Below, one piece after another: positions 1 through 64,000 of a stretch of DNA of 64,000 nt. The position numbers were made by a program, and so were the translations under genes. The notes beneath the pieces are model-generated. The model had not been told where the DNA came from and did not search any database. It saw only the letters and a program-made list of their open reading frames with translations. Numbering within the stretch: the first letter of the stretch is position 1; every line of letters starts with the position of its first letter. The stretch covers positions 12,640 to 76,639 of IMG/VR virus record IMGVR_UViG_3300047472_000231; one strand, written 5' to 3'. The DNA comes from a virus.

Positions 1-173
1 GTGAACACCCTCAGCAAGACCACGAACGCGCAGCGTGCGATCCAAACACCCCGCTCTTCGTACAAGCCTGTTCCGCCCCGCCGCACACCCGGCGACACGC
101 CTCGCTACAGCCGTGCCGCCGGCCGCGCGCACGGCGACCTCCTCCGCCGCAAGAACACCCGCACGAAGGACCA

Positions 174-2177
174 GTGATGACGACCGAAGCCACCCCTGAG
201 TTCCCCGCCGACTGGGACCTCACGAAGGTGATCCCCGGCGAGCTGCACGTGCCCGACGACCTGTCCGGCGAGGACATCGCGCCCGGCATCGTCGTCCCCT
301 ACGAGCCGCGCCTGCCCGCCCTGCGCACCGCAGGCTCGGCCGCCATGGTCGTCGCCGCGACAACCGGGCGGGCGTGCGGGCTCACCGCCCGCTGGTTCTT
401 CACCGGCACCCGCGCGGTCGGCTTCCTCGGCTGGCGCTACGTCCGCGCCCACGACCTCCAAGAGGTCATCGGCGGCATGTCGAAGGCCGGCGACTGGAAC
501 AAGGTCGACATCGTCCGCAAGAAGCGGTGGCGGATCCTCGGCTGGGCCGCCGGCATCACCGCCGGCCTCAACCTCGCCGGCTGGATAGCCCTCGCCTCCG
601 GTGCGGGCATGGACGCAGGCGGCGCAGCGATGGCCATCCCGCCCACCATCACCGGAGCTGTCGTCGCCGCGGCGGTCACCCTGTACGGCCGCTACCGGAC
701 CAACCGGCCCGAGCTCGCCCCGCAGATGATGATCGCCGATCAGGACGACCCCAACAGCGATGAGCCGTTCCCGCTGGCGCTCGCTACGTCGCCGGGCATG
801 GTCGAGGACTGCGTGTCCCGAGCCCTGGCCTGGGAGGGCATCGACGTCCGGCAGGTTCGCGCGCTCGGCTTCCACGGCAAGTTCTGGGAGATCGACGTGA
901 TCCTCAAGGGCTCCACCCCGGGCAAGGTCAATGCGGTCGCCGAGCAGCTGGACACCCACTTCAACATCAAGCAAGGCGGGACCCTGATCGACCCTGACCC
1001 GCAGCAGTCCGCGCACATCGTGCTGCGCCTCGTCACCGGCAACCCGTTCGACGACATGCCGAAGCCAGCCATCCACGCCCCGAACAGCCTAGACATCACC
1101 CAGGCGCACAACTTCGGCCGGTGCATGGACGGTTCCCTGCTCGACCTCGTCCTCGAGGGCCTGCGGATCCTCGTCATCGGCGTGTCCGGCGCCGCCAAGT
1201 CCACCGGCGTGCTGCGTGACCTCGCCGAGGTCATTACCGCCTGCCACAACGCGATCGCCATCGAGATGGACCCGGTCAAGGACGGGCTGCGTGAGTTCGA
1301 CGGCGCCATGGCCGTCCCGCCGATCCGCGGCACCAAGGCGTGCGAGGAGTGGCTCGAAAACCTGGTGAAGATGGCGAAGGGCCGTCAGGTCGTCCGGAAC
1401 CGGCTCAACATGGGCGACACGTGGGTGGCCACCCGGGAACGCCCGGCGATCTTCGCGCTGGTTGATGAGTTTATCTACCTCAGCCCCCGAGGGAAGGAGC
1501 TGTTCATCGAGCTTCTGCGGCTGGGGAAGCAGTCTGGGATCTACCCGATCGCCGCCGGGCAGGACGCCACCTCCGACGCCATGGGTGATGCGATCGCCGA
1601 CTCCTTCACCCTGCAGGTCATGCTCGCCTCCCGGTGGGACGACATCCGCATCGTGTTCGGGCAAGGTGCCGCCGCGAAGGGCTTCCGCCCCGACCGGCTT
1701 GTGCCCGCCCAGAACCGGCAGATAAAGAACGACGCCGGCCAGTCCTACATCAAGGGCCCCGGTCTGGATCGGCCGCTGCTGTACGGGTGGAACGAGCACA
1801 GCGGCGAGGCGATCAAGCGTGCCGTCGAAGCCCGCAAGCAGGCGGGGCGGCCGTGGTTCGACCGGGACACCCTCGCCGCCGCCGGCCTCCTGCACCTGGC
1901 CGATGGCGGGGCGGGGGAGCGGATCATAGGGGACCGGAAGATCGCGGCCGACTGCATGGCGGTCATGGCTGACGCGGGCGTGGACCGGATGAAGACCGAG
2001 GCGCTCGCCGAGGCGCTCGCCCAGTTCGCTCCGGACGCATACGGAGATCTGACGGCCGCCGAGCTGCGGGCGCTGCTGAAGGCGGCTGGGGCCGGGTCAC
2101 CGGTGACCCTCGGCTACCTCAACGGCGAGAACAACCCGCGCGGATTCAAGCTCGAAGCCCTGACTGCTTTGACCTAG
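174..2177 (+). CDS. TraB-like FtsK/SpoIIIE-family DNA translocase
   Basis: Two N-terminal hydrophobic segments; variant Walker A GVSGAAKST; Walker B FALVDEF; C-terminal wHTH-like tail (RMKTEALAEAL...NPRGFKLEAL) as in Streptomyces plasmid TraB. Confidence 0.8.
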   Translation: MMTTEATPEFPADWDLTKVIPGELHVPDDLSGEDIAPGIVVPYEPRLPALRTAGSAAMVVAATTGRACGLTARWFFTGTRAVGFLGWRYVRAHDLQEVIGGMSKAGDWNKVDIVRKKRWRILGWAAGITAGLNLAGWIALASGAGMDAGGAAMAIPPTITGAVVAAAVTLYGRYRTNRPELAPQMMIADQDDPNSDEPFPLALATSPGMVEDCVSRALAWEGIDVRQVRALGFHGKFWEIDVILKGSTPGKVNAVAEQLDTHFNIKQGGTLIDPDPQQSAHIVLRLVTGNPFDDMPKPAIHAPNSLDITQAHNFGRCMDGSLLDLVLEGLRILVIGVSGAAKSTGVLRDLAEVITACHNAIAIEMDPVKDGLREFDGAMAVPPIRGTKACEEWLENLVKMAKGRQVVRNRLNMGDTWVATRERPAIFALVDEFIYLSPRGKELFIELLRLGKQSGIYPIAAGQDATSDAMGDAIADSFTLQVMLASRWDDIRIVFGQGAAAKGFRPDRLVPAQNRQIKNDAGQSYIKGPGLDRPLLYGWNEHSGEAIKRAVEARKQAGRPWFDRDTLAAAGLLHLADGGAGERIIGDRKIAADCMAVMADAGVDRMKTEALAEALAQFAPDAYGDLTAAELRALLKAAGAGSPVTLGYLNGENNPRGFKLEALTALT

Positions 2178-2186
2178 AAAGTCCCC

Positions 2187-2338
2187 TGCTCAAGAGGTGC
2201 TCAACACTGCTCAACCGCAGGTCAGAGCCGCTCAATCACCTGCTCAAGCACGTGCTCAGCGAGATCGTGAGCAGGGCCTGAGCGGCACCTTGAGCGGCTG
2301 TGACCTGCAACGGAGCACCCCTGAGCAGTCGTTGAGCA
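2187..2338. repeat. Symmetric array of 12 YGCTCA(A/G)-type repeats (six forward, six inverted); clt-like cis-acting transfer locus candidate
   Basis: Forward copies at 2187, 2198, 2208, 2229, 2241, 2253; inverted copies at 2267, 2278, 2290, 2311 (degenerate), 2321, 2332; GCAGGTCA at 2217-2224 mirrored by TGACCTGC at 2301-2308. Confidence 0.8.
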
Positions 2339-2385
2339 CCTCGCAAACCATCACAAACCGATCACCTGTCCGAGGAGCCCCGATC

Positions 2386-3162
2386 ATGCCCGCGAAGCGT
2401 CAGCCGGCCCGCCGGACCACCCCGGCGAAGCGCCGCAAGCCGTCCGCCCGCAACCACCCCGCCCGCCGCGTCAAGATCCCCCGCAAGGGCCCGCTGCACC
2501 ACCAAATCGGCGCCCGCATGGTCCTGTTCGCCGTCTCCCACCTCGACACCCACGGCGACACCGTCCGCTCCCGCAAAGACGCCGCCATCCTCCGCGCCAC
2601 CCACAAGGGCTGCACCACCTGCCAGGGCAACGGGCAGATCTTCACCAAGGGCAAAGACGGCTCCTTCACCGGCTCCAAGCCCTGCCCAGCCAAACCCACC
2701 AAGGAGCGCGTCTCTCGGTGGGAGGTGTACAAGGCCAGCCGCTTCGGCGCCGACAAGAACACCGGTCTCGTCGGCTGGGCCTGCCCCTGCGGCAAGAAGG
2801 AGAAGCCCCGCTACCGCGACGCGAAGGAAGCCACCAAGGCCCTGCGCACCCACGAACGGCAGAAGCATGGCGGCAAGAGCGTCGGAGGCGCCTGGTACGC
2901 GCAGGCCACTGAGGGCGCCAAGCAGGCTGCAGACCCGAAGCCCGAGCCGATGCCGTCAAAGGTCGTCCCCAACTCCGGCATGACCGACGAGCAGTGGGTC
3001 GGCCAGAACAAGGGCATGCCCGTCGGTAAGGCCATCGCCAAGGGCAAGTGCTGGAAGTGCTCCGGCGAAGGCAAGCTCCACGGGACCTTCGGCAACGAGC
3101 AGATCCTTACCGTCTGCCCGGAATGCAGGGGCAGCGGCAAGCCGACGAAGGTCGCCGCCTGA
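2386..3162 (+). CDS. Basic Cys-rich protein with DnaJ-type CxxCxGxG zinc-finger repeats
   Basis: GAGGAG RBS before ATG 2386; CTTCQGNG, CWKCSGEG, CPECRGSG. Confidence 0.7.
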   Translation: MPAKRQPARRTTPAKRRKPSARNHPARRVKIPRKGPLHHQIGARMVLFAVSHLDTHGDTVRSRKDAAILRATHKGCTTCQGNGQIFTKGKDGSFTGSKPCPAKPTKERVSRWEVYKASRFGADKNTGLVGWACPCGKKEKPRYRDAKEATKALRTHERQKHGGKSVGGAWYAQATEGAKQAADPKPEPMPSKVVPNSGMTDEQWVGQNKGMPVGKAIAKGKCWKCSGEGKLHGTFGNEQILTVCPECRGSGKPTKVAA

Positions 3163-3668
3163 TGATCGCGCTCACCACGGCCAATACAGCCGCCGCCCCG
3201 GTCGAACTCGACCTGGACGCGCGGCTCGCCATGGTGGGCGCGGTCATGGATGAACGCTGCAACCTTGCCGTCCTCGCCGTCGACGTGAACAGCGCGCACA
3301 TCGTCACACCCGAACTCTCTCAGGTCACGGGCCCGTTGCCCCTCGTGCCCACCATGGCACCCAACCCGTACTCCACGCCGATCGCCGCCACCCTCCATCG
3401 GGCTCGCCTCCAGCTCGACGCCGACGGCTGGTGCACCGGGCAGCTGCGCGACGAGCAAGGCGCCGCATGCCTGATCGGCGTCATCCGCAGCGAAGCCAGC
3501 AGTCGCAGCACGGCAGATGATGCGTGCGTCCTGCTGCTGGAGGCGATCCGTAGGGACTTCCCCACCGCCGAAACCGTGCCCAGCTGGAACGACAACCAGC
3601 GCGACCCGCGCATCCCCGCCCGCTACCTCGAGCGGGCCGCCGAACTCGCCCACAACCGCAACCTCTAA
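3162..3668 (+). CDS. Actinophage hypothetical protein (DUF6197-like; GWCTG...CLIG...WND)
   Basis: ATG overlaps the previous stop; motif shared with 49141-49515 and 50950-51309. Confidence 0.6.
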   Translation: MIALTTANTAAAPVELDLDARLAMVGAVMDERCNLAVLAVDVNSAHIVTPELSQVTGPLPLVPTMAPNPYSTPIAATLHRARLQLDADGWCTGQLRDEQGAACLIGVIRSEASSRSTADDACVLLLEAIRRDFPTAETVPSWNDNQRDPRIPARYLERAAELAHNRNL

Positions 3669-3684
3669 CCCGACAGGAACCGCC

Positions 3685-3906
3685 ATGCCCAAGCCCACCG
3701 CCGAACAGCTCCGCGTCGACGCCGAGGAGAACGAACTCCTCGCCGCGTTCCGCCGCGCCCAAGCCGACCTCTACGCCAACGCCGCCCGCGAATCGGCCGC
3801 CGGAATCTTCCACGAAACCCCGGAGTATCTGCGCCTCAACCAGGCCGTCATCGACGCCGGACGGAAGCTGCCCAAGGGGCTCAAGCGCCTCGCCAAGGAC
3901 ATCTGA
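3685..3906 (+). CDS. Hypothetical protein
   Basis: AGGA RBS; GC3-rich codons. Confidence 0.55.
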   Translation: MPKPTAEQLRVDAEENELLAAFRRAQADLYANAARESAAGIFHETPEYLRLNQAVIDAGRKLPKGLKRLAKDI

Positions 3907-4040
3907 CCTGCCGCGCGATCGCGCCCCCGGCCGATCCGGTCGGGGGCGTTCTGCTCGAACCGGTGGAACATCCGCCATCCCGCCGCCCACCAGCATCAAC
4001 CGCCGATAGCCTGCCGACTCCACACATCCCTGGGGGGACC

Positions 4041-4403
4041 ATGACGAACGACCTGCCACCGATGCCCGACACGCCGCCTATGCCCGCGCACGCACCGAAG
4101 CCCGCGGCTAAGAGACGCCTCCCGCTGATCATTGTCGCCATCCTGGCGGTCGCCCTCGCTATCGGCGGGACCGTCTACTGGGTCAGCCGGCCGTCCTACG
4201 ACGACATCGTGAAGGGCTGCCAGAAGGCGCTCGCCGCCCAGTCGAAGGCAGGCGGGAAGGGCAAGCCCGACGCGTGCAAGGACGTGAAGAAGGACGACTA
4301 CGACACGCTCGTAATCGCCAGCGTGATCGACGGCATGTCCAAGACGGACCGGGACACGCTCGACTACTACGACGACGGTTCGATCAACGGCAGCCTCAAC
4401 TGA
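4041..4403 (+). CDS. Membrane-anchored or secreted small protein
   Basis: Single TM (LPLIIVAILAVALAIGGTVYWV); two Cys. Confidence 0.6.
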   Translation: MTNDLPPMPDTPPMPAHAPKPAAKRRLPLIIVAILAVALAIGGTVYWVSRPSYDDIVKGCQKALAAQSKAGGKGKPDACKDVKKDDYDTLVIASVIDGMSKTDRDTLDYYDDGSINGSLN

Positions 4404-4415
4404 CGGATTACAGCG

Positions 4416-4450
4416 AGGCCCCGCTCCCGGGTGTCGGGGGCGGGGCCTTC
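4416..4450. terminator. GC-rich hairpin, likely terminator between convergent units
   Basis: GAGGCCCCGCTCCC...GGGGGCGGGGCCTTC. Confidence 0.5.
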
Positions 4451-4658
4451 GTTGTGCGGGCGGGGACGGCGCGGGCCATCCACCCGTTGCTGATCATGTC
4501 GGTGGGCGGCATCTTCTCCCGCAGCCCGAGCGTCAGCAGCAGCTGCAACCCGGCCGCCGTCTCCTGCTCGTCGTCACCCTGCACCGTGAACCGAAGCGCC
4601 ATACCGGCAGTGTGCCCGCGGTGGTGGGGGAGACGGGGCGGAATGCGGGAAGCGGCCG

Positions 4659-4934
4659 TCAGGCGTCGGGTGTCTCGGCTCGCTTGGCTTCGACCTCGCG
4701 GCCGACGGTGGGTTCCCGCTTGCGCTCGGCTCCGACTTTGCGGGCGATGCGACGGAAGAACTCGTCGGACAGGCCGGTGAGTTTGGCGAGTTCGGCGGGG
4801 GTGGATCCCGCGAGCAGGTCAGCCTCGGCGCGCGTGCGGACTTCCTCCAGCTCGGCCTTGGCGGCTTCGTGGTGCCGCTTGTGGCGGGCATAGATCCGCT
4901 GGTTCTCGTCGTCGGGCGTGTGATCGGTGGCCAT
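4659..4934 (-). CDS. Small HTH DNA-binding protein, probable repressor of the divergent promoter
   Basis: STPAELAKLTGLSDEFFRRIA HTH-like; divergent from operator palindromes. Confidence 0.65.
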   Translation of the reverse strand: MATDHTPDDENQRIYARHKRHHEAAKAELEEVRTRAEADLLAGSTPAELAKLTGLSDEFFRRIARKVGAERKREPTVGREVEAKRAETPDA

Positions 4935-5003
4935 GGGCTCATGCTCCCACAACGCGTTGGCCAACGGGAAGGCCACTCGGGTTGGCGGTCCTAAAGAATC
5001 ATT

Positions 5004-5052
5004 GAGGCCAACATGGTGGCCTCTTGCGTGGCCAACAGTTGGCCTCTAGAGT
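5004..5052 (+). promoter_or_regulatory. Housekeeping-sigma-type promoter TTGCGT-N17-TAGAGT with GGCCAAC operator palindromes
   Basis: -35 at 5024-5029, -10 at 5047-5052; GGCCAACAGTTGGCC fills the spacer (5030-5044); second palindrome GAGGCCA-N6-TGGCCTC at 5004-5023. Confidence 0.7.
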
Positions 5053-5058
5053 GGAGCT

Positions 5059-5366
5059 ATCGCCAAGCAAGACGGCGAAACAACTCCACAGAGAGCGAAG
5101 CAGAACCGGGGTAGGGGCGCCGAAAGGCGTACCGGGAATCGACCCGTAAACCCACACTCAGTGGCTAAGCCCCGGGCGAGCGCGATGATAGAGGAACCCT
5201 GCCGCTGTTGGACTGAGGCAGCACTCTGGCCGAGCCGGACACCGCAAGGTGGCCCGTGGGGCATCTGGATTACAGACGGATGCAAGCGCCTAGGTATGGG
5301 TCGTCCCGACATACGGGGACAGCACCGCTCCTATCGCGTGATGAAGGTTGCTTCGCTCTCTGTGGA
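5059..5366 (+). ncRNA. Putative large structured non-coding RNA of unknown class
   Basis: Perfect 18-bp closing stem 5085-5102/5349-5366; nested stems; GNRA hairpins GCGCC-GAAA-GGCGT and CACC-GCAA-GGTG; directly downstream of a promoter. Confidence 0.65.
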
Positions 5367-5395
5367 CCCAGAGGTCCGATCGGGGGGTGGCGAGA

Positions 5396-5881
5396 GTGGA
5401 GCAGCAGGACCAGGAGTACGTCACCTGCCCGAAGTGCAACGGCAAGCAGGGCTTCGATACGTACCGCCACGTCCCCCACAAGCACGTTGGTGGCCTGTGC
5501 TTCGAGTGCGACGGCGACGGTGTCATCCCCGTCGCCAACGCCGCCGCCTACCTCCGCCGCCAGCAGGCCGCCAAGGACGCCCGCCGTACCCGAGAGCAGG
5601 CCCGCGCCGACGAGCGCCAGGCGCAGGAGGACGCAGCCCACGACGCCGCCTTCGACCGCTACGGCGAGGAGTACCGGCTGGTGTACGCGCTGTCCCGCTA
5701 CGACCATCCCGCCACCCTGGCCGCCGTATTCGACCTGAACGCCTACCGGGCAAACGACGCAGCCGCCATGCGCCGCGTCCACGACCGCCTCCCGTACATG
5801 GTCGAGGAAGCCGGACTGGACGGCCTCGGCCTGGAAGAGATCGAAGCACTCGCCGCCGACAGCGAGAACCGCACCAACTGA
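5396..5881 (+). CDS. Hypothetical protein with N-terminal CxxC...CxxC zinc finger
   Basis: CPKCNG...CFECDGDG; G-rich RBS before GTG 5396. Confidence 0.65.
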   Translation: MEQQDQEYVTCPKCNGKQGFDTYRHVPHKHVGGLCFECDGDGVIPVANAAAYLRRQQAAKDARRTREQARADERQAQEDAAHDAAFDRYGEEYRLVYALSRYDHPATLAAVFDLNAYRANDAAAMRRVHDRLPYMVEEAGLDGLGLEEIEALAADSENRTN

Positions 5882-5946
5882 CCCGCCCCGCCCGGCCTTT
5901 CGGGGCTGGGCTTCACCACCGAACCACCGCACCAAGGGGGACCCGA

Positions 5947-6345
5947 ATGCTCGCCACCGCCAAGATCCGTCGCCGCACCCAGGCCGCCGCCCGCACCGCC
6001 CCCAAAGCACTCCGCTACCGGGCCATCAGCGGCAACATCGCGGTCCTCGTCGACGCTGGCACCCTCGTCCGCACCGGCGACATCCTGGCCCGGCTCGGCG
6101 CATCCGACCTCAAGGACGGCTACCAGTCCTGGTACGGCCGCCACGTCAAGAAGGCCTACATCGCCGCCAACGAGCAGCCCCCCGTCCAGGTCTGGGCGCA
6201 GCACCGAACCACCGGCAAGTGGATCCACGTCGCCGTCTACAGCCCCTACGACATCGCCCTCTACGTCGGACTCGTCACCTACAAGCGGACCGCCCACCTT
6301 GCCCAGCCCGCCTTCTTCCAGGCTGCCTACACGGAGGCCGCCTAG
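5947..6345 (+). CDS. Hypothetical protein
   Basis: AAGGGGG RBS before ATG 5947; GC3-rich. Confidence 0.6.
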   Translation: MLATAKIRRRTQAAARTAPKALRYRAISGNIAVLVDAGTLVRTGDILARLGASDLKDGYQSWYGRHVKKAYIAANEQPPVQVWAQHRTTGKWIHVAVYSPYDIALYVGLVTYKRTAHLAQPAFFQAAYTEAA

Positions 6346-6390
6346 ACCAACTTCACGGCCCGGTTCGCCCCTCGCTTTCAGGAGTCCGCC

Positions 6391-6750
6391 ATGCCTAACC
6401 TCGACGAGACCCAGCCGTTCACCGTGGACGTCAACTCCGCCCGGATCGGCCGCTACGCCACCGCCGAGGAGGCGTACAAGACGGCCCGCTCCTACCTGGC
6501 GACGGCGGAGGCGGGCAGTCCCATCGCGTTCGCCGACGAGTTCGGGCACGCGCGGTCCTTCACCCGCATCTCGATCATCGAAATCTTCCGGTGGAATCCG
6601 ATCACCGGCGAGCGTGTCCGGCATGCGCGCAGTTGGCGGCGCACCTGGCCGGCTCCCTGCTCCGCCGACGTCGGCCCCCTCACGCCCCTGCCCAGGGACT
6701 GGCACCTCTGCGACCTGCCCGCCGACTGGTACGACGGAGCCCCGCAGTGA
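6391..6750 (+). CDS. Hypothetical protein
   Basis: AGGAG RBS. Confidence 0.55.
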   Translation: MPNLDETQPFTVDVNSARIGRYATAEEAYKTARSYLATAEAGSPIAFADEFGHARSFTRISIIEIFRWNPITGERVRHARSWRRTWPAPCSADVGPLTPLPRDWHLCDLPADWYDGAPQ

Positions 6751-7247
6751 TCGCCCGCGCGGCTCGCGCTCGTCTGCGCAGGAGGCCCGTGATGCGCACC
6801 CAGACCTCCGGCCTGTGCCTGCTCCTGTCGCTGCTGTTCGCGTGGTGCGTCCTCGCCCCGCACAACGTGCACGCCGTAACCCCGCAGCCCGCCGTCACCG
6901 TCACCACCCCGTAAGGAGAACCCGATGGCTGCCCCGACCGAACCCGCCCCGAAGCCCGCCATCCCGGGCGAGGAGACCGCTGCCGAGGTCCGCCGCGCCG
7001 ACCGCGACTACTGGGTCGACCGCGACTGGGACGGCGAGTACGACGACCCGTCCGACCACTACTACTACTGAGGGGCCTCCATGCAGGTCATCAAAGTTGC
7101 CGACGACGGCACCGTCACCATCGAACTCACCGCCCGCGACGTGCGAGACGTCCACCGCGACCTGGAAGAGATTCCCTGGCCTGACCTGTCGCTGGCCAGC
7201 CAGAACCTGCGGCGACACCTCGAGGCGCAGCAGGCGGGGGGCGGGGC

Positions 7248-7481
7248 GTGAGCGCCGAACCGACCGGCATTCCCGCCGGCCCGATCGAATCCGAACCCCT
7301 CGACTACCGGCCGCATGTTGAGCAGGAGGCCATCCTCCGCGACGTGCTGGCCGCCGCCGGAGTCGAACTCGGCGCCTATGACGAACGGATCGTCCGCTGG
7401 TTCGCCGGCTATGCGGACTGGTCGACGTTCGCCGTCATCGCGTCCTGGATCCAGCGGGCAGCTGCCGACACCCGCCGATGA
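7248..7481 (+). CDS. Hypothetical protein
   Basis: GVELGAYDERIVRW motif; coupled to the upstream small ORF; followed by hairpin 7495-7523. Confidence 0.55.
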   Translation: MSAEPTGIPAGPIESEPLDYRPHVEQEAILRDVLAAAGVELGAYDERIVRWFAGYADWSTFAVIASWIQRAAADTRR

Positions 7482-7532
7482 CCCGCACCGTGCAGGGCCC
7501 GCCTCCAGTCTGGGGCGGGCCCTGTGGCGCGC

Positions 7533-7766
7533 TCACGGCGTTGTCGCTCTCGCCGCCTGGCGCCGCTGCCACCACCGCCAGCCTGCCCGCGGCGCCTCCC
7601 AATACACGGCCCGCAGGATCCAGTAGCCCGCGTACAGCATCCAGAGCATCAGCTTGAACATGCCGACGATCGCCGCAATCCCCAGCCCGAAGAAGCCGGA
7701 CGCGGCACGCCCAGGCGAGGCCGACACCCTGAGCGGGCCGATCCCGCCCGACAGTCGAATCCCCAT
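7533..7766 (-). CDS. Small membrane protein
   Basis: MGIRLSGGIGPLRVS followed by a hydrophobic/Trp-rich segment; GGGGGG RBS. Confidence 0.5.
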   Translation of the reverse strand: MGIRLSGGIGPLRVSASPGRAASGFFGLGIAAIVGMFKLMLWMLYAGYWILRAVYWEAPRAGWRWWQRRQAARATTP

Positions 7767-8091
7767 CGCAATCCCCCCAACAAGCGCACGCACCCCCGCG
7801 CGCGGTCCGCGGATGCTACCGCCGACGGCCGCGCGCCTGACGGGTCTTCGCCGCTTTCCGCCCCATAAGGGATCGCTGCGGCCACGTCCGGCCCGCGTTG
7901 CTGATCCTCGCCGCCTTGGACTCGCTCGCACCCTTGCGGCGCAGTGCGCGGTACACCGCGAAGCGGCTTCGGTACACGAAGCCGGCGCGTCCGCCTCGAT
8001 CCGAGACCATCTCTACTCCTTCCGTCGCCTTCAATGCTGCCCCCGCGACAGGCGTTGCGGTAGCGGAGTAGCGACTAATGTGCGCCGATGT

Positions 8092-8106
8092 CCTACGATT
8101 CGAAGG
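8092..8106. promoter_or_regulatory. Late-gene palindrome CCTACGATTCGAAGG upstream of the small terminase
   Basis: Near-identical copies at 11277-11291 and 35543-35557. Confidence 0.6.
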
Positions 8107-8154
8107 TGAAGGTGATGTAATTTTGAAGAATCGACGGGACGAGGAGGGTGGGGG

Positions 8155-8754
8155 ATGGCTGCAGGACCCGGCCCGTACAACCGGAAGAACCCTGCCGAGC
8201 AAGCCGAGAAGGCCGCAATCGTCTTCCAACTCAAGCTCGACGGGCACTCCTTCCGTGCCATCGAAGCGATCACCGCCGCCCCCGACGGGCCCACCCGCGG
8301 AGACCGCATCCCCTGGACCACCGCCCGAGACCTCCTGCGCGAAGAGCTCGCCCGCCGCGTCGACCCGAAGATCGACCAGTACCGGGCCCTCCACCTCGAA
8401 CGCCTCGAAGGCGAGTTGGTCCGTCTCAACGAGCTGGAGGAGCGCGCCAAGCTCGTCCTCGGCCGGCATCACATCACCGTCAACAACGGCCGCGTCATCG
8501 CCGTCGACGGCGAACCCCTCCAGGACGACGGCCCCGTCCTCGCCGCCATCGACCGCCTCATCAAGATCGAAGACGCCCGGCGCAAGAACAACGAATCCCA
8601 GCGCAAACTCCTCGGCCTCGACGCCCCCACCAAGGTCGACGCCCAAGTCACCGAAGTCACGCAGCAGGACATCGAGCTCGCCGAGCTCGTGCGTGAAGCG
8701 CAGGCAAAGAGCGCCGTCAAAGAGGCAGCGATCAAGGGCGAATTGGACGCATGA
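8155..8754 (+). CDS. Terminase small subunit
   Basis: N-terminal HTH (GHSFRAI), C-terminal RKLLGLDAP motif; upstream of the large terminase. Confidence 0.75.
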   Translation: MAAGPGPYNRKNPAEQAEKAAIVFQLKLDGHSFRAIEAITAAPDGPTRGDRIPWTTARDLLREELARRVDPKIDQYRALHLERLEGELVRLNELEERAKLVLGRHHITVNNGRVIAVDGEPLQDDGPVLAAIDRLIKIEDARRKNNESQRKLLGLDAPTKVDAQVTEVTQQDIELAELVREAQAKSAVKEAAIKGELDA

Positions 8755-8879
8755 CTCTCATGCAAACTCGCCCAACTCCCGCTCTGAGCTGGGACAATGG
8801 AGTCACACCTAAATACGGAAGACCCCGGCGGATGCTGGAAACACCCCCGGGGCATGGCCGATCTGCGAAGGAGATCGAC

Positions 8880-9701
8880 ATGACGGAGCCTACCTGCGCA
8901 GTCAACGGGTGCGACAGGCCGTCGCGCACGCGTGGCTGGTGCAATGCCCACTACCTGAAGTGGTATCGAACTGGCGACCCGGAATACCAACGACCTGCTC
9001 GCGTAAAACCTGCGTGTTCAGTGGACGGCTGTTTGCGTCCGGCGCACAGTCGGGGCTGGTGCAAGACGCACTACTTGCGATGGTGGTCAAAGAGCGACCT
9101 CGGCAAGGCGGCCATCCGGGCGTACAACAACGTACGAGCAGACTGCTCGTTCGACGGCTGCAACAACACGTCCAGTGCGGTCGGGTTGTGTGGTGGGCAC
9201 TGGAGGCAGCAGGCGAAGGGTCAGGCGCTACGACCGCTCAAGAGGAAGACCGATCCGCAGGCTCGGGACGACGCCGGCCGGAAATTGTGCGGCACCTGCG
9301 ACGGGTGGCTCCCTGTCAGTCGCTTCACCCGGAGCATCAGCCGATCGGACGGCCTGGCGGCGCGCTGTACCAAGTGCGAACGCAGTCAGGCGCTGAAGCG
9401 GAAGTTCGGGATCACTCTTGAACAGTACGAGGAGCTGCTTGAGGCGCAGGCTGGTGGCTGCGCTGTATGCGGAAAGACCCAGCAGGAGAACCGCCGCCGA
9501 CTTGCAGTCGATCACGACCACTCCTGCTGCCCCGGGCAGATCACTTGCGGCAGGTGCATCCGCGGCCTGCTGTGCAGCAGCTGCAACCTTCATTTCGGTG
9601 CGATAGGGGACAGTCTCACTCACATCGAGGCGATGGCGGCCTATCTCCGCTCCAAGACGAGCCTGGAGGGCGCCTGCCCAGTTGATGCGGATACGCAGTG
9701 A
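8880..9701 (+). CDS. Endonuclease VII-type HNH homing endonuclease with three N-terminal Cys/His repeats
   Basis: Repeats CxxxGC-x7-GWCxxH(Y/W); CAVC...LAVDHDH...IRGLLCSSCN; AAGGAG RBS. Confidence 0.85.
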   Translation: MTEPTCAVNGCDRPSRTRGWCNAHYLKWYRTGDPEYQRPARVKPACSVDGCLRPAHSRGWCKTHYLRWWSKSDLGKAAIRAYNNVRADCSFDGCNNTSSAVGLCGGHWRQQAKGQALRPLKRKTDPQARDDAGRKLCGTCDGWLPVSRFTRSISRSDGLAARCTKCERSQALKRKFGITLEQYEELLEAQAGGCAVCGKTQQENRRRLAVDHDHSCCPGQITCGRCIRGLLCSSCNLHFGAIGDSLTHIEAMAAYLRSKTSLEGACPVDADTQ

Positions 9702-11275
9702 CCGAGTACTTGCATGACCCGCGCACAGGTGAGCCGTACAACTCGGCGACCTTCGATCTGGACGACTACCTCGCGGGGATCGACGCGCGCCTCCTTGCAT
9801 CGAGCGAGGGCCGGAAGGTGCTCACCCGTCTTGATCCACTCCTGTTCGGCCTCCTCTACCTGCCCCACCACATGAAGGGGAAGCAGACCGGCGAACAGAT
9901 CACCCTCGCCGACTGCCACCTGGACTGGGCCCGCCGGGCTCTCCAGTGGGTCCGCCCCGTCACGGAACCGCGGAGCGCCCGAGACGTGTTCATCAGTCCG
10001 CGCGAGTCCGCGAAGAGCACATGGTGGTTCTTGATCATTCCGATGTGGGCTGCCGCTCATGGACTCGTGCGCTTTGTGGCTGCGTTTTCAGATAGCGCCA
10101 GCCAGAGCGAGACGCACCTGGCCACGTTCAAAGCGGAGCTCGACGGCAATCGGCTGCTACGCGAGGACTTCCCTAGCCTCACGAAGCCGGCCACCCGCCC
10201 CCGCGGCTCCGTTGTTGCCGACCGCCAGTCGCAGATCCAGATGGCGTCCGGGTTCACCTTCGCTGCGCGCGGTATCGACTCCGGCAACCTTGGCCTCAAG
10301 GTCGGTCGCGAGCGCCCGGATGCCTTGATCTGCGACGACATTGAGAGCGGGGAGGCCAATTACTCGATTCACCAGGCGAAGAAGCGACTCTCCACGCTGC
10401 AGAACGTGATCCTTCCCCTGTCGGAGTTCGCACGGGTGGTCGTCGTGGGCACCACCACCATGGCGGGAGGGCTGATTCATCAGTGCGTCAAGAGCGTCAC
10501 GACCACGGAGGAGCCCGCCGAGTGGATTAAGGAAGAGAAGTTCCGCGTCCACTACTACGAGCCGATCGTCAACACCGAGGCTGGCGAACGATCGATCTGG
10601 CCCGCCAAGTGGCCCATGAGCTACATGGTGCAGGTCCGTGCGACGCGCAGCTTCAAGCTCAACTTCCTGAACCAGCCGTCCAGCGCGAACTCCGATTACT
10701 GGACCGAGGGCGACTTCACCTACGGCCGCTTCCCGGTGGCCCGTACCTACCTGTCCGTCGATGGCGCTGTCACAACCAAGACGAAGTCGGACTACACGGG
10801 ACTGGCGGTTGTCGGCTGCGCCCCCGCGCGACCGGCGCGCGAGGGTAGCCGGGCCGTACCAGCGCGATGCCTGGTCGAGCACGCCGAGGCGGTAAAGCTG
10901 AAGGGTAGGGCGCTTCGGGATCGAGTCCTGCAGCTGCTGGATTCGTATCCGGAGATTGGCGCGATCCTCGTTGAGGCGAATCAGGGTGGGGACCTTTGGC
11001 ATGAGGTGTTCCATGACCTGCCGGTGCGGGTGGTCACCTTCTCGAACTCTGAAGCCAAAGAGGTCCGCGCGGCCCGCGTATTGAACCTCTACCAGCTGTT
11101 GCCCGCGCGTGTGGTCCATGCCGAGGCCCTGCCTGCCCTGGAAGAGCAGATGTGCGCGTTCCCGAATGGGCTCAACGATGACCTCGTCGACGCCGTGGGG
11201 AACCCGGTGCTGCGATTCCTGCGGCCCCCGCCCAGGAAGGCGCCTCCGTCGGCGGAGAGCGCCAGCTACGTCTAG
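9698..11275 (+). CDS. Terminase large subunit
   Basis: PRESAKST Walker A, LICDDIE Walker B, SVDGA and NDDLVDA nuclease motifs. Confidence 0.9.
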   Translation: MTEYLHDPRTGEPYNSATFDLDDYLAGIDARLLASSEGRKVLTRLDPLLFGLLYLPHHMKGKQTGEQITLADCHLDWARRALQWVRPVTEPRSARDVFISPRESAKSTWWFLIIPMWAAAHGLVRFVAAFSDSASQSETHLATFKAELDGNRLLREDFPSLTKPATRPRGSVVADRQSQIQMASGFTFAARGIDSGNLGLKVGRERPDALICDDIESGEANYSIHQAKKRLSTLQNVILPLSEFARVVVVGTTTMAGGLIHQCVKSVTTTEEPAEWIKEEKFRVHYYEPIVNTEAGERSIWPAKWPMSYMVQVRATRSFKLNFLNQPSSANSDYWTEGDFTYGRFPVARTYLSVDGAVTTKTKSDYTGLAVVGCAPARPAREGSRAVPARCLVEHAEAVKLKGRALRDRVLQLLDSYPEIGAILVEANQGGDLWHEVFHDLPVRVVTFSNSEAKEVRAARVLNLYQLLPARVVHAEALPALEEQMCAFPNGLNDDLVDAVGNPVLRFLRPPPRKAPPSAESASYV

Positions 11276-11276
11276 A

Positions 11277-11291
11277 CCTGCGAATCGTAGG
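11277..11291. promoter_or_regulatory. Late-gene palindrome CCTGCGAATCGTAGG upstream of the portal gene
   Basis: Matches the 8092 and 35543 copies. Confidence 0.6.
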
Positions 11292-11374
11292 CAGATGTGA
11301 GCAATCAGGAAAGTATGTATTGCTACTAAGCTCAGCTATCCTTCGAATCATCGGTCGATGGTCGGGAGGTCTGG

Positions 11375-12916
11375 GTGGATGACGAGCGTGCCGACCTCAT
11401 GTACGGCATCGAGGAGCTCAACGAGGCGCGCCCCGGATATGACCAGGCGCAGACCTACTACGACGGCAAGGTCCCCGAGGTCTTCACCTCGACCCGGATC
11501 CGCCGCGCCCTCCGCGCGCACGGCATCGACTTCGACCTGAATTTTGCGAAGACGCCCGTCAATGCGGTCACGAACCGGCTGAAGATCGCGTCGATCACCA
11601 GCCCCGACGAGGCCACGAACACGCTGATCTCGCAGATCTGGCAAGACAACCAGCTCAACCTGGAGATGCCCGACCTGTTCCGTCGGGCCGGCGAGTTCGG
11701 CGACGCGTACCTGATGGTGCTGCCTGTCGAGGACGACAAGGGCAACGTCGTCCGCGTCGACATGTTCTACAACTCGCCTCAGACCGTGCGCGTGATCTAC
11801 AGCCAGGACAATCCGCGCCGCAAGGCGTACACGATCAAGAAGTGGTGTGACGGCCCCTATCACCGCGCCGAGTTGCTGTATGACGACCGGATCGAGCGGT
11901 GGACCACCGGCAAGAACTCGAACGGCGACAAGCCCGCCGACTGGATGCACTGGCTGGCCGACCCGGAGGATGGCGCCGCCGCCGACCCCGAATCGTGGAC
12001 CATCGACCACGACTGGGGCGAGCAGCCCGTCTTCCACTACCGCAACGACCGCCCCTACGGATGCCCGGAGCACTACGGCGCCTACGGCCCGCAGAACGCG
12101 ATCACCAAGCTGCAGCAAACCCACATGGGCACCGTCGACTACCAGGGCTTCCCGCAGCGCTACGCCCTCACCGAAGCCGCCAACACCGACACCTCCGACC
12201 TCGAGCCCGGCGACTTCGACGACAACGACTGGCCCCTCCCCGAGAAGGGAGTCGGCCCGAAGGACTCCGGCGACGACAGCTCCCTCAAGGCCGGGCCCGG
12301 CGAAATGATGCTGCTGCGCGGGTTCAAGGCTGTCGGCCAGTTCGATGCGGCACAGCCTGGCGTGTTCCTGGAGCCGATCAACTTCAACATCCGCGCGATG
12401 GCGCAGATCACCGACACGCCGCTACGGATGTTCGACCCGCAGTCCAGCCGCCAACGCTCCGGGGTCTCCTACCAGGAAGAGGACGGCCCGTTCATCAGCA
12501 AAGTCGAAATCCGACAGACGTCCTACGGAGCCGCGACGCACGAGGCGTTCACCTTCGCCCTGCGCCGCCTCGGAGTCATCGACCCGGTCCTGTCCGTGGA
12601 CTGGGTGCCCGCCAAGAGCGTCACGGACGCGCAGGGCTGGCAGACCGTCAACGAGAAGATCCGGGCCGGTGTCCCGCGCAGGCAAGCGCTCATGGAAGCC
12701 GGGTATCGGGCGGAGCAGGTCGACGAGTGGCTGACCGGGGTCGACGACTCCGAGCTGCAGCGCCGCGTCGACGTCCTCGCCAGTCTGGCGGACTCGGCTC
12801 AGAAGCTGGGCGCTGCCGCAGCTCTCGGCGTCATCAGCAGCGAGCAGGTGACCGCGCTGCTGTCCGGGACGATCGACGACCTCGAACTCCTCGCACAGGC
12901 GCAGGAGGAGGGCTGA
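11375..12916 (+). CDS. Portal protein (SPP1-like)
   Basis: YYDG...NFAKTPVNAVTNRL...FPQRY motifs; follows the large terminase. Confidence 0.85.
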   Translation: MDDERADLMYGIEELNEARPGYDQAQTYYDGKVPEVFTSTRIRRALRAHGIDFDLNFAKTPVNAVTNRLKIASITSPDEATNTLISQIWQDNQLNLEMPDLFRRAGEFGDAYLMVLPVEDDKGNVVRVDMFYNSPQTVRVIYSQDNPRRKAYTIKKWCDGPYHRAELLYDDRIERWTTGKNSNGDKPADWMHWLADPEDGAAADPESWTIDHDWGEQPVFHYRNDRPYGCPEHYGAYGPQNAITKLQQTHMGTVDYQGFPQRYALTEAANTDTSDLEPGDFDDNDWPLPEKGVGPKDSGDDSSLKAGPGEMMLLRGFKAVGQFDAAQPGVFLEPINFNIRAMAQITDTPLRMFDPQSSRQRSGVSYQEEDGPFISKVEIRQTSYGAATHEAFTFALRRLGVIDPVLSVDWVPAKSVTDAQGWQTVNEKIRAGVPRRQALMEAGYRAEQVDEWLTGVDDSELQRRVDVLASLADSAQKLGAAAALGVISSEQVTALLSGTIDDLELLAQAQEEG

Positions 12917-13932
12917 TGCCGTACCGCAGCGAGCACCTGGCCCGCCTCGTGCAGGACGAGCACACTGGCCAGGTCATCGACCTTGAGGACCGCATCGTGG
13001 GGGAGGCGTTCGGCGACAGCGAATCCCTGTTCGCCCAGCTGATCCGGCGCACCCTCGCTGCCTGGACCCGCGCCTTCGGCGGCCCAGACGAGCCTGCCGT
13101 GCCTGGGGGCGTGCTGCGCCGCATTCTCGCGGCCGTGCGTGCCGCCGTGCGCCGCATCCTCGACGGCGTCATCCCGCGGGCCGACACGGCACTCGGAGAC
13201 AGCCTCGGCGAGGCGCTGACCTTGGGGATACAGCAGGGCGGCGAGTTCTTGCGAGCCGCTACGGGGCGCCGCCGCCGTGCGCCAGCCCGGCCGCGGTTGA
13301 GCCGGACGGTCCGCAGCGAAGCCAGCCGCATCGGCGACCTCATCACCCAGCGCCGCGACCGCGCCCTGCAGCTGCTGCTCCCGGACCGGGTATCGCGCTG
13401 GACGCACCTGCTGACCGGGATCGGCGCCGGCCGCGCCACCTTCTCCGCGATTCGCGCGCACGTCGCCTGGGTCGTCAGCACCGCCGTTAACGAGGGCCTG
13501 GACGCTGTGATCCGGGCGTCGGCGAAGGTCAGGCTGTGGGTGTCGGAGGCAGACGCCTGTGTGCGATGCCTCGCCTACACCGGCCGCATCGTCCCCATCG
13601 ACGAACCCTTCCCGGGCGGCCTGTCGTGGGATCCCCGCCAGCGCCACATCGGTGCCGAGGGCATCGACGGGCCTCCCCTGCATGCTCACTGCAGATGCAG
13701 GACAGTGCCCTGGAACGACAGCTGGACGACGTCCGGCGTGCCGTTTCCGCTGGCGTTGCAGCGGGAGGCGCACCGGTCCCTCGGCTACGGCACCGCACGC
13801 CCCTCCGAGTCCCGCGCTGCCCGGCTGCGCGCCGCCCGCGAACTCCTGCGCACCGAACCCGACCTGCTGCCTGCGGTGGAGGCGCGCGCCCGTACCGCCG
13901 TGCGTACTGGCCGCTTCACCCAAGCCGCATAA
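12916..13932 (+). CDS. Minor capsid/head morphogenesis protein (Mu gpF/SPP1 gp7-like)
   Basis: DACVRC...PPLHAHCRC; ATG overlaps the portal stop. Confidence 0.8.
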   Translation: MPYRSEHLARLVQDEHTGQVIDLEDRIVGEAFGDSESLFAQLIRRTLAAWTRAFGGPDEPAVPGGVLRRILAAVRAAVRRILDGVIPRADTALGDSLGEALTLGIQQGGEFLRAATGRRRRAPARPRLSRTVRSEASRIGDLITQRRDRALQLLLPDRVSRWTHLLTGIGAGRATFSAIRAHVAWVVSTAVNEGLDAVIRASAKVRLWVSEADACVRCLAYTGRIVPIDEPFPGGLSWDPRQRHIGAEGIDGPPLHAHCRCRTVPWNDSWTTSGVPFPLALQREAHRSLGYGTARPSESRAARLRAARELLRTEPDLLPAVEARARTAVRTGRFTQAA

Positions 13933-13986
13933 CCCCCGGGCGTCCGCGACGGACGCCGACAACCAACCCCGCGATGGGAGAACACG

Positions 13987-14682
13987 ATGGGCATCCAGAC
14001 AGACACCGCCACCGACGAGCCCGACATCGACGTTGAGGTCGACGAAGATCCGGACACCGAGCTCGACGCCGACGCCGACGCCGAGCCGGACGAGGCGCCG
14101 AAGCCGAAGCCGCCGGCGAAGAAGGACGAGCCGAAGCCCGGCGACGACGACTACGCGCCGCCCTCCAAGTCGGAGTGGGCGCGCACCCAGGCCGCGTTGA
14201 AGAAGGCCAACGACGACGCCAAGCGGCACCGGCTCCGCAACAAGGAGCTGGAAGAGCAGGGCCGCGCCAACGAGTCCGACCACGAGAAGGCGCTGCGTGA
14301 AGCCCGCGAGGAAGGCGAGAAGCGCTACCGGCAGCCGCTGGTGCGCACCGCCGCCCGGTCTGCGCTCGTCGAAGCGGGGGCGCTCGCGTTCCTGCAGGAC
14401 GAGAAGGAGCCCGACTCGCAGGCCGCCCGCGAGAAGGGCGAGTCCCGCCTGTCCCGGCTACTGAAGCTCGTCGACACCGAGAGCCTCGACGTCGACGAGG
14501 ACGGATCCGTGTCCGGCCTGGAGGCCGCGATAGACGATCTGCGCCGCGACTACCCGGAGTTGTTCGCCACTCCTGCCAGGAAGCCGAAGGCCCGGCCTAC
14601 CGGTGCGCCGCGCCAGGCGGCCCCGGAGAAGCCGAAGTCGACGGCCGAGCAGCACGCCGCTCGGCTCCTGGGCAGGGCTTGA
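13987..14682 (+). CDS. Capsid scaffolding protein
   Basis: Acidic N-terminus, coiled coil, YPELF; precedes the capsid gene. Confidence 0.75.
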   Translation: MGIQTDTATDEPDIDVEVDEDPDTELDADADAEPDEAPKPKPPAKKDEPKPGDDDYAPPSKSEWARTQAALKKANDDAKRHRLRNKELEEQGRANESDHEKALREAREEGEKRYRQPLVRTAARSALVEAGALAFLQDEKEPDSQAAREKGESRLSRLLKLVDTESLDVDEDGSVSGLEAAIDDLRRDYPELFATPARKPKARPTGAPRQAAPEKPKSTAEQHAARLLGRA

Positions 14683-14817
14683 CCCCAAGAGGTATATTCA
14701 GCACCAGGTGAATTGTTCCGGTGATCGGAGCAGGCCGCCGCCCTGCTTTGCGAAGGCGCCCGTGATGGGGCCCGAGCCCAACAGCTTCCCCATCACGCCG
14801 CCCGCAGGAGGGCCACA

Positions 14818-15732
14818 ATGGCGCGCAATACGCTCGAGGCATGGATCCCAGAAGAGTGGGAGACCAGCCGCGTAGTCCAGTCCATCACCCAGATCTCCGC
14901 CGTTGAGTCGCTCGCCGCCCGCATTCCCATGGGCTCCGACACCAAGCACGTCCCCCGCACCGCGGGCATGGACGTCGCGGTCGTCGCCAAGGGCGGCACC
15001 TACGGCGAGGACACCTCCCTCAACGACGAAGTCCTGCTCTCCGCGATCAAGTTCGGCAAGGCCGCGCGCATCGCCGAAGAGGACATCGACGACTCCGTCG
15101 CCAACATCATCGAAGCGAAGATGATCGGCTGGGGTAAGTCCTACGCCAAGCTGATCGACAACGCCAGCCTCGCCGTCAGCGCGGCCAGCAACGGCACCAC
15201 GGTTCCGTTCACGTCGCTGTACCAGCTGCTGAACACCACCGACGCCACCCTCAGCTACACCGGCGGCGCGAACATCACCACCGCCGCATCCTCCGGCGCC
15301 CCGAGCTACGCGGAGTTCTCCACCGCGATCGGCAACGTCGAGTCCGGCGACTACTTCGACCCGGGCTCCATGGTCGCCATCGCGCACCCCGCGTTCCGCA
15401 AGAGCCTCCGCGGCGTCCTCGACTCCCAGAACCGGCCCATCTTCATCGAGGGCCTGTCCGGGACCCCTGACACCGTCTTCGGCGTCAACGTCCGTTGGAG
15501 CCTCGGCGCGAAGCTCACCGCGACCGCCACCTCGACGCCGACCGGGCGCGCACTCATGGCGTTCGTCAACCCCGAGCTGATGCTCCTCGGCGTCCGCTCC
15601 GGCCCCGAGTCGGTGTTCATCGACGGACGCGACGGCCTCAGCGCGCTGACCGACGAGTCGATCCTCAAGATGCGCGCCCGCCGCGGCTGGGCCTACGGCC
15701 ACCCCAACGGCGCATCCATCCTCGTCGGCTGA
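14818..15732 (+). CDS. Major capsid protein (HK97 fold)
   Basis: WIPEE, LDSQNRPIF, LKMRARRG motifs; position. Confidence 0.85.
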   Translation: MARNTLEAWIPEEWETSRVVQSITQISAVESLAARIPMGSDTKHVPRTAGMDVAVVAKGGTYGEDTSLNDEVLLSAIKFGKAARIAEEDIDDSVANIIEAKMIGWGKSYAKLIDNASLAVSAASNGTTVPFTSLYQLLNTTDATLSYTGGANITTAASSGAPSYAEFSTAIGNVESGDYFDPGSMVAIAHPAFRKSLRGVLDSQNRPIFIEGLSGTPDTVFGVNVRWSLGAKLTATATSTPTGRALMAFVNPELMLLGVRSGPESVFIDGRDGLSALTDESILKMRARRGWAYGHPNGASILVG

Positions 15733-15800
15733 CCATCCCTTCAATCCCCGCACCGCCCGACGGCTCCGGGCGGTGCGGCGGACAACCAGGGAGGTGAGCC

Positions 15801-16178
15801 ATGGCAGCAGCCAAGAAGACCGCGAGCAGCAGCCGCGCCAGGCAGCACCCGGCCAAGGCCGGCGAGCCTGAGGTCGAAGTCGACGAGCGATCCCCGGACG
15901 GGTCCGAGGGCACGCGGTTCGTCAAGGAGTTCGTCGTGCTCGCCGCACGCTGGACCGACGAGGACTATCAGCACGAGGCCAACCGCGCCGGCGTCGTCAA
16001 CGAGGCGATCCAGCGAGGCCTGCACCCGCGCGGCGACGTGTCCTTCGACGGCCAGGAGCAGCACCCCGACGGCCTGTCGCTGGTGCTCACCTACTCGGTG
16101 GACACGGTGCCCGCCTCCGTCGACCACCAGCCTGAGGACACCACCACGCCCCGCGACGTGATTGACGGCGAGGGCTGA
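15801..16178 (+). CDS. Hypothetical virion-associated protein
   Basis: GGAGGTGA RBS; between capsid and connector genes. Confidence 0.6.
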   Translation: MAAAKKTASSSRARQHPAKAGEPEVEVDERSPDGSEGTRFVKEFVVLAARWTDEDYQHEANRAGVVNEAIQRGLHPRGDVSFDGQEQHPDGLSLVLTYSVDTVPASVDHQPEDTTTPRDVIDGEG

Positions 16179-16179
16179 C

Positions 16180-16626
16180 ATGGTCAACGCCTGGGCGACC
16201 GCGCAGGACGTCACCGACTCCACGGGAGTCACGGTGACGGATCAGCAGCTTGTCCAGGCACAGAAAGCTGTGGAGGTCTTCAGCAATCGCATCTTCGGCG
16301 ACGAGGCGCGCATGAGGACGCGAGACCTCTACTGGCTGGGTCAGGCCGTCGCCCATCAAGCAGCGTGGATCGCGGGCCAGTTCGGGCTGGAGACGCGGCT
16401 GGATGCCACGCAGATCCAGCAAGACCAGGTCTCGACCACACTGCAGGGCGACGGCCTGGTCCTCGCACCCATGGCCGCCCGCTCCCTGAAGCGCGTGTCG
16501 TGGATGCGATCCAGGACCGTGCACATCCGGTCCGCCATCGAAGGAGCTGGCCCGATCGTCGGGGATGCTCTCACGGACGGCTCCGACGATCACCTGTACT
16601 GGGCGCCGTACCGGGGCGGTGCGTGA
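16180..16626 (+). CDS. Head-to-tail adaptor
   Basis: Position and size; AWATAQDV N-terminus. Confidence 0.6.
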   Translation: MVNAWATAQDVTDSTGVTVTDQQLVQAQKAVEVFSNRIFGDEARMRTRDLYWLGQAVAHQAAWIAGQFGLETRLDATQIQQDQVSTTLQGDGLVLAPMAARSLKRVSWMRSRTVHIRSAIEGAGPIVGDALTDGSDDHLYWAPYRGGA

Positions 16627-16958
16627 TGCCCGTCGCTATCGCCACCACCAGCATCGCCATCCTGCGCGGCACCACCACCGACGCCTACGGCGACGAGCAG
16701 GACACCGACACCCCCATCTACACAGGGATCCCGGCCAGCCTGACCGAACAGTCCCGGCGGGTTACCACCAGCGACGACCCCACCCCGCGGATCGTCCGCT
16801 ACGCCGTCGCCCGCGTGGCCGCTGGAACGGACGTCACCGATCAGGACCGGGTGCGTGACGAACGGACCGGCGCCGTGTACATCGTCGACGCCGTCTCATC
16901 GATGGCCAACCCAGCACTCACCGCAGACCTACGGCTCGACCTGCGGCGCACCACCTAA
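16626..16958 (+). CDS. Head-to-tail stopper/closure protein
   Basis: DAYGD, DVTDQDRV motifs; position. Confidence 0.6.
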   Translation: MPVAIATTSIAILRGTTTDAYGDEQDTDTPIYTGIPASLTEQSRRVTTSDDPTPRIVRYAVARVAAGTDVTDQDRVRDERTGAVYIVDAVSSMANPALTADLRLDLRRTT

Positions 16959-17028
16959 CCGAACACGGCCACACGCCCGGGGAGACCAGGCAGGCCAGCA
17001 CGACCACCCACCGGAGAGGAGGGCGGCC

Positions 17029-17400
17029 ATGGCACGATCCCGCATGCGGATCGACCCGTCCGCACGCACGCACGTCGACGCCGCCATCAACCGGTGGCTC
17101 GAAGTAGACATTGGCCGCCCCATTCTCGGTGACGCCCAGAACTACGTGCACAAGCGCAGCGGACGGCTCCATGATTCGCTGCGGGCCGAGGTCCACGACA
17201 AGGTGCTGCGCGTCGGCTCGCTGGACTGCAACTACGCCACCGACGTCGAGATGGGTACCAGCGCCCACGTCATCAGGCCGACCAACAAGAAGGCCTTGTT
17301 CTGGCCCGGCGCCGACCACCCCGTCGCCAAGGTCAACCACCCCGGCACCCCGCCGTTCCCGTACCTCCGCCCGGCCCTGTTCCAGCGGAGGACCGCGTGA
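17029..17400 (+). CDS. HK97 gp10-like neck/tail completion protein
   Basis: SGRLHDSL...YATDVEMGT...HPGT...PYLRPA. Confidence 0.7.
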   Translation: MARSRMRIDPSARTHVDAAINRWLEVDIGRPILGDAQNYVHKRSGRLHDSLRAEVHDKVLRVGSLDCNYATDVEMGTSAHVIRPTNKKALFWPGADHPVAKVNHPGTPPFPYLRPALFQRRTA

Positions 17401-17846
17401 GCCTCCTGCTGCGCGCCAACCATGAGCTGGTCACGATCGCCTGGCTGAAGACCGTCGTTGGCGACCGCGTCTCCATGACCCTCCCCAAGGACAACAGCAG
17501 CTGGGCGGCGTCCGGGTTCTGCACGATCGACACCGTCGGCGGCACCCCCAACATGTACGTCCCACTGCGTGAGCCCGTCATGTCCGTCGACTGCTGGGCC
17601 TTCAACCCCGGCAGCCAGAAGCCCCCGTGGAACAAGGCGTCGACGCTCGCGCAGGCCATTCAGGCTGCCTGCTGGGACCACCGCGGAATTCCGCAGACCG
17701 TCACCCTGCCCGCCGGATACCCCGCGGTGCAGGTGCGGTCTGCGTACTGCACCGGAGACCCGCGCCGCATCCCCGACGACCCTTCGTCCTACGCCCGGTA
17801 CACCATCCCCGGCCTCGCCATCGCCTGGGTGGAGGTGCCGTCATGA
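17397..17846 (+). CDS. Tail terminator
   Basis: Position before the tail tube gene; SVDCWA motif. Confidence 0.6.
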   Translation: MSLLLRANHELVTIAWLKTVVGDRVSMTLPKDNSSWAASGFCTIDTVGGTPNMYVPLREPVMSVDCWAFNPGSQKPPWNKASTLAQAIQAACWDHRGIPQTVTLPAGYPAVQVRSAYCTGDPRRIPDDPSSYARYTIPGLAIAWVEVPS

Positions 17847-18067
17847 GCCGCTACGCCCTCCAAGGCGCCCTCAGCCGGGACCTCCTCACGTGGAACGGCA
17901 AGGTCCTCGTCCACGACGACCGGGCCGAGATGGAGTTCCTGGTCACCGGAGACGTCCGCGTCATCGACTGCCCCCGCGACATTCCGCCCGAGCAGACCAT
18001 CGAGATCCGCTTCCACCCCAACTTCGCCTCCGTGACGTGGCCATTGACCAAGGAGCAGTTCCGGTGA
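17843..18067 (+). CDS. Hypothetical protein
   Basis: GGAGG RBS; ATGA coupling. Confidence 0.55.
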   Translation: MSRYALQGALSRDLLTWNGKVLVHDDRAEMEFLVTGDVRVIDCPRDIPPEQTIEIRFHPNFASVTWPLTKEQFR

Positions 18068-18240
18068 CCCACACCATCGCTACGACCATGCAGCCCGACA
18101 AGCCCATCGAGGTCGACGACGCCGAATACGTCGACCTCAAGCGCCAGGGCCTCGTCCTCGTCGACCACACCGAGCAGGCCGCGGCACCCGCCCCGGCCAC
18201 CAAGAAGGCCGCTACGCCGGCCACCAGCAAGGAGGGCTGA
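18064..18240 (+). CDS. Small hypothetical tail-region protein
   Basis: AAGGAG RBS; GTGA coupling. Confidence 0.5.
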   Translation: MTHTIATTMQPDKPIEVDDAEYVDLKRQGLVLVDHTEQAAAPAPATKKAATPATSKEG

Positions 18241-18243
18241 CCC

Positions 18244-18807
18244 GTGGCGGTCACCGCAACCAACCTCGTTCAGGGCCCGGCCACGCTGTACAGCGGAGCC
18301 TTCGGCGCCCTCGAGCCCACCGACGCCACCGTCAACACGACGCCCGCGGCCTCCAGCTGGACGGACGTCGGCGGCACCCAGGACGGCGTCAAGCTGACCA
18401 TCGACCAGTCCTACACGGAGCTGGAAGTCGACCAGGTCGTCGACCGCGTCGGCAGCCGCCTCACCAAGCGGGACTTCACCGTCGAGACGAGCATGGCGGA
18501 GCCCACCCTCGCGAACCTGTCGCTCGCCCTCAATGGCGGCACCAGCGCCTCGGCCGCAGGCTACGCGAGCTTCGAACCCAGCTTCGCGAGCTCGGCGACG
18601 CAGCCCACCTATAAGGCGTTGCTGTTCGACGGCTGGGCCCCGGGCGGCACGTTCACGAGGCGCGTCATCGTCCGCAAGGCCCTGTCCACGGACGCCGTCG
18701 AGCTTGCCTACACCAAGGACAAGCAGACCTTGTACGGCGTCAAGTTCTCCGGCCACTACGTGACCGCGTCGATCGCGCCCATCCACATCGTCGACCAGAC
18801 CAGCTAG
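18244..18807 (+). CDS. Major tail (tube) protein
   Basis: GPATLY, DVGGTQDGV motifs; position. Confidence 0.8.
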   Translation: MAVTATNLVQGPATLYSGAFGALEPTDATVNTTPAASSWTDVGGTQDGVKLTIDQSYTELEVDQVVDRVGSRLTKRDFTVETSMAEPTLANLSLALNGGTSASAAGYASFEPSFASSATQPTYKALLFDGWAPGGTFTRRVIVRKALSTDAVELAYTKDKQTLYGVKFSGHYVTASIAPIHIVDQTS

Positions 18808-18845
18808 CCGACGCCTGTCCCTGCACGTATCGAGGAGCACCACCC

Positions 18846-19241
18846 ATGGCATCCACCACCGCACGTACCCGCCAGACCGCCGCGGCCCGGAAGCGGGCCG
18901 CGGCCAAGCCCGCCCCAGTCGACGAGGAGTTCGAGCTCGTCGAACTCTCCAGCTCCGTCGACGAAGAGGAGCGCGTCGGCTTGTTCTCCATCGACGGCAC
19001 GATCTACACGATCCCCAAGGTCGTACCGCAGGGCGTCTCCCTGGAGTTCGTGAGGATCGGCCGCGAGTACGGCGAGGAAGCCGCCGCTGTCCGTCTGCTG
19101 GAGCGGCTTCTCGGCCCGGAGCCGTACAAGGCGCTGGAGCAGTGTCCGACGCTGGATGACAAGAAGATGCAGAAGATCCTCGACATGGCGCAGAAGATCG
19201 CGTTCGGGAAGGCCGAGGTTAAGGGGGGAAAAGCGGGCTGA
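18846..19241 (+). CDS. Tail assembly chaperone (gpG-like)
   Basis: Between tail tube and tape measure; slippery G-GGA-AAA near the 3' end. Confidence 0.8.
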   Translation: MASTTARTRQTAAARKRAAAKPAPVDEEFELVELSSSVDEEERVGLFSIDGTIYTIPKVVPQGVSLEFVRIGREYGEEAAAVRLLERLLGPEPYKALEQCPTLDDKKMQKILDMAQKIAFGKAEVKGGKAG

Positions 19242-19585
19242 CCTGGACGGTCGGGCTGGCCGAACGGCTGGAACAGATCGTATGGGTCCTCGACCACCAG
19301 GGCGATATCGACGCCGACTTCCTCGCGATCTACGGCATCGACCTCTATGAGCAAGAGGTCGACGGGCCCCGCTACTTCGCCCTCGCCCACCGGCTGACCG
19401 CCTACCAGGGCGTGATGACCGCCCGCGTCGACCAAGAGCAAGACCAGACCAGCAGCACAACCACCCGCACCAGTAGCACCCAGCCCGCCCAACAGGGCGG
19501 CGGCGAGAACCGTGAGGTCTCGCTGACGGCGTTCCGGGTCATGTTCCCCGGAATCGTGAGCGGAGGAAGCGCAGGTGGCGGGTAG
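18846..19585 (+). CDS. Tail assembly chaperone -1 frameshift product (gpGT-like)
   Basis: GGGGGGAAAA at 19223-19232; -1 frame open to TAG 19583-19585 (IDADFLAIYGIDL). Confidence 0.75.
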
Positions 19586-22500
19586 CTTTCGCATAGCCGA
19601 GGGATACGTCGAGGTCAGTGCCGACGAGTCCGCCTACGACCGCGCCATGGCCCGCCTCAAGTCCAAGGACCAGCGGATCAAGGTCGGTGTCGACCTCGAC
19701 GACCGGGCTGCCCTCGCCAAGCTGGACCGCCTCGCCCGCGAGCGCATCATCACCGCCAAGATCAAGGTCGACGAGACGGCACTGTCCCGCCTCCGTCTGC
19801 GAGACCTCGACGTCACCGTCACGCCGAAGATGAACGACACGGCCCTCCGCCGCGTACAGGCGCAGTTGGACCGGCTCACCGCCGACCGCGTGGTCAACAT
19901 CCGAGCGAGCGTGGACACCCGGGTCGCCGCGGCAGAGATCCGCAACCTCATCCAGCGCCGTCAGGTCCGCATCGGCGTCGACGTCGACACCCGGGTCGCC
20001 GCCGATGAGATCAACAACCTGACCCGGCGACGCACCGCACGCATCGTCGCCGACGCCGACACGGCAGCTGCACGTGCTCGCCTCGACGCCCTGGCCCGCG
20101 ACCGCCACGCCAACGTGCGCGTAGACGTCGACCGGTCCGCACTGTCCAGCCTCGGAGGAGGCGGGGGAGGACTTGGCGGGCTCGTCTCAAGCCTGACCAG
20201 CCTCTCCAGCATCGCCGTCGGCGCACTGCCCACCGTGGCATCCCTGGGGCAGGCCATCATCCAGATGGGGCCCGCCGCAGCCGTCGCCGCGCCCGCCGTG
20301 CTGTCGCTCGGCGCAGCCTTCACCGCAATCAAGATCGGCACCAGCGGTATCGGGGACGCGTTCAAGGCGGCGTTCGCGCCGGCCACAGCCAGCGCGGGCG
20401 CGGCCACCAAGAGCATCCGGCAGGTCGAGAACGCGCAGCGCTCCCTCGCCAAGGCCCAGCAGGGCGTGAAGGACGCCGAGGTCAACGCCGCTGCGGCACG
20501 GGTGCAGGCGGCCCGGCAGATCGAGGACGCGCAGCGCTCCCTCAAGTCGACCGTCTCGGATGTGGCGGACGCCAACCGGCGCGCAGCCGAGCAGGTCGCG
20601 CAGGCCGAGCAGGATCTCACCGACGCCCAGAAGTCGGCCCGGCAGGCACAACTGGACCTGACCGCGGCCCGCAAGGACGCTGCCCGCCAGCTCGAAGACC
20701 TCGCCAACCAGCAGAAGGATGTAGAGCTCGACCGGCGCGAGGGAGTCCTCCGCGTTCAGGATGCCCAGGACGAGCTGAACAAGACGCTCGCCGACCCGAA
20801 GGCCACCCAGCAGCAGCGGGCCGAGGCGCAGCTCACCTACGACGAAGCGGTCCAGCACCTGCAGGAGGTTCAGCTCCAGCAGGATCGGCTGACGAAGGAT
20901 GCGGCCGACGCGAACAAGGCCGGCGTCGAGGGCTCGAAGCAGGTCACGGACGCCAAGGCCAAGGTTGCCGACGCCAACCAGACGATCTCCGACAAGACCC
21001 GGGCGTTGAAGGACGCGGAGATTGAGGCGTCCCGCACGCAGGTTGAGGGCGCACAGAAGGTCGCCGACGCCGAACGCGCGGTCGCTGACGCCCGCGAGGC
21101 GGCCCGCAAGGCAGCCGTCGACGGTGCACGGCAGATCGCCGACGCGCAGGCCGCCGTCGCGGACGCGGCCCGCGCCATGGCCGACGCACAGACGTCCGGT
21201 GCTGCGGCGACGAACAAGGTCGGCACGGCCCTGGCGAAGCTCGCACCAAACGCGCGGGCCTTTGTCGACGCGGTCCTCGCCCAGCGGGAGGCCTGGCGCG
21301 GCCTCAAGCTCGACGTGCAGAACGCCCTGTTCGCCGGGCTCGGGCAGACGTTCACGACTATGTCGGCGGCCATCCTGCCGTCGCTGCGCACGGGCCTGAC
21401 CGGCACGGCAACCATCCTCAACCAGACGGCGAAGAACGCCGCGAGCGCAGTCACCGAGCTCGGCAAGACGGGGATGCTGCGACGGTTGTTCGATGGCCTC
21501 AACGAGGGGATGAAGCCGCTCACGCGGATCCCGGGTCAGTTCATCACCGGCCTCACGCAGATCTCCGTAGCCGCCTCGCCCGCGTTCAAGCGGCTCACCA
21601 CCGCGGCGGGCGGAGTCGCCGACACCATCTCGAAGAAGCTCGGCGACGCGTTCAAGAGCGGCCGGATGGCCGACGCCATCAACACCGCCGTAGGCATCGC
21701 CAAACAGTTCGGGCGCCTGATCGCGGACATCGCCGGAACGATCGGCAACGTACTGAAGGCAGCCGCAGCCGGCGGCGGGGACGCCCTCGGCGCGATAGGC
21801 GAGGCCTTCAAAGAGCTCCGCAAAATCACCGCCATGCCGGAAGTGCAGAAGGCCCTCACGAGCATCTTCACGGCGATCAACTCCATCGCGAAGCTGCTGG
21901 CTGGCACGCTCGGCGCGGTGATTCAGGCGGCACTCCCACTGCTCGCCGCACTCGCGCCCGTCGTAACCGAACTCGCCCAGAAGTTCGCGCCGGTGCTGGC
22001 CGATCTGGCGACATCGCTGGGCAAAGCCCTGATGCCGATCATCGAAGCGCTGCTGCCCGTGGTGAAGGACGTCGGTGGCGTCCTCGTCGGCCTGGTGCAG
22101 GCGGTCATGCCGCTGCTGCAGCCCATCGGCAACTTGATCGCCACCGTCGTCAAGGCGATCGCACCGTTCATCAAGACCCTGCTCGACGCCCTCGTCCCGT
22201 TCGTCGCCATGCTGGCCCAGGCCCTCGTGCCGATCTTCGCCGCGCTGCTGCCAGCGGTTCAGCTGGTGGGCCAGTTCCTTGCCGCGATGGCCCCGCTGTT
22301 CCCGCAGCTGCTGACGGCGCTGACGCCGCTACTTCCGCCGCTCGGGCAGCTCATTACGGCGCTGCTGCAGCTGGCAATGCAGGTGATTACTCCGCTGATG
22401 CCGCTGGTCACCGGTCTGGCGACGTTGCTGGCGACCGTGCTGGCTGGGGCGGTCAACCTGCTGGTGCCCGTCATTACGACGGTGATCGGCTGGCTCACGG

Positions 22501-24218
22501 CCCTCGCCGACGGGGTGAAGAAGGTTGTGGGCTGGATTGTTGACGCCTTCCAGTGGCTGTACGACAAGCTCGTCGGGCACAGCATCATCCCGGATATGGT
22601 GCGGGCGATCATCTCGTGGTTCGGGTCGCTGTGGACCGGCACGAAGAAGATCTTTACCGACCTGAAGAACTGGGTCGTGAGCACGTGGAACAGCCTGTGG
22701 GATGGCGTGCGCACGAAGTGGAACAGCTTCTGGTCCGGTCTGAAGTCGGCGATCTCCGGGGCGTGGACGACCGTGCGGAACGGCGTGTCCGACCTCAAGA
22801 ACGGCGTCACGAACACGTGGAATAACCTCTGGAATGGGGCCCGCGACAAGATCTCGTCGATCTTCTCCACGATCAACGGGAAGATCAGCACGTTCAAGTC
22901 CAGCATGAAGACGGCGTTCTCAACCTTGCGCGACAGCCTGGGAACGATCTGGGACGGCGTGAAGTCGAAGATCGCCTCACCGGTCCGGTTCGTTGTGAAC
23001 TCGGTCTACAACAACGGCATCCGCAAAATGTGGAACTCCATCGCCGGAAAGATCTCCAGCAAAATCACGCTGCCTCCGGTTCCCCTCAACTTCAACACCG
23101 GCGGCGTCGTCCCCGGCTCCGGGAACAAAGACACCGTCCCCGCAATGCTCACCCCCGGCGAACGCATCCTCTCCAACAGCCAAGTCGCCGCACTCGGCGG
23201 CCACCGCGGCATCGACGCCATGCTCGGCACAGACCGCCCCACCAAGACCGGCGGCAACCCGACCAGCCAGCAAGAACGCAAACGCCAGCAGGCCACACCC
23301 CACTTCGGGCACGGCGGCATCGCCGGGACCATCGGGACCATCGGCAGCGCCATCGGAGGCGCCGTCAGCTCCGCCGCCTCCTGGACGAAAGACCTCGTCC
23401 TCGGCGGGCTGAAGGCCGCCGCGCAGAAGGCGCTCTCGGCTCTCGTCCGGCCGCTCATCAACCAGATCCCGGGCAGTGGCATCGGCAACCTGATGCGCGG
23501 GCTGAGCAACAAGGCCGTCGACGGGATGTTGTCCTGGTTCACCACCGAGGACAAGAAGGCAGTCGGCGGCCCCGCCGTACAGCGGGCGTTGTCGTGGGTG
23601 AAGACGCAGAACGGGCTGCCCTATCAGTGGGCCGGCAACGGGAACCCCAGCTGGGACTGCAGCGGTCTGATGAGCGCCATCGAGTCCGTGATCCGCGGAG
23701 AGCACCCGCATCGCCGGTGGGCAACGGGTGCGTTCTCCGGATCGAGCGGCCCGCCCGGCTGGGTCCGCAACCTGAACTCACCATTTGAAATCGGGATCAC
23801 GAATGCGGGAGTCGGGCACACCGCGGGCACTCTTGCCGGAATGAACGTCGAAAGCAGCGGCGGGCGCGGCGTCCACATGGGCAAGAGCGCCCGCGGCTAC
23901 AACGACAGCCTGTTCACCTCGCGCTGGGGGTTCGCCCCGGCCGCCAAGTTCGACAGCGGCGGGTTGTTGCAGCCCGGGGCGACGATGTCCGTCAACGCCA
24001 CCGGCCGCCCCGAGCGGGTCCTGTCGGCGGACCACACGGCCAAGCTCGACGCGATGCTGGCCAGCTCCGGCGCGGGCGGCCCGGTCACCATCCAGGAGAT
24101 CAACATCAGTGGGACGTTCGACTTCTCCAGCCCCGCTAGCCGTCGGGCCGCCGCGAACGCGATGGTCGCCGAGATGAAGGAAGCCATCCGTCTCTACGAC
24201 AAGGCGAGGGCCCGATGA
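19575..24218 (+). CDS. Tape measure protein with a C-terminal NlpC/P60-like domain
   Basis: 1547 aa; Ala-rich coiled coil and Trp-periodic repeats; PYQWAG...WDCSGL...GHT. Confidence 0.9.
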   Translation: MAGSFRIAEGYVEVSADESAYDRAMARLKSKDQRIKVGVDLDDRAALAKLDRLARERIITAKIKVDETALSRLRLRDLDVTVTPKMNDTALRRVQAQLDRLTADRVVNIRASVDTRVAAAEIRNLIQRRQVRIGVDVDTRVAADEINNLTRRRTARIVADADTAAARARLDALARDRHANVRVDVDRSALSSLGGGGGGLGGLVSSLTSLSSIAVGALPTVASLGQAIIQMGPAAAVAAPAVLSLGAAFTAIKIGTSGIGDAFKAAFAPATASAGAATKSIRQVENAQRSLAKAQQGVKDAEVNAAAARVQAARQIEDAQRSLKSTVSDVADANRRAAEQVAQAEQDLTDAQKSARQAQLDLTAARKDAARQLEDLANQQKDVELDRREGVLRVQDAQDELNKTLADPKATQQQRAEAQLTYDEAVQHLQEVQLQQDRLTKDAADANKAGVEGSKQVTDAKAKVADANQTISDKTRALKDAEIEASRTQVEGAQKVADAERAVADAREAARKAAVDGARQIADAQAAVADAARAMADAQTSGAAATNKVGTALAKLAPNARAFVDAVLAQREAWRGLKLDVQNALFAGLGQTFTTMSAAILPSLRTGLTGTATILNQTAKNAASAVTELGKTGMLRRLFDGLNEGMKPLTRIPGQFITGLTQISVAASPAFKRLTTAAGGVADTISKKLGDAFKSGRMADAINTAVGIAKQFGRLIADIAGTIGNVLKAAAAGGGDALGAIGEAFKELRKITAMPEVQKALTSIFTAINSIAKLLAGTLGAVIQAALPLLAALAPVVTELAQKFAPVLADLATSLGKALMPIIEALLPVVKDVGGVLVGLVQAVMPLLQPIGNLIATVVKAIAPFIKTLLDALVPFVAMLAQALVPIFAALLPAVQLVGQFLAAMAPLFPQLLTALTPLLPPLGQLITALLQLAMQVITPLMPLVTGLATLLATVLAGAVNLLVPVITTVIGWLTALADGVKKVVGWIVDAFQWLYDKLVGHSIIPDMVRAIISWFGSLWTGTKKIFTDLKNWVVSTWNSLWDGVRTKWNSFWSGLKSAISGAWTTVRNGVSDLKNGVTNTWNNLWNGARDKISSIFSTINGKISTFKSSMKTAFSTLRDSLGTIWDGVKSKIASPVRFVVNSVYNNGIRKMWNSIAGKISSKITLPPVPLNFNTGGVVPGSGNKDTVPAMLTPGERILSNSQVAALGGHRGIDAMLGTDRPTKTGGNPTSQQERKRQQATPHFGHGGIAGTIGTIGSAIGGAVSSAASWTKDLVLGGLKAAAQKALSALVRPLINQIPGSGIGNLMRGLSNKAVDGMLSWFTTEDKKAVGGPAVQRALSWVKTQNGLPYQWAGNGNPSWDCSGLMSAIESVIRGEHPHRRWATGAFSGSSGPPGWVRNLNSPFEIGITNAGVGHTAGTLAGMNVESSGGRGVHMGKSARGYNDSLFTSRWGFAPAAKFDSGGLLQPGATMSVNATGRPERVLSADHTAKLDAMLASSGAGGPVTIQEINISGTFDFSSPASRRAAANAMVAEMKEAIRLYDKARAR

Positions 24219-25858
24219 GCGCGTTCAACTGGGGCGACCTCCAGCTCGGCCGCATCCCCCTCAGGGAGACATTCGTCGCGACCGAGTCCGGCGGAGGTGA
24301 CGGCCGCGGCCTCGACCTCGAAGGGCAGGAGTCGTATCCGCCGCTCACCCGGGCGCAGGTCATCGCCCGGCATGACGGCATCAACTCGCTGATCCCCGGG
24401 CAGGTCATCAACGTCACATTCACGGATAAACCGGAGCGCAACGGCTTCTACGCCGTGAAAAGCTCCGGGGCGACCTACACCGAATACCTCAACGAGGCGG
24501 TCACCAGCTCCTGGAAGGTCAGCCTCGACCGGATCGGCTCCGACGCGGAAACCGATCTGCAGAGCAGGCTCACCGGCGCGGTCAGGTTGAACGACTTCGC
24601 GTTGGCGGGCGAGCGCTGGCACGCCCCGCCGATCGGCCACTACGGCTACTACACCGGCGCCACGAACGCGACGACGATGACCCGCACCGGAGCAGACGGC
24701 ACCATCACCGTCTACCGCGGCGTACCCGCCAACGTCTCCCCGCGCTGGGGCTGCGTACCGACCGCCTACCTTGCCGGCCGAGTCCGCGCCACGACGACGG
24801 GCGGGCAGGAGGTGTACGGCGTCGACGTACCCCTTGCTGCGACCGGCTGGTCCCTGACGAACGGGCTCATCAACGTCACCGGCGGAGGTGCTGCCACCCT
24901 GGACGTGCAGACGTACAGCGGGGGCGCCTACCGCTCCAAGCTGTGGAACGTCTCCGTGGCGGGCAGTGCGTCGTCGATCACCACGTGGGATGGGGCGACA
25001 CTGCTCCGCAACGACCCCGAAATGATCGTCCTGCGCCTGACGAAGGGCCTCAACCCGGGCCGCGCCACCCTCGATCTGACACTGCGCCGCGGCTCCCGCA
25101 CCGTCGAGGGCTACCTGCAAGTCGGCACCGCCAACACCCTGTGCGCCTATCGGGCAACAGCTGAGGCCGCCACGAACAACACGTCCTACCTGGTCGCCAC
25201 CAGCGACGACGCAGACGGCAACGCCTACGCCTGCGGCAGCGCCCGCACTTTCACCGCGCACGCCAACGGCGGCATCGTCAAAGCCGCCACCACAGCCCTG
25301 GACTTCTGGATCGGCGCCGTCGCCAGCCAGACCACCCTCAACGTCAACCCCACCTTTGAGGTTGACGTCTCCGACTGGACCCCCACATCAGCGACGCTTA
25401 CCCGCAGCAACGTGCAGGTGAAGTGGGGCGCCTGGTCCGGGCTGCTCACCACCACAGCCGCCGCCAACCCCCGTGCAGAGTCGAGCCAGATCGCCGTCAC
25501 CGCAAGCGGCTCGTACCGGGCATCCGGATGGCTGTACGCCCCGGCCGCAATCCCGACCGGCTGCGGAGTGAACATCAACTGGTTCGACAACACGCACGCC
25601 TACCTGTCCACCTCGGCGAACTCGTCCGTGCCCGCGACCGGGGCGTGGATTCCCTACGACCAGACGTTCGCCGCGCCTGTGAATGCGGCCTACGCGACCC
25701 TCGTGTTCTCCATCGGGGGCACTCCCGGCGCCGGGGTCCTGCTGTACGGCGACGACGTGCGACTGCGTGCAGCGACACCATCCGGGGACGCCGCCACCGA
25801 CCTGCGAAATATGTACATCGCCGCCATGCCGGAAGCCGTCTACGGAGTCCGGAGGTAG
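24215..25858 (+). CDS. Distal tail/minor tail protein with a C-terminal carbohydrate-binding-like domain
   Basis: Follows tape measure; NPTFEVDVSDW...LYGDDVRL resembles a CBM4-like jelly roll. Confidence 0.7.
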   Translation: MSAFNWGDLQLGRIPLRETFVATESGGGDGRGLDLEGQESYPPLTRAQVIARHDGINSLIPGQVINVTFTDKPERNGFYAVKSSGATYTEYLNEAVTSSWKVSLDRIGSDAETDLQSRLTGAVRLNDFALAGERWHAPPIGHYGYYTGATNATTMTRTGADGTITVYRGVPANVSPRWGCVPTAYLAGRVRATTTGGQEVYGVDVPLAATGWSLTNGLINVTGGGAATLDVQTYSGGAYRSKLWNVSVAGSASSITTWDGATLLRNDPEMIVLRLTKGLNPGRATLDLTLRRGSRTVEGYLQVGTANTLCAYRATAEAATNNTSYLVATSDDADGNAYACGSARTFTAHANGGIVKAATTALDFWIGAVASQTTLNVNPTFEVDVSDWTPTSATLTRSNVQVKWGAWSGLLTTTAAANPRAESSQIAVTASGSYRASGWLYAPAAIPTGCGVNINWFDNTHAYLSTSANSSVPATGAWIPYDQTFAAPVNAAYATLVFSIGGTPGAGVLLYGDDVRLRAATPSGDAATDLRNMYIAAMPEAVYGVRR

Positions 25859-25861
25859 CAA

Positions 25862-28726
25862 GTGGCGGTCAATGAAGTCCTCAAAGCCCTCGGCTCGTGG
25901 GAGATCAAACTCCTGCCCGGGACGCCCCGCGACGTCCTCGACAGCCTTGATTACTTCGGGCACGTCGCGATCGCCCCCGGCCGGCTGGACCCGCTGCAGT
26001 ACGGCGACAACCTGCTGACGACCGCCCGCTACGTCGGCGTCCTCCGCACCAAGACGATCGGCGACGACGGCCGCACCAGCGCGCCCCAGGACGACCTCGC
26101 CGTCGGCGGCGTCGGCATGGCCATGTGGCTCGGCGACGAAGACGGCAAAGGCGCGATCTACGAAAACGCGATCACGCCCGCGTCCGCATCCTTCGCCACC
26201 ACCATCAACATGCTGCTCCCCGCCTCCGGCGCAGGCGCCGTCACCGCGGGAACCATCTACTCCGTGGCAGGCCAGTACACGGGCCACCACCAGTACGAGT
26301 CCCCGCGGACCGCCATCGGCTACGTGTGCGACACCATGTCCACCACGTCGGTACCCGTCTCCTGGCGCGTCAACGGCAACGGCACCCTTGACGCCGGCCC
26401 GGACGCGAACCTGTTCGTCACCAACCCGACGTGCGTGATCCTCGCGACCGGCGCCGGCGAGGATATGGCGCTGCGGGCCCTCCCCGGCTCGATGGACGTC
26501 ACCCGCGACATGGAGGACTACAGCACCCGCGTTGTCCTCCTCGCCGAGGGGGAAGGCTCGAGCATCGCCACGGGTACGGCGGATATCACCCCGGCGACGC
26601 CATACAAGGACATCCACGGCAACGCCTTGAAGTTGACCAGGCTGGTCAGCGAGTCGGACACGGCGACCGGGAACGCCGCCACACGCGCGCAGTTGGCGTT
26701 GTCGCAGTTCATCTCCACCCGCAACGCGTTGACCTTGTCGACGGCCGACTACGACGTTCACGGGTCCTTCCAGGTCGGCGACCGGGTGTGGGTGTACAAC
26801 CCCGACGCCGGACTCGTCGACACCACCACGGAGATCACGTTCCGGGGGGTGCGGATCAACCCGCTCAAACTCCAGGTCACCGAGACGTCGTGGGCGATCA
26901 CCAAGGGGTACACGGTCGCCTACCGCACCGTGAACGGGGCGTGGATCGACCTCACCCAGTACGTCGAATGGGAGACCGACGGCACCAACACGGTGACCGT
27001 CGGGGACTTCTCCCGGCAGCTCGCCAACACTGGCACAGAGCCTGTCGGCTCCCGCCCCAATGCCGACACGTCCACGCCCGGCCAGCCCGTCTTCGTCACC
27101 CCGTTCACCGGCGTCGCCTACCTCGATAACCGGGGCTTCACGAGGGCGCGCGTTATCCTCAACTGGAACGCACCCCTCAACGTCGACGGCTCCACCGTCC
27201 TCGACGGCGACCACTACGAGATCCGCTACGCCGTCGACACCGACATGCTGTACCCGGCGACCTGGACGCAGGTCTCCCAGGTCAGGTGGCAGGACTTGCA
27301 GTCGTGGGCGCAGCCGTTCGCCGCCCCGACCGGCAAGTGGCAGTCGATGGTCGTCAACTGGGACACCACCACAGCCCAGCTACAGGACCTGTCCCCGGGC
27401 GTCGGCTACGACATCCAGATCCGCGGCGTCGACAAGACCGGCAACACCGGCGCCTGGTCGCCGACGACGACGTTCGTGGCCTCGGCCGACAACCTGCCGC
27501 CCAGCACACCCGCGGCCCCGTCGGTGGCGGGCAGCCGCATCGCCGTGCAGATCACCCACCAGCTCGGCAAGAGCTCGGGCGGCACGTTCAACCTGGAGTC
27601 GGACCTCGATCACCTCGAAGTCCACGTGAGCTACGAGCCCACGTTCACACCGGACGCCACGACCCTGAAGGGGAAGGCGGTCGCCAACGCGGGGATGATC
27701 CAGGCGCAGATCCCCGTCGTGGTCACCGTGCAGGTCGAGGAGACGTCGGCCCGCTACGTGCGGGTCGTCGCAGTCGACAAGACCGGCAACAAGAGCGGGC
27801 CGTCCGATTCGGCGACAGCGACCGCGCTCCTCATCGACGACGCCCACATCTCCGACCTGACCGTCTCGAAGGTCACCGCCGGGCAGATCAACGCCGACTG
27901 GATCGTGGGCGCCCGCATCAAGACCGCCGACACCGGGTCGCGCGTCGAGCTCAACAGCGCCGGCCTCCAGGCCTACGACTCCACCGGCACGCAGACCGTC
28001 AACATCGCCGCCGCCGACGGATCCGTGTCCATCATCGGCCAGCTCAAATCCGGCACGTCGGGTAAGCGTATCGAGATCAACCCGACCAACACCTACCTGC
28101 CAGAAATCCGCTGGTACGCCAACACCGGCACTGACTACGGCTACATCAACGCCCTCTCATCAGGCACGGACGTTAGCCTCGGCATGAACTCGTCGCCCTA
28201 CGACGACGGCACCGGCACCCAGGTCATCTCCCGCGCCATCCTCAGCACCAGTGCCGCGCAACTGTCCGTCATCCGCCAGGACGACCAGTCCCGGCGCGGC
28301 GGCTACGTACTGGCGGCGGCAGGAAGCTTGTTCGCCGGGTTCGTCAGGGCAGGAGTAGACGGCGGCTACTACTACGCCGATTCAGTGCAGGGCCGCTTCG
28401 GCTGGAACCCGAACGATGCCGACGGCCAGCACCTGGATTTCAGCAGCGGCAACACCCACCACATCGGCCGCTGGGCCGACTTCGCCTCAGCCGGAACCAC
28501 CGACGGCATCTGGACCGCCAGCGAGCCCTTCGTCGCCTCCGGCGACATCGCCCTCAGCCTGGGGTATGGGGCGACGATGGCGTCCGGCATGGTGCCCCTC
28601 GTGACGCTGCGGCACACCGTGCTGCGGACCTGGCAGGTCACCTCCTCAACCGCGACCGGCATCACGGTGACGGTCGGAACATCCAGTGGAATCCCTTCTC
28701 TTAGTTGCTGGGTCTATCGTGTCTGA
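25862..28726 (+). CDS. Minor tail/central fibre protein with fibronectin type III domains
   Basis: LSPGVGYDIQIRGVDKTGNTGAWS and YVRVVAVDKTGNKS FN3 motifs. Confidence 0.75.
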   Translation: MAVNEVLKALGSWEIKLLPGTPRDVLDSLDYFGHVAIAPGRLDPLQYGDNLLTTARYVGVLRTKTIGDDGRTSAPQDDLAVGGVGMAMWLGDEDGKGAIYENAITPASASFATTINMLLPASGAGAVTAGTIYSVAGQYTGHHQYESPRTAIGYVCDTMSTTSVPVSWRVNGNGTLDAGPDANLFVTNPTCVILATGAGEDMALRALPGSMDVTRDMEDYSTRVVLLAEGEGSSIATGTADITPATPYKDIHGNALKLTRLVSESDTATGNAATRAQLALSQFISTRNALTLSTADYDVHGSFQVGDRVWVYNPDAGLVDTTTEITFRGVRINPLKLQVTETSWAITKGYTVAYRTVNGAWIDLTQYVEWETDGTNTVTVGDFSRQLANTGTEPVGSRPNADTSTPGQPVFVTPFTGVAYLDNRGFTRARVILNWNAPLNVDGSTVLDGDHYEIRYAVDTDMLYPATWTQVSQVRWQDLQSWAQPFAAPTGKWQSMVVNWDTTTAQLQDLSPGVGYDIQIRGVDKTGNTGAWSPTTTFVASADNLPPSTPAAPSVAGSRIAVQITHQLGKSSGGTFNLESDLDHLEVHVSYEPTFTPDATTLKGKAVANAGMIQAQIPVVVTVQVEETSARYVRVVAVDKTGNKSGPSDSATATALLIDDAHISDLTVSKVTAGQINADWIVGARIKTADTGSRVELNSAGLQAYDSTGTQTVNIAAADGSVSIIGQLKSGTSGKRIEINPTNTYLPEIRWYANTGTDYGYINALSSGTDVSLGMNSSPYDDGTGTQVISRAILSTSAAQLSVIRQDDQSRRGGYVLAAAGSLFAGFVRAGVDGGYYYADSVQGRFGWNPNDADGQHLDFSSGNTHHIGRWADFASAGTTDGIWTASEPFVASGDIALSLGYGATMASGMVPLVTLRHTVLRTWQVTSSTATGITVTVGTSSGIPSLSCWVYRV

Positions 28727-29264
28727 ACCTCGAATCCACACCGTCGACGCGGTGACCGAGCGCCTCACCAACGGCGCCCCACGCTGGGCCGTCCACCACG
28801 TCGACCAGGACGGCAACGGCGGCGGATACGTCTTCCCGAAGGACGCGCTGGAATGGCGGGCCGCCGAGTACGGGCTTACGGACGCCGACGAAATCCTCGA
28901 CATCGTCCTACACGAGCCGTACCTACCCGACGCGCCAGACAGAGACGACGCGGCGGCCCGGGTAGGGCTTGTGACCTCCACGGGACCCGAGGCCGAGCCC
29001 ATCACACTGCTCAACGCCACATCCACCGCCGATGCCGCCACGGCGCACCGGCTGCGCATCGCCGACGCCAAGCGCCGCTCAGGCCGGATCGCGCCCCCCG
29101 GCAAGGGCAAAGACCCGCTCGACGTCATCAGAGCCAACCACGGCATCGACGCGGAACGCGTCCGGGCGAAACGCGAGGCCATCGACGTTCATCGCTGGCA
29201 GCTGCTGTACGGGGGCTTCCCCGTACCCATCCCTACGGCCACCCTGGAGGTGCCTCGTGCCTGA
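28719..29264 (+). CDS. Minor tail-associated hypothetical protein
   Basis: Coupled to flanking tail genes. Confidence 0.55.
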   Translation: MSEPRIHTVDAVTERLTNGAPRWAVHHVDQDGNGGGYVFPKDALEWRAAEYGLTDADEILDIVLHEPYLPDAPDRDDAAARVGLVTSTGPEAEPITLLNATSTADAATAHRLRIADAKRRSGRIAPPGKGKDPLDVIRANHGIDAERVRAKREAIDVHRWQLLYGGFPVPIPTATLEVPRA

Positions 29265-30222
29265 TCCGTCCACCACCAGGATCTCGCTCTACAAGTCCAA
29301 GTCGGACGGGTCCGAGCTGGTCAACTACACCCAGGATCTAGGTCAAAACTGGGACAAGGTCGACCTCGCCGTCGGCTACCAGGTCGTCACCTCCGGCACC
29401 CGCCCAGCAACGCCCTACTCGGGTAAGCCGATCGCGCAGTCCGACACCGCCTACAGCACGTTCTTCTCCAACGGCACCGCGCCCGCATCCGCCTCCTGGG
29501 TCGAAATCCCCAACAGCAGCTCGACTTTCGGCTCCAACCTGAAACTCGCCTCCGGCGCGCAGCTCACCATCGGCGCAGACGTCAACCTCTTCCGCAACGC
29601 CGCCAACGTGCTGCGAACCAACGACGCCCTCATCGTCGACGGCGCCCTCACAGCCAGCAGCAACGTCGCCATCAGCGGCGACCTCAAACTCGTCGGCGGC
29701 ACCACCACCTACCGCAACCAGCTCAGCGCACAGACCACCGTCGCGAACACCGCGACAGAAACCGTCATCGCCTCCATGACCGTCCCCGCAAACGATGCCG
29801 TCGTCGGCGCCGTCTACCGCATCAAAGCGTGGGGCACCGTCTCCGCCGCCGCCGCAACAACACCCACCATGAACTGGAAATGGAAGATCGGCGGCACCGG
29901 CGGCTACCAGATGGCGCAAAGCCAAAACCGCACCGCAGCCGCCGCCGGAGTCACCGGCCGGGCCTGGCAGTGCGTCGGCGAAGTCGTGTGCCTCGCCACC
30001 GGCGCCTCAGGATCCTTCCAGGGATCACTGCTCACCATCGAAGGCTGGAGCGTCACCGGCGGCCCCCCGATCGTCACCCCCGCCACCATCCTCGACGGCA
30101 TCACCCCCGGCACCCGCGACTCCACCGCCAGCCAGCAGATCTGCCTCACCGCCACGTGGGGCACCGCCAACGCCGCCAACACCCTGACCTGCCTCGGCTA
30201 CTACGCCGAACGCATCGCATAG
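29257..30222 (+). CDS. Thr/Ala-rich tail fibre or receptor-binding protein candidate
   Basis: GGAGG RBS; DLGQNWDKVD N-terminus typical of fibre anchors; last large tail gene. Confidence 0.6.
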   Translation: MPDPSTTRISLYKSKSDGSELVNYTQDLGQNWDKVDLAVGYQVVTSGTRPATPYSGKPIAQSDTAYSTFFSNGTAPASASWVEIPNSSSTFGSNLKLASGAQLTIGADVNLFRNAANVLRTNDALIVDGALTASSNVAISGDLKLVGGTTTYRNQLSAQTTVANTATETVIASMTVPANDAVVGAVYRIKAWGTVSAAAATTPTMNWKWKIGGTGGYQMAQSQNRTAAAAGVTGRAWQCVGEVVCLATGASGSFQGSLLTIEGWSVTGGPPIVTPATILDGITPGTRDSTASQQICLTATWGTANAANTLTCLGYYAERIA

Positions 30223-30233
30223 GAGGAAGTCAC

Positions 30234-30314
30234 ATGACCACGTTCGAGGTCATCCTGCTCATCGAGGTCGGCATCATCGCCATCGGTGCACTCCTTGGCT
30301 GGCGGCGGCCCTAA
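30234..30314 (+). CDS. 26-aa single-TM peptide
   Basis: AGGAGG RBS; MTTFEVILLIEVGIIAIGALLGWRRP. Confidence 0.5.
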   Translation: MTTFEVILLIEVGIIAIGALLGWRRP

Positions 30315-30517
30315 CCCTGCTCGTCCTCCGGGTACGGCGGCTGCGCGGCCAGATCCGGGCCGCCGGCCGCCGACTGCTGTGCGGCTTGCTCGAGTTCCTT
30401 CACGCGCCGCTCCAGCACCTCGACCTGCGCCCGCAGGACGAGGGTCTCGTCGAACAGCTCGCCGCAGCGCTTCCGGTAGACGGGGAACGCGTCTTCCACG
30501 CTGATCTGCTGGCCCAT
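30311..30517 (-). CDS. Small coiled-coil hypothetical protein
   Basis: Last gene of the reverse operon. Confidence 0.5.
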   Translation of the reverse strand: MGQQISVEDAFPVYRKRCGELFDETLVLRAQVEVLERRVKELEQAAQQSAAGGPDLAAQPPYPEDEQG

Positions 30518-31029
30518 CACGCCACCGCTTTCTTCCTGCGGGCCCGCTTGCGGGGGCCGGTACGTGCTTCGTATTCCGCGTTCCGTCGCCGGGCGCACCG
30601 TCGGCACTCGCGTCCACCGTCTGGTCGGCGGTAGGTGTTCGCTGCGTCGTAGGGGTTGCCGCAGACGCCGCAATGCGTCTTTGCGGCGTTGACGTTCTGG
30701 CCGTGGGTGACGGCGTCGAGCATGTTCTGCGATCGGCTACCGAATGCGAGGTTGGCAGCTCTGCAGTCAGCCTTCACGCCATTGAGGTGACGGACGTCCA
30801 CGCCTTCGGAGCGGGGTCCTATGAAGGCCTCGGCGACCAGTTGGTGCACGGATCGGAGTCGACGCTTGCCGCCCGTGTAGATGTACAGGGTCATATAGCC
30901 GTGGGTGCCCTTGGAAGGCTTGAGGATCTGCGGCGTCTTGCGCAGCAGACTCCGAACGCGCCCTAGGCTGCTGACCTCGTAGCGCCCTTCGGCGCCAGTC
31001 ACGGACCGCCACTCTTCTGATTCGGTCAT
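30517..31029 (-). CDS. NUMOD4-HNH homing endonuclease
   Basis: EEWRSV...YEVSSLGRVRS; VHQLVAEAFIG...RHLNG...NL; KTHC. Confidence 0.85.
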   Translation of the reverse strand: MTESEEWRSVTGAEGRYEVSSLGRVRSLLRKTPQILKPSKGTHGYMTLYIYTGGKRRLRSVHQLVAEAFIGPRSEGVDVRHLNGVKADCRAANLAFGSRSQNMLDAVTHGQNVNAAKTHCGVCGNPYDAANTYRRPDGGRECRRCARRRNAEYEARTGPRKRARRKKAVA

Positions 31030-31904
31030 GCCGCCGCCCCCTGGTTGGGGATCTTCTCGGCGAGCGCCCGGTATCTGTCGAGGAGATCCGTCGCGTTCAG
31101 GAAGGGATGTTGAGGAAAAAAGGACCAATGGGACACAACGGCGTTGCCGCGGAGGATGTTGGGCCGTCCGGTCGCGAGCGGCTGGTGCACGGTGTGGAAT
31201 GACTCCTCCTCGTCGGGGACGAGGATCCCGGGGCCGTGGGGCAGGTCGGCGTACATGCTGCCCAGGCTTGCGAAACAGCTGACGGAGAACTGGGTTCCAG
31301 GCTGGAGCGGGAAGTCCTGGTACATGTAGAGCGACTCGACGGTCCCCGCCTCTATGTGGTCGAGGAGCAGCTCGTGCAGCTTCACGGCGAAGGGTCCGTT
31401 GGCCCAGCCGGTGGGGTCCATGCAGTAGGCGTTGACGGCGCCCCACTCCATGGGAACCTTCCCGCACAGCTGCAGGAAGTGGGAGCAGATCGCGTTGTTG
31501 ATGATGATCGGGAACACGGCGGTCGGCGCGGGCATCTCGATACGGGCGCGTACCAGGTTCTCGACGGCCGCCTCGTGCAGGTAGACGACATCGTCATCGA
31601 GCCGTAGGTAGATCGCGTCGGGGTCGGTCATCTCCCGGTAGGCGTAACCGGTGTTGCGCTGCTTCTGCCCGTGAATGAGCACCCCCTCCGGCCTGTGCTT
31701 GAGAACAAACCAGGGGTACTGCTCCGCCAGCTCGTGCGCGTAGGCGACGTCGTCTTCCTGGCCGGTCGGGTCGGTGTTCATGAACGCCCAGACCTCGTCG
31801 ACGAGGCCGCGGGCGACGTCCCGCTTCAGGTACTTGATCAAGATGCTGTACGTTCTGCGGCGCCCGTAGGGTGTCCAGGCGATCACGCGGCGGCCGTCAA
31901 TCAT
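31026..31904 (-). CDS. GT-A-fold glycosyltransferase-like protein
   Basis: TPYGRR N-terminus; YLRLDDDVVY DxD motif; in an operon with a GT and an epimerase. Confidence 0.65.
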   Translation of the reverse strand: MIDGRRVIAWTPYGRRRTYSILIKYLKRDVARGLVDEVWAFMNTDPTGQEDDVAYAHELAEQYPWFVLKHRPEGVLIHGQKQRNTGYAYREMTDPDAIYLRLDDDVVYLHEAAVENLVRARIEMPAPTAVFPIIINNAICSHFLQLCGKVPMEWGAVNAYCMDPTGWANGPFAVKLHELLLDHIEAGTVESLYMYQDFPLQPGTQFSVSCFASLGSMYADLPHGPGILVPDEEESFHTVHQPLATGRPNILRGNAVVSHWSFFPQHPFLNATDLLDRYRALAEKIPNQGAAA

Positions 31905-32917
31905 GCTGCTGTCCTCTCTGCTGCGGGCGCAGAGAGCGCCGCTTCCCACTGTCGGTTGATGGCCTGGAGGATCGATCCGGAGGCCTCTGCGCGGGCGGCC
32001 ATGCCCATCTGCTGCCGCAGCCCGGGATCGTCCACGAGGCGCTTCAGGTAGCGGCCCCACTCGTGCTCGCGCCGCACCAGGAACCCGTTCTCCCCGTGCC
32101 GGATCACCCGGCGGTACGGCTCTATGTCCGACGCAATCAACGGGATGCCGAGGATCGAGGACTCCAGCCACTTCGTCGGATACTTCGCCCGGTTGAACGG
32201 GATGTCCCGGTACGGCGCCACCCAGACGTCCCATTCGCCGACCGCCTGCATGTAGTGCTCGTGCCGCTCCACCCACCCCAACGCCCCGATCTGCCAGCCG
32301 CGGAGCCCGAGCGCCATGGCGTGCTCGGGAGTGATACCGACGATGCGGACCTGCACGCCGCCGGGCCGCCGGTACTGCGAGATCCGGTTCAGCGCCCGGA
32401 CCGCCTCCGGGAGTTCGGCGACCGTGGACGACGTGCCGGCCCAGCCAACCGACAGCGGCCGGCCCTTCGCCTGATAGTCGCGGGGCGTCCCCAGGTACTG
32501 CGCCGGCAGCCCATTGGGGACGACTCGGACGTCGGCCGCATAGTCGCGGAGGACGGCGGCCAGCGGCTCTGAGCAGCAGGTGACGAGGTCGGCGAGCTGC
32601 ATGTTGTCGGCGAGGCGTTGCAGCATCGCCTTGTCCCAGGTGCGGACGGCGGCCTGGTTGACGGGGTCGAGGTGGAAGTAGTCGTCGTCGAGATCGAGGA
32701 CGAGCCGCTTCCCCTGCTCTTTCAGCCGCTGCCACATCATGGTCGGCTCTGGTTTGGCGACGCGGCAGCCAACGACCGTGTCCAGGGCGGGCCAGTCCTT
32801 CGGGAGCCGCATCCCGCCAGATACGGCGTGCCCGAGCCATTGCAGGCTCATGCCGGGCAGGATCGCCCTATACAGGGCGGAACCTGCCTCGTCGGCCGAC
32901 CAGAAGTGAACGCGCAC
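31901..32917 (-). CDS. GT-B-fold (GT4-like) glycosyltransferase
   Basis: LDLDDD; PFNRAKYPTKWLESSILGIPLIASD; HGENGFLV...LRQQMGMAAR. Confidence 0.85.
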   Translation of the reverse strand: MRVHFWSADEAGSALYRAILPGMSLQWLGHAVSGGMRLPKDWPALDTVVGCRVAKPEPTMMWQRLKEQGKRLVLDLDDDYFHLDPVNQAAVRTWDKAMLQRLADNMQLADLVTCCSEPLAAVLRDYAADVRVVPNGLPAQYLGTPRDYQAKGRPLSVGWAGTSSTVAELPEAVRALNRISQYRRPGGVQVRIVGITPEHAMALGLRGWQIGALGWVERHEHYMQAVGEWDVWVAPYRDIPFNRAKYPTKWLESSILGIPLIASDIEPYRRVIRHGENGFLVRREHEWGRYLKRLVDDPGLRQQMGMAARAEASGSILQAINRQWEAALSAPAAERTAA

Positions 32918-32918
32918 G

Positions 32919-33245
32919 TCAGGCCACACCGCTTCGCAGCTGAGCCTGAGCCTTCCGGATCTCGTCCTTGACCTGCTCGCGGAACTTCTCGAAGTCGCCT
33001 TCGATCTGGACGTGAAGCGGGTAGCTGTCGGGACCGGTCGGCACCTCGTTGGCGGGGATCTCAACTTCCTCGTCGAAGACGAGGATGGTTCGAGCTCCGA
33101 GCTCGTCCCTCAAGTGGGGTGGATCGCGCAGGAAGTCCAGCATGCTTTCTGGATTCTGGACCTTGTCGATGACCAGGACGAACGGCGTGACCATGTCGTC
33201 GCCGTGGTGCTCGGTCGGAAGTTCGAGGATCTGCAGACGCGCCAT
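32919..33245 (-). CDS. Hypothetical protein
   Basis: MARLQILELP; coupled within the operon. Confidence 0.55.
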   Translation of the reverse strand: MARLQILELPTEHHGDDMVTPFVLVIDKVQNPESMLDFLRDPPHLRDELGARTILVFDEEVEIPANEVPTGPDSYPLHVQIEGDFEKFREQVKDEIRKAQAQLRSGVA

Positions 33246-34216
33246 CAGACCGTCACCGCCTGCGAATCGACCAGATACCCGGGGAGCCACTGTTCGGCGT
33301 AGTAGCGGACGGTGTGGTGGATGCCTTCGTCGAGGGGCACGAAGTCGGCGGCCGTCATCCCGATCTGCTGGAGCGTCGTCGTGTCGGAGGAGACGACGGC
33401 GTTGGGGACTTCGCCGGGCCGCATCGGCAGGTGCTTGATGGCGACGGGCTCGCGACCCGTGTACCGGGTGGCTTCTTCGGCGACGAGGCGGGCGATGTCG
33501 TTGACGGTGAGGGACTCCAGCGGCCCGACCTCGACCGGCTTCTCGGTGGGCCCGTGGGCGGCGGTGTGCTCGAGCGCGGTGACGAACGCGCGGGCGACGT
33601 CGGCGACGTACACGCAGTCGGAGATCTGGGTGCCGTCTCCGTACACCTCGATTGGGGCGCCGGTCAGGGCGCGGCACGACAGCGAAGGCATGATCTTCCG
33701 AACCTTGCTGGTGCCGTAGGGGGCGGCGATCGACTGCCCCGGCCCGTAGGCGTTGACGGGGCGGACGATGGTGATCCGGCCGCCGTCCCGGTAGAGGTTG
33801 TACATGCGGGCCAGGTCCTCGGCCGCGCTCTTGGTGATCGTGTAGCAGCCGGTTCCCTGGAGCCGCATGAAGTGGTTGCCCACCCCTGCATAGGCGACCG
33901 GTAGCCCGTACTGCGTGGCGGCCTCGAAGACGTTCAGCGAGCCGAGGATGTTCGTCTCCGCCGACGGGCGCGGGTTGCTGATCGTCTCCTGCGTGCCGAG
34001 GACGGCCGCGAGGTGGATGATCCCCTCGCAGTGCGCGGCGGCCTCCGTCACGGCGGTGGCGTCGCGGACGTCGCCGAGGAAGAACTCCTCGCCGGGCGCG
34101 AGCTGCTGGCGGCGGTCCTGGTGGTCCATGACGAGCACCGTGTGGCCGCGCGCGAGGAGTTCCTTGCGGATCCATGAAGCGATGAAGCCGGAGCCCCCAG
34201 TGACGAGTGTCTTCAT
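33245..34216 (-). CDS. NAD-dependent nucleotide-sugar epimerase/dehydratase (extended SDR)
   Basis: LVTGGSGFIA, IHLAA, YTITK (YxxxK), NAYGPG, GDGTQISDCVYVADV. Confidence 0.9.
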   Translation of the reverse strand: MKTLVTGGSGFIASWIRKELLARGHTVLVMDHQDRRQQLAPGEEFFLGDVRDATAVTEAAAHCEGIIHLAAVLGTQETISNPRPSAETNILGSLNVFEAATQYGLPVAYAGVGNHFMRLQGTGCYTITKSAAEDLARMYNLYRDGGRITIVRPVNAYGPGQSIAAPYGTSKVRKIMPSLSCRALTGAPIEVYGDGTQISDCVYVADVARAFVTALEHTAAHGPTEKPVEVGPLESLTVNDIARLVAEEATRYTGREPVAIKHLPMRPGEVPNAVVSSDTTTLQQIGMTAADFVPLDEGIHHTVRYYAEQWLPGYLVDSQAVTV

Positions 34217-34641
34217 GCCTGCTGCTCCTTGCTGGTGATGTCGCTGTCGAGGGCTTCGATGAGTTCGCCGGTCGGGCAGGGCCAGAGCACCCCGCAGCTG
34301 GGACAGACGTTGTCGGACTCCATCCGCCCGCCGCCCGCCGTGTCGAAGCTGCCGTGACCTTCGTGGTGCAGGTCGCGGAACTGTTGGACGTAGCGCTGGA
34401 GGCGGACGATCTCGCGGACGTAGTCGAGGTTCGTGTGGGTGGTGGCGAGGTGCTCGCAAACGGCGGCCTCAACGCGTCCGACCCGCTCGGTCATGGCGTG
34501 TTCGACTAGGGCCGCGATCCCGGCTTGGATGCCGTCTTCGATGCGGACGGTGGGCCAGGTGGTGGGGAGTTGTCCGTCGGGTTCGTCGTGGTGCCAGCCG
34601 CAGTCGGGCATGGGGCACAGGTAACGGGTGCCGCTGGTCAC
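34213..34641 (-). CDS. Cys-containing hypothetical protein
   Basis: CPMPDC, CPSC...WPCPT; coupled. Confidence 0.5.
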   Translation of the reverse strand: MTSGTRYLCPMPDCGWHHDEPDGQLPTTWPTVRIEDGIQAGIAALVEHAMTERVGRVEAAVCEHLATTHTNLDYVREIVRLQRYVQQFRDLHHEGHGSFDTAGGGRMESDNVCPSCGVLWPCPTGELIEALDSDITSKEQQA

Positions 34642-34786
34642 GGCGTCTCCTTGCCCTTGTCGCAGGTGCAGGTCTTGCAGTGCGCGGCTGCCTGGTGTTT
34701 GGCCTTGGCAACGTCACGGGCGGCCACGATTGCCGAGTTGATGAGCAGAGTGGCGGCGATGATCGCTGTGATGGCGATGGCGGTGG

Positions 34787-35320
34787 TCACGACACCTCCC
34801 CTTCGAGCGCCTTGAGGGTGGCGCAGTGGGCGTAGCCGACTGGCGAGTTGTCGGTGCTGGAACCATCGAAAGCGGAGCACTCGGCGCAGATGGTGCCCCG
34901 GTCGCGGAATTCGACTGGCCGATGCAGCTGGCGCACGCGCTCGATCGCGGCTTCAGCGCGGGTCAGGCGGGTCGCGGCAGTTGGCGGCGCGGCAGGCTCC
35001 AACCCTCGCCACTTCGCTCGATGAAGCCATCCGCGAACCGTAGAGACGGGGACACCGCGCCTTTCGGCGATGACTCCTGCTGCGTTCCTCACACCCTCTC
35101 TACGGAGGGCGTCACATTCATGCACCACGGATACAAGGTTCAGCAGTGCGTTGAAACTGCGGGCTTGGCCAGCACCCGCTTCTGGGTTGAGGTCGGGGCG
35201 CAGTCTGCGAACGACGTCTTCGGGCGATTCGGTCCGCTCGCGCGGGCACCGGATCGGCGTACCCCAGCCGTCGGTGTGGACTTCGCCGCCGCACTCCGGG
35301 CGCGGGCAGGGGGCGCTCAT
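34787..35320 (-). CDS. Hypothetical protein with an HTH-like segment
   Basis: IAERRGVPVSTVRGWL; Cys pairs. Confidence 0.5.
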   Translation of the reverse strand: MSAPCPRPECGGEVHTDGWGTPIRCPRERTESPEDVVRRLRPDLNPEAGAGQARSFNALLNLVSVVHECDALRREGVRNAAGVIAERRGVPVSTVRGWLHRAKWRGLEPAAPPTAATRLTRAEAAIERVRQLHRPVEFRDRGTICAECSAFDGSSTDNSPVGYAHCATLKALEGEVS

Positions 35321-35542
35321 CGCGAACTCCGGGCGGCAGATGTGTAGTCGACGCGCATCTCGGCGGGCTGCGCGAGCGCGACGAACGCGAAGAGGACAGC
35401 TAGCGCTGTGGTGATAGCGGTCATGACGCTCCTGTGCGGGTGCGTGTGCGGGTTGGCGCGGGATTTGAGCGGCAGGGGTGCAGACCCGCACGGCCACACC
35501 CCTGCCACAGGCCCTCTGAGCAAAGAACCCACTCACACGATA

Positions 35543-35589
35543 CCTGCGATTCGTAGGTGAATGGCGGGTCTAGGACTACGATTCCAAGG
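35543..35589. promoter_or_regulatory. Late-gene palindrome(s) in the divergent glycosylation/lysis intergenic region
   Basis: CCTGCGATTCGTAGG at 35543-35557; degenerate ACTACGATTCCAAGG at 35575-35589. Confidence 0.6.
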
Positions 35590-35615
35590 TAAAGGCTCGT
35601 CGTGAGGAGACCCGC

Positions 35616-36428
35616 ATGGCCACACAGCACAGACAGCTCGGCCGCCACGTCGAACACGACCCCCGCAGCCTCCAGTTCGCCCACGGCGTCCTACCGAAGA
35701 CCGCCATCAAGACGGTCGACTGGACCCGCAGGGCGCCGATCTTCGACCAAGGCCAACTCGGCAGCTGCACCGGAAACGCTGCGGCCGGACTCCTCGGGAC
35801 CGACAGCGCAGCCCGCACCGGCCTCACCTCGGCGACGATCGGCGACAGCGTCGTCCCCGTCGACGAAAACCTCGCGGTGAAGGTGTACGAGCTGGCCACG
35901 CAACTGGACGGCATCAAGGGCACCTACCCGCCCGACGACACTGGTTCGTCCGGCATAGGCGCGGCGAAGGCCCTGAAGAAACTCGGCCTCGCCGTCTCCT
36001 ATACGCACGCGTTCAGCCTCGACGCCCTCAAGTCCGCCCTACAGACAGGCCCGGTCATGGTCGGCACGGTCTGGCTGGAGTCGATGTTCGACCCCGACCC
36101 GACAACCGGGTTCGTGAAGGTCGACCGCAAGAGCCAGGTCGCCGGCGGCCACGAGTACGTGCTCTCCGCCTACGACGCCACCCGGCAGGCGTTCCGCATC
36201 GACAACAGCTGGGGCGACTCCTGGGGTGTACGCGGGTCCGCCTGGTTCCAGGAGTCGGACGTCCAGTGGCTCCTCTCCCAGCAAGGCGACGTCACCGTCC
36301 CCGCCTGGGTCACCGCACCGGCACCCACCCCTCCTCCATCGCCCGCTCCTGCTCCGGATCCTCGACTGGTTGAGGTCGTGGCTCTGATGCAGGCGTGGGC
36401 GCGCGACAACCACGTGACGGGAGCCTGA
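35616..36428 (+). CDS. Papain-like (C1) cysteine peptidase
   Basis: DQGQLGSCTGNA (Q/C), GGHEY (H), DNSWGDSWG (N). Confidence 0.85.
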   Translation: MATQHRQLGRHVEHDPRSLQFAHGVLPKTAIKTVDWTRRAPIFDQGQLGSCTGNAAAGLLGTDSAARTGLTSATIGDSVVPVDENLAVKVYELATQLDGIKGTYPPDDTGSSGIGAAKALKKLGLAVSYTHAFSLDALKSALQTGPVMVGTVWLESMFDPDPTTGFVKVDRKSQVAGGHEYVLSAYDATRQAFRIDNSWGDSWGVRGSAWFQESDVQWLLSQQGDVTVPAWVTAPAPTPPPSPAPAPDPRLVEVVALMQAWARDNHVTGA

Positions 36429-36430
36429 CC

Positions 36431-37327
36431 ATGCCTGAGCTCTGGATGCCGGGCGCGACCCGGCTCGATATAGGCGACCACGCCGCAACCGACGGCGGCC
36501 CCGCGAAAGCGATCGCGCACATCACGTGGGACAAGAACGCGACCGCCGCGAAGCCGATCGACCTGGTGCCCTACGAGAACCTGCGCGCCTACTTCTCCGA
36601 GGGCGGCAAGACCGTCGCCCCGCACATTCTCTGGGACCCGTTCGGCGGCAGGTTCACGCAGTTCGTGCCCGCCAACTCCCGCTCGAAGAGCCTGGTCGAC
36701 CTGGCCGGCGGAACCCGGACCAACCGGGCGGGCTCCGTCGTCATCCAGATCGAGGCGCTCTTCTTCCCCTACTGCCGCGTCGGGAAGGCCGTGTACCCGA
36801 GGCTCGCGGACACCCCGTGCAAGGGCTGGGACGAGCTGCACGCCTGGGTGAAGAGCTGGGGCGTGCCGGACGCGTGGCCCAACGGCAGGCCGGAGAACTG
36901 CACGCGCGACGAGCACACGTGGGAGACCAAGGCGGGCTACTACCCGCACAAGGGCACCCCCGAGAACACGCACGACGACCCGCTGACCTGGCCCGCGTTC
37001 CCGACCGTTGCGCCGCCCGTAACGCCTCCCGCCGCCAAGCCCAAGGTCTCGCTGGCGCACGTCATCTACGCCGCCCGCCACGACCCGGCCGCAGCGCAGG
37101 GCCACACCACCTACCGGGCCGAAGTCCTCCTCGTCGAGAAGGCGCTGCACGCCGAGGGCCTCCTGGCGACGCAGTACGTCGACGGCAGTTTCGGCACGAG
37201 GACCATCTCGGCCTACGCCGCCCTCCAGCGCCGCTACGGCTACTCCGGAGCTGCCGCCGACGGCATCCCCGGCAAGGCCTCCCTGTCGAAGCTCGGCAAC
37301 GCCCACGGCTTCATCGTCACCGACTGA
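36431..37327 (+). CDS. Endolysin: amidase-like domain plus peptidoglycan-binding domain
   Basis: AHITWD...HKGTPENTHDDP; VDGSFGTRT, ADGIPGKASL. Confidence 0.8.
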   Translation: MPELWMPGATRLDIGDHAATDGGPAKAIAHITWDKNATAAKPIDLVPYENLRAYFSEGGKTVAPHILWDPFGGRFTQFVPANSRSKSLVDLAGGTRTNRAGSVVIQIEALFFPYCRVGKAVYPRLADTPCKGWDELHAWVKSWGVPDAWPNGRPENCTRDEHTWETKAGYYPHKGTPENTHDDPLTWPAFPTVAPPVTPPAAKPKVSLAHVIYAARHDPAAAQGHTTYRAEVLLVEKALHAEGLLATQYVDGSFGTRTISAYAALQRRYGYSGAAADGIPGKASLSKLGNAHGFIVTD

Positions 37328-37347
37328 CCCAACCCCGAAGGAACGCC

Positions 37348-37677
37348 ATGACCGTCAACCTCGACTCGGCCTACTGGCTGGGCCTCGTCATATCCGTCGT
37401 CCTGCCCGTCCTCGTCGGCCTCGTCACCACCCGCGTCACCTCGCCTGGCGTCAAGTCGGTGCTCCTGCTCGCGCTCAGCACTGCGAACGGCTTCCTGGTC
37501 GAGCTCGCTGGTCCGCATGACGCCGGGTACAGCGTGCAGACCGCGGCGGTGCTCTCCCTCGTCTCCTTCGCGGTCGGCGTGCTCTCGCACTTCGGCCTGC
37601 TCAAGCCGACCGGGATCAGCGGCAAGGCGCAGGACAGCCTCGTCACCGCCCGCCCGCGCACCACTCAGGGCGTCTGA
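37348..37677 (+). CDS. Holin
   Basis: Three hydrophobic segments; follows the endolysin. Confidence 0.75.
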   Translation: MTVNLDSAYWLGLVISVVLPVLVGLVTTRVTSPGVKSVLLLALSTANGFLVELAGPHDAGYSVQTAAVLSLVSFAVGVLSHFGLLKPTGISGKAQDSLVTARPRTTQGV

Positions 37678-37692
37678 ACGTAGGAGCTCCAC

Positions 37693-38040
37693 GTGGCCGA
37701 CGAGCCGACACTCGGCGAGGTCGCCAGACGCCTCGAGGCCATCCATGCCGACCTCAAAGAGGATCTCCGGGAGTACGGGGCCCGGCTCGACAAGAAGGTC
37801 AGCGTCGAGCGGTACGAGCTCGAGCGGCGTGCCGCCGACGAAGTGCACCGGCAAGTGATCGAGCGGGTCGCAGCCATCGAAGCGGGCCGCCTCCAAGAGC
37901 AGCGAGAAGCCGAAGCGGACCGGCGGAAACGGCAGGACGAGCGGCGCTCCGACAGGAGGCTCGTGTTCTCCTGCCTCGCAGCGCCGGTCCTCCTCCTGCT
38001 ACTGCAGGCGTATTTGGCGGCGAGAGGAGCAGGTTCGTGA
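37693..38040 (+). CDS. Lysis-cassette membrane protein (coiled coil plus C-terminal TM)
   Basis: EPTLGEVARRL; C-terminal TM. Confidence 0.6.
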   Translation: MADEPTLGEVARRLEAIHADLKEDLREYGARLDKKVSVERYELERRAADEVHRQVIERVAAIEAGRLQEQREAEADRRKRQDERRSDRRLVFSCLAAPVLLLLLQAYLAARGAGS

Positions 38041-38642
38041 AGGGCCACCGGAGTCGAGAACAGATACAGCACCGCCGGGACATCACCTACGGCGTACTCG
38101 TCCTGGCCGGGGTCGTCCTGTTCACGCTGCTCGTTCTCTGGCTGCAGGAACTCAACCACAACCTGCGGACCGCCAACGACGCCCGCGACGCGTTGGCGCG
38201 GCAGGTGCAGCAGCTGGGGCACAAGCCGGTGGGCGGACCGCCAGGCAGCCGAGGCGAGCCGGGCAAGAGCATCGTCGGCCCCCAGGGACCGAAAGGCGAC
38301 ACCGGCGAGCCCGGACCCGTCGGCCCGATCGGACCCTCCGGCGCGCCAGGAAAGAACGGCATCAACGGCAGCAACGGCGTCGGAACGCCCGGAATCGCAG
38401 GCGCCAACGGAGCCGCCGGCCAGCAAGGAGCCCGCGGCGAAACCGGAGCCACCGGACCGCAAGGCCCACAAGGCGACACCGGGCCGGCAGGACCGCAAGG
38501 CGACAAGGGCGAGAAGGGCGATCCCGGGCCGGCATGCCCCGACGGCTACAGTCTCCAGACGCCCGCCTACGACCCGGACGCCCTCGTCTGCCGCAAGGAC
38601 GGCGCACCGCAGCCCTCAGAGAAGAAGGGCCTACTCGGCTAG
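38037..38642 (+). CDS. Membrane-anchored collagen-like (Gly-X-Y) protein
   Basis: N-terminal TM, long GXY run, CPDGY...LVC. Confidence 0.75.
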   Translation: MKGHRSREQIQHRRDITYGVLVLAGVVLFTLLVLWLQELNHNLRTANDARDALARQVQQLGHKPVGGPPGSRGEPGKSIVGPQGPKGDTGEPGPVGPIGPSGAPGKNGINGSNGVGTPGIAGANGAAGQQGARGETGATGPQGPQGDTGPAGPQGDKGEKGDPGPACPDGYSLQTPAYDPDALVCRKDGAPQPSEKKGLLG

Positions 38643-38797
38643 GAGCCGCCATGGACGAAGACCCTCCGCCGTTCTGGCTGTCGCCGCGGCCGTTCCTCGA
38701 ACCCGACCTGCCGCCCCCGCCCGACGACGAGACCGAGTGACGACGCCCCTGCAGCTTCGGCTGTGGGGGCGCTTCTCCTTGCCCGGTCGCAGCGGGA

Positions 38798-38826
38798 CTA
38801 GCGCATAACGTTCCCTTATGCGCTAG
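38798..38826. other. dif-like tyrosine-recombinase core site (11-7-11 perfect inverted repeat)
   Basis: CTAGCGCATAA-CGTTCCC-TTATGCGCTAG, overlapping the TAGAAT -10 of the operon encoding the second recombinase. Confidence 0.65.
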
Positions 38827-38835
38827 AATTTGACT

Positions 38836-39267
38836 ATGCCTCAGCCCCTTGGAGACGCCGCCAAGCAGGCGTCAGATGTAGCTCCGGTCGAGTTCCTGTA
38901 CGGCATCGAGGCCGAACACGGATCCGGACCCGACTGGGTACCGACGCGCGTCGTGAAGTTCCGCGTTACCAAGAAGACCGCACGTCGCATCTACTACCTC
39001 CCGCGAGAGTGGCGAGACGAGCAGCGCTTCGTGGACAGGCTCACGCTGGAGCGAGATGGCCAGGTCACCCGGAAGTCCGGCGGATGGTGGGAGTCCGACC
39101 TCACGGTGTACCTCGACCCGCCCGTCATTGAGCAGACGCAGAGCCCCGACCTGATTGAGCTGAAGGCGGCCATGGCCGCAGCGCATCCCGACCGAGGCGG
39201 AACTGATGAGGCGTTCATCGCTGCGCGCCAACGGTACGACCGCGCGCGAACGGCGTTGAGCGCGTGA
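38836..39267 (+). CDS. Protein with a C-terminal minimal J-domain
   Basis: AAHPDRGGTDEAF...ARQRYD; leaderless start 6 nt after TAGAAT. Confidence 0.65.
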   Translation: MPQPLGDAAKQASDVAPVEFLYGIEAEHGSGPDWVPTRVVKFRVTKKTARRIYYLPREWRDEQRFVDRLTLERDGQVTRKSGGWWESDLTVYLDPPVIEQTQSPDLIELKAAMAAAHPDRGGTDEAFIAARQRYDRARTALSA

Positions 39268-39539
39268 CCGAGCCCTACGACCCGCTGCCAGATCTCATCG
39301 ACCGCGCCGAGAAGCGCCCCGACGGCATAGGGCAACTCAAGGACCTCGCCCGACTCGCTCTCCACTGGCACCGGGCTGAACTCGGCTGGGCGACCGACGG
39401 TGTCACGAAGGACCCAGAGACCGGAGAGCTGATGTACACGCTGTCCACTGGCTGCGCCTGCGGGTCTGGAGAGTTCCCCTGCCGCGCACGACGCCAGATC
39501 ACGGCCATCTTCGGCGTGGAAGAGAAGGAACGCCGGTGA
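39264..39539 (+). CDS. Hypothetical protein
   Basis: Coupled GTGA overlaps on both sides. Confidence 0.55.
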   Translation: MTEPYDPLPDLIDRAEKRPDGIGQLKDLARLALHWHRAELGWATDGVTKDPETGELMYTLSTGCACGSGEFPCRARRQITAIFGVEEKERR

Positions 39540-40678
39540 CCGCCCACCTCCCCACCCAGTCGGCCGGGCAGTCGATCGCGCTGCCCGGCTCGGACCTGTT
39601 CGAAGAAGTCCGCCGCAAGCTCGTCGACGACCTCGGCATGGTGCAGGTCGACCGGCGCGGCCAAGAGCGCATCTACCGGCCCCGCGCCGAACTCGTCGCC
39701 GAAGCCGTCACCCCCGAGACGTTCGTCATGGTCATGGACTGGCTGTCCTCCACCCGGCGCGGCAGCCTCCAGACCAAACGCAACTACGTCGACGACATCC
39801 GCCGCGTCTGGGGCGGCTACGCGCAAGAACTGGGCCACGAGCGGTTCTTCCTCGGCTGCTTCACTGCCGACCACATCCGCGCCTGGCGCCTCCGCATGGA
39901 AGGCCGCGGGAACCCGCCGACGACGATCGCCCGCTACCTCAACGCGCTCTCCTCGCTCCACACCTACGCCGCCGAAAAGATCGACCTCCCCAAGAACCCC
40001 GTCACCCAAGACGACCGACCCAAAGTCGACAAGGGCAACACCTCCCGCAGCACCCCCGTACTGGAGGTCGAGGAGATCCAAGCCGTCGCCAACGCCGCAG
40101 AGAACGAGTTCGACGCCCTCGTCGTCCTCCTCCTCTACACCCTCGCCGGACGCGTCACCGAAATGGTCGCCGCCGACGTCGACAAGAGGATCGAACGCGG
40201 ACGCCGCTCCTACCTCGACGTCACCCGCAAAGAACACAAGGAACGCATCCTCCCGCTCCCCGTCACCGTCGCCGAACTCCTCGACGCCCACACGGTCGGC
40301 CGCACCGAAGGCCCGCTCCTCCTCGACGCCGACGGCCGCCGGCTCGACCGGCACGACGTCGCCCGACTCCTCACCCGCCTCGGCCGCAAAGCCCGCGTCC
40401 TCACCTGCCCGGCCGTCGACAAGCCGGGGCACGCCTTCACCCGGTGCAAAATCTGCCGGAAGCTCACCCCCCACGTCCTCCGCGCCAGCCGAATCACCCA
40501 CATGCTCGACGCCGGCGAACCCCTCGCCGAAGTCCAAGCCTTCGCCGACCACGACAACCCCGCCACCACCGTCGGCTACTGGAACCGCCGCAAGAAGGGC
40601 GAGCGGAACGCCGCCCACGTCGACGCAGCCGAAGCCCTGTTCGCCGGGATCACCGACCGCTTTCGCCCGATCGCCTGA
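39536..40678 (+). CDS. Xer-like tyrosine recombinase (second recombinase)
   Basis: SAM-like N-domain; AGRVTE (R), TRK, PHVLRAS (HxxR), DHDNPATTVGY (H/Y). Confidence 0.9.
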   Translation: MTAHLPTQSAGQSIALPGSDLFEEVRRKLVDDLGMVQVDRRGQERIYRPRAELVAEAVTPETFVMVMDWLSSTRRGSLQTKRNYVDDIRRVWGGYAQELGHERFFLGCFTADHIRAWRLRMEGRGNPPTTIARYLNALSSLHTYAAEKIDLPKNPVTQDDRPKVDKGNTSRSTPVLEVEEIQAVANAAENEFDALVVLLLYTLAGRVTEMVAADVDKRIERGRRSYLDVTRKEHKERILPLPVTVAELLDAHTVGRTEGPLLLDADGRRLDRHDVARLLTRLGRKARVLTCPAVDKPGHAFTRCKICRKLTPHVLRASRITHMLDAGEPLAEVQAFADHDNPATTVGYWNRRKKGERNAAHVDAAEALFAGITDRFRPIA

Positions 40679-40686
40679 ACAAGCGA

Positions 40687-40719
40687 ACGCCCCCGCAGTC
40701 GTCGGGCTGCGGGGGCGTG
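40687..40719. terminator. Hairpin terminator
   Basis: ACGCCCCCGCAG...CTGCGGGGGCGT. Confidence 0.6.
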
Positions 40720-40932
40720 CATTGTTTGGTGCGGCCCGCCGGGCGGGTTTTCCCGCGCCCGTGTCGCTGCGAACGACCGCGGGCCGCCCGGACACGCTAA
40801 GCGGAATGTGGCCGTCCTGCCAGAGACCGGCGTCACATTTGCCTCGCGCTCGCCTCGCACCCCCATCAGGCGGGCGCTCGTGCGTCGGCCCTCGACTTGC
40901 CCCATAATTCGAACGCGCGCTCTAATCGACCC

Positions 40933-41157
40933 ATGGGCCACTACAAGGTGCCGCACCTCACCGAAACCCAGGAGCGGATCCTCCGCTGCATCCGCCAGGC
41001 CATCGCCGACCGCGGCGAGGCGCCGACCGTGCAGGAGATCGGGGATCGGGTCGGCATGCGCAGCCGCGCCTCCGTGCACTACCAGCTGGGGGAACTGGAG
41101 ACGAAGGGCGCGATCCGCCGCGAGCGCGGCCGACGCCGCGGGATCCGGCTGGCGTGA
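40933..41157 (+). CDS. Stand-alone LexA-type DNA-binding domain (no peptidase domain)
   Basis: LTETQERIL...PTVQEIGDRVGMRSRASVHYQLGELETKGAIRR. Confidence 0.8.
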   Translation: MGHYKVPHLTETQERILRCIRQAIADRGEAPTVQEIGDRVGMRSRASVHYQLGELETKGAIRRERGRRRGIRLA

Positions 41158-41369
41158 TGGACGACCAGCGCTATCACCTCACCCTGTCGACCGGCGGCCG
41201 GCCCGTCATGCACGGGTGGTGGGGCAAGCGGGCGACGGCTGACGACAAGTTCCGCCGCTGGATCGGCGAGCACGGGACCGTCGACGGCGCCCGGGTCGTC
41301 CTCGTCGACGAGCAGGAGCAGCTGGTCCTCGCGTCCTGGCCCGACGAGGCGGACGGCCTGCCAGACTGA
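41157..41369 (+). CDS. Hypothetical protein
   Basis: Coupled to the LexA-like gene. Confidence 0.55.
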   Translation: MDDQRYHLTLSTGGRPVMHGWWGKRATADDKFRRWIGEHGTVDGARVVLVDEQEQLVLASWPDEADGLPD

Positions 41370-41410
41370 TACCGCCCCCGTCGCAATCCCCCGTCGGCGG
41401 GGGCGCCTCG

Positions 41411-41433
41411 TTGTCAGTGGCCGCCCCTAGAGT
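41411..41433 (+). promoter_or_regulatory. RecA-NDp/PafBC-type DNA-damage promoter
   Basis: TTGTCAGTG-N8-TAGAGT matches tTGTCRgtg-8nt-TAnnnT. Confidence 0.6.
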
Positions 41434-41518
41434 GGACGTCAACATAACGACTAGCCAGTCGGGTTGTTGCTGATGCCCCGCCCCGGCGTGATGCACCGGG
41501 CGCGGGGCTCGCTGCTAT

Positions 41519-41719
41519 CTAGGCCGCTGTCTCGTACCGCACGAGCGTCTTGAGTCCGAGCTCGACGTCCATCCGCCGCAGCCCGGACTCCGCCGCGAAC
41601 GCGCCGACCGCCTCGTGTACGGCGCGCGCCGTGTCCAGGGTCAGCTCGCCACGCTGGATCTCAGCCCAGGAGGTGCGGGCCAGCGCGATCAGATCTTCAG
41701 GAAATTCGATAGATGCCAC
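41519..41719 (-). CDS. Small hypothetical protein (leaderless)
   Basis: TAGGAT-N6-GTG. Confidence 0.55.
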   Translation of the reverse strand: MASIEFPEDLIALARTSWAEIQRGELTLDTARAVHEAVGAFAAESGLRRMDVELGLKTLVRYETAA

Positions 41720-41728
41720 CGGGAGATC

Positions 41729-41920
41729 CTAGGCGGCGGTGGTCACGTCCCCGCGCTCGACCTGCCGCAGCTCGGCCAGCAGCAGCTGATACTCGGCCCG
41801 CCGCTCGGCATTGAGCGGCAGCGTGGGGTGTGTGCCCGGCCCCGTCCAGAGCGCACGGATCCGCGCGTTCAGCTCCGCAGCCGAGCGCGGAGAGCCGTCA
41901 GGCGGGGGAGTGGGGGGCAT
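41729..41920 (-). CDS. Small hypothetical protein under a RecA-NDp-like promoter
   Basis: TGACAGTG-N8-TAGGCT-N6-ATG on the minus strand. Confidence 0.55.
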   Translation of the reverse strand: MPPTPPPDGSPRSAAELNARIRALWTGPGTHPTLPLNAERRAEYQLLLAELRQVERGDVTTAA

Positions 41921-41952
41921 GGATCAAGCCTAGCGGCGCCCACTGTCAGCGG

Positions 41953-42213
41953 TCAGCCCTCTGCAGGCGGCTCGACGATGAACGTCCCCTTGCTGGCCAC
42001 GGTCTGCGCCAGCCCGCGATCCCGCAGCTCCTGAATGACCCGCCGGGCTGTCCCGTAGGCGATCCGGTACTGGTCGGCGAGCTCCCGCTCTCCGGGAAGC
42101 CGCGCGCCCGGCTGTAGCTGCCCGGCCTCGATGCGGGCCTGGATGTTGTCGGCGACTTGCACGTACACGTACACGGGCGAGTTCGGATCCACCACCGACG
42201 CTTGATCATCCAT
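41953..42213 (-). CDS. GntR-family wHTH regulator (DNA-binding domain only)
   Basis: YVQVADNIQARIEAGQLQPGARLPGERELADQYRIAYGTARR...KGTFI. Confidence 0.85.
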   Translation of the reverse strand: MDDQASVVDPNSPVYVYVQVADNIQARIEAGQLQPGARLPGERELADQYRIAYGTARRVIQELRDRGLAQTVASKGTFIVEPPAEG

Positions 42214-42819
42214 GCCGTCAACGTAGGACGCCATGCACCCCCATGCGTCGACAGGAGGCCGCATGGTGCTGCATGTGGCGGTATGGAGCAGTGTGTAGCG
42301 GTAGCCTGCAATTGCAAGAGCCCCCGAGGCGCAGGCAGCGCACCCCAGGGGCAGTGCCGACGAACTGGAGCCGTCGACGTGGACGAGCGTAGAGAACCCC
42401 CACCCCCGCCCGTAACCCGGCCGCCGGTCATAACCTCGGTCGCCGGAAACCTCTCCCCTCTTCAGCAGGCCTACAGTCGCTACGTCACCCACACCACGAA
42501 CTGCGACGTCTGCCGGGACCTCGACCGCGGGCGGTGCAAGGAGTCCGAGCGGCTGTGGAACGCCTACCGGGCGCAGGGGGATGAGGCGTACCAGCGGCTG
42601 TCCGAAGAGGCGTGACGGGATCTTGCCCGACAGGCACTAAACGGGCGCTGGCGTTGCCGCCAAGGTAAGCGCTGGCCACGGCTTGACCTGCGGTTACGGA
42701 AACGTGCGGGATACACAAGATGCGCGCAGATATATGCAACCTTCACACTTCCCTTACGACCTGCCGTGCTGTTGACTCGGACTCAAGTCGCAACGGAACA
42801 ACTCCTTCCGGGCGTCCCC

Positions 42820-43071
42820 CTAGCCGTGGAAGAGGTCAGTGACGTGCACCCGCAGGGCGTGAGCAATGAGCAGCAGATCCGAATACTGCGGGTCCCGCAC
42901 CGCGTTCTCGTAGCGCTGGATCGACCGCCGCTCCAAGCCGGCGAGGTGGGCGAGCTGCTCCTGCGATAACTCCGCCTGCCGTCGCAGATCGGCGATGCGG
43001 TGGCCGAGGGCTCTTCGGCGGTCGAGGACCCAGTCGGGTCGGGGATTGCGGCGGGCTGGCACCCGGGACAC
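42820..43071 (-). CDS. XRE-family HTH protein
   Basis: LRRQAELSQEQLAHLAGLERRSIQRYE. Confidence 0.8.
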   Translation of the reverse strand: MSRVPARRNPRPDWVLDRRRALGHRIADLRRQAELSQEQLAHLAGLERRSIQRYENAVRDPQYSDLLLIAHALRVHVTDLFHG

Positions 43072-43270
43072 GCTTCGGCGTCAACGATCTTGTGTCAGTA
43101 CCCAAATGGTCGCCACTTGAGAAAGATGGGAATCCGTGCGACGGACCGTCAGCCTCCCCGCGTAGAGCAGATGCGGGAGCCGCTCCATGGGGGCGGCACC
43201 TCGACGACACAGCGTGCAAGCCCTGCGACGCTCTGGCATATGCCGCAGGGCTCCAGGTAGTGTCTTGGAA

Positions 43271-43286
43271 TCGAACGCCCGTTCGC
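43271..43286. promoter_or_regulatory. Actinobacterial LexA (SOS) box
   Basis: TCGAAC-GCCC-GTTCGC versus consensus TCGAAC-N4-GTTCGA. Confidence 0.55.
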
Positions 43287-43393
43287 TCGATCGGGTGAAC
43301 AACGCCCAACCCGCGCTTCCCGCTGGCCTCAGCGGGAACTAGCGCAAGACCCCCAGCACCCCCTACACACGCACCCTCTGCGGGAGACGCTCC

Positions 43394-43645
43394 ATGGACC
43401 GACAGCAGATCCTCGACCTCTACGAGTGGGAGCTAGGGGTCTGCTTCCGGCACCCCTCCAAAGGCGAGGTCCCGACGGCCCACGTCGAAACGATCCGCCC
43501 GCCGGCAGGAGGGCTGCAGGACGTTCGAGCTTGCAGCGAGTGCGTAGTCGACATGGAGGCGCACCGTCAGGCGACCGCCCTGCGCCACGGCGAGCCCTAC
43601 TCCCCGGGACACCTGGCAGACTCGCAGGATGGACAACAGGCCTGA
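43394..43645 (+). CDS. Small Cys-containing hypothetical protein
   Basis: GGGAGA RBS; CFRH...CSEC. Confidence 0.55.
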   Translation: MDRQQILDLYEWELGVCFRHPSKGEVPTAHVETIRPPAGGLQDVRACSECVVDMEAHRQATALRHGEPYSPGHLADSQDGQQA

Positions 43646-43672
43646 CCGGAGGGCCGGTAGGGGTGGATTTCC

Positions 43673-44065
43673 GGGGAGCGTCTGGGGAGAATGGGCGGCG
43701 GGGGAGCGCTCGGGGGGCGCCAGGTTACTCGGTACCGTTCGACTGTGTTCCGCTAAGTTCTCCAGTGCTTCGCTGGTCAGCGGGGTGACGGAGACTCACC
43801 GAGCCAAAGCCCCAAGTCACGCTCCCCAGCGATGACATATGGAGAACATCTGGCTCCGTACCAAGAGGTACAACGCCTCCGGGAGCGTCGTCTCCGGTAC
43901 GGGCGGGGTCTGCTATCTGTACTTCCCGGCGAAGCTTTCCCCAGCTCAGGAGCGTGCACTGGCCGCCGTGGGGGTCCGCTGAGCGCACAATGAGGGCCGC
44001 TCCCGATATCGTGGGAGAGGCCCTCATTCGCGTGATCGAAAGCGCCTGGGGAGTATCTGGGGAGA
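43673..44065. other. Putative attP region with arm-type repeats
   Basis: GGGGAGcgTCTGGGGAGA at 43673-43690 and GGGGAGtaTCTGGGGAGA at 44048-44065, next to the integrase stop. Confidence 0.6.
43989..44028. terminator. Hairpin terminator downstream of the integrase
   Basis: AATGAGGGCC...GGCCCTCATT. Confidence 0.6.
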
Positions 44066-44069
44066 TCTT

Positions 44070-45362
44070 TTAGGAAGATCCCTCGAACCAGTTCTGCATC
44101 GCCGTGCGGCCCCGCCCGTCTGCCTCCGGCATCATGTGCGCGTAGATCCTCAACGTGATCGACGCGTTCTCGTGCCCCAGCCACTGAGAGACTGCCACGA
44201 TCGGCTCCCGCGCATCCAGCTGCACCGACGCGAACGTGTGCCGCAGGGCATGGAACCCGTTCTCCCGGCTCTCCGCGTAGGTCTTCACCGTGCGGGTCAC
44301 ACCGGGGCGCGACGCGATCGGCTGCTTCGTTACCTCAGGCGGTCCGATGACGCCCGCCCCCGAGAGGGCCGGCTTCCAGATGCGCGTGTCCCAGGCGTCT
44401 CGGCGCATCCCGCCCCCGTTCGGCCCGGGAAGGATGAGCGCGTGCTCCCGCGGCTCCCGCAGCTCCTTCTCGCGCTCCGTCTCGCCCGGGGCGGGGTTCG
44501 ACCACGGCAGCTTCACCAACTGCGCGGGCCGTGCAGCCAGATGATCCGAAATACGCTTCAGGAGATACGACGGCACCGGCACGTCCCGCGTCTTCTGCCC
44601 CTTCGGCAGCGCGTAGCAGAGTTTGGATCCGACCTTCTTGATCTGCCGCCTGACGTGGATCCGCTCGTTCTCCTCGTCGATGTCCTCCAGGGCGAGCCCG
44701 AAGACCTCGCCGGCCCTCAGGCCGGCCCCGACGCCGATGTCGACGGCGATCTGGAACCGCGGGTCCATCGCCTTTTGAACGGCAAGCACCCGCTCCTTGT
44801 CCCAGGCGCGCGGCTTCGGTGACGGCCGCGAGGGGGGCCGCACCGACTGCTGGGAACGGCAGTAGTTTTTGGTGATCCGTTCGTCATCGACTGCCGACTG
44901 CAGGATCGAAGCCAGGTAGTGCCAGGCCTCATTGACCGTCCCCGGGCCGACGCCGCCTTTGAGCTCGGCGAGCCAGCGTTTCAGCTGGGGCGTCTTGACC
45001 GCGTTCAACTGCAGGTTGCCGAGGTGCGGAAGGATGTGCGTCCAGACCCGGCTGTGCACCGTGTTCGCCGTCGCCGGGTCGTCGTAGCCCTTGTTCGGCC
45101 ACCACTCCTCCTCGATGTAGTCCCGGAGGAGGAGTTCGCCGCGGCGTGGATCGATGAACTCCCCTGCCGACGCCTGGTGCTGAGCCTTCGCCAGCCAGGC
45201 CTTCGCCCCCTTGACGCCGGTCAGGTTGTCGAAGGAGCGAGCCCGGACGCCGGGGATCCCGGCGACCTTGTAGCGCTTGCCCTGGCCGTTTCGGTCGGTG
45301 GGCAGGCTGCGCTTCCCATCGGGGCCCTTCTTGTACCAGCGGTCTTCGATGTATCCGGGCAT
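44070..45362 (-). CDS. int: Tyrosine integrase
   Basis: GLRAGE, FHALRHTFAS, LGHENASITLRIYAH; N-terminal arm-binding region. Confidence 0.92.
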   Translation of the reverse strand: MPGYIEDRWYKKGPDGKRSLPTDRNGQGKRYKVAGIPGVRARSFDNLTGVKGAKAWLAKAQHQASAGEFIDPRRGELLLRDYIEEEWWPNKGYDDPATANTVHSRVWTHILPHLGNLQLNAVKTPQLKRWLAELKGGVGPGTVNEAWHYLASILQSAVDDERITKNYCRSQQSVRPPSRPSPKPRAWDKERVLAVQKAMDPRFQIAVDIGVGAGLRAGEVFGLALEDIDEENERIHVRRQIKKVGSKLCYALPKGQKTRDVPVPSYLLKRISDHLAARPAQLVKLPWSNPAPGETEREKELREPREHALILPGPNGGGMRRDAWDTRIWKPALSGAGVIGPPEVTKQPIASRPGVTRTVKTYAESRENGFHALRHTFASVQLDAREPIVAVSQWLGHENASITLRIYAHMMPEADGRGRTAMQNWFEGSS

Positions 45363-45386
45363 GCGGTGTCCACTTCGTGGTTCGCG

Positions 45387-45836
45387 TCAGGCGGCGCGGC
45401 TGTCGGGCGAGTCCATGGTGATGATCTCCCCGTGCCACAGCTGGAACCACTGTCCTCCGGCCAGGAAGCGCTCGGTGGCGGGGTTCAGGGCGCGAACGAA
45501 CTCTTCCGTTGTGGCGTTGGTTGAGACGTGGACCTTGACGAGTCCGCACGATTCACGGACCTCTACGCACCGGACGCGATCTATCTTGTCGTCGGGTTCG
45601 TACTCGACGGTGAGCGGGCTCTCGGGGGAGTCGGCGCTGATGATCTGGCCTCGCCAGATCTGGAACCAGCCGCAGTGGGCGAGGAACGCCTTGAGCGCGG
45701 CGTTGAGGGCCTCGGTGTACTGCTCTGCCGGAACGTCCGGATTGATCTTTACGCTGATGTGTCCGCGGGATTCGCGGATTTCGACGATCCGGCCTGGGTC
45801 GAGGTCTCTGGTTGCTTCGTAGACGACGCGCAGCAT
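45387..45836 (-). CDS. Hypothetical protein with an internal two-fold repeat
   Basis: Two ~70-aa repeats ending WFQIWRGQIISADSP and WFQLWHGEIITMDSP; GGGAGG RBS. Confidence 0.65.
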   Translation of the reverse strand: MLRVVYEATRDLDPGRIVEIRESRGHISVKINPDVPAEQYTEALNAALKAFLAHCGWFQIWRGQIISADSPESPLTVEYEPDDKIDRVRCVEVRESCGLVKVHVSTNATTEEFVRALNPATERFLAGGQWFQLWHGEIITMDSPDSRAA

Positions 45837-45994
45837 GCACCCTCCCGGTGTCACGGTACGCGTGGGCGCAATGCGCCGGACGCGCACGGTTGTGGAAGGG
45901 TACGCCGAGTGAGCGGACGTCGACAATCAGTTGAAGAGAATGTCTACTTGAGGACTTTTTCAGTCAACCTGCGACACGGGGCGCGACGCCACCG

Positions 45995-46426
45995 CTACTC
46001 GTTGTCGTGCCGCGCGCGCTCGTCGGCTTCAATCATCGCGCGCCAACGCCGCAGCTCAGGCTCAGACATGCCCGCCAAGTGGCCCACGATGATGCGAACG
46101 TTGTCGTTGTAGCCCGCAAGTTCCGTGGCCTCATATTCCAGCCACTGCGACGCTGCGGCGGCCTTGAGGCGCCGCTCGCTCACGTTGAGGGCCTTGGAGA
46201 GGGCCTTGATCTGCTTGGGGCTGGGGGAGTTCGCCGGCGGGTTGACGACGAGCCGTTGCAGGTAGGGCTTGGACAGCTTGGTGCCGGACTCGGGGTCGAC
46301 GGCACGCTCGGACATCTTCTGGTAGGAGAGGCCTCGGTCGTTCGCGTCCTGGATGAGCTGCGAGAGCGCACCCCGGGGACTCGGCTCGTCCGTACCGGTT
46401 GCCCGGTCGGGGGCCGCTGCCGTCAT
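45995..46426 (-). CDS. Immunity repressor (XRE-like)
   Basis: GLSYQKMSER...LSKPYLQRL; divergent from the cro-like and excisionase genes. Confidence 0.7.
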   Translation of the reverse strand: MTAAAPDRATGTDEPSPRGALSQLIQDANDRGLSYQKMSERAVDPESGTKLSKPYLQRLVVNPPANSPSPKQIKALSKALNVSERRLKAAAASQWLEYEATELAGYNDNVRIIVGHLAGMSEPELRRWRAMIEADERARHDNE

Positions 46427-46668
46427 GTCCTCTTCCTCTCGGGTCACGTCAGATACCGACTGTCTCTGTAGATACGTGCGGGCGCCCGAAAATTACCAGG
46501 TCAGTCAGTACAACCTTCCTGGATCCGAGACAGTTCGTCTACAAGTCGATGCTATCCAGCCAAGACTCTTACCGATACTCGACCCTCGGTCGTCTCGGAT
46601 CTGTAGACGAAACGGCTCCACTGTGCTTTGCTGTGTTAGGCAAACACACCGCACCACTCGGGGGCATC

Positions 46669-46965
46669 GTGAGCCGACGTGCAAGCAGACGCTGGACCCT
46701 ACGCAGCGTCGAGATCCTCAAGCACTACATGGAATTTCCGGGCCGAGGGCAATCCTTCTCGGTCCGCGGCCTGGCCGAAGACTCAGGGGTCAGTAAGGGC
46801 GTCATAGAGAACCTTCTGGCCGGCAGGCAGGACAACGCTGACGTCGATGATGCGACCGCCCTCTCGGAGGCCGTCGGTAGCGCGATCTTCCCCCTTTTCG
46901 CGCCTCCACCGTCTCCAGATATGAACCAAACGTCTCGTCCCCCCACCCCCATCAGTGAGGAATAG
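46669..46965 (+). CDS. Cro-like HTH protein
   Basis: FSVRGLAEDSGVSKGVIENL; first rightward gene of the switch. Confidence 0.65.
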   Translation: MSRRASRRWTLRSVEILKHYMEFPGRGQSFSVRGLAEDSGVSKGVIENLLAGRQDNADVDDATALSEAVGSAIFPLFAPPPSPDMNQTSRPPTPISEE

Positions 46966-46969
46966 ACCA

Positions 46970-47197
46970 ATGCCGAACAAGCCCAAGCCCCCGCCGAAGG
47001 GCTGGCTCTGGAGTGAAGACGCCGCCGACTACCTGGGTGTCCACGTCGTCACCCTCTACCGCTGGCGACGCGACGACATCGGACCAGAAAGCAAGCGCCA
47101 CGGTGCCCGTCGCTACCGCTACAAGATCAGCGAACTCGACGCCTGGATGAACGGCGACCACGCCGGCGCCAGCGAGATGAGCCACACCGCCGCCTAA
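46970..47197 (+). CDS. Excisionase-like HTH protein
   Basis: EDAADYLGVHVVTLYRWR...YKISELDAWM. Confidence 0.75.
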   Translation: MPNKPKPPPKGWLWSEDAADYLGVHVVTLYRWRRDDIGPESKRHGARRYRYKISELDAWMNGDHAGASEMSHTAA

Positions 47198-47457
47198 CGC
47201 GGCAAGCCCCCACCGCCGGGCTTCCACACACCGGCAGCAGGGGCCTCGCGGCCCGAGAGCCGCAGCGATCCACCCCGCAACCTCACGAAACGAAAGGGGC
47301 TTCACGTGCCTCGATCATCCCAGACTCCCAGGCCGAAGCCGCCGGTGCTGACGCCGGAGCAGAAGGCTCGCGCGATCGACCAGCGCAACGAGCAGGCCCG
47401 CACTCGCCCGGTCGCCCCCGTCCTCAAGGGCGCACCGAAGCCGACGGACGGTGCCCG

Positions 47458-48066
47458 ATGAGCGACTACTCCGAGTCCGCTGCCCGGTTCGCCCGGGAGA
47501 CGCGCGGCCACGAGATGACCGTCGAGCACGAGGACGGCTTGTACCGGCACCTCAAGTTCATGACCGAGGGGCGCGGCAGCATCGGCTCGTTCCAGCTGAT
47601 CACGTGGCCGTACAACCTGGTCGTGAAGACGGGCTGGACGTTCCACTTCGACATCGACGCCACCCCGGACATGTTCGACCTGTTCCGGAACACCGCTTTC
47701 AGCGGCGAGATCAACCCGAGCTACTGGCAGGAGAAGGTCCGCGCGGGCCGCGACGAGATCGACGGCTTCTCCGACGGCCTGTTCGAGCAGCAGGTCAAGC
47801 AGCACGTCGTCGAAGCCATCCGTAGTGGCGACGCGCCGCGTGGCATCGGTGCCGAGGTCACCCGAGAGATCTTCGAGTGGGGCGACATCTCCCACGAGGC
47901 GGGCGCCCGACGGGCGTTGGAGGACTTCCGCTTCCAGGAGTGGACCTTCGGTGAGACGTGGGAGTGGAACTTCCGCGACTACACGCCGGGCTTCCTGCAC
48001 TCGTGCCACGCGATCCGTCACGGCATCGACATGTACGACGCCGCCCCGAAGGCGGTGGCCGCGTGA
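47458..48066 (+). CDS. Conserved phage hypothetical protein
   Basis: DGLYRHL...LITWP...INPSYWQEK. Confidence 0.65.
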   Translation: MSDYSESAARFARETRGHEMTVEHEDGLYRHLKFMTEGRGSIGSFQLITWPYNLVVKTGWTFHFDIDATPDMFDLFRNTAFSGEINPSYWQEKVRAGRDEIDGFSDGLFEQQVKQHVVEAIRSGDAPRGIGAEVTREIFEWGDISHEAGARRALEDFRFQEWTFGETWEWNFRDYTPGFLHSCHAIRHGIDMYDAAPKAVAA

Positions 48067-48863
48067 ACGCCGCCGAGTTCAACGCCCGCTACCCGATTGG
48101 TACTCCGGTCTTCGCCTACCCGGGCTGCCGCCCGGAGGACGACGCGAACGACGAGCGTCTCGTCACCTTCACCCGCAGCAAGGCGGAGGTGCTGGGCGGC
48201 CACACCGACGTCGTCTGGGTCGACGGGCACGGCGCCTGCATCGCCCTCGCCCACATCGACGTGCGGGCCGACGACGACGCGCCAGTCGGTATCACCAACC
48301 CCGCCCTGGCCGCCGGGATCGCCGAGCTGGGCGTCCCGCTGTCGGCGGACTGGGCGCCGCAGCCCGCCACCCCCCGCTGGCACCAGCTTCGCACCGAGCT
48401 GATCCGCACGTTCCGCCCCTACATGCCGGAGACGGCCGCGACCAAGGCAGTCGACACGCTCGACGAGGTGATCACGGAGGCGCTGCTGGAGGGCACCGCC
48501 GAGATCCGGCGCCTGAAGGACGAGCTGGAGCGGCGCACTGAAGACCTCGCCTTCCTGGAGCGGACCACTCTCCCGGAGCTGCGCCGCACGATCCAGCGCC
48601 ACGAGGACGGCAAGAAGCGCTGGCGCGACCGGGCAGAAAAGGCGGAGGGCGAGCGTGCTCGCTTCAAGGCGGCCTGGCAGTCGGCCCGCTTCCGGGCGCA
48701 GGCCTACAGCGAGGGCATCCTCCGCGTCGTCAGCGACCGCGAGCAGTACCAGGTCTGGCTGAAGCAGGCCGAGGCCAAGCTCCTCAAGCTCCAGTACGGC
48801 TGCGAGACGCCCGAGAGCCACCTGCACGGCTGCTCCTGCATTCGGGCCGGGGGTGCGTCGTGA
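48063..48863 (+). CDS. Hypothetical protein
   Basis: FNARYPIGTPV...TRSKA; C-terminal coiled coil. Confidence 0.6.
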   Translation: MNAAEFNARYPIGTPVFAYPGCRPEDDANDERLVTFTRSKAEVLGGHTDVVWVDGHGACIALAHIDVRADDDAPVGITNPALAAGIAELGVPLSADWAPQPATPRWHQLRTELIRTFRPYMPETAATKAVDTLDEVITEALLEGTAEIRRLKDELERRTEDLAFLERTTLPELRRTIQRHEDGKKRWRDRAEKAEGERARFKAAWQSARFRAQAYSEGILRVVSDREQYQVWLKQAEAKLLKLQYGCETPESHLHGCSCIRAGGAS

Positions 48864-49144
48864 AGGCCTTCCAGACCCCCGCCCCGCACATCACCCGCGC
48901 GGACCGTGCGGCCGGCGAACTGGCCGCCGACATCCGGGCGATCGTCGCCCGTCAGCGCAACTGCCAGACCCTGGCCGACGCCGCCGCACACACACACTCC
49001 CCGTCCGACCGCATCGCCTACGCCCACGACGCATGGCTCCTCAGCCACCCCGATGGGGCGTGCTCCAGCGACGACGACTACCCGGCGTGGGCCACCGCTC
49101 TTGCCGCCCAGCCCACCTATTACCGCCCGTTGGAGGCGTCGTGA
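48860..49144 (+). CDS. Hypothetical protein
   Basis: Coupled early gene. Confidence 0.5.
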   Translation: MKAFQTPAPHITRADRAAGELAADIRAIVARQRNCQTLADAAAHTHSPSDRIAYAHDAWLLSHPDGACSSDDDYPAWATALAAQPTYYRPLEAS

Positions 49145-49515
49145 CCCTCTCCGAGATCTACCTGAAGGCCGCCAAGGTCATCGAGTCGAACGGCCACGCC
49201 AAGGGCGACTTCTACAGCGTCCCCGAGAGCGGAGTCGGCATCGAGAAGAGCCGCAGCGAGTACCCGGTGTGTGCGGCCGGGGCCCTGTCGGTCGTCATCT
49301 TCGACGACCCGGTCCCGCCCTGCGAAGGAGAAGACGGGCGCGCCGAGTTCGAAGCGGTCGTCGCACGCCTGAACGCGCGCATCGAGGACTTCCACCTGTA
49401 CAGCTTCCACGGCGAGCCGCCCGTGCTGCGGCTGACCGGCTGGAACGACGCCGCCGAACGCACCGCCGCCGACGTCATCGCCGCGTTCGAGCGCACTGCG
49501 AAGGCGGTGGCGTGA
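49141..49515 (+). CDS. DUF6197-like hypothetical protein
   Basis: AAKVIESNGHAKG...CAAGAL...WND. Confidence 0.6.
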   Translation: MTLSEIYLKAAKVIESNGHAKGDFYSVPESGVGIEKSRSEYPVCAAGALSVVIFDDPVPPCEGEDGRAEFEAVVARLNARIEDFHLYSFHGEPPVLRLTGWNDAAERTAADVIAAFERTAKAVA

Positions 49516-50015
49516 TGGCGACCGTGATCGAACTCCGCCCGCTGGCCGACGACGTCGAGGAATCCCTCATCCTGCTGGACCGGGACTTCGCCGCCGTCTA
49601 CGGCCCCGACATGGGCGTCTGGGCGAAGGGCGTGCGCGGGGAGCTGCTGGAGATGCAGCGGGCCCGCCGCACCGCCGACCGCGAGACGCACCCGCTGCAC
49701 CCGCGACGGGCCTCGGCTTCCCGCCGGCGCAGGCACCTGAAGCAACTCTCGTGGCGTGTTCGCGCGATCGCGCCCGGGGCCATCACCGTCCTCGTCACGC
49801 CGCTGTGGACCGACACCACCGGAACCGGAGTCCGTCACGTCGTCGCCCGCGCCCTCACCGCCGACGGGCAGATCGTCAAGTTCCCGGCCGGCGGATCCCG
49901 GCAGATCACCGCACTGCTGCAAGGCGCCTACCCGGCCGCGAACTGGGACCACCCGCAGACGTGGAGCGCCGCCAACAACACCCTCACCGACCGCATCAGC
50001 AAGGCGGTCGCTTGA
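49515..50015 (+). CDS. Hypothetical protein
   Basis: Coupled early gene. Confidence 0.55.
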   Translation: MATVIELRPLADDVEESLILLDRDFAAVYGPDMGVWAKGVRGELLEMQRARRTADRETHPLHPRRASASRRRRHLKQLSWRVRAIAPGAITVLVTPLWTDTTGTGVRHVVARALTADGQIVKFPAGGSRQITALLQGAYPAANWDHPQTWSAANNTLTDRISKAVA

Positions 50016-50254
50016 TGGGCGCCGAGCTCACCGACTACAGCCCGAAGCCGACCACCGCCGAGGCAGACGAACAGCGCCGGGCCGCGGTCCGCATCGCCGA
50101 CCAGTTCGGCAAGGAAAACCCGCACCCGCTCGACGACGAGGACCCGGCCCAGGCCGGACGTGAGCTGGCCAAAGACCCGGCCATCGCCGCCGGAATCCTC
50201 GAACTCGTCGCCCAGCTCGGCATCCGACCCGACCAGATCCGGAGGACGCCGTGA
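50015..50254 (+). CDS. Hypothetical protein
   Basis: Coupled early gene. Confidence 0.5.
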   Translation: MGAELTDYSPKPTTAEADEQRRAAVRIADQFGKENPHPLDDEDPAQAGRELAKDPAIAAGILELVAQLGIRPDQIRRTP

Positions 50255-50378
50255 TCCCGATCCCGTCCATCCTCGCCGCCGCCCACATCTCCGTGACCGG
50301 CTGGACCGTCCTCGCCGCCATGGGCTTCCTCGCCGTGTTCGGCACCCGCATCAGTGACCAGATCTCCAGGGGGAACCA

Positions 50379-50849
50379 GTGACCACTCGCACCCTTCCGC
50401 ACGACGACTACATCAACGCCGTCACCGACGCGCTCACCGCCGCCAGCATGGAGCCCGCCGACGCGTGGACGTCCGACGGGGAGACCCGCGGCATCTACTG
50501 CTACCTCAACGCCGTCCTCACCCTCCACCCCGACACCTCCGGCCTCAACGCCGAACGGTGGCCGAACGGCCTGATCCTCAGCTGGGAATGGCACACCGGC
50601 ATCGAGGACGGCGAGCCCGAACGCGGCCCGGTCTGGGAGTGGGCCGAACTCCGCCCCAACCACGGCGGCAACGACGAACCGGCCGCGCTCACCGCGGAGG
50701 GATACGCGGCTCCGGCCTACGTCGTCGAGAGCGTTCGCGCGCTGATCGAGCACCGCAACCAGTCCGTCACTGCCTCCCGCTGGGAGCGCGCCGACGAATT
50801 GAACGCGGCGTGCGAGGCGTGGGGCACGGACGAGGGGGCCGAGTCGTGA
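50379..50849 (+). CDS. Hypothetical protein
   Basis: GC3-rich; RBS present. Confidence 0.55.
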   Translation: MTTRTLPHDDYINAVTDALTAASMEPADAWTSDGETRGIYCYLNAVLTLHPDTSGLNAERWPNGLILSWEWHTGIEDGEPERGPVWEWAELRPNHGGNDEPAALTAEGYAAPAYVVESVRALIEHRNQSVTASRWERADELNAACEAWGTDEGAES

Positions 50850-50949
50850 GCACCGCCATCTGGATCGCAGTCTCGCTGCCGTGTTGCGGGTGGCTGTCGA
50901 TCGTCGCCCGCGAAATCCGCGACCTGCTCCAGCCCGCCAAGGAGGGCCA

Positions 50950-51309
50950 GTGACCACCCTGACCATCCCCACCGACGCCGAGGTTGCCGACCTCATCGGC
51001 AAGGCCGCCGACGTCATCGACACCAACGGCCACTGCAAGCGGGACCTGTACGACCACAAGCAGGCCGCGGGCGGCACCAAGCCCGCCGGCTGCCGGGTCG
51101 ACATCATCGGCGCCCTCAACATCGCCGCACACGGCACGCCCGTCTACACCGGCCGCGACCTGCGGGTGTGGGCTGCCGAGCAGGCGATCCTCGCCCGCAT
51201 CCCGGAAGCGGCGATCGTCTCCTGGAACGACGCCCGCGGCCACGGCAAGCGGGAAGCCGCCAAGCTGCTCCGCGACACCGCGGCCAGCCTGCGGGAGGTG
51301 GCGGCATGA
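50950..51309 (+). CDS. DUF6197-like hypothetical protein
   Basis: AADVIDTNGHCK...IIGAL...WND. Confidence 0.6.
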   Translation: MTTLTIPTDAEVADLIGKAADVIDTNGHCKRDLYDHKQAAGGTKPAGCRVDIIGALNIAAHGTPVYTGRDLRVWAAEQAILARIPEAAIVSWNDARGHGKREAAKLLRDTAASLREVAA

Positions 51310-51668
51310 GCGAGGACATCACCGCCTGTGGCGAATGCCGGGAGATGGCAGCAAGCCGTCCCTGGGTCCTGCGGGCCCTCGGTCACGATGTCTGCCTGAA
51401 GGCGATCCGCGCCGAGCGAGTCGCCGCCCGACGGTTCTGGATCCGCATCAACCCGCAGGGCTGCGTTGTGGGCTCGGCACTCGCCGAGTACGTCGGCGAG
51501 GACAGCACCGAAGGCGCACACGCCGAGTTCGTCCCCGACCGGCCGACACGCCTCTACGAGACGGCCCACGGCTGGCGCCACGAGCGCGTCAGCCACGCCG
51601 AGTGGAAGCAGCGTGCCGAGGCATGCCTGCTCGGTGAGTGCCAGCACCGGGAGCAGGTGGCGGCATGA
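51306..51668 (+). CDS. Cys-containing hypothetical protein
   Basis: GGAGG RBS; coupled. Confidence 0.5.
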   Translation: MSEDITACGECREMAASRPWVLRALGHDVCLKAIRAERVAARRFWIRINPQGCVVGSALAEYVGEDSTEGAHAEFVPDRPTRLYETAHGWRHERVSHAEWKQRAEACLLGECQHREQVAA

Positions 51669-52132
51669 GCCTCATCGTCACCGCGCCCGGCAAGCACACC
51701 GCCGCCTACCGCGAACTCGAAGCCCGCCTCGCCCAGGTGGAAGCCGACAACCAGGCGCTGATCGCCCGCAACGAAGAACTCGTCTGCGAGCTCACCAACG
51801 CCATCCTCTCGGCCAGCCGGTACTCCCTGCAGGCTGCCGCGGCCGAGGAGGAGAACGGTCGGCTGCTGAAGGCGAACGCCGACCTGCGGTACGCCACGAT
51901 CCGCGCGAAGGCCGAGCAGGAGCGACTCCGGCAGGCCGTGGTCAATGCCCGGCCTCGTATCCGCGAGGTGCCGAGCGCCATGGTCCGCCCGTTCGCGCCG
52001 GTCGTCGTCCTGCCCTACGTCTCCCCGGTGCCGCACCGCTCGACCGCGAACGACGCGACGCAGCAGCTGCCGGTCCTCGACCGGCCGCAGCCGGCCGTCT
52101 GGCCCGTGTACGCGATGCCCGCCACCACCTGA
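51665..52132 (+). CDS. Coiled-coil hypothetical protein
   Basis: Coupled early gene. Confidence 0.55.
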   Translation: MSLIVTAPGKHTAAYRELEARLAQVEADNQALIARNEELVCELTNAILSASRYSLQAAAAEEENGRLLKANADLRYATIRAKAEQERLRQAVVNARPRIREVPSAMVRPFAPVVVLPYVSPVPHRSTANDATQQLPVLDRPQPAVWPVYAMPATT

Positions 52133-52245
52133 CCTGCCGACCGTGCGGCGATCCGCTCCCGCACGGTCGGCGGCCCAAGAAGAAACCCCCGCCGAGGTGA
52201 AGTCGGCGGGAGTCCACCACCCAGCATCCCACGAGAGGGAATCCG

Positions 52246-52788
52246 ATGATCGGTGAGACCACCGACTACACGATGATCGTCCACGGCCAGCAGAAGTACA
52301 CCGTGTCCGGCGCCGTGCAAGCAGCGCCCGGCCTGGTCGTCTTCCGGATGCCCGCCATCCAGTCGCTGAACAATCCGGCCCGCTGGCGGATCGGCCACCA
52401 CGAAGGCCTCGCCATCGCCGAGTCGATGACCCGCGAGAACGCCTTCAAGGGCGTGCAGATCCTCGTCGAGTCCGGCATCGACTGGACGCAGGACACCGCG
52501 GACCTCAAGGAAGCCATCAACGACAAGGTGGCCCGCGACCTGTACGCGAAGCTCAGCCACGCCTGGTGCGACGAACCCGGCAGCAACTACATGCCCGGCG
52601 ACGTCAGCAGCAACGGCACCTACACCGACGCGGACGTCGAGGAAGCGGCAACCGCGGCCAAGGCGGACGGCTTCAACGCCGCAGACATCCTCGTCGCGAT
52701 GTCGCACACCGTGCCGTGGATGGGCCTCGACACCGAGGTCTTCAACGAAGCCCACAACCGGATCGCCGTCCTCGCCGACGCCGACTGA
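52246..52788 (+). CDS. Hypothetical protein
   Basis: GAGGG RBS; GC3-rich. Confidence 0.6.
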   Translation: MIGETTDYTMIVHGQQKYTVSGAVQAAPGLVVFRMPAIQSLNNPARWRIGHHEGLAIAESMTRENAFKGVQILVESGIDWTQDTADLKEAINDKVARDLYAKLSHAWCDEPGSNYMPGDVSSNGTYTDADVEEAATAAKADGFNAADILVAMSHTVPWMGLDTEVFNEAHNRIAVLADAD

Positions 52789-52917
52789 CCAACACCTCCC
52801 ATACCGCCGCGGTGTAGCGCGCCCCCCTCGCGCTCCGCGGCATCCAGGGCCTCGATCCCCGGAGCCCCCCCGCCCGGGGATCGAGGCCCCACCTCACGAC
52901 ACCCGAAAGCAGGAACC

Positions 52918-53253
52918 ATGAGCACCAGCAGCCCCACCATTCCGCCGGACGTCGCCGCGCACGTCCTGTTCCACTACGGCCGCGAGGGCGGCTACCAGGC
53001 GGGCGGGTTCACCGAGAGCCTCGTCACGGCCATCGACCGGTCCGACCCCGCCAATCGAGACCGACTCGCCCTCGGCTTCCCCGAGTACGTCGCCGCCGTC
53101 GCCGCGGTCCAGTACGACCCGAACGGCGTCGCCCACCTCCAGGACATCGCCGCCGGACGGTGCACCCGCTGCAAGCAGGACGACGGGCCCATCACCGAGA
53201 CCGGCCAGTGCGAGCCGTGCGCCCAGCCGATGCCCCTGGACGGTGTCGCGTGA
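52918..53253 (+). CDS. Hypothetical protein
   Basis: GGFTESLVTAIDRSDPANRDRLALGFPEY motif; C-terminal Cys pairs. Confidence 0.6.
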   Translation: MSTSSPTIPPDVAAHVLFHYGREGGYQAGGFTESLVTAIDRSDPANRDRLALGFPEYVAAVAAVQYDPNGVAHLQDIAAGRCTRCKQDDGPITETGQCEPCAQPMPLDGVA

Positions 53254-54092
53254 CCGAGCCCCGCCACGCCCACGACACCGACAACGGCCGGTACTACACC
53301 GACCCCGCCGGCGGCCCGGACCTCGTCTCCGTCACCAACGTCCTCGGCACCAGCGTCCACAAGCACGCGCTGATGCCGTGGGCCGTCAAGCTCACCGTCG
53401 AGTGGATCCTCGACCACCGCATGGAAGTCGCCCGACGTGCCATCACCGACCGGGCGGCCCTCACCAAGCAGCTCAAGCAGATCCACGTCGACGCGCGGGA
53501 TACCGCCTCCGACCTCGGCACCCGCATCCACAAAGCAGCAGAGCAGCGGCTTCTCGGAGCGCCGTTCGCAGTCGACCGCGAAGTCGGCCCCTACCTCGCC
53601 CAGCTGGAGGCGTTCCTCGGCTTCTGGGGCGTCGACATCGACAAGCACGTCGAAGCCGCAGAGATCACCTGCCTGCACCGGCGCCTCGGCTACGCCGGAA
53701 CCGCGGACCTCATGATCTGGCTGCCCACCGGTGAAGGGCGTGAGCTCGAACTGTGGCTGATCGACTTCAAGACGTCGGCCACCCGGTCCGCGAAGGCCGT
53801 CTACCCGGAGAACGCCCAGCAACTGGCCGCCCTCCGCTACTGCGAGACGGTCCTGCTCCCGGACGACACCGAGCAGCCGATGCCGGAGATCCAGAAGACC
53901 GGTGTCCTCAACCTGCGGGCCAAGTCCCACGCCCTCGTCGAGATGCCCGCCGGACGCGACGCCCACAAGGCCTTCCGCGGCGCTCTTGTCAACGCGCTGT
54001 GGCACCACGCCGCCCCCTCCTCCTATCCCGCCCTCCTTGCCCCGGACCAGCCCGTCCCGGCCCGGTGGCGCAACTTCCGAAAGGTGGCCTGA
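53250..54092 (+). CDS. PD-(D/E)XK exonuclease (RecB/Cas4-like)
   Basis: SVTNVL, GTRIH, YAGTADL, IDFKTS, QQLAALRY. Confidence 0.8.
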   Translation: MTEPRHAHDTDNGRYYTDPAGGPDLVSVTNVLGTSVHKHALMPWAVKLTVEWILDHRMEVARRAITDRAALTKQLKQIHVDARDTASDLGTRIHKAAEQRLLGAPFAVDREVGPYLAQLEAFLGFWGVDIDKHVEAAEITCLHRRLGYAGTADLMIWLPTGEGRELELWLIDFKTSATRSAKAVYPENAQQLAALRYCETVLLPDDTEQPMPEIQKTGVLNLRAKSHALVEMPAGRDAHKAFRGALVNALWHHAAPSSYPALLAPDQPVPARWRNFRKVA

Positions 54093-54094
54093 CT

Positions 54095-55075
54095 ATGGGC
54101 TCCCGAATCCGCACCGCGCAGAAGCAGGCCCGTGAACTGGGGCGACTGCGTACCGGCTACAGCCTCCCCAACCAGGACCCGAAGAAGCGGCCCCGGCCGG
54201 TGAAGTCGAAGACGTGGGTGATCAGCAGCCACGCCGAGCACTACGTGACGGCCGCCGCCGAAGCGTGGGGTGGCAAGGTCGAGCGCTGGCAGCCCCAGGG
54301 CAACGGCGCCCCGCAGTTCCGGGTGATCACCGAGGCCGAGCAGATCGAGGCGATCCTCCCGCCCGGAGACCCGCTGTCCCAGGCCAACGAGATGTGGAAC
54401 AAGGGCGGATGCGCCCGCCGCTGCGACGGCGAAACCGAGCAGATCAGCCGCCACCCCTGCCTGTGCCTCGCCGAGCACGGCCCGGAATGGCACCTGCTGC
54501 GCCAGGACCTGTACACCAAGGACAAGGTGTGCGCCGCCACCTCCCGGCTGAACGTCGTCCTCCCGGACATGCCCGACGTCGGGGTATGGCGAGTGGAGAC
54601 GCACTCCTGGTACGCGGCGAACGAACTCGCCGGGACCGTCGACATGGTGCTGTCCGGGACGGGCGGCAAGGGCCTGGTCCCGGTGACGTTGCGGATCGAG
54701 CCGCGCACTCGGGTGGCGGGCGGTCAGACCAAGCAGTTCCCGGTGGTTGTCGTCGAGATCCGCGGCGTGACCCCGCGGCAGGCGCTCACCGGGCCGCTGC
54801 CCATGGCGGTAGCGCTGGACCCGAGTGGCGGACAGGCAGTGGCGGCGATCGAGGCGCCGCGCCCGGACTATCTGGCCCTCGCCGAGGGCGCCCTCACCCC
54901 TGACGACGTCGGCGACGTGTACCGGCAGGCCAATGCCGCTGGCCACCTCAACGACCAGCTGATCGCCGACCTCAAGGTCATCTCCGACCGGCTGAAGGCC
55001 GAAGCCGAGCCGGTCGAGGCCGAGCTGGAGCCCGAAGGCGGCTGGCCCGCCGTCGCCCAAGTCCCCGTCCCGTAG
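54095..55075 (+). CDS. Gp3-like 'recombination directionality factor' family protein
   Basis: ELGRLRTG...RRCDG...TSRLNVVLP...GVWRVETHSW; follows the exonuclease. Confidence 0.6.
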   Translation: MGSRIRTAQKQARELGRLRTGYSLPNQDPKKRPRPVKSKTWVISSHAEHYVTAAAEAWGGKVERWQPQGNGAPQFRVITEAEQIEAILPPGDPLSQANEMWNKGGCARRCDGETEQISRHPCLCLAEHGPEWHLLRQDLYTKDKVCAATSRLNVVLPDMPDVGVWRVETHSWYAANELAGTVDMVLSGTGGKGLVPVTLRIEPRTRVAGGQTKQFPVVVVEIRGVTPRQALTGPLPMAVALDPSGGQAVAAIEAPRPDYLALAEGALTPDDVGDVYRQANAAGHLNDQLIADLKVISDRLKAEAEPVEAELEPEGGWPAVAQVPVP

Positions 55076-55145
55076 CCCGCACACGCCGGAGGCCGCCCCG
55101 CGGGCAATGCGGGGCGGCCCCTCAACCCGACAAGGAAACCATCCC

Positions 55146-55379
55146 ATGACTGGACCCGAGCACTACCGGGAGGCCGAACGCCTCCTCTCCGAAGCCGGCG
55201 TCGGCGGCGCCGAGGGCACCTACTTCGTCCGGCCGGAGTCGCTGGCCGCCGCCCAGGTGCACGCGACGCTCGCCGCAGCCGCCGCGACCGCCCTCGGCAG
55301 CACCCGCACGGGCGCTATGCCCGCCGCCGACTACGAGGCCTGGCGCGCCGCCGCTGGAGACGAGGCGGCCGGACGATGA
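55146..55379 (+). CDS. Hypothetical protein
   Basis: MTGPEHYREAERLL...AQVHATLA, a common actinophage motif. Confidence 0.6.
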   Translation: MTGPEHYREAERLLSEAGVGGAEGTYFVRPESLAAAQVHATLAAAAATALGSTRTGAMPAADYEAWRAAAGDEAAGR

Positions 55380-55753
55380 CCAAGCGTCTGTCTGTCGCCG
55401 AGCGGCTCGCCGCCGACACTCGCGACATCACCCTCAACGCCGTAGCCGACCAGTCGAGTTGGGACCGGTTCCTCGTCGAGCAGGCCGTCCTCGTGTACGG
55501 CGAGTCCCTCACCGAGTTCTCGGCAAACGACTTGCGGGATGTGCTGCCGGAGATGGGGCGTGGCTTCCTCGGTGCCGCCATCACCTCCCTGCGCTCGGCC
55601 GGAGTCATCGCCCGCATTGAGCAGACGGTGCCGTCCACCTCGAAGCGCACCAAGGGGCACGGGCTGCGCGTCTGGCAGCTGACCGACAAGGGCCGGGCCA
55701 TCGCCGCCCAGCGCCGCGCCGCCCGCAACGAGCAGCGAAAGGCGGCGGCGTGA
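55376..55753 (+). CDS. wHTH-like hypothetical protein
   Basis: FSANDLR...LRSAGVI...WQLTDKG. Confidence 0.55.
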   Translation: MTKRLSVAERLAADTRDITLNAVADQSSWDRFLVEQAVLVYGESLTEFSANDLRDVLPEMGRGFLGAAITSLRSAGVIARIEQTVPSTSKRTKGHGLRVWQLTDKGRAIAAQRRAARNEQRKAAA

Positions 55754-56136
55754 TGGACAAGCCGTACCGCATTCTCGTGACCGGCTCGCGGGATTGGACC
55801 GACGTCGACCAGGTCTGGCTCGGGCTCGGCAACGCCGTCGGCGCGATCCACCGCGACGCCATCCACCGCGAGATCGTCATCGTCCACGGCGACTGCCCGC
55901 GCGGCGCCGACGCCATCGCCGATGACTGGGGCCGCAAGTACGGCGCCACCATCGAACGCCACCCCGCGAACTGGCAGATCAACGGCAAGCGCGCCGGGTT
56001 CATCCGCAACCAGAAGATGGTCAACCTCGGCGCCGACGTGGTCCTCGCCTTCATCAAGAACGGCAGCCGCGGGGCCAGCCACACCGCGGCCCTCGCCGAG
56101 CAGGCCGGGATCACCGTCAGGCGGTGGACGGCGTGA
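55753..56136 (+). CDS. SLOG-superfamily (DUF2493/YspA-like) protein
   Basis: ILVTGSRDW, VHGDCPRGADAIA, AGFIRNQKMV, SRGASHT. Confidence 0.8.
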   Translation: MDKPYRILVTGSRDWTDVDQVWLGLGNAVGAIHRDAIHREIVIVHGDCPRGADAIADDWGRKYGATIERHPANWQINGKRAGFIRNQKMVNLGADVVLAFIKNGSRGASHTAALAEQAGITVRRWTA

Positions 56137-56499
56137 AGGACATCGCCCTCTTCCTCGCCTGCCTCGCGCTCATGGCCGGTATCGCCGCTGTCGCCTACGC
56201 CTCCATCGCCGGGAGGCGGACATGAGGGACAACCTGGCCGCCGTCCTCGACGCCGCCTACTGGGGCCTGGCCATAACCGTGACGATCCTCGCCGTCACCA
56301 CCGCGGCCGTGACCGTCATCGCCGGCTACTGGACCACCCACTGCGCCATCTGGGCCGGACGGCGGATGCGGCACCACTGGGACCTCGCCCGCATGCAAAG
56401 CCGGCCCGCACCACGACAGACCGCCAGCGAACAAGCAGTCCTCGACTACCTCACCATCCGCGTCACCTGGAACCAACCCACACGAGAGGAGGCACGACC

Positions 56500-57348
56500 G
56501 TGACCACCGCCGTCCGCGAAGCCCCCCACCACAACACCCTGTACTGCTACAGCGACTTCAACTGCCGACGGGCCGCCTGCGTCGAGCGCAAGCTGGAGTG
56601 GGAGCGGAACAACAGGCGTCGCCTGCGCGAAGGCCGCCCCGCCCTCATCGACGCCGAACCCGTCCGTCAGCACGTCCTCCAACTCCAGGCCGAAAATGTC
56701 ACCATCTACAGCATTGCCGCCGCAGCCGGCGTCGACCAGTGGACCATTCGCTCCCTCTTCCCCGGCCCGAACCGCGGCAGGAAGAACAGCGTCTCCCCGG
56801 AGATCGCCCGCAAGATCCTCGCCGTCACCGCCGACCACGCCATGCCCGGCTACACCGACGGCACCGGCACCCGACGCCGCATCCAAGCCCTCATCGCCAT
56901 CGGCTGGCCCGTGCGCCGAGTCGGCGAACAGCTCGGCCTCAACGCGACCTACGCAGGCGAGCTGATACGCCGCACCGAGCAGGGCAAGCCCATCTACCTC
57001 GCCACCGCCACCAAGGTCGCAGAAGCCTACGAGACGGCCCGCCACCGCTCCCCCGAGGACTGTGGCGTCAGCACCGCCACCGCGAACAGGAAGCGCGACC
57101 AGGCCAAGGTCGAACGCTGGCCCACACCCCGCTACTGGGACGAGCACCCCGGCGACATCGACGACCCGCACTTCGAGCCCATGTATCGGGTCACCCGCCG
57201 GGAAATCATCGCCCAGGACGCCAACTTGATCATGCGGACGACCGGCCTCGACCGGCACGCCGCCGCAGCCCGCCTCGGCGTCGACAAGTCCTACGTCGAC
57301 CACGCCTTCCGCGACCACCCCGAGTACGCGATCGAGGTGGCGGCGTGA
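56500..57348 (+). CDS. Multi-HTH DNA-binding protein with an N-terminal Cys motif
   Basis: CRRAAC; GTRRRIQALIAIGW; AAARLGVDKSYV. Confidence 0.65.
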   Translation: MTTAVREAPHHNTLYCYSDFNCRRAACVERKLEWERNNRRRLREGRPALIDAEPVRQHVLQLQAENVTIYSIAAAAGVDQWTIRSLFPGPNRGRKNSVSPEIARKILAVTADHAMPGYTDGTGTRRRIQALIAIGWPVRRVGEQLGLNATYAGELIRRTEQGKPIYLATATKVAEAYETARHRSPEDCGVSTATANRKRDQAKVERWPTPRYWDEHPGDIDDPHFEPMYRVTRREIIAQDANLIMRTTGLDRHAAAARLGVDKSYVDHAFRDHPEYAIEVAA

Positions 57349-57591
57349 GCGAGCAGCGACGGATCACCGTCACCCCGCCGCCCCGCCCCAAGGTCACGCC
57401 CTACGAGTGCGACACCGGCCGGCCCGTCTGCGGCAAACCCGCCCGGCTGTACGCCGTCGGCTGGCGCTGCGAACTACACAACCCCGCCGGCTGGGCCGCA
57501 CACCTCGCAGCCCAAGCCGACCAGGCCTAGCCCGGACACGACGAAGCCCCGCCGTACAGGCGGGGCCTGAAGGAGAGGAGGAGACGTGACG

Positions 57592-57771
57592 TCAGTCGGA
57601 AGTTGCGGCCTCGCGCAGCCGGCGCTTGTGGGCAGCGACCTGCGCCTTGATGTACATGCGCAGGTCGTCGGACCGGGAGATGCCCTTGTCCTCGCACGCA
57701 GCGCCGTAAGCGTCCCAGGTCTCTTTGTCGAGACGGAAGACGCGGTTGGGCATGGGGTCGCGGGTTGCCAT
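57592..57771 (-). CDS. Ribbon-helix-helix DNA-binding protein (59 aa, absent from the ORF track)
   Basis: MPNRVFRLDKETWDAYGAACEDKGISRSDDLRMYI; leaderless TAGCCT-N6-ATG. Confidence 0.7.
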   Translation of the reverse strand: MATRDPMPNRVFRLDKETWDAYGAACEDKGISRSDDLRMYIKAQVAAHKRRLREAATSD

Positions 57772-57789
57772 GGCAAAAGGCTAGCCGAT

Positions 57790-57892
57790 GCATATGCGAT
57801 CCGTCGACCCGACGCGAGCGGGAAGTCTCGCGAATCGCATATGCGTTGCCTATGCGTTTCCCGCGCACTCCTGGTAGCGTTCTGCATATGCG
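57790..57892. promoter_or_regulatory. GCATATGCG operator repeats
   Basis: Copies at 57790, 57837, 57884 and degenerate GCCTATGCG at 57848, between the RHH gene and the replication operon. Confidence 0.6.
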
Positions 57893-58148
57893 AATTGGGC
57901 TCGCAGACCAGCCGTACCAAGGGTCCCCTGCGGTCCATCCGGCACGCCTCAACGCATCGGAAGGGCCCGTGACACGCCACCTCCGCCTCGTCCATGACGA
58001 GCCAGAACCCGAGCCCTACGAGGTCACCGCCACCCCCGACTGGCCCCCCGTCGCAATACCCGGCCGCCCCGGCTGGTGGCGGCACTCCATCGACGGCCAG
58101 CAAGTCGACCTCCCCACCAACGACCAGACGAACTGAAAGGAGGACCGC

Positions 58149-58814
58149 GTGAACGAGATAGCCCTCCCGACACACGAGGAAGCACGCGCCCTCACCGACC
58201 GCATCAAGATCGCAGTCGAAGGAACGTGGCAGCTCATCCGTGAGGCCTACACCAGCCGCACCTGGGCGGTCCTCGGCTACGACAGCTGGGACGCGTACTG
58301 CGCCGGCGAGTTCGGGGAGACCCGGCTGAAGCTCCCGCGGGAGGAACGGCAGGAAATCGTCGCCTCGCTGCGGGATAGCGGGCTCAGCATCCGAGCAATC
58401 GCGTCGGCGGCCGGGACCGGTACGCGGCAGGTGCAGGAGGCACTCCGCGGCCACGTGTATTCCGAGACCACACCTCCCCAAGTCTTGGGCACCGACGGCA
58501 AGACGTACACGGTCACCCGTGAGCCGCAGGTCGTGGACGCCGAGCTGGTCGACGAGCCCGCGCCCCGCACCTACAGCGCCCCGCCCACACCCGAGCGTGC
58601 ACCGGACCCTCAGCGCCGCGTCGACGCATCCCGCACGGTCCTCGTCGCCCTCACCGAACTTCGCCAGATGCGCGAGTCCCTGCAAGCCCTCACCGCAGCG
58701 CAACTCGCCCGTCAAGACGAAGAGACGCGCCGCATCTGGGCGGCACGCCTCAACACCGAACTGGAAGCCCTGCATGGCTTCCACGACTCACTCATCAAGG
58801 AGAACAGTAAGTGA
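58149..58814 (+). CDS. HTH-containing phage protein
   Basis: LGYDSWDAYC; GLSIRAIASAAG; GTDGKTY. Confidence 0.65.
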   Translation: MNEIALPTHEEARALTDRIKIAVEGTWQLIREAYTSRTWAVLGYDSWDAYCAGEFGETRLKLPREERQEIVASLRDSGLSIRAIASAAGTGTRQVQEALRGHVYSETTPPQVLGTDGKTYTVTREPQVVDAELVDEPAPRTYSAPPTPERAPDPQRRVDASRTVLVALTELRQMRESLQALTAAQLARQDEETRRIWAARLNTELEALHGFHDSLIKENSK

Positions 58815-59671
58815 CCGACAACTTCGCCACCTTCGACCTCGGCGAGTACAACCTGCCGTCCATCACCATAGAACTGATCGATGTCACCCCGGAGCTTGCC
58901 CAGCAGTGGCTCCTGCGGAACATCAAGAACCGCAACCTGCGCAAGGGCATCGTCGCTCAGTACGGACGCGATATGGCCGCCGGCGAGTGGGCCATCAACG
59001 GGTCGACCGTGGTCTTCGACGACAACGACATCCTCATCGATGGGCAGCACCGGCTTAACGCCATCGCGGGCTGCGACACCCTCGGAGCTTCCTTCCCGAC
59101 CCTCGTCGTCCGCGGCGTCACGGAAAAGGCCAAGCGCACCATCGACGGCGGCGCCAAGCGCAAAATGGCCGACCGCTTGAAGATCGACGACACCCAAGCC
59201 AGCCCGACCATCCTCGCGTCTCTCCTGCGCCGAGCCCACATGTGGGACAGGGGTGTCTACGTCAATGTCGGCGGCAGCTCACCGAGCGCGGCCGAGATGT
59301 ACGCCTACCTGGAGAACAACCCCGGCGTGCTCTGGTCGTCAGAGTTCGCGGGGTCGGTCCGGCGGCGCGTCCTCGCCCCGACTTCCGTGGTGGCCATCGC
59401 CCACTGGGTCACGTCACGGGTCAGCAGCGGCGACGCTAAGTGGTTCTTCGACCAGCTGATTGAACCCACCGAGCTGCCCGCAGGACACGCCATTCACGCC
59501 CTGAACAAGAAGCTCAAGGCGGAGGTGAGTCGTGTCGGCCGGGCCAACGAGACGGAACTGCTCGCCGCCTTCGTCATCGCGTGGAACGCGTACCGCAAGG
59601 GCCGAAGCGTCTCGGCGATTCGGATGCCCAATGGCGGCCTGAAGAACAGCACCTTCCCCCTCCCGAAGTAG
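58811..59671 (+). CDS. ParB/Srx-like (DGQHR) domain protein
   Basis: TPELAQQWL...NRNL...LIDGQHRLNAI. Confidence 0.7.
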   Translation: MTDNFATFDLGEYNLPSITIELIDVTPELAQQWLLRNIKNRNLRKGIVAQYGRDMAAGEWAINGSTVVFDDNDILIDGQHRLNAIAGCDTLGASFPTLVVRGVTEKAKRTIDGGAKRKMADRLKIDDTQASPTILASLLRRAHMWDRGVYVNVGGSSPSAAEMYAYLENNPGVLWSSEFAGSVRRRVLAPTSVVAIAHWVTSRVSSGDAKWFFDQLIEPTELPAGHAIHALNKKLKAEVSRVGRANETELLAAFVIAWNAYRKGRSVSAIRMPNGGLKNSTFPLPK

Positions 59672-59745
59672 CCGTACCGCGGGGCCGGTCACGGCCGGCC
59701 CCGCCCGTCTTCAGCCATCCGTACCGCTCGAAGGAAGACCGCCAC

Positions 59746-60903
59746 ATGCCGCGCATTCGCACTGTGAAGCCCGAGTTTTGGGAGGACGAGCTCCTCGGAG
59801 TCATGCCGCGCGATGCCCGGCTGTTGTTCATCGCGACGTTCAACATGGCGGACGACGAGGGGATCCTGCGCTGGACGCCGGCCTACATCAAGGCGCAGGC
59901 CTTCATGTACGACGACGACCTCACGCTCAAGGACGTCGACCAGCTCATGCGGTGCCTCACTGACACGGGCCTCGTCTTCCCGTTCATCGGCGGCGTGGCC
60001 AAGCAGCAGATGGCGCTGGTCGTCAACTTCCGTAAGCACCAGCGGATCAACCGGCCACAGAAGAGCAAGCTGCCGCCACCTTCGGTGGGGGCCTGGCAGA
60101 CGCGTGAGATGTACGCCCGCCGGGACGGCTGGATGTGCCAGCTGTGCGGCTGCGAGATCCCGCGGCGGATCGTCAGCAACGACGACCACAACCTGGCTGT
60201 CGACCACATCCGACCGGTGGCCGCCGGGGGCACTGATCACCCGTCCAACGTGCGTGCCGCGCACCAGGCGTGCGAGCGGAGCCGTCGCGGCTCACGGGAT
60301 GGGGAGGAGTTCATTCCGCCCCAGAACCTCGCAGGCCTTGAGGATTCACTGAATGATTCAGTGAACCGTTCAGTGAATGACTCAGTGAACGAATCTTACG
60401 CACCGTCCAACTTTGAGGCTGAGACGGGTACGCACGGTGACTTTTCTTCACTGAACCATTCACTGACGGAAGGGAAGGGAAGGGAAGGGAAAGGAAGGGA
60501 AGGGAACACCCCCCTACCCCCCCGTGAGTCGTCCGGTGAACCCGCCGTCGTGCAGACGGAAAGGGCGCTCCCAGACCGGATGACCGACGCCTTCCTCGAG
60601 CGCTTCGCCCGCGGCAACTCCTACAAGCGCCGCCAGGTCCGAACCACCATCGCCGACGCGCTCGCGAACGACACCGACTCCAGCGAGCTGTGGCGCGCCC
60701 TCGAGCGCCTTGGCGAGACCAGCAAGCCGGTCACCGCCAACACCCTCCAGTTCGCCTTCTCCGACATCCGGAAGAACACCCAGCACAGCAACGTCATCGC
60801 CCTCGCCTCTGGCCAGCCGCTCCCGGGCACGGACAGCAACCTCGCCGGCTGGGGCGCCGTCGCCGCATCCCTTGCCACCTACGACTCCGAGGACTCCGCA
60901 TGA
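59746..60903 (+). CDS. Replication initiator (lambda O-like N-terminus) with an inserted HNH domain
   Basis: MPRIRTVKPEFW...ADDEG...KHQRINRP; CQLC...VDHIRPVAAGG...SNVRAAHQAC; internal iterons. Confidence 0.75.
   Translation: MPRIRTVKPEFWEDELLGVMPRDARLLFIATFNMADDEGILRWTPAYIKAQAFMYDDDLTLKDVDQLMRCLTDTGLVFPFIGGVAKQQMALVVNFRKHQRINRPQKSKLPPPSVGAWQTREMYARRDGWMCQLCGCEIPRRIVSNDDHNLAVDHIRPVAAGGTDHPSNVRAAHQACERSRRGSRDGEEFIPPQNLAGLEDSLNDSVNRSVNDSVNESYAPSNFEAETGTHGDFSSLNHSLTEGKGREGKGREGNTPLPPRESSGEPAVVQTERALPDRMTDAFLERFARGNSYKRRQVRTTIADALANDTDSSELWRALERLGETSKPVTANTLQFAFSDIRKNTQHSNVIALASGQPLPGTDSNLAGWGAVAASLATYDSEDSA
60345..60506. repeat. Iteron-like origin: six TTCASTGAA-type repeats plus a purine (GGAAG) tract
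   Basis: Copies at 60345, 60357, 60369, 60381 (12-bp period) and 60447, 60459; AT-rich relative to the window. Confidence 0.7.
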
Positions 60904-61640
60904 ATCCACGCGAGGCTGCCGAACTGCTGGGCCATTGCGCAGCGTTCGACAACCGCAAGCCCAGCCAGGGCGCCGCCATTGCCTGGGCCGCCGCCCTCCA
61001 CGACGTCCCGCTGGACGACGATGCCAAGGCTGCCGTTGCCAGCTACTACACGACCCCGCCGAAGGATCCTGACGGCAAGCTGTGGATCCTGCCGCATCAC
61101 GTCCGCACCCTCCGCACGAAGATCCGCAGTGCCCGTTTGGAGAACTTCCAGTACGAGCCGATCGCCGACGAAACGGTGCCCGAGTACCTGGCCCGCCTTC
61201 GCGGCCAGACGCAGGCGATCGCTTCCGGCCGGGTCGCAGCGCCGACCGGCCGGCTGGCGCTCGAGGGTGGTCCGCACCGGGATGTGGTGCTCGAGCTCGA
61301 GGCGGCCCGCATCGGCGCCCTGCCCGACGAGGAGGTTGAGCTCGTCGACAAGGTTCGCCGGTCGGGTCCGCTCGGCATCGTCTGCCCGAAGCCGGAGTGC
61401 AAGGCGGAGATCGGACGGCCGTGCAAGACGCCGGGCGGCAACAGCAGGCAGCCGCTAGGTAAGCCGCGCCTCAACCCGCACTCGGCCCGCGTCCGAGCAG
61501 CGGCCGGTAATGGCGGGCTCACCGTCGAGCAGGCGACCGCGCAGGAGCAGCGGGTGCGGGCGGCCACCGACCGGCACTTCGCCAACCGGGACGCCGACAT
61601 CCCGGACGCCGTGATCGTCGACGAGGAGGCCGCATCGTGA
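60900..61640 (+). CDS. Helicase loader/inhibitor-like protein with a zinc finger
   Basis: EAAELLGHCAAFDNR...AWAAAL...ILPHHV; CPKPEC...HSAR; follows the initiator. Confidence 0.55.
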   Translation: MNPREAAELLGHCAAFDNRKPSQGAAIAWAAALHDVPLDDDAKAAVASYYTTPPKDPDGKLWILPHHVRTLRTKIRSARLENFQYEPIADETVPEYLARLRGQTQAIASGRVAAPTGRLALEGGPHRDVVLELEAARIGALPDEEVELVDKVRRSGPLGIVCPKPECKAEIGRPCKTPGGNSRQPLGKPRLNPHSARVRAAAGNGGLTVEQATAQEQRVRAATDRHFANRDADIPDAVIVDEEAAS

Positions 61641-62041
61641 CCGCCGACTGGACACCCGAGCCGACCGACATTGCGGCGATCCGCGAAGCCCGCCGCAACG
61701 GCAGCCTCCGCGCTCAACTCCGCCAGCAGATCGGTGAAGGCCGCGCCCGCCTCGAAGCCGTCCCCGTCAAGCGGTGGTCGAACGGCACCCGCCGTGATCT
61801 CAACGGCGTCACCTGCCCGCACTGCGCCGCCGGCCCCGACCAGCGCTGCCACCTCCGCACCCGGGACCAGACGTTGCCGAAGCCGCATCAGCAGCGCCTC
61901 GCCGCCTGGGCGCAGTTGGTCGCCTGCTGCACCACCTGCCAGGCCGCACCCGGGACCCGCTGCCACCTCGACGGCACGCCGCTCCCCGCCCACACCGTCC
62001 ATGCCCGCCGCTACCAGGAAGCCGAGGCCGCCGCCGCATGA
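61637..62041 (+). CDS. Tandem zinc-finger protein
   Basis: CPHCAAGPDQRC...H and CTTCQAAPGTRC...HARR. Confidence 0.6.
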   Translation: MTADWTPEPTDIAAIREARRNGSLRAQLRQQIGEGRARLEAVPVKRWSNGTRRDLNGVTCPHCAAGPDQRCHLRTRDQTLPKPHQQRLAAWAQLVACCTTCQAAPGTRCHLDGTPLPAHTVHARRYQEAEAAAA

Positions 62042-62253
62042 GCCCCTACGACCGCCTGATGGCGGAGGCCCTGCCGACCGGCACCTTCGGCCGAGCCGAA
62101 CCCGCCCGCCCCCGCCAGGCCGAGCGGGGCTCCCTGTGGACGCCCGCCGAGCAGGCCGACCACGTCGCCACCCTCGAAGCCGAGTTGGACCGGCTCGAAG
62201 GCCGCGGCACCGGCAAGCCGAAGCTGCGACTCATCGAAGGAGAAGCCGCGTGA
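62038..62253 (+). CDS. Hypothetical protein
   Basis: Coupled. Confidence 0.5.
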   Translation: MSPYDRLMAEALPTGTFGRAEPARPRQAERGSLWTPAEQADHVATLEAELDRLEGRGTGKPKLRLIEGEAA

Positions 62254-63248
62254 CGAACCTCAGCCTCTGCTCCGGCTACGGCGGACTCGACCTCGCCGTC
62301 GAGCAGATCACTGGCAACAAGACCCTCGTCTATGCCGAGAACGACAAGTTCGCCGCCCAGGTGATGGCCGCCCGCTTCCCGTGGGCCACCAACCTCGGCG
62401 ACATCAGCAAGGTCCGCTGGGTCGAAGTCGCCCAGGACCACCAGATCGACTCACTGTCAGCCGGCTTCCCCTGCCGGAACATCTCCAACGCTGGAACGAG
62501 GGACGGAATCAATGGCCAATGGTCGAAGGTCTGGAAGAACGTCGCTGCGGCTGTGGGCGTCTTTCGACCGCGCATCGTCTTCCTGGAAAACGTTCAGGCG
62601 ATCCTCTCGCGCGGCCTCGACGTCGTCGCCCAAGATCTGGCCGAAATCGGGTATGACGCGCGGTGGACTTGTCTACCAGCTGCAGAAATCGGGTCCCCGC
62701 ACCTCCGCCGGCGCTGGTTCTGCGTCGCGCACCCCGCTGCTTCCGACCCCGAGCGCAGCGGACGGTACCGGTGGCCCGGGGACCTCGCCGAAGCGCAAGG
62801 GCGGACTGAACCTGCGGACCGCGGTGACGAGACTGCCGGGGGACTGAGGCTGCTGCCCACCCCGAAGGCCAGCGACGGCCCCAACGGAGGGCCCAACCAG
62901 CGCGACGGCGCCGGGAACTACTACCTGCCCGGGATAGCCGTCCGTCTCGACTCCCGCTGGGTCTCCGTCGACGGCGTCGACTACGGGCCGGCGATTCGGC
63001 GGTGGGAGAACGTCCTCGGCCGTCACGCCCCGGCGCCCACGGAGCGCACCCGAGGTGACGGGCGGGGTCTCTCGCCGCGGTTCGTCGAGTGGCTGATGGG
63101 CGCCGACGACGGCTGGTTCACCGATCCCGAACTCGGCATCCCGCGCGCCCAGCAAATCAAGATCGGCGGCAACGGGGCCATGACCCGCCAGGCCGTCGAG
63201 GGCTACCGCCGGCTCCTCACCGCCGACCTCGGCGCGATGGCCGCGTGA
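62250..63248 (+). CDS. C5-cytosine DNA methyltransferase
   Basis: SLCSGYGG (I), GFPC (IV), ENV (VI), RRRWF (VIII), LSPRFVEWLMG (IX), GGNG (X). Confidence 0.9.
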   Translation: MTNLSLCSGYGGLDLAVEQITGNKTLVYAENDKFAAQVMAARFPWATNLGDISKVRWVEVAQDHQIDSLSAGFPCRNISNAGTRDGINGQWSKVWKNVAAAVGVFRPRIVFLENVQAILSRGLDVVAQDLAEIGYDARWTCLPAAEIGSPHLRRRWFCVAHPAASDPERSGRYRWPGDLAEAQGRTEPADRGDETAGGLRLLPTPKASDGPNGGPNQRDGAGNYYLPGIAVRLDSRWVSVDGVDYGPAIRRWENVLGRHAPAPTERTRGDGRGLSPRFVEWLMGADDGWFTDPELGIPRAQQIKIGGNGAMTRQAVEGYRRLLTADLGAMAA

Positions 63249-63369
63249 CCTCGCCCGTTGTTTGCCGCCCGACCCTCGGGCCGGGGAAACGGCGCACACC
63301 AGCCCGACCGTCAGGCCCGCCCGCAGTAGGCACAAACCCCAGCGAACCGCCCACCAGACAAGGAACCCC

Positions 63370-63747
63370 ATGACCGACCAGAAGCTCAGTGACCCCCGAG
63401 TCCTGGCGCTCGCCAAGGCGCGCCAGCAGATCACACACGAGAACACCACCCATGCGGTCCCGCAGTGGGACGGCCTCTCGAAGGGCGGGCAGCAGATCAG
63501 GCTCCAGGAAGCCGCAGCCTGGCTGCGTGCCGCAGTCGAGGCCGGGATCGCCCCGCTCGCCGACCGGCCGACGGACAAGCACGAGGCCGTGTACGTCGAC
63601 GACGAGGGATTCCTCTACGGCGAGTACCGCACCGTCCCGCCGTCCGACTCGATCGTCCGCCTGGTGTGGGCCAGCGAGATGGCCGAGTCGAAGGAAGACC
63701 TGGAGCACCACGGCGTCGAGTTCCGGCTCATCGGCTGGAGTCAGTGA
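63370..63747 (+). CDS. Hypothetical protein
   Basis: AAGGA RBS. Confidence 0.55.
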   Translation: MTDQKLSDPRVLALAKARQQITHENTTHAVPQWDGLSKGGQQIRLQEAAAWLRAAVEAGIAPLADRPTDKHEAVYVDDEGFLYGEYRTVPPSDSIVRLVWASEMAESKEDLEHHGVEFRLIGWSQ

Positions 63748-64000
63748 CCACACGCAGCACCGGCCGCCGCCTGCCCTACAGGCGGCGGCCGGCCCGGACA
63801 TCCTCTCGCACGATCAAGGAGCCACACCATGACCGACCCCCGCATCGCTGTCCTATCCGCCCTGTCCTCGCCCGGCTGGCATCCCGTCCCGGAAGCGCAC
63901 GGCATGCCGTGGGATGAGGCCGTGGCGCTGCTCGACGCCTACGACGCATCCCGGGCCGCTGCGCCTGCCGCTGCACCGTCTGCGCCCGCCGACCGGGCCA

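What the first reader, a model, noticed from the sequence alone, without database searches (positions are those of the whole stretch)
174..2338. Tailed phage carrying a TraB-type conjugation module (translocase plus clt-like site): candidate conjugative phage or phage-AICE hybrid
Seen: a 667-aa membrane FtsK-family ATPase with a C-terminal wHTH-like tail, followed within 10 bp by a dense array of short repeats. It shares the element with a full terminase-capsid-tail-lysis set, integrase, a second recombinase with a dif-like site, a ParB-like gene and an iteron origin. Known: Streptomyces plasmids and AICEs move dsDNA between hyphae using one TraB that binds ~8-bp repeats (TRS) in an adjacent clt locus. 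Inference: the circular phage genome could spread by TraB-mediated transfer as well as by virions, bypassing receptor- and particle-directed defences. Caveat: Walker A has Ala in place of the second Gly (GVSGAAKS).
Basis: partly seen in the sequence, partly recalled or inferred. Interest (0 to 1): 0.9.

Follow-up and report, generated by a model that had tools for sequence, protein, structure and literature searches.

The report
Plasmid-type DNA pump inside Streptomyces phage
A temperate tailed phage of soil Streptomyces carries, as a built-in and widely conserved part of its genome, the membrane DNA pump (TraB) and the docking repeats (clt) that Streptomyces plasmids use to push double-stranded DNA between hyphae, so it may also spread without virus particles; this is untested, and one lab-studied precedent (plasmid-phage pZL12) exists.

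Summary
Window 177-2177 encodes a 666-aa membrane-anchored FtsK/TraB-type ATPase. Ten bases after its stop lies a 150-bp mirror-symmetric array of 6+6 (T)GCTCA(A) units (2187-2338).

- The protein is homologous to pIJ101 Tra, to the traB region of plasmid pFP1 and to pZL12.71c.
- The array architecture recurs after nearly every homologue. Its short motif changes by lineage together with the protein's C-terminal winged-helix-like domain. One wing residue tracks the motif: T with GCTCA, P/S with GCTCG, Q with GCTA.
- The module is not an adjacent AICE. No integrase lies from -12.6 to +37 kb, and two complete circular relatives (61.9 and 90.6 kb) hold TraB together with terminase and tape-measure genes.
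- Of 401 sampled Streptomyces species genomes, 24 carry a homologue. In at least 15 of 22 informative loci it sits 5-20 kb upstream of phage packaging genes.
- The Walker A Ala is clade-wide, and dN/dS is about 0.3.

A phage with a working tra locus is already known (pZL12, 2010). This scan has made the same kind of finding on other genomes before. ParB-like and iteron claims were not confirmed. Verdict: a real, widespread new variant of a known kind.

The parts
1..177 (+). 3' end of a 442-aa integral-membrane protein gene. It starts 1,151 bp before the window (L003 11488-12816). It is DUF2637/SpdB-like and translationally coupled to traB.
   Evidence: Weak Pfam DUF2637 match, 0.0024. It is 25% identical (E 1e-14) to the DUF2637 protein that precedes traB on plasmid pFP1. 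It has several hydrophobic segments. It is conserved upstream of TraB in all 15 related loci.
177..2177 (+). TraB-type dsDNA translocase, 666 aa. It has an N-terminal membrane anchor, an FtsK-like alpha/beta motor (about 200-570) and a C-terminal winged-helix-like domain (579-666). Walker A is GVSGAAKS at 335-342.
2187..2338 (.). clt-like array. Six (T)GCTCA(A) units on the + strand start at 2188, 2199, 2209, 2230, 2242 and 2254. Six inverted units start at 2269, 2280, 2292, 2313, 2323 and 2334. An inner inverted repeat GCAGGTCAGAGCCGCTCAA / TTGAGCGGCTGTGACCTGC lies at 2217-2235 / 2290-2308. A perfect 12-bp outer inverted repeat lies at 2194-2205 / 2331-2342.
   Evidence: The architecture is conserved and the motif is lineage-specific in relatives.
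2386..3162 (+). Conserved downstream gene of the cassette: a basic 258-aa protein with a DnaJ-type CxxCxGxG zinc ribbon.
   Evidence: Pfam DnaJ_CXXCXGXG at 1.5e-5, below the curated cutoff. It is conserved after TraB in all related loci. It shares the zinc motif with the 258-aa gene that follows traB on pFP1.
9698..11275 (+). Terminase large subunit, 7.5 kb downstream of traB on the same strand.
   Evidence: phrog_38 3.8e-52
11375..12916 (+). Portal protein.
   Evidence: phrog_104 7e-55
14818..15732 (+). Major capsid protein.
   Evidence: phrog_10 1.3e-18
19575..24218 (+). Tail tape measure protein, 1547 aa.
   Evidence: phrog_6090 9.5e-134
35616..37327 (+). Lysis genes: a cysteine-peptidase-like protein and a protein with a peptidoglycan-binding domain.
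   Evidence: Both Pfam hits are weak. The genes are shared with pZL12 and G003.
39536..40678 (+). Xer-like tyrosine recombinase.
   Evidence: Pfam Phage_integrase 8e-14 plus SAM_1
44070..45362 (-). Tyrosine integrase. It lies mid-contig with phage genes on both sides.
   Evidence: Pfam Phage_integrase 2.5e-14

Best explanation
Window 177-2177 plus 2187-2338 is a functional TraB-clt DNA-transfer module of the Streptomyces plasmid type. It is embedded in the rightward operon of a temperate siphophage.

Proposed mechanism (inferred):
1. After excision or during episomal replication, TraB hexamers anchor in the hyphal membrane.
2. Their C-terminal winged-helix domains dock on the helically phased GCTCA units of the clt.
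3. The FtsK-like motor pumps the circular double-stranded phage genome into a neighbouring hypha or compartment.
4. The DUF2637 (SpdB-like) membrane protein and the small conserved cassette genes help intramycelial spread.
5. In the recipient the genome integrates or goes lytic.

Shown here: protein family and fold, a cognate protein-DNA pairing by co-variation, purifying selection, and that the module is a conserved integral part of many phage genomes.

Inferred: DNA binding, pumping, and transfer of the phage genome.
For: Homology:
- A family profile matches pIJ101 Tra (98.8%, E 6.8e-17) and pZL12.71c (98.3%, E 1.6e-14).
- The protein is 34% identical over residues 188-666 to the traB region of conjugative plasmid pFP1. 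pFP1 has the same DUF2637 - TraB - array - zinc-ribbon layout and no phage genes.

Fold: the FtsK motor is the best match.

The array as a clt:
- The same architecture follows the stop codon in 15 related loci, in pFP1 and in most of 25 genome loci. The repeated word differs by lineage (GCTCA, GCTCG, GCTA, GTCTA, GTGACG, CTCTAC and others).
- The C-terminal domain switches class with the word.
- Residue 644 tracks the word in 16 loci spanning 31-100% identity: T with GCTCA, P/S with GCTCG, Q with GCTA.

Selection: dN/dS is 0.25-0.38. Walker A GVSG[AS]AK[ST] is conserved in 113 of 120 close homologues.

Integral to phage genomes:
- The circular relatives G008 and G003 carry TraB together with TerL and TMP; G003 also has a portal and a capsid gene.
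- At least 15 of 22 informative Streptomyces loci have packaging or structural genes 5-20 kb downstream.

Against: - There is no experimental evidence for this element, and no RNA holder is listed.
- No GntR/KorA-type regulator, which usually controls traB on plasmids, was found near the cassette.
- The canonical Walker A glycine is replaced by Ala.
- The winged-helix assignment rests on the full-length AlphaFold model and on weak VIA matches (Z 4.0-4.6). Foldseek and sequence searches of the isolated domain found nothing.
- The module's position just before the late genes, and the presence of related pumps in strictly lytic 130-kb Streptomyces phages, fit a role inside the infection cycle as well as they fit conjugation.
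Confidence: 0.6

Rival explanations
1. The same machine serves the phage's own cycle inside one mycelium rather than conjugation between strains. It would move replicating or prophage DNA across cross-walls into neighbouring compartments or pre-spores. That would be a 'movement protein' or segregation role that enlarges the infected or lysogenised territory before lysis.
For: - The cassette is co-oriented with the packaging genes and lies directly upstream of them in most relatives.
- Strictly lytic BE-type phages (Coruscant, NootNoot and others) keep a 36-38% identical pump core.
- A DUF2637/Spd-like partner is conserved. By my own knowledge of Spd proteins, this partner class acts in intramycelial spread on plasmids.
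Against: - The nearest characterised relatives (pFP1 traB, pIJ101 Tra, the pZL12 tra locus) act in intermycelial transfer (the titles of Zhang 2008 and Zhong 2010 as seen).
- The Coruscant gene has no adjacent array, so the lytic-phage pumps may work differently.
- The two roles are not exclusive.
Confidence: 0.27
2. The module is plasmid-derived cargo picked up by recombination. It gives the phage no transfer function: it is either inert or has been re-used, for example for exclusion of other elements.
For: - Modules are clearly shuffled. G261 has the window's structural genes (portal 81%, capsid 87%) but a TraB only about 33% identical.
- Conversely, G008 and G003 share the window's TraB cassette but have different structural modules.
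Against: - Purifying selection acts on the gene.
- The cassette and its position are conserved across many different phage backgrounds.
- The DNA motif and the C-terminal domain co-evolve within the close clade.
Confidence: 0.06
3. The array is not a clt. It would instead be a packaging (pac) site bound by a small terminase, resembling the repeated hexamers of P1 pac, or an RNA hairpin or terminator between two genes.
For: - It lies upstream of the packaging genes.
- It is a 150-nt near-perfect palindrome with a folding z-score of -8.2.
Against: - The same array follows traB on pFP1, which has no packaging genes.
- Units within one arm are identical words at helical spacing, which pairing alone does not require.
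- The word co-varies with TraB's own C-terminus.
- There is no T-tail and no terminator-like hit.
Confidence: 0.04
4. Bases 1-2400 belong to a separate AICE or integrated plasmid lying next to the prophage.
For: The contig is linear and estimated 84% complete, so its ends are not defined.
Against: - No integrase was found from 12.6 kb upstream to 37 kb downstream of traB.
- No flanking direct repeats bracket the module.
- Complete circular relatives contain both the cassette and phage genes.
- The integrase sits mid-contig with phage genes on both sides.
Confidence: 0.03

Closest known systems
pZL12 / phiZL12, Streptomyces plasmid-phage (GQ919031; Zhong et al. 2010, J Bacteriol 192:3747)
   Same: - It is a tailed-phage genome of about 90 kb.
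- An FtsK-like gene (pZL12.71c) with two upstream partner genes lies just before terminase and portal, in the same order and orientation as here.
- The two pumps are homologous at profile level (98.3%).
[quoted passage not shown]
   Different: - There is no BLAST-level similarity between the two pumps.
- Only the lysis genes and two short segments of unassigned ORFs match.
- pZL12 is a ParAB plasmid-prophage. This element has a tyrosine integrase, and many relatives are integrated.
- pZL12.71c is not followed by a repeat array.
traB region of Streptomyces conjugative plasmid pFP1 (NC_006912; Zhang et al. 2008, Appl Environ Microbiol 74:3368)
   Same: - It is the closest cassette: DUF2637 protein, TraB (34% identical over residues 188-666), a palindromic array with the same GCAGGTCAG...CTGACCTGC core, then a 258-aa zinc-ribbon protein.
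   Different: - pFP1 is a 39-kb plasmid with ParA, a GntR regulator and a MobF relaxase, and it has no phage structural genes.
- Its repeat word is CTCTAC.
- That its traB is the functional transfer gene is recalled from the paper's abstract; the paper itself is not held.
TraB/clt of pSVH1 and Tra/clt of pIJ101, pJV1 and pWTY27 (Reuther 2006; Vogelmann 2011; PMC3583192)
   Same: - One membrane FtsK-like ATPase with a C-terminal DNA-binding domain recognises short repeats (7-9 bp) in a clt at or after the 3' end of its gene.
- The family profile matches pIJ101 Tra at 98.8%.
   Different: - Pairwise identity to pIJ101 Tra is only about 25% over 210 residues.
- The array here is strictly mirror-symmetric, 6+6 units.
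- Walker A has Ala in place of the last Gly.
- The host replicon is a phage.
FtsK-like DNA translocases of lytic 130-kb Streptomyces phages (Coruscant, NootNoot, Jay2Jay; phrog_12531)
   Same: - They are 36-38% identical over the motor core, residues 190-566.
   Different: - The matches stop before the C-terminal domain.
- The Coruscant gene is followed directly by another ORF, with no array.
- The literature treats these genes as manipulators of host development.
Chromosomal FtsK/SpoIIIE
   Same: - The motor fold is the same.
   Different: - The Pfam FtsK_SpoIIIE model is not reached by this protein, and is reached by only 5 of 48 family members.
- The membrane anchor is short.
- The DNA-recognition domain is different and has its own adjacent target array.

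Membership tests
TraB/Tra translocases of Streptomyces conjugative plasmids and AICEs | FtsK/SpoIIIE-type hexameric motor domain | tested here: met
   Profile versus PDB: FtsK 2IUS at 6.6e-17. Foldseek: FtsK motor at 9e-16, TM 0.65-0.71. hhalign versus pIJ101 Tra: 98.8%. Hexamer formation was not tested.
TraB/Tra translocases of Streptomyces conjugative plasmids and AICEs | N-terminal membrane anchor | tested here: met
   AlphaFold predicts long helices at 55-175. Hydropathy is 1.48 for residues 150-171 and 0.85 for 117-141. This is prediction only.
TraB/Tra translocases of Streptomyces conjugative plasmids and AICEs | [quoted passage not shown] | tested here: inconclusive
   In the full model, residues 579-666 have helix-strand-helix-helix-hairpin topology at pLDDT 89-98. 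For the isolated domain, Foldseek gave no match with E <= 0.001 and the sequence profile gave no hit below E 0.2. VIA wide gave Z 4.0-4.6, with nearly all top rows being winged-helix domains.
TraB/Tra translocases of Streptomyces conjugative plasmids and AICEs | Adjacent clt made of short repeated recognition words | tested here: met
   There are 12 units of a 7-mer within 152 bp, starting 10 bp after the stop. The architecture is conserved in relatives.
TraB/Tra translocases of Streptomyces conjugative plasmids and AICEs | Specific pairing of each TraB with its own repeat word | tested here: met
   The test is by co-variation only. The C-terminal class and residue 644 track the word across 16 loci. 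Binding was not tested.
TraB/Tra translocases of Streptomyces conjugative plasmids and AICEs | Canonical Walker A GxxGxGK[ST] | tested here: not met
   The motif is GVSGAAKS, and the Ala is conserved in 113 of 120 close homologues. Distant relatives have G[SA]GK[ST]. The Lys and Ser/Thr are kept and dN/dS is about 0.3. I read this as a clade variant, not decay.
TraB/Tra translocases of Streptomyces conjugative plasmids and AICEs | Required in cis and trans for conjugal dsDNA transfer | not testable with these tools
   This needs mating assays.
pZL12-type plasmid-phage | Complete tailed-phage gene set plus an FtsK-like tra locus on one replicon | tested here: met
   Shown for this window and for the circular relatives G003 and G008.
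pZL12-type plasmid-phage | Autonomous plasmid maintenance (repA/iterons, parAB) | tested here: inconclusive
   No ParA, ParB or Rep family was found among about 45 ORFs scanned. The contig is incomplete and many ORFs have no family match. An integrase is present instead.
AICE (actinomycete integrative and conjugative element) | Compact int-rep-tra unit (about 9-25 kb) bounded by att repeats | tested here: not met
   The nearest recombinase genes are 37 kb (Xer-like) and 42 kb (integrase) from traB, beyond the structural genes. No bracketing direct repeats were found. The functional logic (integrate, excise, pump dsDNA) is nevertheless AICE-like.
Phage pac site | Repeat array recognised by the packaging machinery of a phage | tested here: not met
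   The same array follows traB on plasmid pFP1, which has no packaging genes.

The most novel reading that the evidence does not exclude
This clade of TraB pumps with their clt sites may be primarily a phage system rather than a plasmid one. It would be a standard 'movement module' that lets temperate Streptomyces siphophages pass as naked double-stranded DNA from hypha to hypha and across cross-walls. That route would bypass receptors and particle-directed defences. The module would also carry a simple, evolvable recognition code: one wing residue (T, P/S or Q at position 644) sets the fifth base of the docking word.
Probability: 0.35. Interest if true: 0.8.

Novelty: new variant of a known kind. 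Interest (0 to 1): 0.58.

Why it matters
If the module works as in plasmids, a sizeable group of temperate Streptomyces phages has two transmission routes: virions and TraB-driven dsDNA transfer. These phages are found in about 6% of sampled species genomes.

That would blur the line between prophage, AICE and plasmid. It would offer a route around receptor loss and extracellular defences. It could also mobilise host DNA that carries clt-like words.

So far this lifestyle rests on one studied element, pZL12. The present data suggest it is common and modular. They also give a concrete, testable protein-DNA specificity rule for retargeting TraB.

Tried and rejected
- Pfam and NCBIfam gave nothing for the pump. 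A single-sequence PDB search gave nothing.
- Megablast of 25 kb against isolated phages found no match. The portal matches isolated phages only at 31-35% identity and matches no plasmid.
- Direct BLAST of the pump against pZL12.71c was not significant. Only the profile comparison linked them.
- My first attempt to extract the pFP1 traB ORF picked the wrong frame; one search corrected it.
- The isolated C-terminal domain folded poorly (pLDDT 66). Foldseek and a sequence profile gave no significant match.
- Sequencing runs: the stretch is held by rhizosphere and soil metagenome runs; no RNA holder is listed.
- The papers of Zhong 2010 (PMC2897331) and Zhang 2008 (PMC2423013) are not held. Their details beyond titles and citing sentences come from my memory.
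- ParB and iterons were not found in the ORFs scanned.
- Seven of the 22 informative survey loci showed no phage genes. My panel and one PHROG scan are limited, so this does not show absence.
- Rejected readings: adjacent AICE, pac site, terminator (see the rival explanations).
Full report
**Where the window lies.** The window is bases 12640-76639 of a 76,639-bp IMG/VR virus record. The record is linear and CheckV estimates it 84% complete. G+C is 64-72% throughout. I laid down the whole record and fetched the 12.6 kb upstream as L003.

**Observation.**
- The frame 174/177-2177 is open. A GC3 frame plot shows that a separate upstream gene (L003 11488-12816, 442 aa) ends at window 177, overlapping the start GTGATGA.
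- The database copy of the protein is 666 aa, so the start is ATG 177.
- Ten bases after the stop an array begins. Ten of the 41 window matches to BGCTCAR lie within 152 bp, against an expectation of about 0.1.
- Counting degenerate copies, there are six forward units and then six inverted units, spaced 10, 11 or 12 bp apart, with one double gap in each half.
- Each double gap holds one arm of an inner inverted repeat, GCAGGTCAGAGCCGCTCAA / TTGAGCGGCTGTGACCTGC.
- As a single strand, the 166 nt fold into one long hairpin (z -8.2). There is no T-tail and no terminator-like hit.

**What the protein is.**
- Pfam and NCBIfam do not recognise it. PHROGs places it in phrog_12531, 'FtsK/SpoIIIE-like', at 6e-66.
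- An exhaustive search of 1.8 billion cluster representatives found only 189 relatives. This is a small actinomycete family.
- A 48-sequence alignment (A1) matches FtsK motor domains (2IUS 6.6e-17), EccC and TcpA in the PDB. Only 5 of the 48 members reach Pfam FtsK_SpoIIIE.
- The AlphaFold model has mean pLDDT 84.6, and above 94 for residues 200-570. Its best structural matches are FtsK motor domains (Foldseek 9e-16, target TM 0.65-0.71), followed by the conjugation coupling protein TcpA.
- The profile aligns to the prototype Streptomyces conjugation protein, pIJ101 Tra, at 98.8% probability (E 6.8e-17). Pairwise identity is only about 25%.
- The N-terminus has long helices, one clearly hydrophobic (150-171) and one weaker (117-141).
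- In the full model, residues 579-666 have the topology helix, strand, helix, helix, hairpin, at high confidence.
- Folded alone with a shallow alignment, the domain was poor. Foldseek and a sequence profile found nothing. The Foldseek-independent search gave only Z 4.0-4.6, but almost every top row is a winged-helix domain. I therefore call the winged helix likely but not demonstrated.

**Walker A.** More distant relatives have G[SA]GK[ST]. dN/dS against six relatives is 0.25-0.38. The gene is under purifying selection, so the Ala is a clade trait.

**The array is the pump's own target.**
- I extracted the sequence after the stop codon in 15 related loci, in plasmid pFP1 and in 25 Streptomyces genome loci.
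- Nearly all show the same design: direct short units, a central inverted repeat containing GCAGGT...ACCTGC, then the same units inverted.
- The unit itself differs by lineage: GCTCA, GCTCG, GCTA, GTCTA with GGCTA, GTGACG, CTCTAC, GATCAG, GACGCATC and others.
- The C-terminal 80-100 residues switch class in step with the unit. Alignments to the GTCTA group end near residue 565, while those to the GCTCN group run to the end.
- Within the class ending NPRG[FY]K, one residue at the start of the wing (T644 here) tracks the unit. T goes with GCTCA in 7-8 loci, P or S with GCTCG in 5 loci, and Q with GCTA in 3 loci. These loci have pump identities to the window ranging from 31% to 100%.
- Within the close clade (at least 78% identity) both switches occur, with all twelve units changed together.
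- Identical words repeated at helical spacing, changing in concert with a residue of the adjacent gene's DNA-binding domain, is what a cognate protein-site pair predicts. A terminator hairpin does not predict this.
- The same array follows traB on pFP1, which has no packaging genes. This excludes a pac site.

**The cassette.**
- Four genes are conserved together in all related loci: a 98-aa protein, the 442-aa membrane protein, TraB, and a basic 258-aa zinc-ribbon protein.
- pFP1 has the same order: a DUF2637 protein (25% identical, E 1e-14), traB (34% identical over residues 188-666), the array, and a 258-aa protein sharing the CxxCxGxG motif.
- pFP1 is a conjugative Streptomyces plasmid whose 'replication and conjugation loci' were characterised by Zhang et al. 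2008 (title seen). From memory, its traB was the major functional transfer gene; the paper itself is not held.

**Is the module part of the phage?**
- The window holds a large terminase, portal, capsid and tape-measure gene 7.5-22 kb downstream on the same strand. It also holds lysis genes, an Xer-like recombinase and a tyrosine integrase.
- No integrase lies from 12.6 kb upstream to 37 kb downstream of traB. No direct repeats bracket the module.
- The integrase sits mid-contig with phage genes on both sides. This suggests the contig is an unintegrated form.
- Thirteen IMG/VR contigs of 13-91 kb carry homologues.
- Two of these records are classed as having direct terminal repeats and being 100% complete. 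They have exact 27- and 29-bp end overlaps, so they are circular assemblies.
  - G008 (61,903 bp) is a contig that also appears as a Streptomyces cellulosae record. It has TerL at 24614-26392, TMP at 12533-16732, a tail protein, an endolysin, and TraB at 32831-35206.
  - G003 (90,552 bp) has TerL, portal, capsid, TMP, and TraB at 71587-73686.
- Their structural modules differ from the window's, while the TraB cassette is shared. Four other records are classed as proviruses.

**Unbiased survey.**
- Of 401 Streptomyces species genomes, 24 (25 loci) have a match at E <= 1e-30.
- I fetched up to 40 kb downstream of each locus. I searched them with a panel of structural proteins and ran one PHROG scan of long ORFs.
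- Fifteen of 22 informative loci have terminase, portal, capsid or tape-measure genes 5-20 kb downstream in the same orientation. These are G323, G171, G372, G011, G222, G036, G285, G251, G050, G093, G194, G351, G037, G083 and G261.
- Seven loci showed none with these limited tests. Three contigs were too short.
- G261 has the window's structural genes (portal 81%, capsid 87%) but a pump only about 33% identical. So modules are exchanged.
- This pump clade therefore lives mainly in temperate siphophages.

**Prior art.**
[quoted passage not shown] 2010; title seen). [quoted passage not shown]
- Its annotation shows an FtsK-like gene (71c) with two large upstream genes, lying just before the terminase-like and portal-like genes. 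This is the same layout as here.
- The two pumps share no BLAST similarity but are homologous at profile level (98.3%).
- pZL12.71c has no array after it. pZL12 carries ParAB rather than relying on an integrase.
- The lytic 130-kb Streptomyces phages carry a 36-38% identical pump core. It has no adjacent array in Coruscant. The literature treats it as a development-related gene.
- I found no paper describing the widespread phage-borne TraB-clt cassette.
- Earlier agents of this scan reached the same reading on other genomes. I consulted those notes after my own analysis, and they agree.

**Mechanism and confidence.**
- I am confident (about 0.9) that this is a TraB-clt module integral to the phage.
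- That it moves the phage genome between hyphae is inferred from homologues (about 0.6).
- A role in spread or segregation within one mycelium is a serious rival, and not an exclusive one (about 0.27).
- No GntR/Kor-type regulator was seen near the cassette. It lies in a long rightward operon downstream of a divergent 400-aa HTH_31 regulator. Expression is therefore probably tied to the phage's own switch.

Noticed in passing
window 2217-2235 and 2290-2308; same position in L004-L018, L022 and L032-L054: The inner inverted repeat of the array keeps a nearly invariant core (C)GCAGGTCA(G/C) ... (C/G)TGACCTGC(G/A). This holds across pumps only 30-35% identical and on plasmid pFP1, while the flanking units change. 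It may be a second, conserved recognition or loading site.
   Followed up: partly
window 63784-64000 versus L003 1057-1282: The last 217 bp of the contig are a diverged copy of the promoter-proximal part of the 408-aa gene at L003 1102-2328, differing by a 9-bp indel and a few mismatches. The upstream sequences differ. The assembly probably broke at a paralogous repeat, so the true genome end or closure is unknown.
   Followed up: partly
L003 9046-9576; window 3048-3668; window 50881-51309: Three paralogous DUF6197 proteins are present in one phage genome, two of them flanking the TraB cassette.
   Followed up: no
window 31901-34459, minus strand: A glycosyltransferase (GT1 family) and an NAD-dependent sugar epimerase/dehydratase are inserted between the tail and lysis genes, on the opposite strand.
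   Followed up: no
window 53753-55075: A phiC31 Gp3-like 'recombination directionality factor-like' protein (Pfam 2e-43) sits in a phage whose recombinases, as far as found, are both tyrosine-type.
   Followed up: no
L086 (G261:C2:1229039-1249038): A chromosomal prophage has the window's structural module (TerL 52%, portal 81%, capsid 87%, TMP 67%) but a TraB only about 33% identical. This is direct evidence that the transfer cassette and the virion module are exchanged independently.
   Followed up: partly
L057 (Streptomyces phage Coruscant 73077-74921): The FtsK-like gene of this lytic phage lies among tRNA genes. It is followed at once by another ORF, with no repeat array. The match to the window pump ends before the C-terminal domain.
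   Followed up: partly
L087 11388-13622 (G280): About 10 kb downstream of a distant TraB homologue lies a second 745-aa FtsK/SpoIIIE-like ATPase (phrog_24831, 5e-234). No terminase was found with my panel.
   Followed up: no
L003 7032-8136: About 1.1 kb without a convincing ORF separates the divergent 400-aa HTH_31 regulator from the start of the operon that contains the TraB cassette.
   Followed up: no
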